From positions 1 to 63,255 of the forward strand of contig CAZIKE010000005.1 of assembly GCA_964539775.1 (NCBI GenBank): a DNA stretch of 63,255 bases, read 5' to 3'. Positions 1-63,255 of the stretch are shown piece by piece. Position 1 is the stretch's first letter. The number at the start of each line of letters is the position of its first letter. The notes under the pieces are model-generated. The model was not told the DNA's origin. It saw nothing but the letters and a program-made list of their open reading frames with translations, and ran no database searches. The position numbers were made by a program, and so were the translations under genes. This stretch comes from an uncultured Chitinophagales bacterium. Lineage in GTDB: Bacteria; Bacteroidota; Ignavibacteria; UBA10030; UBA6906.

Positions 1-4
1 GATA

Positions 5-1753
5 CTATTTGGTCAGGAGCATTTTCTTTGTGGCCGTGAAGCTCCCTGCTCTGAGCGTGTAGTAGTACACGCCGCTGGCAAGCGCCGGTGCGTAGAATTC
101 CGCGTCGTACGTCCCTGCCGTGCGATAGTCGTTTACGAGTGTCGCCACTTCCTGTCCGAGCGTGTTGTACACCTTCAGCGTCACATCGGTTCCTACCGGC
201 ACACTGTAGCGTATCGTCGTCGCTGGGTTAAACGGGTTGGGGTAGTTTTGCTCGAGCTTGAAGTCAGATGGAAGAGCGTTCCCCTGGCGTACATCCGTGA
301 TGATCGATGTCTTCAAGAACACCTGTCGGGTGCGTCGCGCTATCGTCCCGGGATCCCCAATAATAAAGCCGCCTGCTTCGGGATCTTCCTGCCACACCAG
401 GTTTACCATTCCCGGCTCATTGTAAGGGGAAACAGAAACAAAACGCTCATCAATTCCTCTTGTGTTTGTGATCCGCCGCGGATTCGACCATGACACGCCG
501 CCGTTCGTCGAGTACACCAAGAAGATATCGCTGCAGTTATACCCGTTGGCCGACGTGTCGTTGTTCATCATCGCATGATACGCAATCACGATCGTGTTGC
601 CCGACATGCCAATGGACGGCATGTCCAGAGTTGTTGTGTTGAATGTTGCGCGATTCTCAAACGGCGTCACGTTGGGTGTGTTGACCTTCGATGCCGCAAC
701 AACGATTCCGGTGGCCTGACTCCAGAAGGAAATCTGCGCGCTGTCGGTTGGTGCATTTGCCCCGCCATTGAGTTCCCCAAAAGCGACGAGCAGGTTGTTT
801 CCATTATAGACGCAATCGCTGCCGAGAGTATGGTAGAACGTGTCCGGCCCGACGACGCGTCCGTCTATCATAAAGCGCGTTCCCTGAGATGGCCATGAGG
901 CTCCATTGTTGGTCGATTCGAGGTAGTAAAGTCCATCATCAACCGCAGCAAACGATGGATTGAGTATGATGGCAACGCGTCCGGTTCCATTGGCTTTTGC
1001 GACCAACCCTGCGGAGGCTGCCGGCACAGTCGTCCCCCAAGCAGCCCATGTCGTAAAGTCAGTGGTTCGGGTGTAGTGCCCGGTATTTGCTCCGGATTTC
1101 GATGCGGACATTACAATTGACCCGTCGGCCGCTCCGGCAACATCCGGCCATATCGGCTCATCTGCGCCCCCGAGAATCGGAGGCGGTGTCAGTTCGGCGA
1201 ATGCGCCGGTACCGGGCGGCGAGTCCACAAAAACGATCGACTGTAAGTCGGTTGAGACAACGTTGTGGTTTGCGACGATTGTCCCTTGCGTTGTACCCTG
1301 AAGCATGTCCAGCGATGGGAAGCCGGCCCGGCGGGTTGGCACCTCAAGGCCGTCTGTCGTGCCAAACCGATTCCAACTCACACCACCGTTGCTGGAATAG
1401 GAGTAGTACACTCTCCTTGTGGGACCGGTGGGTGCCGCCGAATCGGGCGCACCCATGTACACCACGTGAATCTTGCTACCGGTTGCATCAGATGGATCAA
1501 CACGGACGTACTGACACGCTCCCGCATTTAACTGATAGTCATAGAATCCACTCAGTCCCGTGTATACGCCGGCCGCCGGGCGCATCGATGAGAAATCGGG
1601 TGGCGGTTCTGTTCGGGTATCTCTGTTCGAAGAAATAGCGAGTTCATCCGGCAATCGCACTTCTGCAAACTTCTTCTTCGCGTTGCTACCGGCAGCCGCC
1701 GACAGGGCAAAGATACAGATGGCAGTAAATACTGCAAGGAAGCGGGTACCCAT
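5..1753 (-). CDS. Secreted protein with Asp-box/BNR repeats and C-terminal T9SS type A sorting domain
   Basis: Start trimmed to ATG at 1753 (MGTRFLAVF..., signal-peptide-like, GAGGAG SD upstream). Three SxNG/NNGxSW Asp-box motifs (SSNGGVSW, STNNGASW, STNGGVSW). C-terminal LEQNYPNPFNPATTIRY...LASGVYYYTLRAGSFTATKKMLLTK is typical of the Por secretion tail. Confidence 0.85.
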   Translation of the reverse strand: MGTRFLAVFTAICIFALSAAAGSNAKKKFAEVRLPDELAISSNRDTRTEPPPDFSSMRPAAGVYTGLSGFYDYQLNAGACQYVRVDPSDATGSKIHVVYMGAPDSAAPTGPTRRVYYSYSSNGGVSWNRFGTTDGLEVPTRRAGFPSLDMLQGTTQGTIVANHNVVSTDLQSIVFVDSPPGTGAFAELTPPPILGGADEPIWPDVAGAADGSIVMSASKSGANTGHYTRTTDFTTWAAWGTTVPAASAGLVAKANGTGRVAIILNPSFAAVDDGLYYLESTNNGASWPSQGTRFMIDGRVVGPDTFYHTLGSDCVYNGNNLLVAFGELNGGANAPTDSAQISFWSQATGIVVAASKVNTPNVTPFENRATFNTTTLDMPSIGMSGNTIVIAYHAMMNNDTSANGYNCSDIFLVYSTNGGVSWSNPRRITNTRGIDERFVSVSPYNEPGMVNLVWQEDPEAGGFIIGDPGTIARRTRQVFLKTSIITDVRQGNALPSDFKLEQNYPNPFNPATTIRYSVPVGTDVTLKVYNTLGQEVATLVNDYRTAGTYDAEFYAPALASGVYYYTLRAGSFTATKKMLLTK

Positions 1754-1861
1754 GGCAGGTCTCCTCGGATTTGTGAAGTAGATAAAAAGACGTGCGTGCG
1801 CACTTCCGACCAGTACCGAAAAGGAGCGGCTCTGTCGCTCTGCAGAGTCAAGAAACAACAT

Positions 1862-1908
1862 TGCGTAACGAACTCCGGAAGTGACCGGCTTCCGAAGTCC
1901 GTTACGCA
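1862..1908 (-). terminator. Long imperfect hairpin downstream of the PorV-family gene (terminator or processing/stability element)
   Basis: TGCGTAACG (1862-1870) pairs with CGTTACGCA (1900-1908), with an inner GGAAG/CTTCC stem. Followed on the minus strand by ATGTTGTTTCTT. Confidence 0.5.
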
Positions 1909-1934
1909 GGCTTACGAACGTCGTGTCACCGCCC

Positions 1935-3017
1935 CTAGAATCCCAGACCGACGGTAAACACGTGGTTGTTCTCGAGGAACTTCACCGAGCGATACGCATA
2001 GTCGAACGACACATCCAGCGTGCCGAGCGTGTACTTCACGCCCGCTCCGGCCGTGAAACCGAAGATGTGGGTAGTCTTGTCGAAGGACGCGCTCGTCTTC
2101 ATGCCGGCGTTCTCTTTGATCTCGGCGAAGTTATATCCACCACGCACAAAGAAGAGGTTGGCGTAGTTGTACTCCAGACCCACCTTGTATTCATCGGCGG
2201 AGAAGTTGTTGTTCTGGAAGACACCCGAGAGCGAGACGAAGTTATCGTCGGTAACGGTGTAGTTGTACGCAAGGCCGATTTCAATCGTCGAGGGCAGCTC
2301 AAAGGAGGCAGCTTCCACCTTGTAGAAGGTACCCGGGCGAAGGACGTCAATCACGTTGCCCGTGCGCAACAACCCGTCGCCGTCGAATTTCATCTGCGGT
2401 CCGATGTTCTTCACCACCACGCCCAAGCTCAGACCGTTCACGTTTGCCAGGCCGCTATACTGCACACCGGCGTTGAACGCGAAGCCCGTCGCCGAGACGC
2501 GGTCGAACCGCTCGCTGATGAGGGTGAAGGTAGCACCGACGGAGATACGGTCGGTCAGCATCCGGGAGTACGTCAACCCTAAATTCACGATCGTCGGGTT
2601 GATGATGGCCCCGGTACCGTCGGGATTGTCCTCGTCGGTGACGGCAATGTCACCGACGCCGACGGACTTGATGCTGAGGCCTAACGTGCCGAAGCTTTCG
2701 AATGTTCCGCTGACGGCCACGTACTCGATACCGATGTCGGCAATGTAGTTCATATGCGAGAACATGGCGTTTGCGGAGTTCTTGGTGCGTGCCAGGCCTG
2801 CAGGGTTCCAGAAGATTGCATCCAGACCGCTGGAGGTGGCAACGGAGGCGCCGCCCATGGCGATGTCCCGAGCCCCCACCGGAATGAGGAGCTCGGATGC
2901 GGCGTTCGTCCCAACGCGGTTCTCACCACCCGCGTACGACGCCAGTGGCGCAGCGAGGACGAGGATGAGAAGCGCCACAGCCATGATGCTCATCCTGAAA
3001 AGTGCTTGCTGTTTCAT
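1935..3017 (-). CDS. PorV/PorQ-family outer-membrane beta-barrel protein
   Basis: Signal peptide, then LLIPVGARDIAMGGA and DAIFWNPAGLA motifs typical of the PorV/PorQ (FadL-like) family. Alternating amphipathic strands and C-terminal aromatic residue (..TVGLGF). Confidence 0.85.
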   Translation of the reverse strand: MKQQALFRMSIMAVALLILVLAAPLASYAGGENRVGTNAASELLIPVGARDIAMGGASVATSSGLDAIFWNPAGLARTKNSANAMFSHMNYIADIGIEYVAVSGTFESFGTLGLSIKSVGVGDIAVTDEDNPDGTGAIINPTIVNLGLTYSRMLTDRISVGATFTLISERFDRVSATGFAFNAGVQYSGLANVNGLSLGVVVKNIGPQMKFDGDGLLRTGNVIDVLRPGTFYKVEAASFELPSTIEIGLAYNYTVTDDNFVSLSGVFQNNNFSADEYKVGLEYNYANLFFVRGGYNFAEIKENAGMKTSASFDKTTHIFGFTAGAGVKYTLGTLDVSFDYAYRSVKFLENNHVFTVGLGF

Positions 3018-3041
3018 TTGCTTCTCCTTTCCAAATTTGAA

Positions 3042-6000
3042 TTAGAAGTTATCGAGGAATTGCTGTTCCTGGATAACGATCAGTTTCAACGTCTTCGTTA
3101 CGCCCAAGTCCGGCATGTTGATGTAGGCAATGTACACGCCGCTGGCAACGGGCAGCCCGTTGTTATTCTTGAGGTCCCAGTTCTGGTATTGCCCGTTGCG
3201 CTGTCGCGGAGCAGGCGAGGTCTCATCGAACGAGGCCACCAACGCTCCAGCGAGGTTGAAGATTCTGATCTCCGCCCGTGGCGGCAAGTGGTTGAACGTG
3301 ACGAACCGCTGGTTGCGCGACGTCTCCGCGCGGTTGAAGCCGTAGTACGGATTCGGGAAGACGTTGATCTTCGTAACGTCAGCCTTCGCGTTCGAGGCGC
3401 TGTATGTGGGGCCAGCGGGCGCCGTGAACTCGAACTTGTCGTTCTCTGTAATGACGCGATTGGGCGAGACAAGAATCGTACTCTGCGGAATGTCTGCAGT
3501 GTTGCCGGTAGCGTTCATCCACTCCGCAATCATCATGTACTGCTTGTCGCGCGCAACGCTACTGTTGATACCGAAGCCCTGTATGTTGTTGTTTGAACTC
3601 CCGTATGTCGTTCCATACGTGAAGGTCGTAGGATTGTCGCCATCATACGTTGTAGTGGTGACAAAGATGATTTCCAGGTTTCCGGGGGCCTGGGACGAAG
3701 CACCAACGTCCCACACACCATTCAAGTTCTGATCGCGCCATCCACAGTTGAGTTGGCGAGGCTGGGCTGGATTGGACACATCCCATACCTGGAAGGGCAC
3801 GTCGACGTAATTCAGGAACTTGTACCTGGAACCCGATTCCGTGCCGCTGAGGACAGCTCGAGTGTACCGATACGCCTTCTGTGTCCTTCCGGGGCCGAAG
3901 CGAAATTCGACGTCCAGATACTTATCTGGTGGCACACCGGGTCCTACTGCTCCCAAGTAAAGGACACTAACATCATACGCTGTTGTCGCCTGACTGCGCA
4001 GAACAGAGGTGGACGATGAATACCGACCGCCTCCTCTCAGCCAGTTCGTACCCTCGATAAACCTGCTACGATCCTCATTCAACTGCGGCGGTGGCCCTTG
4101 GACCGAGAGATACATGCCATCGATAATCGGGTAGTTGAACGGACTTCCGAAGATCGGAGGCACTTCGGGATCCAAGTTGTGCGTCCCCGGATCGATGGGT
4201 ACCGTAGGGCCCTGGTTCACGCTCCTATACAGCGTATCGGTACCACCTCGGATCAGGTACCAGTTGAGCTGGTCTATCGTGACGGTATCATAGTCCCCAT
4301 TGCTGTCAGGTCCATAGTAGAACGTCGTGGGGATATTCTTGAACGCCACCTGGTATGTCTTGCCTGTAAGGGCGGTCGGGTCAACAATGCGCGGCGAGGC
4401 ACCGCCATCGGTCTTTACAATGTTCGGATTGAGATTGGTAGGCGTAATCTCATCCCCATAGGCCGCCGATAAACGATACCCCGGATCGGGCGTCTGCGGC
4501 ACAATGGTGAGCACCTGCATCGAAGACTCCAACGCATGCGTCAGCGCTTGATCGCTGGGGTTGTACCCATAGGCCGTAACGGCAAAGTAGTATTTCTGCC
4601 CATTCACGAGAGGCAACTGGCGAATTGCATCCGACTCGATAACCATCTCGCGTTGGATGCCGCTGTCGGTACCTCGCTGCTTCACGACCGTGACGATGAT
4701 GCCCAACGATACGTCGAAGATGTTGTCATAGATTGTGCGAACACCGTTACCTTCGAGATCAAACGTGGCAAGCCTGACCGCCTGATCGAAGCTGGGGCTG
4801 GCCGTCGGAAGTTGATACACGTTGTAGCCTTCAAACTTGTATCCTTTCCTATCGAACTCTTCGGTTGCTCTTACAGCAGCGAGGTCGGAGCCCCAATCGA
4901 GGACGATCTGCTTATTGAGAGCAATACCCTTCACCTTTGGGGCCGGTGGCGCTTTCGGCAGATCGAAGAGGTCGTTGTAAGCATTCTGCACGGCAACGTC
5001 GTTATTCTTCATCACCGCCACGCTGCTAATATAGTCAGCGCCGATACCGGCCACAACGCCGACGACGATCTCTTGCGTGTCGCCGAGAGCCATCGTGAAC
5101 GGTCCGGAGCAGGCACCGATACGGCGATCACTGGGCTGGTCCACTGCGCCATCAAGTCGGCCGGTTCCTGCCACAGGGTCACCATCCAGCCAGAACTTTG
5201 TTGGACCAAGCTGTGGAAAACGGGGATGAACGAATGGCGTTCCATCAACAGGCGTCAGGCCCCGCAACAGATTATACCACTGAATGGTCCCCTGGCGGGT
5301 AAACGGCGGGTCGGAATACGTGCCACCGGCAGCAAAATAGAACGCTGCAGTCATCGGGAGATTCTTCTTGCCATAGACGCGCTTGAGACCGAACACTGCA
5401 CTATCTGTGGGGGCACCGGGAACGATCGGTCCTTGCAGGAAGTCATACCCAACCGCCGGCGGCTTCAGTCCGAACTTCGCATACTCGTTATCGACAGCGT
5501 CGCCGTTGTAGACGTAGACCAAGCTGAGCGTGGTATCGCAACCGGCGAAGTCGTCAGAGTAATCTCCCAGGTCCGGATCCGACCATTGGCCGACGTACAT
5601 GTCTGTAATGGTCGAGCCGGGAATCGAGGTCGCTGTCCCTTTGTAAATGAACGTGAACTTCTTGAAGTACACATTGGCCAAGGGATCGGTACGGTTGTAC
5701 CCCCAGAGCGTTACTTGCAACTCCAATCCTATGGGATTCGATCCATAGAGAGCGTTGGTCTTACCCGGGTTCAGGTCATTGCACACGAACCAAATAACCT
5801 GGTCTGCGTCGGCAATGCCTGGCTCATCGGCGTGCTTTGCAGGGTCGAACGTCTCGCCGATGCCGGGACGCAACTTCGGGGTGCCGTCGGCATTGAACGC
5901 CGGATTGTACTGCCCGTTACCATCAACATCGTAGAACGGTGCACCCTGCGTTGCAGGCCATTCTCTCCAGTCGGTCTCGTACTGGGCACGCACCGTCGCA

Positions 6001-6512
6001 ATATCACCGTCGGTAACGGCTGAGAGACCCTTTTCGAAGAATTCCGCCGCATCCTGTTTCAGATCGGCTGTTTTGAAGTCACGGCGGATCCGGTAGATCC
6101 TCACATCCGGATCGGTCGGCTGTGCGGCAACCCCGCGCGAAATGATGCGACCAGCGACGGTACCGATGCTATAGGTTTGCCCGCCGACACGCAGCACTTG
6201 CGAGCCGCCGTCATTCACGTTACCACCCCACACGATGCCATCCTGAAAGATCGCCGTCGATGTCCCGCGGGGATAGTACACACCCGAGTTCCCGGAGGAA
6301 GGAACACGGGCTGACCAACCGTCATTACGGATCCAGCCGGCGATATTGTTGATGTTGATAAGCGTTGACACCGGCTCACCCGTCGGCTTGCGCAGACTGC
6401 TGGTCTGCGCAGGCCTTCCCGATCGATCGCTCGCACTCGCCACTCCTGCAATGCTGAAGACCAGGAGGCCGGCAAAGACTACGCCTGCGATCGCGTGTGT
6501 TCGTTTACTCAT
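3042..6512 (-). CDS. Large secreted protein of unknown function with Fn3-like segment and T9SS-like/FlgD-Ig C-terminal domain
   Basis: Start probably ATG at 6512 (MSKRTHAIAGVVF..., signal peptide). Fn3-like PPAPKVKGIALNKQIVLDW..FEGYNVY. DxDGNG-type motifs. C-terminal INVFPNPY...IRIFNLAG...WDLKNNNGLPVASGVYI. Confidence 0.8.
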   Translation of the reverse strand: MSKRTHAIAGVVFAGLLVFSIAGVASASDRSGRPAQTSSLRKPTGEPVSTLININNIAGWIRNDGWSARVPSSGNSGVYYPRGTSTAIFQDGIVWGGNVNDGGSQVLRVGGQTYSIGTVAGRIISRGVAAQPTDPDVRIYRIRRDFKTADLKQDAAEFFEKGLSAVTDGDIATVRAQYETDWREWPATQGAPFYDVDGNGQYNPAFNADGTPKLRPGIGETFDPAKHADEPGIADADQVIWFVCNDLNPGKTNALYGSNPIGLELQVTLWGYNRTDPLANVYFKKFTFIYKGTATSIPGSTITDMYVGQWSDPDLGDYSDDFAGCDTTLSLVYVYNGDAVDNEYAKFGLKPPAVGYDFLQGPIVPGAPTDSAVFGLKRVYGKKNLPMTAAFYFAAGGTYSDPPFTRQGTIQWYNLLRGLTPVDGTPFVHPRFPQLGPTKFWLDGDPVAGTGRLDGAVDQPSDRRIGACSGPFTMALGDTQEIVVGVVAGIGADYISSVAVMKNNDVAVQNAYNDLFDLPKAPPAPKVKGIALNKQIVLDWGSDLAAVRATEEFDRKGYKFEGYNVYQLPTASPSFDQAVRLATFDLEGNGVRTIYDNIFDVSLGIIVTVVKQRGTDSGIQREMVIESDAIRQLPLVNGQKYYFAVTAYGYNPSDQALTHALESSMQVLTIVPQTPDPGYRLSAAYGDEITPTNLNPNIVKTDGGASPRIVDPTALTGKTYQVAFKNIPTTFYYGPDSNGDYDTVTIDQLNWYLIRGGTDTLYRSVNQGPTVPIDPGTHNLDPEVPPIFGSPFNYPIIDGMYLSVQGPPPQLNEDRSRFIEGTNWLRGGGRYSSSTSVLRSQATTAYDVSVLYLGAVGPGVPPDKYLDVEFRFGPGRTQKAYRYTRAVLSGTESGSRYKFLNYVDVPFQVWDVSNPAQPRQLNCGWRDQNLNGVWDVGASSQAPGNLEIIFVTTTTYDGDNPTTFTYGTTYGSSNNNIQGFGINSSVARDKQYMMIAEWMNATGNTADIPQSTILVSPNRVITENDKFEFTAPAGPTYSASNAKADVTKINVFPNPYYGFNRAETSRNQRFVTFNHLPPRAEIRIFNLAGALVASFDETSPAPRQRNGQYQNWDLKNNNGLPVASGVYIAYINMPDLGVTKTLKLIVIQEQQFLDNF

Positions 6513-6557
6513 GGCAGTCACCCATTAATGTTGATGAATGATACGTACCCGTTTCCC

Positions 6558-9500
6558 TTAATACGTGATGTACAATCCGAACCGAACTTGCCGCGGAGGA
6601 CCGAACAGATCGCCGCCACCAAATTCGTTGTTCGGGTCGAGCTGGTTGGCCCAGTAATGCTGCCGGTTCTGCAGGTTGATTGCCCGATACAGGTCGACGT
6701 AACGCGGCCCGTTGTTGGCAATGATTGCCCTGCTCAAGTTCGGATTGCTCAGGAAGCCGTCGTCCTCTGCGTTGCCGGTACGGCTGTAGACATTGTACAC
6801 GTTCTTGGTGTCGAGCAGGTTCTGCACGTACACATAAAAATTCACATCGAACAAGCCGGCGATGTTCACCGTCTTGTCAATGCGCAGATCGAGCTGGAAC
6901 ACCCAGGGTGTAGTCGAGGAGTTGAGTGCGCCTTCCGGCCGACGTGGACGCGGATCGTCGTCAGCCAGAATGCCCGCTTCCTCCGGACCGCGTTGCCCGC
7001 CACCGCTGTTGAACAAGGCCTTTGTGTAAGCATGACCGCTATTGAATGTGAAGAGCAGATTGGCGCCCAACCGTTCGAGGATCGGCCCACCATCATCCTT
7101 GCCGAAACGGTAATCAAGATTGACGGAGCCACGGTGCGTCTGGTTGAACTGCAGCGGCGAAATAATCAGCGGACGCTCGGGACCTGCTTGAACGGACGAA
7201 ACCGTTGTGCTTCGGCTGGAACCCGTACCCTGAGCATCGGAGAGCGTGTAGTTCACTGCAGCCTGAACACGATTGGTCCGGCGCAAGCGAACAGTCAACT
7301 CGACACCTTTCGTCGTCGCATAGTCTCCATTCACAAGAACATTGTAGGTTGCCGGTGATGCAACAACAGCCTCGTACTGAATCTGTCCTTTGATATCCTT
7401 GTAGAACGTCGTGATATCAAAGGATGCATTGTCGGTGAACTGCTGGGTGAAACCGATCTCATACTGTGTCGTACGAATCGGCTCAAGCGCCAGACCGACC
7501 GGGTTCGGGATGAAGTTGCGGCCCGACAGGAACAGTGCAAAGCGCGAGGTGCTTGTGTAGATATTGTCGAGCTGAGGCGCCTGCACGAACTTGCCGTATT
7601 GCACATGGAACACCGTCCGGTCCGTCACAGGGAAGGAGAAGCCCAAACGAGGGCTGACAGTCTTAAACGAGCCGACCTTCTCTGTCCCATTTTCGAAAAG
7701 TGTGAAATTCGCCTGGTCGTACGGAGGCCTGCTCGGATTTTTGAAGCGATACTGATCCATGTCGAATGAATCAAACCGCAAGCCTGCGTTGATCACGAGG
7801 TCGTTCACTTCGAACTTGTCTTGAATGTATGCCGAGATGAACTTCGGTTCTCGTGCACGGTCCAGTCCGCCACCATCATACTCATTCCCATAGATGTCGT
7901 AACCGTAGTTGCTTGGTATACCGGTGGAGCGCCACAACAGATCACGCTCGGCTCCTCCGTTGCGCGCAGCATCGGGATTCGAGAGCAATTGGATCAGCAG
8001 GGACTGCAAGCTGCCGATGGCATAGTTGCGAATCTTGTACTGGCGATAGGAGAAACCTGCCTTCAGTTCATGCTCGGTCAGTTGGTGGGTAACGTCGATT
8101 TGACCGCTATAGTAGTACTGCTTCCTCTTGGTGTACCCACCCATCAACGCGCCCGGGCGCGTGAAGGGGAAGCCGTTCGTACGCAGGTCGCGCGGCGACT
8201 CCCAGCGGCTGAAGTAGGTGGGCAAACCAGCCCGGACTGCAGCCACGCTATCCCCATACTTCATATAGTCATCCTTGAACACCGGGTCAAACCGCTTGAA
8301 TCGCGAATCCCAGTAGCTGAAGGTCAGGTCGTAATATGTTTGCGGCTGGATGAAGTGGGTGAGCTTGGCACTGTACAGGCCCGTGCTCGCCTCCTCATTC
8401 AGCAACCGTTGCTGGTTGAAGATGTTACGGATCGGGGTCGGATTGAAAAGCCCCTTGGAAAGGTTCAATGATGCACTCAGTCGCACGATGAACGGATTGT
8501 AATCGAACGTGAGTGTACCGTTCCCCGCCCAATACTGCAGCTTTCTGCCCGGAACATTTCCCGGCAACACAACGAGGTCGATCGTATCCGGTGCGGGCAG
8601 GCCGAAGTAGGGACTGTTCGGGTCGGTTACAATCGGGTTGTTCGGGTTACGATTGCTGCCCGCCACGTCCTCCACGAGGTCGTCGAACCGGAAGCCGCTC
8701 CAGAAGGCGGCTGTCGGGTCGGCTTGGAACGTGTTCTGTCCTGCGAGGAAGAACTTGATATTGTCTGTGATCGGACCGGAGAACGTCGCCGCATAATCCG
8801 TGTAGCCGTAGCTGTAGCCGCCAAGGAAGCTCTTTCCCCGCGATGTGAAGTCATCAGACTCCGCACGCAGCGAGGCAGAGTATGTGCTGCCGCCGCTCTT
8901 CAGTTGCTGGCGGACGATGCCGGCGTTTGCACCTCCGAATTCGGCGTTATAGCCACCGGCTTGCACCTGGAATTCCTCGAGCGCTTCGGGCACAATCTGT
9001 ATCGCCTGGCGGTTTGTGCGTGCATCACGAGCATCGGCACCATCGATATAGTAGCCAACTTCATCGAGGCGACCGCCGCGGATGAACAACTCACCGCCCT
9101 GCTGCACAATACCCGCCTGCAGCGCAACGACTGCACCCACACCACGCACAGGGATGTTTGCAAGCTCGTCCCCGCTCACAATGCGCACGGCGTTCGTCGC
9201 GCTCTTGTTCACCAGCGGACGCTCGGCAGTGATTTCGATGGCACCGATTTGAACCGCTTCAGGAGCCAGCGAGAAGTTTAACTCGGTCGTCAGGTCGGCG
9301 CTCACGCGCACATTGGATACAACCGTCGGCGCATAGCCGACGAAGCTTGCTCTGACAGAGTAGACGCCGACGGGTACATTGAGAATCGTGTACTCGCCGT
9401 CCACGTCGGTACGGGCACCGTAGCTCGTTCCCTCGACCGCCACGTTGGCGCCCACCAACACTTCCTTGGTTTCTCTGTCGATCACCTTCCCTCTGATTTT

Positions 9501-9572
9501 GCCGGTCACGGCTGCATACAGAAGCGCCGGCAAGAGCAGCAGAGAGAGGATTGCAACGAACTTCTTACTCAT
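6558..9572 (-). CDS. TonB-dependent receptor with N-terminal carboxypeptidase-regulatory-like domain
   Basis: Start ATG at 9572 with GGAGG SD. N-terminal GKIRGKVIDRETKEVLVGANV domain, plug motifs (FIRGGRLDEVGYYIDG; GGYNAEFGGANAGIV), ~1000 aa barrel, C-terminal PRQVRFGLYITY. Confidence 0.93.
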   Translation of the reverse strand: MSKKFVAILSLLLLPALLYAAVTGKIRGKVIDRETKEVLVGANVAVEGTSYGARTDVDGEYTILNVPVGVYSVRASFVGYAPTVVSNVRVSADLTTELNFSLAPEAVQIGAIEITAERPLVNKSATNAVRIVSGDELANIPVRGVGAVVALQAGIVQQGGELFIRGGRLDEVGYYIDGADARDARTNRQAIQIVPEALEEFQVQAGGYNAEFGGANAGIVRQQLKSGGSTYSASLRAESDDFTSRGKSFLGGYSYGYTDYAATFSGPITDNIKFFLAGQNTFQADPTAAFWSGFRFDDLVEDVAGSNRNPNNPIVTDPNSPYFGLPAPDTIDLVVLPGNVPGRKLQYWAGNGTLTFDYNPFIVRLSASLNLSKGLFNPTPIRNIFNQQRLLNEEASTGLYSAKLTHFIQPQTYYDLTFSYWDSRFKRFDPVFKDDYMKYGDSVAAVRAGLPTYFSRWESPRDLRTNGFPFTRPGALMGGYTKRKQYYYSGQIDVTHQLTEHELKAGFSYRQYKIRNYAIGSLQSLLIQLLSNPDAARNGGAERDLLWRSTGIPSNYGYDIYGNEYDGGGLDRAREPKFISAYIQDKFEVNDLVINAGLRFDSFDMDQYRFKNPSRPPYDQANFTLFENGTEKVGSFKTVSPRLGFSFPVTDRTVFHVQYGKFVQAPQLDNIYTSTSRFALFLSGRNFIPNPVGLALEPIRTTQYEIGFTQQFTDNASFDITTFYKDIKGQIQYEAVVASPATYNVLVNGDYATTKGVELTVRLRRTNRVQAAVNYTLSDAQGTGSSRSTTVSSVQAGPERPLIISPLQFNQTHRGSVNLDYRFGKDDGGPILERLGANLLFTFNSGHAYTKALFNSGGGQRGPEEAGILADDDPRPRRPEGALNSSTTPWVFQLDLRIDKTVNIAGLFDVNFYVYVQNLLDTKNVYNVYSRTGNAEDDGFLSNPNLSRAIIANNGPRYVDLYRAINLQNRQHYWANQLDPNNEFGGGDLFGPPRQVRFGLYITY

Positions 9573-9631
9573 AGTATCCTCCAATGAATTTGGGGCTTGT
9601 TATGTTTGAATTCGACATCATGAAAGAACCG

Positions 9632-11533
9632 TCAGTGATTTGCCTTTGCTTCCTGCTTCCTGGCTTCCGCGCGTTTCTCCTGCACAGGCGTGGGAGCGGG
9701 TGCCGGAGAAGCAACCTGACGATCATCGAGCTTGATGATCTGGAAGGTTGACCCTGAGCCGACGGCGAGAAGGGTGTACATCTTCCCGTTCTCAAAGTTG
9801 AACGTCTGACTTGTCACTGCGTATTGACCTTTGGTCGAATCGATTTCAACCTGGCCGCGCACAGCACCGTTGGGGAACTGGCTGGTGGCAAAGTTGAAAT
9901 ACACATTACCTTCGTTCAACAGTCTCCCGGCACTATCAGGGGGAACGCCCGTTATGGCTGCTGTGTAGTCGTTAACCGTGAATTCGTCGGGCACAGCCTG
10001 ACCGCGGATCTCGCCTCCAGGGTTGGCCGCCGTGTGGAAATTGAAGTACATGCGGCTGAAGGCAAATTCGTCTTTGATGTTGGTGAACGCCGTGCCGGTG
10101 AAGCGTCCGCTAAAGGTATTCGTATGCGTCGCATTGGGAATAAGATCGGCACGAATAAGTCCAAGCGGCCTCCCGACACTGTGGAAGTTCACATAGATTC
10201 TTCCAAGGCGAATCGAGTCGACAAGAGCATCCGTGAGAGGCTGCGTGGCATCGGTACGCTTCCACGTACCCGCGAGCGTCCGTGCGGTGTCACTCCACGA
10301 CGTCGTCCGAATATCCTTTGCTATCAGGCCGGTCGCCGCAAAATGGAAATGAGCAGCCGTAAACGTCGTATCGAAGAGGTCACGGCGCACACGGATGGAA
10401 TACACCAGAGAGTCGCGGTACAAGGTAAAGTTGCATGTGGCATTTGCCGTCGTATTCTGTCCGGTTGCCGTTATCACCGGGAAGCTGATGATTTGCTTGG
10501 CAACGCTGATCGTGTGAATAACCGGTCCATTGGATCCGGCAGGAGCATTGTGAATGTGGGCGGCGGTAAAGAAGCCCATCGCGTTCGGCGTCACCGTCGT
10601 GATGGTATATGAGGCACCGGCGGTGGGAGTATCATCGTTGACAACCGACAACACCACCTTTCCTGTTGCACTGGTGGTTACCGGAGGAACTTCGTTGGCA
10701 CCGCTCAGGCGAATAGTATCAAAGGACATCGTCTGAGTCTTGACAGAGATGGGATAGAGAATGCTTCCGTTTGTCCCAGGTGCTCCTATCCGTAACGCAC
10801 CCTCGGTAAAGAATCCTTCAGAGTTCTTTGAGCGGATGGTCACACTCACAGCGACCCCTCCATCAACGGAAAGATCAACAGTTCCTAATCCCGTGGAGGC
10901 GGAGTTCGTTGGGGGAACAACATTGCCTCCGTTGATCCCATTTGCCGGTGTCTTGTACCCACCGCTGGAGATAGCAAAGACGGTCATCTGACCGGCAGGC
11001 TGCGACGTGTCATATGCAGCCGCAGACCCGTAGCCAGCAGTTTTCAAGTTGTTGGAAACCTGGGTGTTCAGTCGGACAGAATCCTTGCGAAACACCACCG
11101 AAGCAGCTCCCCCGGTTGCAACGTTGATGAATCGGATGTTGGGCTTGTTCCGGAAGGCGTTGTTCTTATTACTGTATCCCTCGTTGAGGTTCAAAAGCAG
11201 AGAGCCGTTCGGACCATAAATCACGAGAGTGCTTTGATGCTCGGAGGCAAACGTAATCGTTTGGGCAGAGTTGGACCCAAACGCCACCTGCCGGCTACCG
11301 GAAGCAACGTCCACGTAGGCGCTTGGTGTCCCAAACGATACATTGGCGACTGTTGCTCCATCAACTTTGACATCTCCTGCGGCCGCACCTGCAACGGCAT
11401 GCAGGAAGCGCACCAGAGAACGGAAGTTCAGCGTGACGTCCGTCCCCGGGCCGCTGGGAATGTCAACACAAGCTCCCCACACTCCCACGAGTAGCAAGAG
11501 GCCGAGCGCAAGGAAAAGCTTTCTCAAACTCAT
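9632..11533 (-). CDS. Lipoprotein with DUF4397-like domains and three CHRD domains
   Basis: Lipobox VWGA-C22. VRFLHAV and IRFINVA DUF4397-like strands. CHRD motifs LSGANEVPPV, AAHIH..GSNGPVI, YFNFHTAANPGGEIRGQ. Confidence 0.8.
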   Translation of the reverse strand: MSLRKLFLALGLLLLVGVWGACVDIPSGPGTDVTLNFRSLVRFLHAVAGAAAGDVKVDGATVANVSFGTPSAYVDVASGSRQVAFGSNSAQTITFASEHQSTLVIYGPNGSLLLNLNEGYSNKNNAFRNKPNIRFINVATGGAASVVFRKDSVRLNTQVSNNLKTAGYGSAAAYDTSQPAGQMTVFAISSGGYKTPANGINGGNVVPPTNSASTGLGTVDLSVDGGVAVSVTIRSKNSEGFFTEGALRIGAPGTNGSILYPISVKTQTMSFDTIRLSGANEVPPVTTSATGKVVLSVVNDDTPTAGASYTITTVTPNAMGFFTAAHIHNAPAGSNGPVIHTISVAKQIISFPVITATGQNTTANATCNFTLYRDSLVYSIRVRRDLFDTTFTAAHFHFAATGLIAKDIRTTSWSDTARTLAGTWKRTDATQPLTDALVDSIRLGRIYVNFHSVGRPLGLIRADLIPNATHTNTFSGRFTGTAFTNIKDEFAFSRMYFNFHTAANPGGEIRGQAVPDEFTVNDYTAAITGVPPDSAGRLLNEGNVYFNFATSQFPNGAVRGQVEIDSTKGQYAVTSQTFNFENGKMYTLLAVGSGSTFQIIKLDDRQVASPAPAPTPVQEKRAEARKQEAKANH

Positions 11534-11954
11534 TGCAGTGTTCTCCTATTTTATGGATGGATGAGTTACAAGAAACGATCGTTCCTGGTTTACGCCTCAC
11601 CAGAGAACGTAATTGTGTGAAACGACTTCAGCATTCTGCACGGACAGGCCTTCATGCACAACCGTTAGAATGTTTCTATGTACGTTGCAGATGGTAGAAC
11701 CCGAAACGACTACCGCCTCGGCTATGAAGCATCATCATCTCGGAAGATGAGCGCGATGGTGTGTGGTGTGCGCGCTTGAGAGTTCTCTGAGTGACATCCT
11801 CTCACGACCAGATGCGCGCAGCGCTCGTCACGTTTCCAGTACTATTGGTTTTTGTTTGGTAAGGGTTGTGGAAGTTGTAACAATCTGTTCGGTGGTGACC
11901 TCCTCTATTTGATGTTGGGGATTCGGACAGTCAGATAGGCAATTGTTACGCTCC

Positions 11955-11983
11955 AATATAAATACAGGGGGTATCTTTGTCAA
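11955..11983 (-). promoter_or_regulatory. Sigma70-type promoter for the CHRD-TBDR module
   Basis: Minus strand reads TTGACA (11983-11978), 17-nt spacer, TATATT (11960-11955). Confidence 0.75.
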
Positions 11984-12026
11984 GTACTCCGCAAAGTTTT
12001 TTCCGCCACTCCGAGACTTCAACCGA

Positions 12027-13607
12027 TCAATCCAACCGAGCCACGCGCAGATTTGAGATTCCTTCCTGACCGACCAGTTCCTCCCACGCCGCCGCGGGGA
12101 TATCGCTATCGATGTTCATGACGGTTAATGCGCTTTGACCGGCGGCTGTTCTGCTGAGCGAGACAGCAGCAATGTTCACGTCATACCGGGCTAAGATCGC
12201 GCCGACGCGTGCGAGCATTCCGGGTCTGTCGATATTGTTGTAAATGAGCAGAAAACCCTCGGGGTTTACCTCAAAACGAAAACCGTCGAGTTTCACAAGG
12301 CGGATTGCCGAAGGTTCGTACACCGTGCCCGCCAACTCATGCTCTCGGCCTTTGCTCCGATAGCGCAAACGCAGGAGATTGGTAAAATTGTCCGCAGCAG
12401 CATCGCGTTCCTCATTGACCACAAGACCCATCTCTGCTGCATGCAGCGGAGCGTTGACAAAGTTCACCGGTTCAGGGAGAACGTTGGACAGCAGTCCTTT
12501 CAACACGCCGGTCTTCACCAGGGCAAGAGCAGAAATGGCAAGCTCGCCGGCGGCGCACACCGTAAGCCCTTCCAGCTTATCCGTACTCAACTGCGCGGCA
12601 AGACTGCCGAGCTTCTCCGCAAGTGCAGCATACGGGCGAAACTCGTCATTCATTGCCAACTGCAGCGCTTCGCCGTTGACGAGACCGGTATAGCCACGAC
12701 CCTTCAACGCATCCGCAATCTGGTGCGCGATCTGGACGGCGACTTTCTCCTGTGCCTCTTCCGTTGAAGCGCCGAGATGTGGCGTCACGACTACGTGTGC
12801 ATGCTGCAGCAACGCTGTGTTCTTCGGCGGCTCTTCCTCGAATACATCCAGCGCTGCGCCACCCACCTGACCCGACTTCAGAGCGCGCAGCAGCGCGCCT
12901 TCATCAATGATGCCGCCACGAGCGCAGTTCACCACCCGAACCCCGCGCTTGCACCTCGCCAACGTCTCATCGTTCAGTAAACCCTTCGTCTCTTTCGTCA
13001 GCGGCGTGTGCAGCGTGATGAAATCCGAGCGACGGAACAACTCGTCGAGACTCACCATTTCAATGTTCAGCTTGGCAGCAACATCAACCGAAAGCACTGG
13101 ATCGTATCCGATGATGTGCATGCCGAACGCCTGACAGCGGCTCGCTACTTCACGGCCGATCTTCCCCAACCCCACAACGCCGAGCGTCTTCTCGAAGACC
13201 TCGACGCCGGTGTATTTCTTGCGCTCCCACTTTCCCTCCATAAGACTGGCATGGGCATGAGGAATATTGCGCGCAAGTGCAAGCAACATGGACACGGTGT
13301 GCTCGGCTGCCGAAATGGTGTTCCCACCCGGTGTATTCATGACCAACACGCCTTTGCGTGTCGCTGCCGGGACGTCGATGTTATCCACGCCGGTGCCGGC
13401 CCTTCCTACCACTTTGAGACGCGTCGCGCCGGCAAGAACATCGGCGGTCACCTTTGTGGCACTGCGAACCACCAGGGCATCGTATTCGCCGATGATGCGC
13501 TTCAACTCATCGGCGGCGATGCCGGGTTTGTTGTGCACCTCAAACCCCTCATGAACGAGGATATCAATGCAGCTCTGTTCGAGCTGGTCGCTGACCAGTA
13601 CTTTCAT
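12027..13607 (-). CDS. serA: D-3-phosphoglycerate dehydrogenase (type I, with ASB and ACT domains)
   Basis: Start trimmed to ATG at 13607 (MKVLVSD). VVGRAGTGVDNID, GVVGLGKIG, PHLGASTEEAQ and C-terminal ACT domain (NIDRPGMLARVG). Confidence 0.96.
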   Translation of the reverse strand: MKVLVSDQLEQSCIDILVHEGFEVHNKPGIAADELKRIIGEYDALVVRSATKVTADVLAGATRLKVVGRAGTGVDNIDVPAATRKGVLVMNTPGGNTISAAEHTVSMLLALARNIPHAHASLMEGKWERKKYTGVEVFEKTLGVVGLGKIGREVASRCQAFGMHIIGYDPVLSVDVAAKLNIEMVSLDELFRRSDFITLHTPLTKETKGLLNDETLARCKRGVRVVNCARGGIIDEGALLRALKSGQVGGAALDVFEEEPPKNTALLQHAHVVVTPHLGASTEEAQEKVAVQIAHQIADALKGRGYTGLVNGEALQLAMNDEFRPYAALAEKLGSLAAQLSTDKLEGLTVCAAGELAISALALVKTGVLKGLLSNVLPEPVNFVNAPLHAAEMGLVVNEERDAAADNFTNLLRLRYRSKGREHELAGTVYEPSAIRLVKLDGFRFEVNPEGFLLIYNNIDRPGMLARVGAILARYDVNIAAVSLSRTAAGQSALTVMNIDSDIPAAAWEELVGQEGISNLRVARLD

Positions 13608-13617
13608 CTTGTGTGAT

Positions 13618-13648
13618 AGAAAAAATGAGGGGGGGACATAGCCCCCGG
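13618..13648 (-). terminator. Intrinsic terminator-like hairpin between the aminotransferase and serA
   Basis: Minus strand GGGGG-CTATGT-CCCCCCC followed by TCATTTTTT. Confidence 0.5.
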
Positions 13649-13663
13649 AAAAGAAGGACGAAC

Positions 13664-14803
13664 TCAGTTCATTGTCAGAAACGCATTTTGTGTGGCAGCA
13701 AGGCCGGCCCCCACGCTGAACTTGTATCCTACAGCGGAGAGCGTTCGCTCCAGTGCACCGACGAACGCAATCATGTCCAGCTCGTCGTAGTACCCGAGGT
13801 GTGAGACGCGAAAGATCTTGTCCTTGTAGTCGTCCTGACCCCCGGCAATGGTGATGCCGATCTCTCCCTTGAGTATTTTGTTGAACGCTTTCCACGCAAC
13901 GCCCTCCGGCACCCACACCGGTGTCACGGCATACGACGGGGAATCGGAGAAGAGCTTGAGACCGAGAGCCTGGATGCCGGCACGCAGAGCCGTGGCCAAT
14001 CGTTCATGCCGCCGCCATACATTCTCGATTCCCTCTGCCTTGATCATCTGCAGTGCAAGATCGACGCCGATGATGAGTGACACTGCAGGCGTGAACGGAG
14101 TATCGTTGTCCGCATAGGATTTCAGCGCTTTGCGTAAGTCGAAGTAGAACTTGGGCATCTTGGAGGTCTCCATCATCGCAATGGCGCGTTGGCTGAGCGC
14201 GACAAATGCGAGTCCGGGTGGAATCATCAAGCCCTTTTGCGAGCCGGTCACGCACACATCGAGTCCCCATTCATCGAAGCGCAGTTCGTGCGCGCCCACC
14301 GCGGTGATGCCATCGACGCACACCAGCGCGTTGGAATTCTCGCGAATCAGTTTTGCCATCGCTTTGACATCTGTGGCGGTGCCGGTGGAGGTTTCGCTGT
14401 GAACAAGATACACGGCTTTTGCTGCGGGATGAGTTTTCAACGCGTTGAGAATCTGCTCAGGCGTCGGGGCCTTTCCCCATTCGGTTTTGATCTCGACCGC
14501 GTTCATCCCGAAAGCGCGCGGCATCTTGACCCAGCGCTCGCCGAACTTTCCGCCATTCACGGAAATGACCGTGTCGCCCGGCGAAAACAAACTGACGAAT
14601 GTCGATTCGACGCCGCCCGTGCCAGAGCAGGTGAGTGTCAGCACCGGCTGCTGCGTTTGGAACAGATACTTCAGGTTCGCATTCACCCGCGTCAACACTT
14701 CGTTGAACTCGGGATTGCGATGATGGATGATCGGCTCAGCCATTCTGAGCATGACATGTTCGGGTACCGGGGTCGGGCCCGGCGTGAAGAGTCGTTTTTT
14801 CAT
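13664..14803 (-). CDS. Class-V PLP-dependent aminotransferase (serine-pyruvate/alanine-glyoxylate family, likely acting as phosphoserine aminotransferase)
   Basis: LFTPGPT, VHSETSTG, VDGIT and TGSQKGL (PLP lysine) motifs; adjacent to serA. Confidence 0.92.
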   Translation of the reverse strand: MKKRLFTPGPTPVPEHVMLRMAEPIIHHRNPEFNEVLTRVNANLKYLFQTQQPVLTLTCSGTGGVESTFVSLFSPGDTVISVNGGKFGERWVKMPRAFGMNAVEIKTEWGKAPTPEQILNALKTHPAAKAVYLVHSETSTGTATDVKAMAKLIRENSNALVCVDGITAVGAHELRFDEWGLDVCVTGSQKGLMIPPGLAFVALSQRAIAMMETSKMPKFYFDLRKALKSYADNDTPFTPAVSLIIGVDLALQMIKAEGIENVWRRHERLATALRAGIQALGLKLFSDSPSYAVTPVWVPEGVAWKAFNKILKGEIGITIAGGQDDYKDKIFRVSHLGYYDELDMIAFVGALERTLSAVGYKFSVGAGLAATQNAFLTMN

Positions 14804-15026
14804 GATGATGCTCGCTTTCTCAAGGTGAAGGTACGTACGTGTTCAGTGAAGCGGAAGTCAACCGCAGGCAATGTAGCAAAAACAAATCTGAGAATCACGC
14901 GCCCGTAGAATAGAATAAGAATGCTCGGCAAGGACCCATCAACACTGGAGAGAACCTTCGAGGGGAAAGAAGCACGAGCGAAAAGAGGCAGGCAAGGTGC
15001 GCGCTGGAGTCCCTTACGGCGCTGTA

Positions 15027-15623
15027 TTAGTCGGGCGCAGTGAGATGTTCTGCAATAATACCGAGCAATTCCGGCTTACCTTCGCCCGTGACGGCGGAAA
15101 AGGGAATGACGCCGCGGCACAGGGAGAACTTTTGGAAAGCGATCTCCACGTTGCGGACGTACATCGGCATCTTGCTGCGAGGGAGTTTGTCGGCTTTGGT
15201 CATCACGACCACAAAGGGAATTTCGTAGTAGTCCAACCATCCCACCATCATCTGATCGAGCTCGCTGGGTTCGTGTCGCGAATCGATCAACTGGACAACG
15301 AGCGAGAGGCCTTTGCGTTCCTTGAGGTATTCTTCAATCATCTTTCCCCAGCTCGAGCGGATCTGCTCGGGCACCCTCGCATAGCCATAGCCCGGCAAAT
15401 CCACAAAATAATATTGCTTGTTGATAAAATAGTAGTTCAACTCGCGTGTCTTTCCCGGCGCGGAGCTGGACCGGGCAAGAGACTTGCGATTGACGAGTTT
15501 GTTGATAAGAGAAGATTTCCCGACGTTCGAGCGACCGAGGAAAGCAACTTCACGGTATTGATCTTTGGGAAGTTGTCCCAGTGATGTTGCGCTCAGGAGG
15601 AACTCTGCTGATGTGATTTTCAT
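15027..15623 (-). CDS. engB: Ribosome-biogenesis GTP-binding protein EngB/YihA/YsxC
   Basis: Start trimmed to ATG at 15623 (MKITSAEF). GRSNVGKSS, PGKT, DLPGYG and TKAD motifs. Confidence 0.96.
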   Translation of the reverse strand: MKITSAEFLLSATSLGQLPKDQYREVAFLGRSNVGKSSLINKLVNRKSLARSSSAPGKTRELNYYFINKQYYFVDLPGYGYARVPEQIRSSWGKMIEEYLKERKGLSLVVQLIDSRHEPSELDQMMVGWLDYYEIPFVVVMTKADKLPRSKMPMYVRNVEIAFQKFSLCRGVIPFSAVTGEGKPELLGIIAEHLTAPD

Positions 15624-15642
15624 ACAACGTATGGGTAACACA

Positions 15643-15661
15643 GGAGGCCGCGAGGGCCTCC
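15643..15661 (-). terminator. Hairpin after rplQ (possible end of the alpha operon transcript)
   Basis: GGAGGCC/GGCCTCC 7-bp stem followed by only a weak TGTGTT tract. Confidence 0.4.
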
Positions 15662-15678
15662 CTCAAGTCCACGTGTTG

Positions 15679-16197
15679 TTATGCACCTGCGGCTGCTTGT
15701 GCGGGCGCTTCTGCTGCCTTCTGTTCGGATGCTTGCTTGTCTGTTCCCTTCTTGGGGCGTGCAGCTTTCACTTTCTTTTCGGTTTGGAGTTTTCCCGAGA
15801 TCTCCTGACCCGTATTAAAATCGACCAACTCGAGGACGGCAAGCTCCGCGCCGTCCCCTTTGCGCTGGCCTAATTTCACGATACGCGTGTACCCTCCGGG
15901 TCGAGTAGCAACTTTCTCCGCGATCGTTGTGAAGAGTTCTTTCACCACCGCTCGGTCTTTGATCAAGCGTGCGACCTCGCGACGAGCATGCACTGCCACT
16001 GCAGGCGCATCGGCGCGCGCGGCGGCGTTCTTCGCCCGCGTAATGAGCTTCTCCACAACCGTACGCGTCTCTTTCGCTTTGGCCACCGTTGTGGTAATAC
16101 GCTTGTGGCGGAGAAGCTCCGTCGAAAGGGCCGCCAGCAGCGCTCGCCTGTGACTGGCCGTTCGTTTCAGTTTTCGTCCAGATTTCCGATGTCGCAT
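15679..16197 (-). CDS. rplQ: 50S ribosomal protein L17 with Lys/Ala-rich C-terminal extension
   Basis: MRHRKSGRKL...RPGGYTRIVKLGQRKGDGAE. Confidence 0.98.
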   Translation of the reverse strand: MRHRKSGRKLKRTASHRRALLAALSTELLRHKRITTTVAKAKETRTVVEKLITRAKNAAARADAPAVAVHARREVARLIKDRAVVKELFTTIAEKVATRPGGYTRIVKLGQRKGDGAELAVLELVDFNTGQEISGKLQTEKKVKAARPKKGTDKQASEQKAAEAPAQAAAGA

Positions 16198-16229
16198 GAT
16201 TCTCGTCCTAACGTAAGATGTCGTACACG

Positions 16230-17222
16230 CTAATTGCTCTGCACGTCGCCGATGTATTTGGTGACGTCCATGCCGAACCTGAGTTGCTCGCGCTCAACAA
16301 TTTCGGACAACTCGGCGAGCGACTTCCGGCCGAAGTTGCGGAACTTGAGCAACTCCGCCTCGTCCCGCCGCACAAGGTCGGCGATCGTCTTGATGTTTGC
16401 CGCGCGCAGGCAATTATGCGAGCGAACCGAAAGTTCCAGCTCATCCACCGGCGTCAACAGCACCTTGCGGATGCGCGCAAACTCGGGATCATGCTCGCTG
16501 TCCACGCGCTCCGATTCCGGCTCCACATCAAAGTTGATGAAGAGCTGGATATGATCGCGAAGGATCTTGCCCGCGTATGCCATCGCATCTTCCGGCGTGA
16601 TGGAGCCGTCCGTCTCCACTTCGATGGTGAGCTTCTCGTAATCTGTTTGCTGGCCCACGCGTGTCGGCTCGACAAAGTAGCGGACGTTTCTGATCGGCGA
16701 AAAGATCGAGTCGATGGGAATGACCCCCAGCGACTGGTCGGGCGTCTTATTTTCTTCCGCCACCACATAGCCGATGCCGCGGCCGATGCGCAGATCGATT
16801 TCAAAGCTCGCCTCGGCGTTCAACGTCGCTATGTGCAGGTCGGGGTTCAACACCTGAACGTCTGCCGACGCATCCTGGATGTCCTTGGCAACAAACTCCT
16901 TCGGCCCCTTCAATGCGAGGACGACCCGGTTGCTCTTCTTGTTGATGAGCTTCAGCCGGACTTGTTTGAGATTGAGAATAATGTCCGGCACATCCTCGAC
17001 AACGCCGGGGATGGTCGAGAACTCATGTTGGACTCCATCCACCTTGATCGCCGTGATGGCATAGCCGGGCAGCGACGAGAGGAGGACGCGTCGCATCGAA
17101 TTGCCAATGGTTGTACCAAACCCCCGCTCCAGGGGTTGGACAGTAAATCTTCCAAATGTCGCGCTTCGGGTCGTCTCATCGAGATGGACCCGCTCGGGCA
17201 TTTGAATAGTTCCTGCAGTCAT
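16230..17222 (-). CDS. rpoA: RNA polymerase subunit alpha
   Basis: PLERGFGTTIGNSMRRVLLSS and alpha-CTD LSVRSHNCL...NFGRKS. ATG at 17222 has an AGGTG SD. Confidence 0.98.
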   Translation of the reverse strand: MTAGTIQMPERVHLDETTRSATFGRFTVQPLERGFGTTIGNSMRRVLLSSLPGYAITAIKVDGVQHEFSTIPGVVEDVPDIILNLKQVRLKLINKKSNRVVLALKGPKEFVAKDIQDASADVQVLNPDLHIATLNAEASFEIDLRIGRGIGYVVAEENKTPDQSLGVIPIDSIFSPIRNVRYFVEPTRVGQQTDYEKLTIEVETDGSITPEDAMAYAGKILRDHIQLFINFDVEPESERVDSEHDPEFARIRKVLLTPVDELELSVRSHNCLRAANIKTIADLVRRDEAELLKFRNFGRKSLAELSEIVEREQLRFGMDVTKYIGDVQSN

Positions 17223-17243
17223 ATCACACACCTTTGTAAGTTA

Positions 17244-17873
17244 TTACTTCGAATACAACTCAACAATCAATTGTTCGTCAGCGTTCAGCGGAATGTCGGC
17301 GCGCTCGGGAATGTTCAGGAACGTACCGGACATGCTCGCCTTATCCAGACTTAGCCATGGCAACATGGCCGTGTCTTTCATGCGCTTCATTGATTGATGA
17401 AACACCTCTAATTTCTTGCTCTTCTCTCGCACCGCAATCGTGTCGCCTGCCTTCAAGAGGTACGACGGAATGTCAACCCGTTTGTTGTTCACCAGAATGT
17501 GGCCGTGGGCGATGAGCTGCCGCGCGGATTTGCGCGAGGGTGCCAGCCCCAACCTGTACAACGTGTTGTCCAGACGACGTTCCAACAGCTTCACCAGAAT
17601 TTCGCCTGTTCGGCCGGTTTGCTTCAACGCTTTAGCGAAGTAGTTGCGGAACTGCGTCTCCTGCAGCCCGTACATGCGCCGGATCTTCTGCTTCTCGCGC
17701 AGTTGCACGCCGTATTCCGACACTTTCGCGCGGCGGGATTGGCCATGCTGGCCCGGCGCATACCCGCGTCGTTCTACCGGACATTTTTCCGTGAAGCACT
17801 TCGTCCCTTTCAAGAACAGCTTTTGGCGCTCTCGCCGGCACAATCTGCAATTTGCATCGATATATCTTGCCAT
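17244..17873 (-). CDS. rpsD: 30S ribosomal protein S4
   Basis: MARYIDANCRLCRRE...LERRLDN; zinc-type Cys pattern. Confidence 0.98.
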   Translation of the reverse strand: MARYIDANCRLCRRERQKLFLKGTKCFTEKCPVERRGYAPGQHGQSRRAKVSEYGVQLREKQKIRRMYGLQETQFRNYFAKALKQTGRTGEILVKLLERRLDNTLYRLGLAPSRKSARQLIAHGHILVNNKRVDIPSYLLKAGDTIAVREKSKKLEVFHQSMKRMKDTAMLPWLSLDKASMSGTFLNIPERADIPLNADEQLIVELYSK

Positions 17874-17897
17874 GAATGCTTCCTGTCAATGAAATAC

Positions 17898-28291: not shown

Positions 28292-29119
28292 TTACTTGCG
28301 ACGTTTGACGATGAATTTGCTCGAAGGATTCTTCCGTCGACGCGTTTTCAACCCTTTGGTGTGCCAGCCCCAGGGAGAAACAGGGTGTGGATTCCCCTGC
28401 GGTGATTTTCCTTCGCCGCCGCCGTGGGGATGATCCACCGGATTCTGCACGACGCCGCGCGACTGCGGCCGGATGCCCAGCCAGCGCGAGCGTCCTGCTT
28501 TCCCCAGACTGATGTTCTCGTGCTCGGCGTTACTGACGACCCCGATGGTTGCCATGCATGCAAGAGGCACGTTCCGCACTTCACCCGAAGGAAGACGAAG
28601 CTGCGCGTACTTGCCTTCCTTCGCCATCAACTGCACGGAGGTCCCTGCGCTGCGCGCGAGTTGCGCACCTTTGCCCGGACGTAGCTCGATGTTATGCACA
28701 AACGTTCCCGCCGGAATATTGGCAAGCGGCAACGCGTTGCCGTTCTTGATTTCCGCATCCGGACCGGAGCGGAGTTTCTCGCCGACCTTCACGCCTTCCG
28801 GGGCAATGATATATCGTTTCTCTCCGTCGGCATATTGCAGGAGCGCAATACGCGCGCTGCGGTTGGGATCGTATTCCACAGCGATCACCTTCGCATCCAT
28901 GCCCGTCTTGTCGCGCTTGAAGTCGATGACCCGGTACATGCGCTTATGCCCGCCGCCGCGATGGCGCGAGGTAATGCGCCCGGTGTTATTCCGTCCACCG
29001 GATTTTTTCAGCGGCTGGAGGAGCGACTTCTCCGGCTTCGTCTTCGTGATCTCATCGAAGCTGGACACAAGCATCCACCGCGTGCCCGGCGTTGTAGGTT
29101 TGAGTGCTCGTAATGCCAT
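28292..29119 (-). CDS. rplB: 50S ribosomal protein L2
   Basis: [10 protein letters not shown]; [11 protein letters not shown]; [12 protein letters not shown]. Confidence 0.99.
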
Positions 29120-29137
29120 ATCCTCTGCGCTTTCCGA

Positions 29138-29428
29138 TTACACGTTCTGGAAGAATTCGATTTTGTCACCCTCTTTCAACTGCACGTAGGCTTTTTTCCA
29201 TGATGATGTGCGTCCCTCGAACCGTCCGCGCCGCGTCAGCTGCGACTTCGCCTTTCCCTTGTGGTTGCTGGTCCGGACGCTGAGCACGGTGACGTTGAAC
29301 TTCTTTTCGACTGCTCTGGCAATCGTGATTTTGTTTGCGTTCTTGTCCACTTCGAACGCGTACACCCCCTTCTCCTGCAAGGCAGTCATCTTTTCTGTCA
29401 CGATGGGACGCTTGAGAACCCCGATCAT
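29138..29428 (-). CDS. rplW: 50S ribosomal protein L23
   Basis: PIVTEK; WKKAYVQLKEGDKI. Confidence 0.97.
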   Translation of the reverse strand: MIGVLKRPIVTEKMTALQEKGVYAFEVDKNANKITIARAVEKKFNVTVLSVRTSNHKGKAKSQLTRRGRFEGRTSSWKKAYVQLKEGDKIEFFQNV

Positions 29429-29437
29429 AATGTTCTT

Positions 29438-30067
29438 TCAATGCTTGAATGTGTTGTGGAGAACCTCAACTGCACCCTTCTGGCAGAGAATCACCTGGTT
29501 GTTCAGAAGGTCGTACGTCGATGCTTTGTCCGCCGGCAGAATGTGAAGCCAGGGAATGTTCCGTCCCGAGCGGTACACGTGTTCATCGCTCCTGGCCGTA
29601 AGCAACAAGGTCTTACGGGCATCCAGGGCCAGCGCTTTGAGCACCGCCGCCATGTGTTTGGTCTTCGGTTTCTCGAACGAGAAATCTTCCACCACCATGA
29701 ACTGCCCTTCCTTCGCCTTGAGAGAAAGCGCAGACTTGCGTGCAAGTTTCTTCACCTTCGCAGGGAGCTCGCGCGTGTAGTCTCGCGGCACTGGACCGAA
29801 GATCGAACCGCCGCCAATCATAATCGGCGAGCGGGACGAACCCTGCCGCGCGTTGCCGGTACCCTTCTGGCGGAACGGCTTCTTGCCGCCGCCACGCACT
29901 TCAGCCCGCGTCTTCACTTTGTGTGTGCCCTGACGCTGGTTATCGAGGAACGATCGGACCGCAAGATAGAGTGCGTGCCGGTTCGGCTCGATGCCGAAAA
30001 TCTCGTCCGAGAGTTTTACCCTCTCGCCGCTCTTGGTGCCATCCGTTTTATAGACTTCCAGTTCCAT
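29438..30067 (-). CDS. rplD: 50S ribosomal protein L4
   Basis: RQGTHKVKTRAEV.GGGKKPFRQKGTGNARQGS. Confidence 0.98.
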   Translation of the reverse strand: MELEVYKTDGTKSGERVKLSDEIFGIEPNRHALYLAVRSFLDNQRQGTHKVKTRAEVRGGGKKPFRQKGTGNARQGSSRSPIMIGGGSIFGPVPRDYTRELPAKVKKLARKSALSLKAKEGQFMVVEDFSFEKPKTKHMAAVLKALALDARKTLLLTARSDEHVYRSGRNIPWLHILPADKASTYDLLNNQVILCQKGAVEVLHNTFKH

Positions 30068-30079
30068 CTCGTGCTCGTG

Positions 30080-30718
30080 CTATGCTGAGTGTGTCACCAC
30101 TTTGTGAATCTCGACGTACCCGTTGACTGCTCCGGGAACAGAGCCTTTGACTAACAGGAGATTCGAATCGGGGATGATACCCACAACCTTGAGATTGCGC
30201 ACGGTGACGCGCATGCCGCCCATGCGGCCCGCCATGCGTAACCCTTTGAAGACGCGCGAAGGATAGGACGAGGAGCCGATGGAGCCGGGCGCACGTTCAC
30301 GATCGCTCTGCCCGTGCGTGCGCGAGCCACCCCCGAAGTGGTGACGCTTCACCACACCCTGGAAGCCGCGCCCCTTGGAGGTTCCCACCACCGAAACCGT
30401 GTCCCCCTTGGCGAAGACGTTCTCGACCTTGATTTGCTGCCCCGGCTGGACGTCAGACACACCGTTGCCTCGAAACTCCCGTACGATGCGCATCGGTTTG
30501 GTGTTGGCCTTTGCAAAGTGCCCGCCCAGAGGCTTGTTGACGCGGCGTTCGTTTTTCTCATCGAAGCCTAACTGCACCGCCTCGTAACCGTCGCGTTCCT
30601 TGGTCTTCACCTGCGTCACGAAGCATGGGCCTGCTTCGATCACCGTGCAGGGAATGACCTGACCGGCATCATCGAAGATGCTGGTCATCCCGATTTTCTT
30701 TCCTAACAGTCCTGTCAT
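30080..30718 (-). CDS. rplC: 50S ribosomal protein L3
   Basis: Start trimmed to ATG at 30718 ([12 protein letters not shown]). [13 protein letters not shown]. Confidence 0.98.
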
Positions 30719-30732
30719 AGTAGTAGCGTCCC

Positions 30733-30769
30733 AAAAAAATGTGCGTTCCGCGGTCGCGCCACAGCGCAC
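30733..30769 (-). terminator. Terminator-like hairpin plus U7 tract inside the S10 operon (rpsJ-rplC spacer)
   Basis: Minus strand GTGCG-CTGTGG-CGCGA-CCGCGG-AA-CGCAC followed by ATTTTTTT. Confidence 0.5.
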
Positions 30770-30849
30770 GCTCTCACGCCGTCCACAGACTACCCGTTCC
30801 GCACCCGGCGAGTGCAGAGACGTCTCAGCGTATCATCATGCCAAACGAG

Positions 30850-31158
30850 CTACACTTTGATCTCGACGTCAACTCCCGCGGGAAGATCGAGTTTCATCAA
30901 GGAGTCGACCGTCTTGTTGGTCGAGTTGAGAATATCGATCAGGCGTTTGTGTGCGCGCGTCTCGAATTGCTCCCTCGACTTCTTGTCAACATGCGGAGAT
31001 CGAAGCACAGTGTACACCGTACGCTTCGTGGGTAACGGGATCGGGCCTGAGACCACAGCGCCTGTTGACTTGACCGTCTTGATGATCTTTTCCGCAGACT
31101 TGTCGATCAGGTTGTGGTCGAACGACTTCAGCTTGATGCGTATTTTCTGCCCGGCCAA
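30850..31158 (-). CDS. rpsJ: 30S ribosomal protein S10
   Basis: [11 protein letters not shown]; [13 protein letters not shown]; TTG start. Confidence 0.98.
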
Positions 31159-31179
31159 ATGTGAACTCCGTTTACTCTA

Positions 31180-31225
31180 CAAAAAGAAACAACGTGGTGG
31201 ACACCCGTGTGCGAGGCGCCACCAC
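31180..31225 (-). terminator. Intrinsic terminator-like element between tuf and rpsJ
   Basis: GTGGTGG/CCACCAC stem followed on the minus strand by GTTGTTTCTTTTTG. Confidence 0.55.
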
Positions 31226-31232
31226 CGTGGAT

Positions 31233-32444
31233 TTATTCCAAAATCTTGGTCACAACACCTGCTCCTACCGTATGGCCCCCTTCCCGGATAGCGAAGCGAA
31301 GACCTTCCTCCATGGCGATGGTGGTAATCAGCTCGATCTGCAGACCGTCCACGTTGTCGCCGGGCATCACCATTTCGGTGCCCGCAGGCAACGTCGCCAC
31401 GCCCGTGACGTCCGTTGTCCGGAAGTAGAACTGCGGGCGATACCCGGTAAAGAACGGTGTGTGACGACCGCCTTCTTCTTTCTTCAACACGTACACCTGT
31501 GCGGTGAATTTCTTGTGCGGGGTGATGGAACCCGGCTTGGCGATGACCATGCCGCGCTCCACCTCCTTCTTGTCGACGCCGCGCAACAACAAACCCGCGT
31601 TGTCGCCCGCGACAACTTCATCCAGCTCCTTGCGGAACATCTCCGCACCCGTAATGACGGTCTTCTTGTGCGCGCCCAGGCCGATAATCTCCACTTCATC
31701 GCCCACCTTCGCCTTGCCGCGCTCCACACGGCCTGTGGCCACCGTCCCGCGTCCGGTAATAGAGAAGATATCTTCCACCGGCATCAGGAACGGCTTATCG
31801 ACATCGCGCTGCGGAATGGGGATGTACGAATCGACAGCGTTCATCAGATCCATGATGCACTTGAAGGCGGGATCGTCCACCTTCGAATCCGGCTTGAGCG
31901 CTGCTTCCATGGCCTTCAACGCCGAGCCGCGGATAATGGGAATCTCATCGCCGGGGAACTCGTACTTCTTCAGCAGGTCGCGTAGCTCAAGCTCAACGAG
32001 ATCGAGCAGTTCGGGATCATCCACCGCATCCACCTTGTTCAGGAACACAACAATTCTCGGCACGCCGACCTGACGGGCAAGCAGTATGTGTTCACGCGTC
32101 TGGGGCATCGGACCGTCGGTGGCGGCAACAACAAGGATGGCGCCGTCCATCTGAGCCGCGCCGGTGATCATGTTCTTCACGTAGTCGGCGTGACCGGGAC
32201 AATCCACGTGCGCGTAATGCCGCGTCGCCGTCTGATATTCCACGTGCGCAGTGGCGATGGTGATACCGCGCTCGCGCTCTTCCGGTGCATTGTCGATGGA
32301 ATCAAACGTCCGGACTTCCGACAACCCTTGCTTGGCAAGCACCATCGTGATAGCGGCGGTCAACGTCGTCTTGCCGTGATCAACGTGACCAATCGTCCCT
32401 ACGTTCACGTGAGGCTTTGCACGACTGAATTTCTCTTTTGCCAT
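31233..32444 (-). CDS. tuf: Elongation factor Tu
   Basis: GHVDHGKT; DCPGH; NKVD; [13 protein letters not shown]. Confidence 0.99.
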
Positions 32445-32497
32445 TTGTGTTCTCCTCTAAAAGTAAGGATATGGTGTATGAGTATGCTCTTGTGATG

Positions 32498-34597
32498 TTA
32501 TGCGGGAACAGCTTCCTTGCCTTTGACCTTCTCGATGATCTGCTCGGAGACACTGCGTGGCACTTCGTCGTAATGAGAAAGCTCCATCGAGTAGATCGCT
32601 CGGCCTTGACTCATCGAGCGCAGCGTGGTGGAATAGCCGAACATCTCCGACAGCGGAACCAGCGCGCGAATCACCTGCGCGTCCTTGCGAGGCGTAATCC
32701 CCTCGATCTTTCCCCGGCGCGCGTTCAAATCACCCATCACGTCGCCCATATACTCTTCCGGCGTTACCACCTCCACTTCCATAATAGGCTCCAACAGGAC
32801 AGGGTCGGCTCTGCGCGCTCCTTCTTTGAAGCCGATCGACGCGGCAATCTTGAAGGCCATTTCCGACGAATCAACCTCGTGGTACGAGCCGTCGAACAAC
32901 TTCACCTTCACATCCTCCATCGGATACCCTGCCAGCACGCCGTTCTTCATCGCTTCAATGATTCCCTGCTCCACGGGCTTGATATACTCCTTCGGGACAG
33001 CGCCGCCGACGATGGCGTTGGTGAACTCGAACCCCTTGCCCTTCTCATTGGGTTCGATCTCCAGCCACACGTGGCCGAACTGGCCGCGGCCGCCGGATTG
33101 TCGCACGAACTTTCCTTCGGCCTGCACTTTCTTGCGGATCGTTTCCTTGTACGCCACCTGCGGCTTGCCGATGTTTGCCTCAACACGAAACTCCCGTCGC
33201 ATGCGATCGACGATTATCTCCAGATGCAATTCGCCCATCCCGCTGATAATCGTCTGGCCGGTCTCCTCGTTCGTCGAAACACGGAACGTTGGATCCTCTT
33301 CCGAGAGTTTGCTCAATGCTTCGCCAAGCTTTTCTTGATCGGCCTTGGTCTTCGGCTCGATCGCGACGTGAATGACCGGATCGGGGAAGGTCATCTTCTC
33401 CAGAATGATCGGATCGCTCTCGTCGCAGAGCGTGTCGCCGGTTCTGGTAAACTTCAAACCAATGGCGGCACAGATGTCGCCCGCATAGGCTTCTTCCACA
33501 TCTTCTCGCATATTTGCGTGCATACGAAGGATGCGGCTGATGCGTTCCTTCTTTTCCGCAATGGGATTATAGACGTACGAGCCTGCCTTCACCGTTCCCG
33601 AGTACACACGGAAGTATGTCAGCTTCCCGACAAACGGGTCGGTCATGATTTTGAATGCGAGTGCGCTGAACTTCTCCTTGTCGTCCACCTTGCGCGCAAT
33701 GTGATCATTCATGTTGATGTGATGCCCCCACACCTTGCCTTCGTTCAGGTCGAGCGGCGATGGGAGATAATCAACCACGGCATCCAACAGCTTCTGGACA
33801 CCTTTGTTCTTGAACGAAGAGCCACACAACACCGGAATGATGCTCACCTTCAGCGTTGCACGCCGCAACACCGCCATGATTTCTTTCGGGGTGATTTCCT
33901 TGCCTTCAAGGTATTTCTCCAGCAGCGTGTCGTCCTCGTCAGATACGGCTTCGAGCATCTTCGTTCGCCACTCTGTGGCCTTCTCCTCCATGTCATGCGG
34001 GATGTCGATATCTTGCCAGGTCTGGCCTGTGGGATCGGTGTACATACGGGCTTTCATCGTGACGAGATCGATGATACCGGCAAACATGTCGCCCTCGCCG
34101 ACGGGAAGCTGGATGGGTACGGCATTGGCACCCAACCGATCCTTGATCATTTGAACACAGCCAAGGAAATCCGCGCCAACACGGTCCATCTTATTGACGA
34201 ACGCAATACGGGGAACGCCGTACTTGTCCATCTGGCGCCATACGGTTTCGGATTGCGGCTCGACACCACCGACCGAGCAGAATAACGCGATTGCGCCGTC
34301 GAGCACGCGCAGCGATCTCTCGACTTCCGCCGTGAAGTCAACGTGTCCCGGCGTGTCGATGATATTGATACGATGGTTGTTCCAGAAGCACGTGGTCGCA
34401 GCAGAGGTAATCGTAATCCCGCGCTCTTTTTCCTGCTCCATCCAATCCATCGTTGCGGCGCCGTCATGAACTTCGCCGATCCGGTGCACCACCCCTGTGA
34501 AAAAGAGGATGCGCTCGGTTGTCGTCGTCTTGCCCGCGTCGATGTGGGCACTGATTCCGATGTTGCGCGTTCGTTCTAATGGATATTGTCTTGGCAT
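32498..34597 (-). CDS. fusA: Elongation factor G
   Basis: AHIDAGKT; RGITI; DTPGH; NKMD; YKETI; [11 protein letters not shown]. Confidence 0.99.
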
Positions 34598-34624
34598 AAA
34601 CTTCCGACTTCATTCCCTACATCA

Positions 34625-35092
34625 TTACCACTTGAAGTGAGCAAAGGCTTTGTTTGCCTCCGCCATCTTGTGGACATCTTCTTTCTTCTTAATCGTACCG
34701 CCTTCTCCGTTGGATGCAGCAATAAACTCTGCAGCAAGTTTTTGTGACATCGATTTGTCCTTCCGCTCGGCAGCATAGTTGATAAGCCAGCGAATAGCAA
34801 GAGCGATGCTGCGTTCCTGTCGGACTTCCGTCGGCACCTGATAGGTGGCACCGCCCACGCGCCGCGCCCGCACCTCAAGAACCGGTCGCGCATTGTTGAG
34901 TGCTTTGCGGAATACCTCCAGCCCCGGTGTCTTTGTCCGCTGCTCTATGAGATCAAAAGCATCGTACACAATGCGCCGCGCTTTGTGCTTCAGTCCCCTT
35001 TTCATCACGGAGTTGATGAATTGGGATACGAGAACGTCATGATATTTTGGGTCCGGAGGTACCGGACGCTTTTCTGCTCTTTTCTTTCTCAC
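34625..35092 (-). CDS. rpsG: 30S ribosomal protein S7
   Basis: RRVGGATYQVP; HKMAEANKAFAHF. Confidence 0.98.
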   Translation of the reverse strand: MRKKRAEKRPVPPDPKYHDVLVSQFINSVMKRGLKHKARRIVYDAFDLIEQRTKTPGLEVFRKALNNARPVLEVRARRVGGATYQVPTEVRQERSIALAIRWLINYAAERKDKSMSQKLAAEFIAASNGEGGTIKKKEDVHKMAEANKAFAHFKW

Positions 35093-35110
35093 TGCAATGC
35101 TCTGCCTGAC

Positions 35111-35485
35111 TTATGTCTTAGCTTTCTTTGCACCATACTTTGAACGCCCCTGCTTGCGGTCGGCAACGCCGGCGGTATCGAGCGTTCCCCGAATGATGTG
35201 GTAACGGACTCCCGGCAAGTCTTTCACACGGCCCCCACGGATCATCACGAGGGAATGTTCTTGCAGATTGTGACCCTCACCGGGTATATACGCCGTAACT
35301 TCCACACCGTTGGTCAGACGAACGCGTGCGACCTTCCGGAGGGCCGAGTTCGGCTTCTTCGGCGTTGTCGTGTACACACGCGTACATACTCCCCGCTTCT
35401 GCGGGCATCGATCCATGGCAGGAGCCTTGCTTTTGTATGTGACCTTCTGGCGACCCCTGCGAACGAGTTGGTTGATTGTTGGCAA
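35111..35485 (-). CDS. rpsL: 30S ribosomal protein S12
   Basis: MPTINQLVR; [11 protein letters not shown]; [10 protein letters not shown]. Confidence 0.99.
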
Positions 35486-35536
35486 AGACTTCTCCGTTGG
35501 ACTATCTGGTGCGGAAACGCAAACTCAAAGTTTCTA

Positions 35537-35565
35537 AAGATACAAACACCCCGTCAGAATGTCAA
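35537..35565 (-). promoter_or_regulatory. Sigma70-type promoter of the str operon
   Basis: TTGACA (35565-35560), 17-nt spacer, TATCTT (35542-35537). Confidence 0.7.
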
Positions 35566-35621
35566 TAATCGACAAATTCCGCAGGCATTAGAAAATCTTA
35601 ACCCGCAAACCCGCGCCAACC

Positions 35622-39914
<4,293 letters not shown>

Positions 39915-39983
39915 GAATAATCCTCCAAACAAAACTCACTGTACGTTGCGCTGCACGCCACCCTGGCGCACACCGTTGACGCT

Positions 39984-43754
<3,771 letters not shown>

Positions 43755-43811
43755 TCCTTTTGTGTAATGGTAAATTGATCACCCGTCCCACGGCGTGATA
43801 AAGAAAGCGGA

Positions 43812-43853
43812 AGCCGATAATCGGGAGCTGTTCTCCACTCCACATTATCGGCT
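43812..43853 (-). terminator. Attenuator-like hairpin in the rplL-rpoB spacer
   Basis: AGCCGATAAT (43812-43821) / ATTATCGGCT (43844-43853) 10-bp stem, followed on the minus strand by TCCGCTTTCTTT. Confidence 0.5.
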
Positions 43854-43995
43854 ACGATGCTGTTCGCACAACGTACGTTCACGCCGAGGCCATTCTTGTT
43901 GATGAAAACTGCGCGGGTGGTTCACACGCCGCAACACCCGAACACACCGCCGTCCCGCGTGTTGCGCGGGACGGAATCGCACACACGACAGGAAC

Positions 43996-44382
43996 TTACT
44001 GCAACTCCACCTTCGCTCCTGCTTCCTCCAGCTCTTTCTTCAGCTTCTCCGCATCTGCCTTCGGCAAGCCTTCCTTCACCGTCTTTGGTGCGCCGTCGAC
44101 CAGGTCCTTCGCTTCTTTCAGGCCGAGGCCTGTTGCTGCTCGCACGACTTTAATAACGTTGATCTTTTGCGCGCCGGCTTCCTTCAGCACAACGTTGAAC
44201 TCTGTTTTCTCCTCCGCCGCCGCTGCAGCGCCGCCCGCGGCCGCACCCGGCAGAACGCCACCCATGACGACGGGGGCCGCTGCCGTCACGCCGAACTTCT
44301 CTTCAAGCGCCTTTTTCAGTTCCACCGCCTCAAGAAGGGTGAGCTTCTCTATCCTTTCGACAATCTCTGCTACTGCTGACAT
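43996..44382 (-). CDS. rplL: 50S ribosomal protein L7/L12
   Basis: Start trimmed to ATG at 44382 (MSAVAEIV). [10 protein letters not shown]; [11 protein letters not shown]. Confidence 0.98.
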
Positions 44383-44431
44383 GAATGATTCTCCTGTGTA
44401 ATAGTGAACAAGTACGAGTTCCTGAAGAGAG

Positions 44432-44953
44432 CTACGCTGCTTTCTTCTGTGACAATTGATCAATAACGCTGACGAGGTCACGCAACACTGCGTTGACCAC
44501 CGTCGGCACGCCGGCAAGCGGCGCCTGGATGCTGCCGAGAATGCCGGCCATGAGATCCTTCTTGGCGGGAAGCCGAGCGAGTTCCTTCAGCTTCGCGCCG
44601 TCATAGACCTGCTTTTCGAGCACCGCCGCCTTCAACGCAAGCTTCTGATGCTTCGCGACGAATTTGTCGATGACCTTCGCAGGAACAACGGCATCGTCGA
44701 AGGCGAACGCCACACCCGTAGGCCCGACAAGCTTGTCGTACACTTTGTCGTATCCCGAAAGCTGATCAAGCGCCTTCTTGATCAGCGTGTTCTTCACGAC
44801 GCGATACTGCACGCCTGCCTTGCGCAACTCACGGCGCAGCTCCGTCTCCTGTTCCACCGTCAGGCCCGTAAAGTCCGTGAAGTACATCGCTGACGCACGC
44901 GCAGCAATCTCCGCGACTTCGGCAACGATATGTTCTTTTTCTGATCGTTTCAT
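44432..44953 (-). CDS. rplJ: 50S ribosomal protein L10
   Basis: Position between rplA and rplL; YRVVKNTLI; LVGPTGVAF. Confidence 0.97.
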
Positions 44954-45082
44954 TGTTCTCCTCTACGAGGTACGTTTCCACCCTCGCAGCGTGTAGGTGG
45001 TTGCCCAGAGAGAAGCCCATGTCTCGAGCGACCGATCATGGCAATGGGCAGATAGTGTTGTTCGAGTGCGTAACATTCTGTG
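44954..45082 (-). promoter_or_regulatory. Probable L10 leader (ribosomal protein autoregulatory RNA)
   Basis: 129-nt structured spacer upstream of rplJ with GAGAC-ATGGG...CCTACAC resembling the L10-leader core, plus a CGAGG/CCTCG hairpin next to the SD. Recognised by eye only. Confidence 0.4.
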
Positions 45083-45778
45083 TTAGTGTGCCGCAATCTG
45101 GTTGCGGTCGATCTTCACGCCCGGCCCCATCGTGCTGGAGAGCGCGATCGATTTCACATACGTTCCTTTTGCCGTAGCCGGTTTCAAACGCACCACCGTG
45201 CTCAAAAATGCCTGGATGTTCTCCGCCAATTGCTTCGAGTCGAAATTCACCTTGCCAATGGTGGCATGCACGATGCCTGCTTTGTCGACACGAAACTCGA
45301 TCTTCCCTGCCTTCACTTCCTTAACCGCTCTGGCAACATCCATGGTCACCGTACCGCTCTTCGGGTTCGGCATCAAGCCGCGCGGCCCGAGGATCTTGCC
45401 GAGTTTACCGACCTCCCCCATGACATCGGGCGTCGCAATGATCACATCCACATCGGCCCAGCCTGCTTGAATCTGCTGGATGTAGTCAGTAAAGCCGGCA
45501 TAGTCTGCACCCGCCGCTTTTGCTTCCTCATCGCGAGGCGGTTTTGCAAGCACCAACACGCGCACGGCACGGCCGATACCGTGCGGCAACGCCACCGTGC
45601 CTCGCACGGCCTGGTCGGCCTTCTTCGGATCGACACCGAGCCTGACGGCGATATCCACCGACTCGACAAACTTCGCCGTCGCAGCCTCCTTGACTTTTGC
45701 AATCGCTTCCTCTATGGTGTACTGTTTGGCGCGGTCGATCTTCGCCGCAACGGCTCTGAATCTCTTACTCTGTTTCAT
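45083..45778 (-). CDS. rplA: 50S ribosomal protein L1
   Basis: Start trimmed to ATG at 45778. [15 protein letters not shown]; ALSSTMGPG. Confidence 0.98.
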
Positions 45779-45842
45779 TCCGGTTCTCCTTGTGGTTCCA
45801 GCGTCTGCGTATGCAGACTCCCACGTTACTGTGATTATTCGA

Positions 45843-46265
45843 CTATCCTTCCACAACAATGCCCATCGAACGGGCTGTGCCGGCAACCATACTCATTGCG
45901 GCCTCGATGCTCGCAGCGTTTAGGTCGGGCATTTTCAACTCTGCAATCTCGCGCACCTGCTGCGATGTCACCTTGCCGACTTTGTTGCGGTTGGGCTCTG
46001 CAGATCCTTTCTCCACCTTCGCCGCCTTCGCTAACAACACGGAGGCCGGAGGTGTTTTGGTGACGAACGTGAACGACTTGTCCGAATACACCGTGATGAC
46101 CACGGGAATGATCAGCCCTGCCTGCGCCTGCGTGCGCGCATTGAACTGCTTGCAGAACTCCATGATGTTCACACCCTTCTGACCGAGAGCCGGGCCCACA
46201 GGCGGCGCAGGATTCGCCTGACCTGCAGGGATTTGCAACTTTACGTAGCCGGTGATTTTTTTCAT
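45843..46265 (-). CDS. rplK: 50S ribosomal protein L11
   Basis: [13 protein letters not shown]; GTARSMGI. Confidence 0.98.
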
Positions 46266-46295
46266 AACGAGGATTTCCTACTCAACAATGGGTAT

Positions 46296-46829
46296 TTACT
46301 TTTCTGCTTCCACCTGACTGAAGTCAAGCTCGACAGGCGTCTTGCGTCCGAAAATGGAGACCATTACTTTCAACTTCATCTTCTCTTCGTTCACTTCCTG
46401 CACAAAGCCCGTGAAGTTGTTGAAAGGCCCATCGGTAACCTTCACCGCGTCGCCAACCTTGAAAGGTACCTCCAGAACCTCCACGTCTTTCTTGGCCTCG
46501 ATCTTACCGATGAGCCGCTTGACTTCTGCCGGCTGCAATGGCGCAGGAGCATTCTTCGGACCGACAAAGCTGATGACCGAAGGCGTGTTCAGAATGATAT
46601 GCATCGTCTGTGTGTCGAGCGCAGCTTCCACAAGAATGTAGCCGGGAAAGAACGTCCGCGTCTTGCTCCGCTTCTTTCCGTCCTTCACCTCGAAGACCTT
46701 CTCGGAGGGAACAATCACCGAGCCGACACGATCGCCGAGCCCTGCCTGTGCAATTTCATTCTCGATGTACGCCTTCACTTTATTTTCGTGACCCGAATAC
46801 GTACGGACCACGTACCATTTCTTTTCCAA
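46296..46829 (-). CDS. nusG: Transcription termination/antitermination factor NusG
   Basis: WYVVRTYSGHE; FFPGYILV; C-terminal KOW GPFNNF...SIFGR.TPVELDF. Confidence 0.98.
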   Translation of the reverse strand: MEKKWYVVRTYSGHENKVKAYIENEIAQAGLGDRVGSVIVPSEKVFEVKDGKKRSKTRTFFPGYILVEAALDTQTMHIILNTPSVISFVGPKNAPAPLQPAEVKRLIGKIEAKKDVEVLEVPFKVGDAVKVTDGPFNNFTGFVQEVNEEKMKLKVMVSIFGRKTPVELDFSQVEAEK

Positions 46830-46833
46830 CAGA

Positions 46834-47019
46834 TTATCCTAAGAAGTACTTGAGGCCCAGACTCAGAATCTGATCGACGACGTACACAAACCCGGCAACA
46901 ACAAGGCAGACGACGAGAACGACGATGGTCGAGTCTCGCAGGTCGTCTTTCTTGGGCCAGGTGACTTTCTTCATCTCCTTGACGACATCTTCGAAGAATG
47001 CAATGATCTTTTCTTTCAT
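46834..47019 (-). CDS. secE: Preprotein translocase subunit SecE
   Basis: EMKKVTWP motif plus a single TM helix; directly upstream of nusG. Confidence 0.96.
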   Translation of the reverse strand: MKEKIIAFFEDVVKEMKKVTWPKKDDLRDSTIVVLVVCLVVAGFVYVVDQILSLGLKYFLG

Positions 47020-47083
47020 ACCTCTGATCTTCCGCGATGGCTAACGTGTTGATGTTGTGACCGACGATGGCCCTCTTCGTTCG

Positions 47084-47157
47084 CACGTGAGGAGGGACTC
47101 GAACCCCCAACCTGCGGTTTTGGAGACCGCTGCTCTAGCCAATTGAGCTACTCACGT
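47084..47157 (-). tRNA. tRNA-Trp(CCA)
   Basis: ACGTGAG/CTCACGT acceptor, anticodon loop CT-CCA-AA, GGTTCGAGTC T loop. Confidence 0.97.
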
Positions 47158-47269
47158 ATGGTGTTCTGCACTTTCAAAGCGGGCGGAGTTGCCGCTGTTT
47201 TAGCCCATGGAATTGATGCAGTGAAACTGGGAAGGGACTGTTCGTCTTCCACCCTCACAAGCCCCATTC

Positions 47270-47419
47270 TTACTTTGTTTCTTTGTGGGGAGTGTGCTTT
47301 CCACAGAACCGGCAGTACTTTTTGTACTCAACACGGCCGCTCTGTTTTTTCTTATTCTTGGTAGTAGAATAATTCCTGCGCTTACACTCAGAACACTCCA
47401 ACGTAATAATGTCTCGCAC
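47270..47419 (-). CDS. rpmG: 50S ribosomal protein L33 (zinc-binding form); not in the ORF track
   Basis: GTG start with GGAG SD. Hand translation [49 protein letters not shown]. Confidence 0.97.
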
Positions 47420-47453
47420 GATTAAACTCCATTCTTATGGAAACTCACTCTCG

Positions 47454-47526
<73 letters not shown>

Positions 47527-47538
47527 ACTTCTTGCCCG

Positions 47539-47611
47539 AGCGGGAGACGGGACTCGAACCCGCGACCAACAGCTTGGAAGGCTGTGACTCTACCAACTGA
47601 GTTACTCCCGC
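47539..47611 (-). tRNA. tRNA-Gly(UCC)
   Basis: GCGGGAG/CTCCCGC acceptor; anticodon loop CT-TCC-AA. Confidence 0.97.
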
Positions 47612-47618
47612 AAGTGGG

Positions 47619-47702
47619 TGGGCAGGGATGGATTCGAACCACCGAAGACCGAAGGTCGCCAGATTTACAGTCTGGTGCGATTGACCACTCCGCCACCTGC
47701 CC
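47619..47702 (-). tRNA. tRNA-Tyr(GUA)
   Basis: GGGCAGG/CCTGCCC acceptor; anticodon loop CT-GTA-AA; long variable arm. Confidence 0.97.
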
Positions 47703-47723
47703 GCCTTCACCCGTACGCCCAAG

Positions 47724-47796
47724 AGCTGGCGACCAGACTTGAACTGGTGACCTGCTGATTACAAGTCAGCTGCTCTACCAACTGAGCTACGCCAGC
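47724..47796 (-). tRNA. tRNA-Thr(UGU)
   Basis: GCTGGCG/CGCCAGC acceptor; anticodon loop CT-TGT-AA. Confidence 0.97.
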
Positions 47797-47938
47797 GATC
47801 TCTGCTGGCAGCACGGAGAACGTAGCTCGCCGGGCCTACGCCAGCGTGTTTGGACATAAATATTCCTTCCTTTTCGAATACACCAACGGGACCGAGGAGG
47901 GAATAGTTCACCAAAATGGTATAACGCTTGAGCAAATA

Positions 47939-47966
47939 AATATAAGAATTTTGCCATTAGAGTCAA
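47939..47966 (-). promoter_or_regulatory. Probable sigma70 promoter of the tRNA/secE/nusG operon
   Basis: TTGACT (47966-47961), 16-nt spacer, TATATT (47944-47939) in an AT-rich spacer. Confidence 0.55.
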
Positions 47967-48100
47967 TCCTCCTGGCAGCGCTACATACCCTCTCCGTGCA
48001 TGAAATTTTGTTCATACCCCGAATTAGCTAGCCGCTCTCTCCCTTCAATCTTTCGGAATTATTCCCTATCATTCCTAAAATTTCACAAAGGCTGCCTAAC

Positions 48101-48970
48101 ATGCGATATAACATTCTTCCGATTTCCTTATTCCTTCTCGTCTTCTCATGCTCCAACAACAAGGAGAAACCAATAGACCTGGTGACATTCCCCCTTCGGG
48201 GTGAAGTAGTCGAGATTGACACGTCCCGCAACAGACTTACGGTCGCTCACGAAGAAATCCCCAACTATATGATGGCCATGACCATGCCTTTCAAGGTCAA
48301 GAATAGGGCTTTGCTGTACGACCTTCACGTGGGGGATAGCATTACAGCAACGTTGGCCGTTTCCCGCACGGAGAGCTGGCTGGAGACCATCACCGTCGTG
48401 GGGAAAGGCGAAGCAGACGACCCGCAGCTTGTCGCCGGGGCAATCATGGCCCGCATGCTGAAGGTGGGCGACACCCTCCCCGGCGACCCTTACATTAACC
48501 AGGATGGAAGGCGAGTTCGCCTGAGCGACTTCAAAGGCAAAGCCGTTGCCCTCACGTTTATTTACACCCGATGCCCTCTGCCCGACTATTGTATCCTCAT
48601 GAGCAATAACTTCGCCAAGGTTCAAAACCTTCTGGCGAGCGACCCCTCGCTGAAGAACAAATGGCACCTCATTACGATTAGCTTCGATCCGAAGTTCGAT
48701 TCACCGCGCGTGCTGAAAGCGTACGGCAAGAGCTACGGGGCCGACTTCACTTCCTGGGACTTCGTGACCGACCCCGATACGTCAGGCAAAACCATCATGA
48801 AGCTCGCCGACGGTTTAGGCTTGACGTATGAAAACGACGAGGGCGGACTTATTGCTCACAACCTCCGAACCGTCCTGTTGGACAAGGAAGGGAAAATCCA
48901 CAACGTGATCCAGGGAAACGAGTGGAAGGTACAGGAAGTGGCAGACCAGCTGCGGACGCTGGCCCAGTAG
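48101..48970 (+). CDS. Lipoprotein with CusF-like copper-binding domain fused to a SCO1/SenC domain
   Basis: Lipobox VFS-C. CusF-like VAHEEIPNYMMAMTMPF. SCO motif FIYTRCPLPDYC, ISFDPKFD and distal His (IAHNLRT). Confidence 0.9.
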   Translation: MRYNILPISLFLLVFSCSNNKEKPIDLVTFPLRGEVVEIDTSRNRLTVAHEEIPNYMMAMTMPFKVKNRALLYDLHVGDSITATLAVSRTESWLETITVVGKGEADDPQLVAGAIMARMLKVGDTLPGDPYINQDGRRVRLSDFKGKAVALTFIYTRCPLPDYCILMSNNFAKVQNLLASDPSLKNKWHLITISFDPKFDSPRVLKAYGKSYGADFTSWDFVTDPDTSGKTIMKLADGLGLTYENDEGGLIAHNLRTVLLDKEGKIHNVIQGNEWKVQEVADQLRTLAQ

Positions 48971-48979
48971 CTCCGCGCT

Positions 48980-50815
48980 TCATTTCTCCACAACAAAAAC
49001 CTTGTACGCCCGCGGTTCCATGGCCGCAACGAGCTGTTGCTCGCGTGCGATGCTCAGTTCCACCTGCTGCCCATCGAACACATCGTGTGCAACAATACTC
49101 TTCCGGCCCTCGAAGACTTTCTCGATCGGAACGTTGACCTTCACGAAACGAGCCTCGGAACCAAAGTTCAAGACGACGATCACCGCATCATCTCCAGCAA
49201 CGCGCGCAAAGGCATACACGTCGTTTGCAAATGTGGATTCGAGCCGGATCATCTTTCCACGTGCGAGCGCCTTGTTCTCCCTCCGAAGGATGAAAAGCTT
49301 TTTGAAAACCTCTCCCACTTCACGCGGCCGGGACCAATCGACATCCACCTTGTCGAAGAGGTCGAGCTTCCGATCATTGGCCACCTCCTCGCCGGTGTAC
49401 ATCATCGGTACTCCAGGAAGTGTGTTGATGAGCACTGTAGCGAGCTTCAGCCCTTCCAGACCAAATTTCGTCACAGCCGGTGCATCCCATGCGTTCTTGT
49501 CATGATTGGTGGTGAAGCGCATGCGGAGTGAGCCGGTCGGAAATTGCATGTGTTCTGTTTTGAGAATCTGATCAAGCACCGAAACCGGTCGCTTTCCCTT
49601 CAGCAGCACGTCCAAGACATCGTACACGTTCCAGGAATAGGTGAGATCGAATGCCTGAGCATGATGTTCGGGAATCGAGCCTTCACTCAACATCATCACG
49701 GGCTTGATCGCATCCAGTTCCTTGCGCGCAGCGTTCCAGAACTCGGTCGGCACAAGTTCGGCAACGTCGCACCGGAAGCCGTCGATACCCACGTCCTTCA
49801 CCCACCACTTCATCATATCGATCATGTAACGGCGCAGTGCGGACCTAGAGTAGTCAAGATCGGCAACGTCCGTCCAGTCGGCGTTTGGAGCGATGATATT
49901 TCCGTTCTCATCTTTCGTGAACCACTCGGGATGCTCGGTTATCAGCTTGCTATCCCAGGCAGTATGATTCGCAACGAGATCGATGATGAGCTTCATGCCG
50001 TTCTTATGCACTGTCGCGAGCAGCTTCTTGAAGTCTTTCATCGTCCCAAATTCGGGATTGATGCCATAGTAATCCCTCACTGCGTATGGCGAGCCGAGGC
50101 GGCCTTTCCGATGCTTGACTCCCACAGGATGAATGGGCAGCAACCACACCACGGTCACGCCCATGTCTTTCAGTTCAGGGATCCGCTTCTCGAGTCCGGC
50201 GAAGGTTCCTTCCTTCGAAGCAGAGCGGAGATACACGGAGTACATGCATGCGTCCTTCACCCAGTCGGCACTCGGACGGGCGGGTGTCCCGTAGTAGGGA
50301 CTTTTGAGCAACTCATCGAGGTTCTTTGTCGCAATGAGTGTGATGGGTTTGTAGATGCCTCCTCCTCCCGCGTAGTCCTTCACCAGAATAACGACAAGGT
50401 TTTCGCCCACCTTCAGTGCCTGACTCACGTCCACGGCAAACGGATCGCTATAGCCTGTGTGCGAACCAACCTCAACTCCGTTCACCCACACCATGGCGGC
50501 GTCATCAACGCCGGCGCAGTGCAGGCTCATCGGCTCGTCGATGCGTTCCACATGTACCGTGCGCGCAAACCATCCCCATCCATCATAGTTCGCCAGACCG
50601 GGGTAGCCCTCCCAAAAACGCGGCACCCGAACGCGTTGCCAATCTGCGCGATCGACTGCCGTGTCAAACCAGTGTTGGCTGATGCCTGCTTGCGAGCTGT
50701 CCACCTTAAAGAGCCACTCGCCGTCGAGTGAAATCCTCATATCTGCCTGTTCCGAATGCGAGAAAGAATCTGTGAGAAGAACGACGATGAACGCTATCAA
50801 GAGTCGGGGTCTCAT
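48980..50815 (-). CDS. Exported GH13 alpha-amylase-family glycosidase with an N-terminal GH2-N-like jelly-roll (sugar-binding) domain
   Basis: GH13 regions DLVANH, GFRCDVAE, MLSEG and TTNHD. N-terminal SLDGEWLF..W..VRVP..W..GWFAR..GVDD..VWVNG. Signal peptide from ATG at 50815. Confidence 0.9.
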   Translation of the reverse strand: MRPRLLIAFIVVLLTDSFSHSEQADMRISLDGEWLFKVDSSQAGISQHWFDTAVDRADWQRVRVPRFWEGYPGLANYDGWGWFARTVHVERIDEPMSLHCAGVDDAAMVWVNGVEVGSHTGYSDPFAVDVSQALKVGENLVVILVKDYAGGGGIYKPITLIATKNLDELLKSPYYGTPARPSADWVKDACMYSVYLRSASKEGTFAGLEKRIPELKDMGVTVVWLLPIHPVGVKHRKGRLGSPYAVRDYYGINPEFGTMKDFKKLLATVHKNGMKLIIDLVANHTAWDSKLITEHPEWFTKDENGNIIAPNADWTDVADLDYSRSALRRYMIDMMKWWVKDVGIDGFRCDVAELVPTEFWNAARKELDAIKPVMMLSEGSIPEHHAQAFDLTYSWNVYDVLDVLLKGKRPVSVLDQILKTEHMQFPTGSLRMRFTTNHDKNAWDAPAVTKFGLEGLKLATVLINTLPGVPMMYTGEEVANDRKLDLFDKVDVDWSRPREVGEVFKKLFILRRENKALARGKMIRLESTFANDVYAFARVAGDDAVIVVLNFGSEARFVKVNVPIEKVFEGRKSIVAHDVFDGQQVELSIAREQQLVAAMEPRAYKVFVVEK

Positions 50816-50816
50816 G

Positions 50817-51998
50817 CTATTCTCCGGGACCAAAGAAAAACACAAGCACAAATGTCGCAGCAATCACCCAGTGAAGTGTCTGCTTTACGCGGGGATTCAT
50901 TCTCCGCAGCTTATCCCACACCAACGCGAGCAGGATCATCAGTCCTGTAAGAAGAAGTGTTGCAGCCACAACTTCACCATAATCGAACGTGCGGTTCACC
51001 GTCCTTGCGAAGTTGAATCTACCAAAATTGCCGTAGAGGAGGAAGAGATGCACGGCGTAGATGATCAACGATTCGCGTCCGGCAAGTGTGACCAGCGATC
51101 GTGGCGAGACGGAGAACCGCTTTTCGTACAAGAAGAGCAGTGTGCAAAGAAGAATGACAATCCCCAACCGAAGAAAGAAGAAGCTTGGACTGAATCGCCC
51201 GTAATCGTACACCGGATAGAGACGTGAAGCAGCAGGCTCGATGAGCGCCGAGAAGGTCATCAACCCTAATCCAATCCACATCATCGCAGTGAAGAAATGC
51301 GGTTCAGCACTGCGCTGCCTCGCCTCGATGTAGTGATAGCCCACAACTGCTCCTGCGAAAATAAATGCCGACCACGGAAACAGGGGGAACCCTGGGAAGC
51401 TTGGGAAGTGTATGCCGTTCATGTACCCGGCGAACGGTAGCGGAAGGTACTGCCTCCAATCGATACTCCAGGCGATGGGGGAGAAAAACGCCACAGCAAC
51501 GGCAAGGATGAGCAACGTCGTGTAGAGCCTCCTCTCCGTCCGCAAGAGCAGCAACAATACCTGTATGATCAACAGACTGACGCCGATGCACTGAAGCACA
51601 TCCGCTTGAAAGAACACCTGCCACGACTGTTCCGTCGCTTCATCAAGGAGTTGGTGAAAATTGAATTTGGGGATGTGCAGAAGGTACCCGATCATGATGA
51701 CGAAGAGCAGACGACGCAGGTTCAACAAGAGCGGCATTCCAAATGCAAGGTAGTCGTTCAACTTCCGCCGCGTCGCCACGGCATAGGCGAGGCCCGATGC
51801 AAACGTAAATGACGGAGCCACGAGGCCGTTGATGAACGTTATCCACTCGAAGATCGTCGAGGAACGAAGGGCAGGCTCGAGGGTGGCGTTCATCATGTGG
51901 GTCTCGATCATCACCAACACTGCTCCACCGCGCAGCAAGTCGATGAACTCGATGCGTTTGCCCTTGGGAAGAGGAGCTTCCTGTGTCACTTCCTTCAT
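50817..51998 (-). CDS. DUF1624/HGSNAT-like multi-pass membrane acyltransferase, paralog 2
   Basis: RIEFIDLLRGGAVLVMIETH, APSFTFASG, DVLQCIG and FPLFPW motifs; ~10 TM helices. Confidence 0.8.
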   Translation of the reverse strand: MKEVTQEAPLPKGKRIEFIDLLRGGAVLVMIETHMMNATLEPALRSSTIFEWITFINGLVAPSFTFASGLAYAVATRRKLNDYLAFGMPLLLNLRRLLFVIMIGYLLHIPKFNFHQLLDEATEQSWQVFFQADVLQCIGVSLLIIQVLLLLLRTERRLYTTLLILAVAVAFFSPIAWSIDWRQYLPLPFAGYMNGIHFPSFPGFPLFPWSAFIFAGAVVGYHYIEARQRSAEPHFFTAMMWIGLGLMTFSALIEPAASRLYPVYDYGRFSPSFFFLRLGIVILLCTLLFLYEKRFSVSPRSLVTLAGRESLIIYAVHLFLLYGNFGRFNFARTVNRTFDYGEVVAATLLLTGLMILLALVWDKLRRMNPRVKQTLHWVIAATFVLVFFFGPGE

Positions 51999-52170
51999 GA
52001 CGGTGGTTGGAGAACGTACGCTCACCCGAAGCGATGCCGATGCTCACCCAATATCACGTTTTTTCTCCCCCAAAGCTACGCACAAGAACATTCATGGAGT
52101 TTGGAGTGACCTGCCGCGGTACTGCGCGCACAACTGCAGTTGCCCCGAAAGCGCCCGGCTGGTTGGGTTA

Positions 52171-53310
52171 TCACGCACGCAGGAAGAAGGTATAGAGGAC
52201 CGTGCTGGCAAGGCCCGCTTGAAGAAGACGTGCCGGCACAAAGTGATGCCGTCGGAAGTATTGCCAGGCATACGTGAGCAGGACCATCGCCGCAAGAACG
52301 GCAAGCCCCACACCAACCGCATGATGCCCGGCCAGCGTTTGCCCAACCTTCTGCATCAGCCCGTGGTTCACCGGCGAGCCGTACGCAATCATCAAATGGA
52401 TGGTGTACACCAGCAAGGAAGTCTGGCCAAGCGCAATGAGCACTCTTTCGAGCAGCTCCGGCAACTTGCTCACCGCGTAGAAGGCAAGCGAAACCAATGT
52501 AACAACGCCGAGCCGAATCACAAACCAGTTCGGGCTTGTCTTCCAGAAATCGTGTTCAGGGTACAATTGGATCGGCAGCCAGTCAAACAGCAGTCCCGCG
52601 ACGATAGCCAACGCTGCTGTGACGGCCAGGCGGCCGACAAATGTTTCCTCCCGCTCGGCGCGGCGCGCCTCAAGGAAGAGGAATCCGGCAACAACCCCCG
52701 CAAACAAGAATCCGGCAAACGGAAACAGGGGGAAGAGCGAAATCTGCTTTTGATTCAAGTACGGCGATAGGACGGGAGAGACTACCGGAGCGAAGTCGAT
52801 ACTCCACACGACGGGCGCCGCAAGCACCATTGCACTCGCCAGGCCTGCGAGGGTAAAGGTGAAGGCACGTTGAGACGGGATGAGGAAGATCAGGAGATGG
52901 AGTATCACCAAACTTGCCGCAACACAATGCAGCACGTCTGCCTGAAACATCTGCGCGAGGTGTTCGGGCTGCGCTTCATGGAGAATCTTGTCAAAGGAGA
53001 AGAAGGGGAAATGCAGCGCATAGCCGATCAGGAACAGCAGACCGATTCTCTGCAGCCGTTTCAGCAACGGTGCGCTGAAGGTGCGGAAATCCTGCCAGCG
53101 CTTCTGTGTTGCTGCGGCATAGGCAAATCCCGAGACGAAGAGGAACATCGGCGCGGTAAAGCCGCGGAACGCATCGTAGAGGCGAAACCATTCCGAGGCG
53201 CGCACCTCGCGCGCAAGCACGGCGTCGATGCTGTGTCCCATCACCATCACCACCACGGCGAAGCCGCGCATGATGTCAAGAAAATGAATTCTCTTTAATC
53301 GCATCTCCAT
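52171..53310 (-). CDS. DUF1624/HGSNAT-like multi-pass membrane acyltransferase, paralog 1
   Basis: RIHFLDIMRGFAVVVMVMGH, APMFLFVSG, DVLHCVA and FPLFPF motifs. Start is 53310 or 53304. Confidence 0.8.
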   Translation of the reverse strand: MEMRLKRIHFLDIMRGFAVVVMVMGHSIDAVLAREVRASEWFRLYDAFRGFTAPMFLFVSGFAYAAATQKRWQDFRTFSAPLLKRLQRIGLLFLIGYALHFPFFSFDKILHEAQPEHLAQMFQADVLHCVAASLVILHLLIFLIPSQRAFTFTLAGLASAMVLAAPVVWSIDFAPVVSPVLSPYLNQKQISLFPLFPFAGFLFAGVVAGFLFLEARRAEREETFVGRLAVTAALAIVAGLLFDWLPIQLYPEHDFWKTSPNWFVIRLGVVTLVSLAFYAVSKLPELLERVLIALGQTSLLVYTIHLMIAYGSPVNHGLMQKVGQTLAGHHAVGVGLAVLAAMVLLTYAWQYFRRHHFVPARLLQAGLASTVLYTFFLRA

Positions 53311-53314
53311 AAAC

Positions 53315-53342
53315 AAAAAAATCCCGCCGACCGGCACGGGAT
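53315..53342 (-). terminator. Intrinsic terminator after the receiver gene
   Basis: ATCCCG...CGGGAT stem followed by TTTTTTT on the minus strand. Confidence 0.6.
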
Positions 53343-53372
53343 AGGTGCATGTACCTCATGAATGAAGCACCT

Positions 53373-53750
53373 CTAAGGCTCGCCAATTTTTTCCTTGATG
53401 ATCTGCTCCAGCTCGTCCAGGTCCACCGGCTTGGTGATGTAGGCGGCACCGCCGATGTCTTTGCCGAACTTCTTTGCGTGATAATCATCGACTGCCGTGA
53501 GAAACACGAAGGGAATCGATTTCAGGTCGGCAACTTTTCGCACCTGCTGAAACAACTCGAAGCCGTTCGTTCCAGGCATCACCAGGTCGGACACGACGAT
53601 GCTTGGCTTGAGCGTCTTGATGACCTTGAGCGCGGCATCGGCTCCGTCCGCTGCCTCCACCTGAAAGCCGCGCTGCGTTAAGCCGGCTTTGGTCGCATCC
53701 AGCATGGCCGGCTCGTCATCCACCAGCAGTACGAGTTTGTCTTTGAGCAT
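53373..53750 (-). CDS. Single-domain response regulator (receiver only)
   Basis: Start trimmed to ATG at 53750. LLVDDE, SDLVMP (phospho-Asp), FLTA and ITKP motifs. Confidence 0.93.
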   Translation of the reverse strand: MLKDKLVLLVDDEPAMLDATKAGLTQRGFQVEAADGADAALKVIKTLKPSIVVSDLVMPGTNGFELFQQVRKVADLKSIPFVFLTAVDDYHAKKFGKDIGGAAYITKPVDLDELEQIIKEKIGEP

Positions 53751-53839
53751 CACAGGGAATGGAGTTTCTGACCGGTACCTTCGGCAATAAGGATACCGCA
53801 TTTGCGAACGAAATGCAATGAATAGACAATGAAACTCTT

Positions 53840-55216
53840 TTAACCGACACGTTCTTTCCGCACGCAATCTGCCGCAAGCTGAGCACACCGCTCGCCGCTC
53901 ACGATTGCCCCCTCGATCGTGGCAGGCAAGCCTGTGCCGGTCCAATCGCCGGCAAGAAAGAGATTGGGAAGAGAGGTCTGATGCGAAGGGCGGATGCGTT
54001 CGGCATCGGGCGTGCATGAGAAAGTTGCCCGCTTCTCCCTGATGACCACAGCATGCGTCGGCTCGGAGACACGCCCATGCAACGTGCGAAGGTCTTCCAC
54101 GGCAACACGGATGAGCTGCTCGTTGCTGAGCGTGACAAACCGTTCCGCATCGCTGATGACGCATGAGATGTGCCCCCCCTTCCCTTTTTCCCGCGCAATC
54201 CTCCTCTTATTGAACACCCACTGGACGCGCCGATCAACTAACCCGACGAAGTCGAGCTTCATGAAATCTTCTTCAAACCATAAATGAACCGACACGATCG
54301 GCGTGCTGGGGATGGAACCGATAATGCGCAGCTCATCCTCGGGCAACACTCCACGCACCAACTCGTTCACGGCATAATGCGGAACGGCAAGGATCACGGC
54401 AGCACAGGCAATCTCTCGCCCATCGCGCAGGTGAACAACCTGCAGACGGCTCCCGTCGGCACCTAACGTTGCAACGCCGGAATTGACCTGCACCGCTGCA
54501 CCATGCGAGATCAGGAATCGCATCGCGGCATCAACATACAGATCGCTCAAGCCAACGCGCGGAAGGGCAAGCGCCGCATTCTTCCAGGCCGCGAGAAACG
54601 CGTGCCTTAACGCGTGAACAAACACCTTCGCGGATGCATGCATGAGATGTTCATTCATGACCGAGATAGCAAGCGGCTCCCAGAATGCACGTTTCAGTTC
54701 TTCTGACTGGCCGTGTGCATCGAGCCACTGCTCAATCGTGTCCTCAGGGGAGAGAGACCTTCCTCGCTGCAGTGCCAGTCCCGCGCGCAGCAGGCGCACC
54801 TTGTCCGGAAACGCCAGAAGATTAGTGGAGAGGATACCGGCGATGAGGTGGAACGGAGGAACGAGCGCCGGCAGGCGGAACTCACACAGGCCGCGTGCCG
54901 GATGGTGGAGGTAGAGAATCGGTTGTTCTTGAATGGAAAGCAGATGCCGCGTACCGATCCGCTCAAGAAAGCGCATGGTATGATCGTAGCCGGCAATCAA
55001 CACATGCTGGCCGTTGTCAATCACGTCGCCGGTGGTGTCATCGATAAAGGAGTATGCGCGCCCGCCCAGCCTCGGCTTCTGCTCATACAGGGCGACGGGA
55101 ATGTGTTGCAGGGTGAGTTCCACGGCGGCGGCGAGCCCGCTCAACCCGCCTCCGACCACAACCACGGGCCGATCAGATAAGAGAGAGCGCGTGCTGCGCG
55201 GCGCCGTGTGGTTCAT
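53840..55216 (-). CDS. hpnE: Hydroxysqualene dehydroxylase HpnE (FAD-dependent)
   Basis: GGGLSGLAAA, GGRAYSF, IDNGQH and LAGDWTGTGLPATIEGA motifs; follows hpnC and hpnD. Confidence 0.88.
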   Translation of the reverse strand: MNHTAPRSTRSLLSDRPVVVVGGGLSGLAAAVELTLQHIPVALYEQKPRLGGRAYSFIDDTTGDVIDNGQHVLIAGYDHTMRFLERIGTRHLLSIQEQPILYLHHPARGLCEFRLPALVPPFHLIAGILSTNLLAFPDKVRLLRAGLALQRGRSLSPEDTIEQWLDAHGQSEELKRAFWEPLAISVMNEHLMHASAKVFVHALRHAFLAAWKNAALALPRVGLSDLYVDAAMRFLISHGAAVQVNSGVATLGADGSRLQVVHLRDGREIACAAVILAVPHYAVNELVRGVLPEDELRIIGSIPSTPIVSVHLWFEEDFMKLDFVGLVDRRVQWVFNKRRIAREKGKGGHISCVISDAERFVTLSNEQLIRVAVEDLRTLHGRVSEPTHAVVIREKRATFSCTPDAERIRPSHQTSLPNLFLAGDWTGTGLPATIEGAIVSGERCAQLAADCVRKERVG

Positions 55217-56057
55217 GGGCGTACTTTAGCTGATGGCTGAGCCAGTATCGGAAAGCGATCAGCAGTTTCAAGGGCGTGGGCAGGGAGATGCGTCGCTCGA
55301 AGACGTTGTAGTTGGACCGCTCGATGCGCCGCAAGATATGCGCGTAGATCGACCACATGATACGCGCAGCGAAGAAGTAATGCTTGTCTTCATCTTTCAA
55401 TGCATTGCGCGCCAGATCGAAATAGGCACACGCACGGTTGCACTCAAAGCGCATCAGGTTCACGAAGTTCTGCGTGTAGCGGTTGTTGAGGATGTCCTCC
55501 TCCGTTACGCCGAAGCGCTGCAGGTCTTCCAGCGGTAGGTAGATGCGACCGCGGCGTGCGTCGTCTTTCACGTCCCGTAAGATGTTCGTCAACTGCAGCG
55601 CTATGCCGAGATGGATTGCATAGTCCCGCGTCGATTCGTTCTTGTAGCCGAAGATCTGTCTGCACATCAGGCCGACGGACGAGGCGACGAGGAAGCAATA
55701 CTCCTTCAGCTCATCGAACGTCGCATATCTCTTCTTCGACAAATCCATCTCAACGCCGCGAATGAGATCGTAGAAATGGTCCACGGGGATGTTAAAGCGT
55801 CGTGCCGTGATCGCAAGCTGGTTGAGCAACGGGCTGGTCGATTCGCCTCGCAGGGTACGACCCAACTCCATCCGCCACCGCCGAAGCAAGACTACCTTCT
55901 TCGGCTCATCCGGTCCCTCATCCACAAGGTCATCGGTGTAGCGGCAGAAGGCATACACCGTGTGAATAGCTTCGCGCTTGTGTTTCGGCAGGAGCGAGAA
56001 CGAGTAATAGAAACTCGTGTTGCTTTGTCTGGTTATGTCTTCCGCAAGGACACTCAC
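55173..56057 (-). CDS. hpnD: Presqualene diphosphate synthase HpnD
   Basis: SNTSFYYSF.LLP, YAFCRYTDDLVD, VASSVGLM and LQLTNILRDVKDD motifs. Confidence 0.85.
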   Translation of the reverse strand: MSVLAEDITRQSNTSFYYSFSLLPKHKREAIHTVYAFCRYTDDLVDEGPDEPKKVVLLRRWRMELGRTLRGESTSPLLNQLAITARRFNIPVDHFYDLIRGVEMDLSKKRYATFDELKEYCFLVASSVGLMCRQIFGYKNESTRDYAIHLGIALQLTNILRDVKDDARRGRIYLPLEDLQRFGVTEEDILNNRYTQNFVNLMRFECNRACAYFDLARNALKDEDKHYFFAARIMWSIYAHILRRIERSNYNVFERRISLPTPLKLLIAFRYWLSHQLKYAHEPHGAAQHALSLI

Positions 56058-56959
56058 CGCCCGCGTTCAGTTGTTGGTGGTAGCATTGCCTTCAACAGCA
56101 TGAAGGTTTTCTCCGACGCTCGCAGCACCGGCCTGCGTTCAAACACATCGAAGCCGGCGCGTTCGATCTTCTCCAGAATCCTCATCCCGCCCTGCCAGGT
56201 CAGCCGCAGTTCAAAGCGCAGTTGCGGCACTGTTGTGCTCAGCAGCGCTTCGCCGGCAGTGAACAGCTCTCTCGTGCGGCTTACCTCGAACCGGAGAAGT
56301 TCACGAAACCGTTCGTTCATCACCCCGGCAAACAGCTCGCGTTCAGTATAGCCAAAACGACTCATATCTTCAAGCGGAACGTAGATACGTCCTTTCCCTG
56401 CATCGAGTCGAACATCCTGCCAGAAGTTCGTGAGCTGCAATGCAGTGCAGATGTTATCGGAAAGTTCCATTGCCCGGTCGCTTCTCTCACCAAACAGATG
56501 CAGCACCATCCGACCGATAGGATTGGCGGAGTGCCGGCAGTAGTGAAGGAGATCGCTGAAGGATGCGTAACGCTGCGTGGTCACATCCATTCTGAAGGCA
56601 GTGAGCACGTCGGCGAGGAGCTGGCGGGGAATAGTGTGTTTTGCGAGAACATCGGCAAGGGCAATGAAGATCGGATGGTCTGTCTCGCCCTCGCTGCATC
56701 GCTCGAGCTTGCGTTGCCAGTCCTCCAGTGCGTCGAGACGTTCGGTCGGGGAAAGCGTTCCCTCATCAGCGAGGTCGTCGGCCACGCGCACAAAGGCATA
56801 GATGGCGGCAACGGCAGGACGGATGGATTTGGGAAGAAAGAACGAAGCGACCGGGAAATTCTCATAGTGCCTGCGGGCAAGCTCCTGGCAGTAGCGAAAC
56901 GCTTCCTTGACCGAGAATGCGCGGCGCGGCGCTCCCTCAATTATATCGGTACTTCTCAT
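56054..56959 (-). CDS. hpnC: Hydroxysqualene synthase HpnC
   Basis: HYENFPVAS, YAFVRVADDLADEG, YCRHSANPIGR and LQLTNFWQDV motifs. Confidence 0.9.
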   Translation of the reverse strand: MRSTDIIEGAPRRAFSVKEAFRYCQELARRHYENFPVASFFLPKSIRPAVAAIYAFVRVADDLADEGTLSPTERLDALEDWQRKLERCSEGETDHPIFIALADVLAKHTIPRQLLADVLTAFRMDVTTQRYASFSDLLHYCRHSANPIGRMVLHLFGERSDRAMELSDNICTALQLTNFWQDVRLDAGKGRIYVPLEDMSRFGYTERELFAGVMNERFRELLRFEVSRTRELFTAGEALLSTTVPQLRFELRLTWQGGMRILEKIERAGFDVFERRPVLRASEKTFMLLKAMLPPTTERGR

Positions 56960-57362
56960 CGTCCTCCCCTTCCTCTCGCAGAAGCAGCGGCGAGGCGTGG
57001 TGGTGGATCATGCGCCAATCCCGGCCATCGTACTCGAAGATATTCGTGGCAACTAACTGGCCCGACCGGATCGTGTCCTCGGTAACATACTGCACCTCTT
57101 CAACCAGCGTGACGATGCCCGTTGTGCCGCGAATCTCGGCAACCACATTGCGCAGTGAGATTCTCGGATGGAACTCGGAAGCGAAAAGACTCTCCCAGCT
57201 CTGGCGTACCTCAGCCCATCCTTCCAGAAGCTGGCTGCCGGGATGGATGCACTTCACGGTTTCACTGTGGCTCCACACCGTATCGAGCGTCTCGAGGTCG
57301 GATTGCTCGAAGGCTTCGTAAAAGCGGGCATTCTGCAGCAGCAGTTTGTCTCGTTTCGTCAG
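56937..57362 (-). CDS. NTF2/SnoaL-like domain protein, probable CTG start
   Basis: The frame extends 28 codons upstream of the ORF-track GTG and encodes the family N-terminal helix (NARFYEAFEQSDLETLDTVW). CTG at 57362 sits 8 nt after AAGGA. Body has CIHPG..L.GW.EVR.SW and ATNIF..WRMIHHHAS. Confidence 0.8.
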   Translation of the reverse strand: MTKRDKLLLQNARFYEAFEQSDLETLDTVWSHSETVKCIHPGSQLLEGWAEVRQSWESLFASEFHPRISLRNVVAEIRGTTGIVTLVEEVQYVTEDTIRSGQLVATNIFEYDGRDWRMIHHHASPLLLREEGEDDEKYRYN

Positions 57363-57461
57363 GGGAATGTTCCTTGCTATGAGAAATCGGAAAAAATATA
57401 TTCATTCACTGTGCGAATAGCAACGCACCATTGTGAGACATTCCGAGGTCAACGAAGCGCC

Positions 57462-57803
57462 ATGCCTCCACTTCTGACGATCGACGTTGCCCATCCGCCG
57501 CGACCGGCCGATGTTGTTGAGCGTGAATTGCTCGAAGCATGGACCACCGTCCGCAACTCATCGTCACTGCGCGTCCTCAAGGTCGTTCACGGATACGGCA
57601 GTTCGGGTAAAGGCGGCACGACGCGCGAGGTTGTCCGCAACTGGGCGTTTGTCCATCGGAAACACTTCAAGGCGGTCATCGCGGGGGAGCAGTACGAGCT
57701 TTTCAACTCCGACGTGCAAGAGATGCGTCGGGACGTGGGGCAGTACACAGACCCTGATCTGCAGCAGGCCAATCCCGGCATCACGGTGATTTGGGTTCGA
57801 TGA
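57462..57803 (+). CDS. Stand-alone Smr-domain protein
   Basis: ATG at 57462. IDVAH and LKVVHGYGSSG.GG motifs; ends NPGITVIWV. Confidence 0.85.
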   Translation: MPPLLTIDVAHPPRPADVVERELLEAWTTVRNSSSLRVLKVVHGYGSSGKGGTTREVVRNWAFVHRKHFKAVIAGEQYELFNSDVQEMRRDVGQYTDPDLQQANPGITVIWVR

Positions 57804-57929
57804 CGTTCAGACGTCATCCCGAACGAGGATTTCTTTTGCGGCCTGGAATATGGTTTTGTATATTGAACCGACACGAGCCCATAGCTTTTCGTCTTTCATT
57901 TGCCGAACCACAGAATTCCCCACCCCCTC

Positions 57930-60134
57930 ATGCGAACCAGTATTCTCTTCACGCTCGTTCTGAGCGGAACGCTCTCGTCGGCACAGACACTCGACGTACG
58001 CGGCGTGGTTACCGATAGCGCGACGGGCGAGCGCATTCCTTACGCAAATATCACCGTCCGAGGAACCACGCGAGGCGCGTCTACCAACTTGAGTGGGTTC
58101 TACCTCATCACCGCTTTGCCTGTCGGCAACTATGAGCTTGCTGCCAGCGCAGTCGGCTACAGAACAGAGGTGCGCAAGGTCGTCGTTCGTGGTAGGGAAC
58201 CTGTGGTCGCCAACTTCAGGCTGTCGCAGCGGACGGTGGAGTTCTCGGAGATCATCGTCGAATCCGAGCGCATGGTCGAGAAGCTCGACGCTGCGAGTAT
58301 TCATGTGTTGGGAGAACAGCAGATCCTGGACGTCCCTTCGGCCGGCGTGCAGGATGTGTTCCGCTCGCTGACACTTCTGCCCGGCATTGTCTCCACGTCG
58401 GATGTCAGCTCGAAGTTTTTTGTTCGCGGCGGGGCAGGGGATCAGAATCTAATTCTCCTGGACGGGATGAGAATCTATAACCCCTTTCACGCGTTCGGTG
58501 TGTACAGCGTGTTTGACCCGGATATCATCAGTTCTGCCGAAGTGATGACCGGAGCGTTTCCGGCGGGGTACGGCAACAGGCTCTCCTCCGTCGTGAACCT
58601 TTCGACACGGCAGGGAAACTCCTCGCGCCTGGCAGGCCGCGCGGAAGCAAATTTCCTGAGCGGTAAGTTGATGCTCGAGGGGCCGATCAAAGGAGGCAAT
58701 AGCTGGCTTGCTGGCGCACGGACGTCGCTGACGGATCGCGGACTGAAGCATTTCCTTCGCAATCCTTCACCCATCTCGTTCTACGACGCGTTTCTCAAGG
58801 CGACCATCGGCAGCGAAACGGGCAGGAACAGTTTCCGCGGGTTCATCAGCGGCGACAACATCACCTCACCCAATCCGCAAGAGCCGGATCACTCCTGGCG
58901 CAGTCACGCACTTGCCGTTTCCCTCTCCGGCCTTGCCTACGAGCGGATTTACGTGGACGGCACGGTGTATTCAAGCAGCTTCACCATCCGTCGGGACACC
59001 AAGCAATCGAATGTCATCTTCCCCGCCGAGTCGCGTGTCGGCGATGACGGCATGCGCATCGACCTCACGATCCACACCGAGGAAAGCGGCCTGTTCAGGA
59101 CGGGCTTTCAGTTCGATCTTCCTGACTATGAGTTCAAGTTCACGACGAGCGCCAACACCCAACGAACCTTCCGAAGCACCGATACGGAGATCTGGCTCTG
59201 GCTCCGCCATCAAACCGACGCTGACCTCTTCCAAACCGATCTCGGCGTGCATATGGATGTCGTTTCGCTCGCCAGCAAGGGGCCAAGCCTCCAGGCGTTG
59301 CAGCCACGAGCAAGTCTGGCGCTGCGACTTTCAGACCTGTGGCGGGCGCGGGTCTCGTTCGGTGTGTACAACCAGCGCGTTATCACCATCAGCAATGAGG
59401 ATGACATCACGTCGTTGTTCGAAGCGTGGATTTCTCTGAGCGACCCCTTGCGCCCCGAAGAATCGCATCACTATGTCGTCGGCTTCGAAGGTCTCCTGAC
59501 CGATGTTCTGAGTATCGACGTGCAAGCGTACTACAAGAACTATCCCTCCCTCGTTCTCTACAACAGGGAGAAGTCCTTCCCCGAAGATCCTGATTACATC
59601 AACGGTAAGGGAAGGGCATACGGCGGTGAACTGCTCATGCGCTTCGCCTCGCCGTTGCTCGACGTGTATGCTTCCTACGCTCTGGGATGGACGCAGGTAA
59701 CCACCGGCGGCTTCACCTACGCGCCACGCTACGACCGACGCCACACGGTGAATGCCCTCGGCGTGCTTCATCCCATCAACAACCTCGACGTAGCCATCCG
59801 ATGGGAGTTCGGGAGCGGCTACCCGTTTACCCAAACCATCGGCTACTACGATCGTCTCCTGTTGGGCAGCCTCGGCAGTGGCGCCTGGTACGGGGAGATG
59901 GGGCTTCCCTATTCGATTTTGGGTGAGAAGAACGCCGCGCGTCTGCCCGATTACTATCGCATCGACGCAAGCGTGACGTATCACTTCACCTTCGACCCTC
60001 TCCGCGGCTCCATCGGTCTCAACGTCGCCAATCTCACCAATAGAAAGAATATCCTCTTCTATGATCGCAAGACCGGACAGAGGGTACACATGCTCGATTT
60101 CTTTCCTTCGGCAACGCTTCGTGTGGAGTATTGA
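57930..60134 (+). CDS. TonB-dependent receptor with N-terminal carboxypeptidase-regulatory-like domain
   Basis: Signal peptide from ATG at 57930. LLPGI, FVRGGAGDQNLILLDG and GAFPAGYGNRLSSV plug motifs; terminal ..TLRVEY. Confidence 0.92.
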   Translation: MRTSILFTLVLSGTLSSAQTLDVRGVVTDSATGERIPYANITVRGTTRGASTNLSGFYLITALPVGNYELAASAVGYRTEVRKVVVRGREPVVANFRLSQRTVEFSEIIVESERMVEKLDAASIHVLGEQQILDVPSAGVQDVFRSLTLLPGIVSTSDVSSKFFVRGGAGDQNLILLDGMRIYNPFHAFGVYSVFDPDIISSAEVMTGAFPAGYGNRLSSVVNLSTRQGNSSRLAGRAEANFLSGKLMLEGPIKGGNSWLAGARTSLTDRGLKHFLRNPSPISFYDAFLKATIGSETGRNSFRGFISGDNITSPNPQEPDHSWRSHALAVSLSGLAYERIYVDGTVYSSSFTIRRDTKQSNVIFPAESRVGDDGMRIDLTIHTEESGLFRTGFQFDLPDYEFKFTTSANTQRTFRSTDTEIWLWLRHQTDADLFQTDLGVHMDVVSLASKGPSLQALQPRASLALRLSDLWRARVSFGVYNQRVITISNEDDITSLFEAWISLSDPLRPEESHHYVVGFEGLLTDVLSIDVQAYYKNYPSLVLYNREKSFPEDPDYINGKGRAYGGELLMRFASPLLDVYASYALGWTQVTTGGFTYAPRYDRRHTVNALGVLHPINNLDVAIRWEFGSGYPFTQTIGYYDRLLLGSLGSGAWYGEMGLPYSILGEKNAARLPDYYRIDASVTYHFTFDPLRGSIGLNVANLTNRKNILFYDRKTGQRVHMLDFFPSATLRVEY

Positions 60135-60135
60135 G

Positions 60136-61029
60136 ATGAACACTCGGATCGCGCTCGCCGCACTGCTTCTGCTGGTTGCTGGACCGGCGTGCAAGGAGTC
60201 ATTCGAACCGAACGGCCCGTACACGGATCGCCTCATCGTGTACGGCGTGTTCACCGCGCAGAGCGACACGCAGTTCGTACGCGTCTACCGGACATACCCG
60301 CACCCCGGCAGCGCAGCAAGCACGGAGGTACTCGATGCGCAAGTCATCGTCATGCAGGGAGCCAACACCTTTCCGTTTCGTGATACAACGGTCGTGGACT
60401 CGCAGGCAACGCCGTCTCCCGTGAGACTCAAAGCCTACGTGGCGTACGGCCTAAGGCTGCAAGCGGGCCAGCAATACACGCTGATGGTTACCTCGCCCTC
60501 AATCGGCAATGCTTCTGCGCGCGCAACAGCGTTGTACCGCGGCTCGTTGATTACGGAGACCAACGTGCGCGGCGACATTACCGTGCGTGTCACCCTGGGC
60601 GAAAACGCGCGCGCGTTTTTGGTGAGGATGTATCTGGACTACCGCATCCGTCTCGACAGCATAACGCAGGTGGAACGACGCGTCGAGATTCCCGAGCGCA
60701 TTCTCCCCAATACGGGAGAGAGGGTTTACCCGCGGCCGGTCTCGCGTGAATACACCAGCGTGGGTTTCACCAGCGGAACCCTCGGCGTCATTCTTGCGGA
60801 ACTGCGCCGCACGAACCCGGGCAAGCCGATTCTTCCGTTGAAGACGGTCTTCGTGCTCACGCAGTTGGACGAAAGTCTCTACGCGTACTACAGCACGGCC
60901 AACCACTTTCCCGGTTCAGGCACGATTCGCCTGGACGAACCTGATTTCACCAACATTGAGGGAGGTCTCGGCGTGTTTGGTATGCTCTCTCAAACGACGT
61001 ACCTTGCCGACACAACGGGAAGCCCGTAG
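60136..61029 (+). CDS. DUF4249-like outer-membrane lipoprotein, partner of the TBDR
   Basis: Lipobox AGPA-C from ATG at 60136, 1 nt after the TBDR stop. C-terminal TNIEGGLGVFG motif. Confidence 0.8.
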   Translation: MNTRIALAALLLLVAGPACKESFEPNGPYTDRLIVYGVFTAQSDTQFVRVYRTYPHPGSAASTEVLDAQVIVMQGANTFPFRDTTVVDSQATPSPVRLKAYVAYGLRLQAGQQYTLMVTSPSIGNASARATALYRGSLITETNVRGDITVRVTLGENARAFLVRMYLDYRIRLDSITQVERRVEIPERILPNTGERVYPRPVSREYTSVGFTSGTLGVILAELRRTNPGKPILPLKTVFVLTQLDESLYAYYSTANHFPGSGTIRLDEPDFTNIEGGLGVFGMLSQTTYLADTTGSP

Positions 61030-61056
61030 AGAACGGATCACTTGCTCGAACCACTC

Positions 61057-62538
61057 TCACAACGTATGTTGGGTCGTATAGGCGGGAAGACGAAACTCGA
61101 ACCGCGTCCCCTGCTCTACGGCACTCTGCACGGTGACCTTTTCCCCATGCAGCTCAATGATCCGTCGCGTGATGGCCAGGCCCAGCCCGGCGCCGGCCTG
61201 GTGTTTTTCGCGTGACCGCGCCTGATAGAAGCGGTTAAAGATGTAGGGAAGGTCCTTTTCGGCAATGCCCACACCCGTGTCCTCGACAATTGCGCGCACT
61301 TTGCCGTCGGCCGGTTCCAGCACCACGCGCACGCTTCCGCCTGAGGGAGTGAAACGAATGGCATTCTCCAGAAGGTTCTGCATCGCACGTTCAATCATGG
61401 CGATGTCGCCTACCACCAACGGCAACCCCCGCGCCACTTCTGCGAAGATTCTGACACCGTTCTTTTCGGCTTGAGGCGCAAACTCTGCAACGAGGTCGTT
61501 GACCAGCTCCGGGAGGGAGAAGGGTTCGGGATGCGGTTGAGACTGTCTCGCTTCTAACTTGGAAAGCTCGAACAACTCCTGCACCAGTTTGTTGAGTCGC
61601 TCCGTACTGTCCAGTATCGTCTTCATGTAATGCTGTCGTTCGGCGTGCGTGAGTGTCTCCTCCTTCATCAGCACCGTCTCGATGTATCCCTGCACGGAAG
61701 CGAGAGGGGTACGAAGATCGTGTGAGACGTTGGCAATAAGCTCACGGCGGAGAGCATCCGCCTTGCTCAATTCCTCAACGTCCTTCTGGATCGTCTCGGC
61801 CATTTCGTTGAACGCCGCGGCCAGCTGATCTAACTCATCATCCGATGTCACCTCCACGCGTTGGGTATAGTCGCCCTCCTTGAACGCCCTGACCGTTTTC
61901 GTCATGCGGCGGAGCTTCTTCGTAACAAACGCAAGGGCCACGAGCCCGATCATTCCTGCAGCAATGAGACTGAGAAGCAAGCCACGCACACCAAGCGTCA
62001 GAATGTGACTTTCGCGAATTCGTTCGGCGATCGAGTCGTACTCCTCGCCACGCAGGATCACGTAGATATAGCCGTACACCATCCCGTGCATCATGACCGG
62101 CGCAGCAGAGAAGACTTTGGGCGTACGCACATCGCGCGGATTATCCCCCAACACCAATTTCTTCCCTGCGGATGCGAGAAACTCGGCAAGAGGCTCGAGG
62201 GAAACGCGTGAGAGGACGATCTTTTCCGGCGGCGCATCGTACGTCAGGATGGTGCCGGCAGAATCGAGCAGATACACTTCGACACTCGGATTTACCACCA
62301 TAACGTTATGAAAGAGTGTGTCCATGGCGCCGAGGTTGGGGCGACCGTTGACGAACGGCTGAATCTCGTCAACGATGTGCTGCGCGAGAGACGCGTTGAG
62401 ACGCTGACTCGTCTCGGCAAAGTACATTTCGGTGGAGAACAGTGTCAGGTAGATGTAGGCCGCCCCCACCAGCGAGAGGAGGATCAGGAAAACGGCCGAG
62501 AGCTTCCAGTAGAGACTTCTCACAAACCTCTTAAGCAT
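61057..62538 (-). CDS. HAMP-domain sensor histidine kinase
   Basis: Two TM helices flanking a periplasmic sensor; HAMP (DELDQLAAAFNEM); H-box NVSHDLRTPL; NLLENA, DTGVGI and GAGLGL. Confidence 0.95.
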   Translation of the reverse strand: MLKRFVRSLYWKLSAVFLILLSLVGAAYIYLTLFSTEMYFAETSQRLNASLAQHIVDEIQPFVNGRPNLGAMDTLFHNVMVVNPSVEVYLLDSAGTILTYDAPPEKIVLSRVSLEPLAEFLASAGKKLVLGDNPRDVRTPKVFSAAPVMMHGMVYGYIYVILRGEEYDSIAERIRESHILTLGVRGLLLSLIAAGMIGLVALAFVTKKLRRMTKTVRAFKEGDYTQRVEVTSDDELDQLAAAFNEMAETIQKDVEELSKADALRRELIANVSHDLRTPLASVQGYIETVLMKEETLTHAERQHYMKTILDSTERLNKLVQELFELSKLEARQSQPHPEPFSLPELVNDLVAEFAPQAEKNGVRIFAEVARGLPLVVGDIAMIERAMQNLLENAIRFTPSGGSVRVVLEPADGKVRAIVEDTGVGIAEKDLPYIFNRFYQARSREKHQAGAGLGLAITRRIIELHGEKVTVQSAVEQGTRFEFRLPAYTTQHTL

Positions 62539-62549
62539 ACAGGATGCAG

Positions 62550-63254
62550 TTACTCCTCCTCCGCAAACTTATAGCCCACCCCCCAGACGGTTTGGATGTA
62601 TTTCGGACTTGCCGGATCATCTTCGATTTTGGCGCGGAGCCGATTGATGTGCGAATTCACCGTGTGATCATAGCCATCGAACTGATACCCCCAGACGGTG
62701 TTCAAAAGACTTTGACGTGTGTACGCTTTGCCGGGGTTGCGCGCAAAGAGTGTAAGAAGATCGAATTCCTTTGCCGTCAGGTCCACTTTCGCGCCGCGGA
62801 GCCTGACGGTCCGTTTCTCCGTATCGATGACCAGGTCACCGAACTGGATGACCTTTTTTCCCTTTCCCTCAACATCATCCTTCACAGCCTCGACGCGCCG
62901 GAAGATTGCCTTGACGCGCGCAAGCAGTTCCCGCACGCTGAAGGGCTTCGTCAGGTAGTCATCGGCCCCCACTTCAAGACCCAGCACCTTGTCCAGCTCC
63001 TCCGCGCGCGAGGTCAGCATCAGGATCGGCGTATAGTTCTTCTCCGAGCGAACCTCCTTGCAAATCTCCATCCCGTCCACACCCGGCAGCATGATGTCGA
63101 GAATGATCAGGTCGTATTTGTTCTTGAGCGCCTTCTCCAACCCCACTTCGCCATCGGCGGCATGGTCGCACGCGCATCCCATGTCCTTGAGGTGCAGGGT
63201 GACGAGTTCCTGAATGTCCTTGTCATCCTCGACAATAAGAACCTTGCGTTGCAT
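62550..63254 (-). CDS. OmpR/PhoB-family DNA-binding response regulator
   Basis: LIVEDD, LDIMLP, GADDYLTKPF; winged-helix HTVNSHINRLRAKIE..TVWGVGY. Confidence 0.96.
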   Translation of the reverse strand: MQRKVLIVEDDKDIQELVTLHLKDMGCACDHAADGEVGLEKALKNKYDLIILDIMLPGVDGMEICKEVRSEKNYTPILMLTSRAEELDKVLGLEVGADDYLTKPFSVRELLARVKAIFRRVEAVKDDVEGKGKKVIQFGDLVIDTEKRTVRLRGAKVDLTAKEFDLLTLFARNPGKAYTRQSLLNTVWGYQFDGYDHTVNSHINRLRAKIEDDPASPKYIQTVWGVGYKFAEEE

Positions 63255-63255
63255 G

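Follow-up and report, generated by a model that had tools for sequence, protein, structure and literature searches.

Three genes of the 63,255 nt stretch of DNA analysed here (the window), namely g2, g3 and g4 encoding a TonB-dependent receptor (TBDR), a large secreted protein and a PorV/PorQ-type barrel, were shown to form an ancient, vertically inherited outer-membrane cassette of non-Bacteroidia FCB lineages. The triad is real and widespread, with the same gene order in several related phyla that are mostly uncultured, and no published description of it was found in the literature searched. The genome that carries it here is a hot-spring, Ignavibacteria-like genome. The initial annotation of this DNA described a unit of five co-directional envelope genes. 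All five open reading frames are indeed found on the minus strand, but the conserved core consists of g2-g3-g4 only, as full-length g1 and g5 are confined to the closest relatives.

Conservation of the triad

The neighbourhood survey covered 80 genome loci from Ignavibacteriota, Latescibacterota, Calditrichota, KSB1, Kryptoniota and Marinimicrobia. Of the loci that could be tested, 61 of 64 have a g2-type TBDR as the immediate upstream neighbour of the g3 homologue, and 67 of 69 a PorV/PorQ-like barrel as its immediate downstream neighbour; Pfam-annotated gene contexts agree with the TBDR-g3-barrel order. The initial annotation had proposed that a similar triad recurs in Ignavibacteria/Calditrichota-like genomes; the survey confirmed this and added Latescibacterota, KSB1, Kryptoniota and Marinimicrobia. 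In ~95% of >60 loci at phylum-level distances the genes retain their order, orientation and short spacing, an arrangement far beyond chance. Locus L001 reads TBDR-g3-TBDR-g3-PorV, and tandem copies were also seen in L027, L051 and L068; TBDR-g3 pairs duplicate as units. Further, the divergence of the three triad proteins is correlated (r 0.82-0.88, 59 triads).

In divergent lineages the locus adjoins ribosomal, EngB and serCA genes, and T9SS cargo genes often lie downstream of the module. A T9SS core in the triad-bearing genomes is implied by these neighbouring Por_Secre_tail cargo genes. Within the window, the spacers among the first four genes were measured as 59, 45 and 24 nt, in accordance with the ~24-59 nt reported before, when counted to starts with a Shine-Dalgarno-like sequence 5' of them (weak for g3).

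The three proteins of the core

The first gene of the triad, g2 (6558..9572, minus strand), was identified as a TBDR by Pfam and NCBIfam, and its start is ATG 9572 with GGAGGA just 5' of it. The protein has an N-terminal CarboxypepD_reg domain (NTE-type), a Plug and a large barrel, the latter with partial matches to TonB-receptor NCBIfam models. The SusC/RagA model aligns to the N-terminus only, with 67 bits (cutoff 368). The barrel has diverged too far to be placed in a specific TBDR subfamily and so gives no lead on the substrate. A TBDR + DUF4249 pair is also present elsewhere in the window (57900-61029).

The second gene, g3 (3042..6512, minus strand), encodes 1156 aa from its ATG, an uncharacterised secreted protein of an unnamed family with an SPI-type signal peptide and a matched C-terminal domain (CTD). 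No Pfam family matched g3, even at E<=10; the family comprises >1,449 homologues, and 3,174 clusters at 50% identity and E<=1e-30. Counting residues from the GTG at 6521, the protein consists of a conserved part (~41-680), a variable module (~720-1040) and a conserved PorZ-like T9SS CTD (~1041-1159), with the C-terminal extension IIQEQQFLxNF. The conserved part starts with a beta-supersandwich-like domain (~45-528) followed by a beta-rich stretch. The AF2 model has a mean pLDDT of 82.5, and in fold searches the N-terminal domain resembled only the non-catalytic beta-supersandwich of GH15/GH65/GH94/GH116 enzymes, no catalytic domain being present; the beta-rich stretch gave weak FnIII-type matches. 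In homologues the variable region holds CHRD, a PSII_BNR propeller, or PKD + dockerin. In the window, CHRD and BNR domains are encoded by the separate genes g1 and g5, which constitutes a gene-fusion (Rosetta-stone) link.

The g3 CTD (residues 1041-1159; 3045..3401, minus strand) has seven predicted beta-strands in the AF2 model, and in the conservation profile it is one of the most strongly conserved regions of g3. It matches positions 663-756 of the PorZ model (E 7e-10), and this CTD is the only region of g3 that aligns (37.9 bits, cutoff 260). As to the T9SS tail ascribed to g3 earlier, the PorZ C-terminal domain is matched, but TIGR04183 gave 18.3 bits in this protein, under its cutoff of 23. 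The PorZ model fits the CTD better than does the model of generic cargo tails, and among 42 family members tested the PorZ model was matched by all 42, TIGR04183 by 38 and PorU by 12. PorZ and PorU are T9SS proteins with retained CTDs, docked on PorQ and PorV (PMC10202324), and by analogy the PorZ/PorU-model match fits a docking of g3 on its own barrel.

That barrel, g4 (1935..3017, minus strand), is of the PorV/PorQ family (FadL-like), with 186 bits for NF033709 (cutoff 90) and a match to PDB PorV 6h3i_F at E 1e-9. All equivalog scores are below their cutoffs (PorQ 93/220, PorV2 82/325, PorV 81/250), so that by these cutoffs g4 is not a housekeeping PorV or PorQ, and the previous description of the barrel as a PorV paralog holds. 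By gene order g4 is genomically dedicated to g3. At L079 a different TBDR and two small lipoproteins precede a close paralogue of g4, and the stretch from receptor to barrel encodes no CTD protein of 150 aa or more; this barrel may hence partner the receptor or the lipoproteins and not a CTD.

Leader and flanking genes

A sigma-70-type promoter-like site, TTGACA-17-TATATT (11955..11983, minus strand), agrees with the consensus at 11 of 12 positions, and both hexamers are invariant in the relatives L003, L006 and L009. The site put forward as a near-consensus promoter for the five genes is present as a candidate promoter, and no RNA run was found that contains this sequence. However, g5 probably belongs to a separate or attenuated unit, given the terminator-like hairpin described below. 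The site is situated ~420 nt 5' of the g1 ATG, which implies a long leader (about 420 nt; 11534..11954, minus strand). Its conserved blocks in the same three relatives include AGGAGGT, ~50 nt past the -10 hexamer; inspection revealed no conserved ORF in the leader and an Rfam search at E<=1 no match.

The 633 aa product of g1 (9632..11533, minus strand) is a probable lipoprotein with two N-terminal DUF4397 domains and four CHRD domains (Pfam, 62 and 132 bits, respectively) and a lipobox-like N-terminus with Cys22. After the hydrophobic leader it shares the motif C-[VA]-D-[IV]-P-[ST] with short upstream lipoproteins of other loci, and in roughly 1/4 of the loci a short DUF4397 lipoprotein stands in place of g1. 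We regard g1 as a lineage-specific accessory outside the conserved core.

A terminator-like 20-bp hairpin (1862..1908, minus strand; dG -33.7 kcal/mol, z -5.6) is found 3' of g4. It is kept in L003 and L004, and by eye a hairpin of other sequence occupies the same place in L009. The g5 gene (5..1756, minus strand) encodes a T9SS type-A cargo protein with BNR/Asp-box repeats (three Asp-boxes and Por_Secre_tail) which scores 42 bits for TIGR04183 (cutoff 23) and, as ordinary cargo, matches neither the PorZ nor the PorU model. Its start is likely ATG 1756, preceded by GAGGAG, and not ATG 1861. This leaves 178 nt between g4 and g5 with the hairpin within, hence the suggested separate or attenuated transcription of g5. 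In a 91%-identical relative (L084) four Por_Secre_tail paralogues stand in tandem, g5 at their head. The gene is a lineage-specific addition in the form of an inserted tandem array.

Candidate function and alternatives

We suggest that the triad may be a SusD-independent capture-and-import module for a nutrient, and give this mechanism, taken as a whole, an even chance of being correct. In line with the initial annotation, no SusD-family protein was detected at the locus by Pfam search. The suggestion draws on the linkage of both TBDR and barrel to g3 across at least six phylum-level lineages, on the short spacers and the one conserved promoter-like site, on the co-duplication of TBDR-g3 pairs and the correlated divergence, and on a g4 that passes the family model and is no housekeeping equivalog. 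Likewise, the g3 CTD is highly conserved and PorZ/PorU-like while g5 matches neither of these two models, the variable region of g3 swaps modules, and the g3 N-terminal domain is of a non-catalytic type. Counted against it are the sub-cutoff TIGR04183 score of the g3 CTD, the divergence of the g2 barrel and the L079 arrangement; further, the ribosomal, EngB and serCA neighbourhood would also fit a housekeeping role in the envelope.

The SusC/SusD and RagA/RagB systems of Bacteroidota polysaccharide/peptide-utilisation loci resemble the triad in a ~1000-aa TBDR with CarboxypepD_reg-type N-terminal extension immediately before a surface-exposed partner, and in tandem duplication of pairs with a diversifying partner. 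They differ in that the triad has no SusD-family protein and a g2 weak on the SusC/RagA model, that its partner is the beta-rich, T9SS-tailed g3 instead of an alpha-helical lipoprotein, and that a PorV/PorQ-like barrel is a third obligatory gene. Non-SusD surface partners beside a TBDR are also seen in HmuY-HmuR hemophore/TBDR pairs and in the TBDR + DUF4249 pair, but those partners are small and without PorV-like barrel. By analogy, g4 could be compared with the 14-stranded FadL/PorV-like barrel of BamG-BamH in the Bacteroidota BAM complex, a membrane platform which holds a large surface-exposed protein beside another barrel (PMC12578637), although there the other barrel is BamA and not a TBDR, and the surface protein a lipoprotein and not T9SS cargo.

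A PorZ/PorU-model CTD and a PorV/PorQ-family barrel are likewise combined in PorZ-PorQ and PorU-PorV of the Porphyromonas gingivalis T9SS attachment complex. It is conceivable, but in our view unlikely, that g3 and g4 make up a T9SS module for surface assembly or attachment that is specific to the lineage and has a task of the PorZ-PorQ type (such as glycolipid presentation or cell-coat organisation), with the receptor co-regulated and mechanistically separate. The PorZ and PorU matches of the family CTDs point this way, as do PorQ being the top-scoring specific equivalog of g4, the core-genome position and the T9SS cargo genes that often come after the module. However, g3 is unlike PorZ/PorU outside the CTD, the strand pattern of its model did not, at a first look, suggest the two PorZ beta-propellers, g4 falls under the PorQ and PorV cutoffs, and the TBDR is linked about as tightly as the barrel. 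Multiple and tandem copies with variable-module swaps are also easier to reconcile with diversification of substrates than with one housekeeping machine. The P. gingivalis PorZ/PorQ and PorU/PorV genes are not known to be arranged as cargo-barrel pairs beside a TBDR.

We also find it improbable that g3 serves as an adhesin or coat protein of the cell surface, held there by g4 in the manner of SprB/SprF, with the receptor signalling or importing tethered matter indirectly. Cognate type B CTD cargo/shuttle gene pairs are established, the barrel determining the final localisation of the cargo (PMC12618676, PMC10202324), also for adhesins (PMC12618676), and a cargo gene linked to a dedicated PorV-like barrel gene is common to the triad and SprB-SprF of Flavobacterium johnsoniae. 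The large, multidomain, beta-rich g3 with its weak FnIII-type matches and swappable PKD/dockerin/CHRD modules would suit such a role. On the other hand, the models matched by the g3 tail are type-A-tailed ones (PorZ, TIGR04183) and not those of a type B CTD, g4 belongs to the PorV/PorQ and not the PorP/SprF family (a weak PorP_SprF match was seen only in L083), the most conserved part of g3 is its N-terminal 640 aa and not a repetitive stalk, and the near-obligate upstream receptor stays unexplained. Type A CTDs are stated to all use PorV in the source on cargo/shuttle pairs (PMC12618676 or PMC10202324), hence a type A CTD with a barrel of its own would represent a variation on this scheme.

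Very unlikely, we believe, is g2 as an Oar-like TonB-dependent exporter or anchoring pore which together with g4 puts g3 on the surface and in this bypasses the canonical T9SS translocon in part or altogether. Protein export in Myxococcus requires Oar, and PF25183 (OMP_b-brl_4), which we take to cover Oar-type receptors, was found in the homologous receptors of L001; the L079 barrel partnering a TBDR points in the same direction. But the Pfam search gave no PF25183 match in g2 of the window, g3 has a recognisable T9SS-type CTD, ordinary T9SS cargo genes are present in the same loci, and we know of no precedent for a TBDR exporting a ~120 kDa protein. Adjacency without functional coupling, by chance or shared envelope regulation only, is strongly disfavoured by the conserved arrangement and joint duplication and can practically be dismissed.

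Under capture and import, g3 would be taken across the inner membrane by Sec and, via its CTD, through the outer membrane by T9SS. Like PorZ/PorU and unlike ordinary cargo, it would keep this CTD and use it for docking on the adjacently encoded g4 barrel. The conserved N-terminal two-thirds of g3 would then sit on or beside the g2 receptor, and the variable module would bind the substrate and pass it to TonB-energised g2 for import. In this lineage g1 may be an extra surface binding subunit added upstream, and g5 with its paralogues an ordinary T9SS cargo array, inserted 3' of the triad and transcribed separately. The triad would thus function as SusC/SusD or RagA/RagB do, except that a partner delivered by T9SS and anchored on a barrel replaces the SusD lipoprotein.

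Gene layout and transcription signals

Five large open reading frames lie head-to-tail on the minus strand, from 11533 to 5. The first gene, g1 (11533..9632), encodes a 633-aa protein with four CHRD and two DUF4397 stretches, and is followed by g2 (ATG 9572..6558), a TonB-dependent receptor (TBDR) with a CarboxypepD_reg-type domain and a Plug, by g3 (ATG 6512..3042), a secreted protein of 1156 aa without Pfam family, and by g4 (3017..1935), a 360-aa barrel of the PorV/PorQ family (NF033709). [quoted passage not shown] The spacers g1/g2, g2/g3 and g3/g4 are 59, 45 and 24 nt, counted to starts with a Shine-Dalgarno-like sequence before them, which is weak for g3. The promoter-like site TTGACA-17-TATATT (11983..11955, minus strand) matches at 11 of 12 positions, and both hexamers are unchanged in an alignment with three relatives. 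The initial annotation had described five co-directional genes, with spacers of about 24-59 nt among the first four, behind a near-consensus promoter, and all of these features are present in the window as described.

Between the promoter-like site and the ATG of g1 lies a leader of about 420 nt (11534-11954, minus strand). Blocks of it are conserved in three related loci (L003, L006 and L009), with AGGAGGT about 50 nt past the -10 hexamer, and the leader could act as a regulatory RNA. An Rfam search of the 420 nt gave no match at E<=1. A small leader peptide behind AGGAGGT was considered and rejected, as inspection of the alignment revealed no ORF conserved among the window, L006 and L009.

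The g4 gene is followed by a 20-bp hairpin (1908..1862, minus strand; dG -33.7 kcal/mol, z = -5.6, no shuffle being equally stable), and the beginning of the ORF 5..1861 falls inside it. With ATG 1756 as the start of g5, the distance from the end of g4 is 178 nt, with the hairpin within. The related loci L003 and L004 share this hairpin, and L009 has, as judged by eye, one of different sequence in the same place. With the start of g5 at 1756 and the hairpin before it, transcription of the unit most likely stops or is attenuated behind g4. The short spacers, the one conserved promoter-like site and the hairpin give indirect support to a putative g1-g4 operon. The sequence derives from a hot-spring metagenome; it occurs in only two sequencing runs, both of hot-spring metagenome DNA, and in no RNA runs.

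Conservation of the triad and its surroundings

A profile of 42 g3 homologues was searched against species-representative genomes, which gave 585 confirmed matches. The best 80 of these loci were taken, all their ORFs were searched with the five window proteins, and adjacency was then counted. By the records' own titles, which may be imprecise for some MAGs, the 80 loci belong to Ignavibacteriales/Ignavibacteria, Melioribacteraceae, Latescibacterota, Calditrichia/Calditrichota, KSB1, Kryptonia/Kryptoniota, Marinimicrobia/Neomarinimicrobiota, Handelsmanbacteria and 'Bacteroidota' MAGs. A g2-type receptor is found directly upstream of the g3 homologue, on the same strand, in 61 of the 64 testable loci, and a PorV-like barrel directly downstream in 67 of 69; independent Pfam-annotated contexts concur with this order. 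The recurrence of a TBDR/T9SS-tail/PorV triad in Ignavibacteria- and Calditrichota-like genomes, suggested in the initial annotation, is thus borne out among the best 80 loci. Of the five-gene module proposed there, g2-g3-g4 is conserved, whereas full g1 and g5 occur only in close relatives.

The g1 product matches Pfam CHRD with 132 bits and DUF4397 with 62 bits, and its N-terminus is lipoprotein-like (LLLVGVWGA directly followed by CVDIPSG). The full form with CHRD and DUF4397 is restricted to the closest relatives (L003-L009, L020 and L084); about one quarter of the loci have a short DUF4397 lipoprotein (~200-260 aa) upstream of the receptor, with a C-[VA]-D-[IV]-P-[ST] N-terminus like that of g1. 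As g1-like lipoproteins were detected in 10 of 53 loci by lipobox-motif search and in 14 of 54 by homology clustering, we regard g1 as accessory and not core.

The g5 product has three Asp-boxes and a type A C-terminal domain (CTD), with 42.3 bits to TIGR04183 (cutoff 23) and 32.4 bits to PF18962 (cutoff 27), and does not match the PorZ or PorU models. Genes like g5 are confined to close relatives. In L084 (14774-22079), where g3 is 91% identical, g5 heads four tandem Por_Secre_tail paralogues of 581, 571, 570 and 599 aa, with g4 on one side of them and an NHL-repeat gene on the other; the end of the window falls within or just behind the first paralogue of this array. Closely behind g4, L007 and L020 have an NHL-repeat-type gene, as does L043 at a distance of 301 nt, and the array therefore looks like an insertion. 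Among the loci the barrel is followed by a GWxTD-domain protein of ~460 aa in 16 (L025 5332-6726 and 15 others), by a PIG-L-domain protein of ~780 aa in six (L033 12648-14966 and five others), and by an NHL-repeat protein of ~290 aa in four (L007 12486-13358 and three others).

Upstream of the cassette the window contains SecY (19925-21250), minus-strand ORFs, an EngB-like GTPase (15027-15641), serC and serA, and in the related loci L083 and L084 the place of the minus-strand ORFs past SecY is taken by ribosomal-protein and rpoA genes. The gene order before the cassette in L084 (1-4502) is that of the window, and in L083 (1-6960), where g3 is about 50% identical, the cassette comes directly after L17 and the GTPase. 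The window and these two loci thus share the position of the cassette, behind a SecY/ribosomal-protein/rpoA/L17 cluster and an EngB-like GTPase (12027-21250 in the window), with or without serC-serA; serA is the upstream neighbour also in L041, L048, L056, L075 and L079. A position shared across divergent lineages speaks for a core-genome locus that is old and has been inherited vertically.

Other parts of the window were also annotated. Rfam on the whole window gave tRNAs only: a cluster of five genes (Trp, Thr, Gly, Tyr, Thr) at 47083-47796 and a lone tRNA-Gln at 22520-22591, both on the minus strand. Near the tRNAs are EF-G and two large ORFs on the minus strand (1436 and 1256 aa, 35622-43754), presumably rpoC and rpoB, all of it ordinary core-genome content. 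Two adjacent squalene/phytoene-synthase family genes (55173-56959, minus strand) adjoin an amine-oxidase/desaturase-type gene (53840-55216), and together they are probably a carotenoid or squalene-derived lipid locus.

The receptor, the barrel and the g3 family

Residues 127-222 of g2 match the Plug model PF07715 (29.6 bits, cutoff 23.9), and a candidate TonB box, GAIEITAERP, was seen by eye in the translation between the N-terminal domain and the plug. The putative 22-strand C-terminal barrel shows partial matches (residues ~490-830) to TIGR01785, TIGR01786, TIGR01783 and others, far under their cutoffs, and no Pfam match, a permissive Pfam scan (E<=10) adding nothing. To the SusC/RagA model TIGR04056 the receptor scores 67.3 bits, with a cutoff of 368.25, and only residues 29-149 align. 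None of the five window proteins matches the SusD Pfam models at E<=0.01, so that the locus does not qualify as a canonical PUL, in agreement with the initial annotation, which had seen no SusD partner. The same genome has a different non-SusD receptor/partner pair at 57900-61029 on the plus strand, made up of a second TBDR (744 aa, CarboxypepD_reg and Plug) and, behind it, a DUF4249 protein of 322 aa.

The g4 product belongs to the PorV/PorQ family over its full length (NF033709, 186.1 bits, cutoff 90). It scores 40 bits to Pfam PorV, and its sole PDB relative by sequence is PorV (6h3i_F, E 1e-9). The equivalog cutoffs are not reached for PorQ (93.4 of 220), PorV2 (81.7 of 325) or PorV (80.6 of 250), and by this score test g4 is none of the three housekeeping proteins. 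Adjoining the triad in the related locus L079 (14932-19407) is a different module of a TBDR of 855 aa, two paralogous lipoproteins of ~200 aa with an SCKEPLP lipobox, and a close g4 paralogue; this receptor and barrel are not separated by any ORF of 150 aa or more that could encode a CTD protein. A barrel without a CTD protein suggests that PorV-like barrels may be general platforms next to TonB receptors, by analogy with BamG, which holds BamH beside BamA (PMC12578637). The L079 arrangement cuts against a purely CTD-centred role of the barrel.

The g3 protein belongs to a large family that has no Pfam or NCBIfam model. No Pfam family was matched even at E<=10, and in NCBIfam g3 matches only the C-terminal ~95 positions of PorZ and, under the cutoff, TIGR04183. 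More than 1,449 homologues were found among the 90% clusters scored, and an exhaustive search gave 3,174 clusters at 50% identity with E<=1e-30. Counting residues from a GTG at 6521, residues ~41-680 and the C-terminal ~120 are conserved (consensus fraction 0.56-0.74, but 0.44 in block 201-240), and variation is found at residues ~720-1040 (0.24-0.44). Many Asp, Trp and Gly residues of the N-terminal domain are invariant, among them a D-x-D-x-G-D-x-x-D-D cluster, which we read as a likely Ca-binding loop. Within the family the variable region holds CHRD in P0069, P0091 and P0157, PKD with dockerin in P0131, and a PSII_BNR propeller in P0223. Since CHRD and BNR occur in g3 homologues but in separate genes (g1 and g5) here, the two domain types have a gene-fusion (Rosetta-stone) link to the system.

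Neither P0098 nor the 1156-aa window product had a record at look-up. The AF2 model of g3 is good (mean pLDDT 82.5). The profile of 42 members gave nothing against all PDB chains at E<=0.1, and Foldseek with the whole model against PDB gave multi-domain noise only, the best being PorZ at TM 0.09 (structure 5m11). The N-terminal domain, also modelled alone for the fold search (pLDDT 69.8), shows only a weak resemblance (E ~3e-4, TM ~0.3), namely to the beta-supersandwich, a non-catalytic domain, at the N-terminus of dextran dextrinase, GH116, GH94 and GH65 enzymes. As no catalytic domain is present, we do not call g3 a glycosidase.

At its other end g3 has a CTD with seven predicted beta-strands. 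It scores 18.3 bits to TIGR04183 (cutoff 23), the window protein having no Pfam match, and 37.9 bits to PorZ (cutoff 260), over model positions 663-756 only, which is the CTD (E 7e-10), and so does not match PorZ in full length with its two beta-propellers. Among the 42 family members all CTDs match the PorZ model, 38 match TIGR04183 (E<=0.01) and 12 match PorU; several homologues carry the NCBI name 'T9SS type A sorting domain-containing'. Eleven residues extend past the last CTD strand, a Phe-ended IIQEQQFLxNF (3045-3080, minus strand), which is specific to the family, conserved across phyla and absent from the ordinary cargo g5. PorZ and PorU are T9SS proteins with uncleaved CTDs bound to PorQ and PorV, and cognate PorV-like barrels have been proposed in review to shield CTDs from cleavage (PMC10202324). 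We predict g3 to be T9SS-exported; in the window and the 10-kb flanks of the relatives, neighbouring Por_Secre_tail cargo genes imply a T9SS in the genome.

Proposed function and its alternatives

We suggest that the triad forms one outer-membrane machine. The g3 protein would be exported by Sec and then by the T9SS, and would retain its PorZ-like CTD, by which it would be held on the g4 barrel. Its conserved N-terminal part would associate with the g2 receptor, and its exchangeable module would catch substrate for TonB-dependent import. The gene content, the conserved order, the family assignments, the pattern of conservation and the swapping of modules are established by the analysis; all protein contacts, a CTD that is kept, the transport direction and the substrate are what we infer here. 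Of the readings considered this one seems to us the most likely, with roughly equal chances of holding or failing. Its likeness to SusCD/RagAB lies in the proposed way of working; the triad is not a member of that class, being without SusD and having a receptor far under the SusC cutoff.

Alternatively, g3 and g4 could have a PorZ/PorQ-like role in surface assembly, the receptor being merely co-regulated. The resemblance to PorZ-PorQ concerns the CTD of g3 and the barrel g4 and is limited to these, and we consider this role unlikely. Similarly unlikely in our view is that g3 serves as an adhesin or in the cell coat and has a shuttle dedicated to it. Dedicated cargo/shuttle gene pairs have been shown experimentally for type B CTDs with PorP/SprF-like barrels, and PorV is named there as the barrel for type A CTDs (PMC12618676). 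The pairing of cargo and shuttle genes is alike in SprB-SprF, but here the CTD matches type-A-tailed models and the barrel is of the PorV/PorQ type.

The g2 orthologues in L001 and L083 match PF00593 or PF25183, the latter an Oar-linked family, and on this basis g2 could be an outward-acting, Oar-like receptor, which we find quite improbable beside the import proposed above.

It should be noted that the pairwise divergences of the three triad proteins are correlated (r 0.82-0.88, 59 triads), which is consistent with co-evolution, but as this is expected for co-inherited neighbours we do not take it as evidence of contact. Tandem copies are found in L001, with the order TBDR-g3-TBDR-g3-PorV, and in L027, L051 and L068, hence the receptor is duplicated together with g3, and two such pairs can precede a single barrel. 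That genes arranged in this way should have no functional coupling is hardly credible.

Returning to the capture-and-import machine, we tentatively extend it beyond this genome: non-Bacteroidia FCB lineages, here Ignavibacteriota, Calditrichota, Latescibacterota, KSB1, Kryptoniota, Marinimicrobia and relatives, could possess a general alternative to SusC/SusD, in which a TBDR works with a T9SS-delivered surface subunit for capture, held permanently by its retained CTD on a dedicated PorQ-like barrel, an exchangeable module sets the substrate, and a three-barrel system links T9SS and TonB uptake. This is possible rather than probable.

No description of the triad was found in the literature searched on PorV, TonB, T9SS, Ignavibacteria, Calditrichota, Melioribacter, DUF4397 and other subjects, nor does it figure in the genome papers of Caldithrix and Melioribacter. 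We conclude that the triad is real, widespread and uncharacterised, and that the mechanism proposed for it is plausible.

Much of the feeding of Bacteroidota is explained by TonB-dependent uptake in which the receptor has a surface partner (SusCD, RagAB), and the handling of T9SS cargo by shuttles of the PorV type is under active study; to our knowledge, almost all of this work has been done in Bacteroidia. If our reading is right, the cassette combines both in a single unit that is nearly universal in several phyla, abundant and for the most part uncultured, of sediment, soil, marine and hot-spring habitats, and would offer a way to study macromolecular nutrient acquisition there. For CTDs matching type-A-tailed models it would bring in a class of pairs, each of a retained CTD and a dedicated barrel, and it would define a large protein family (~3,200 clusters at 50% identity) for which we found neither Pfam/NCBIfam model nor paper. 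Further, the swapping of modules (CHRD, BNR, PKD/dockerin) would place bacterial CHRD and DUF4397 domains in a functional context for the first time.
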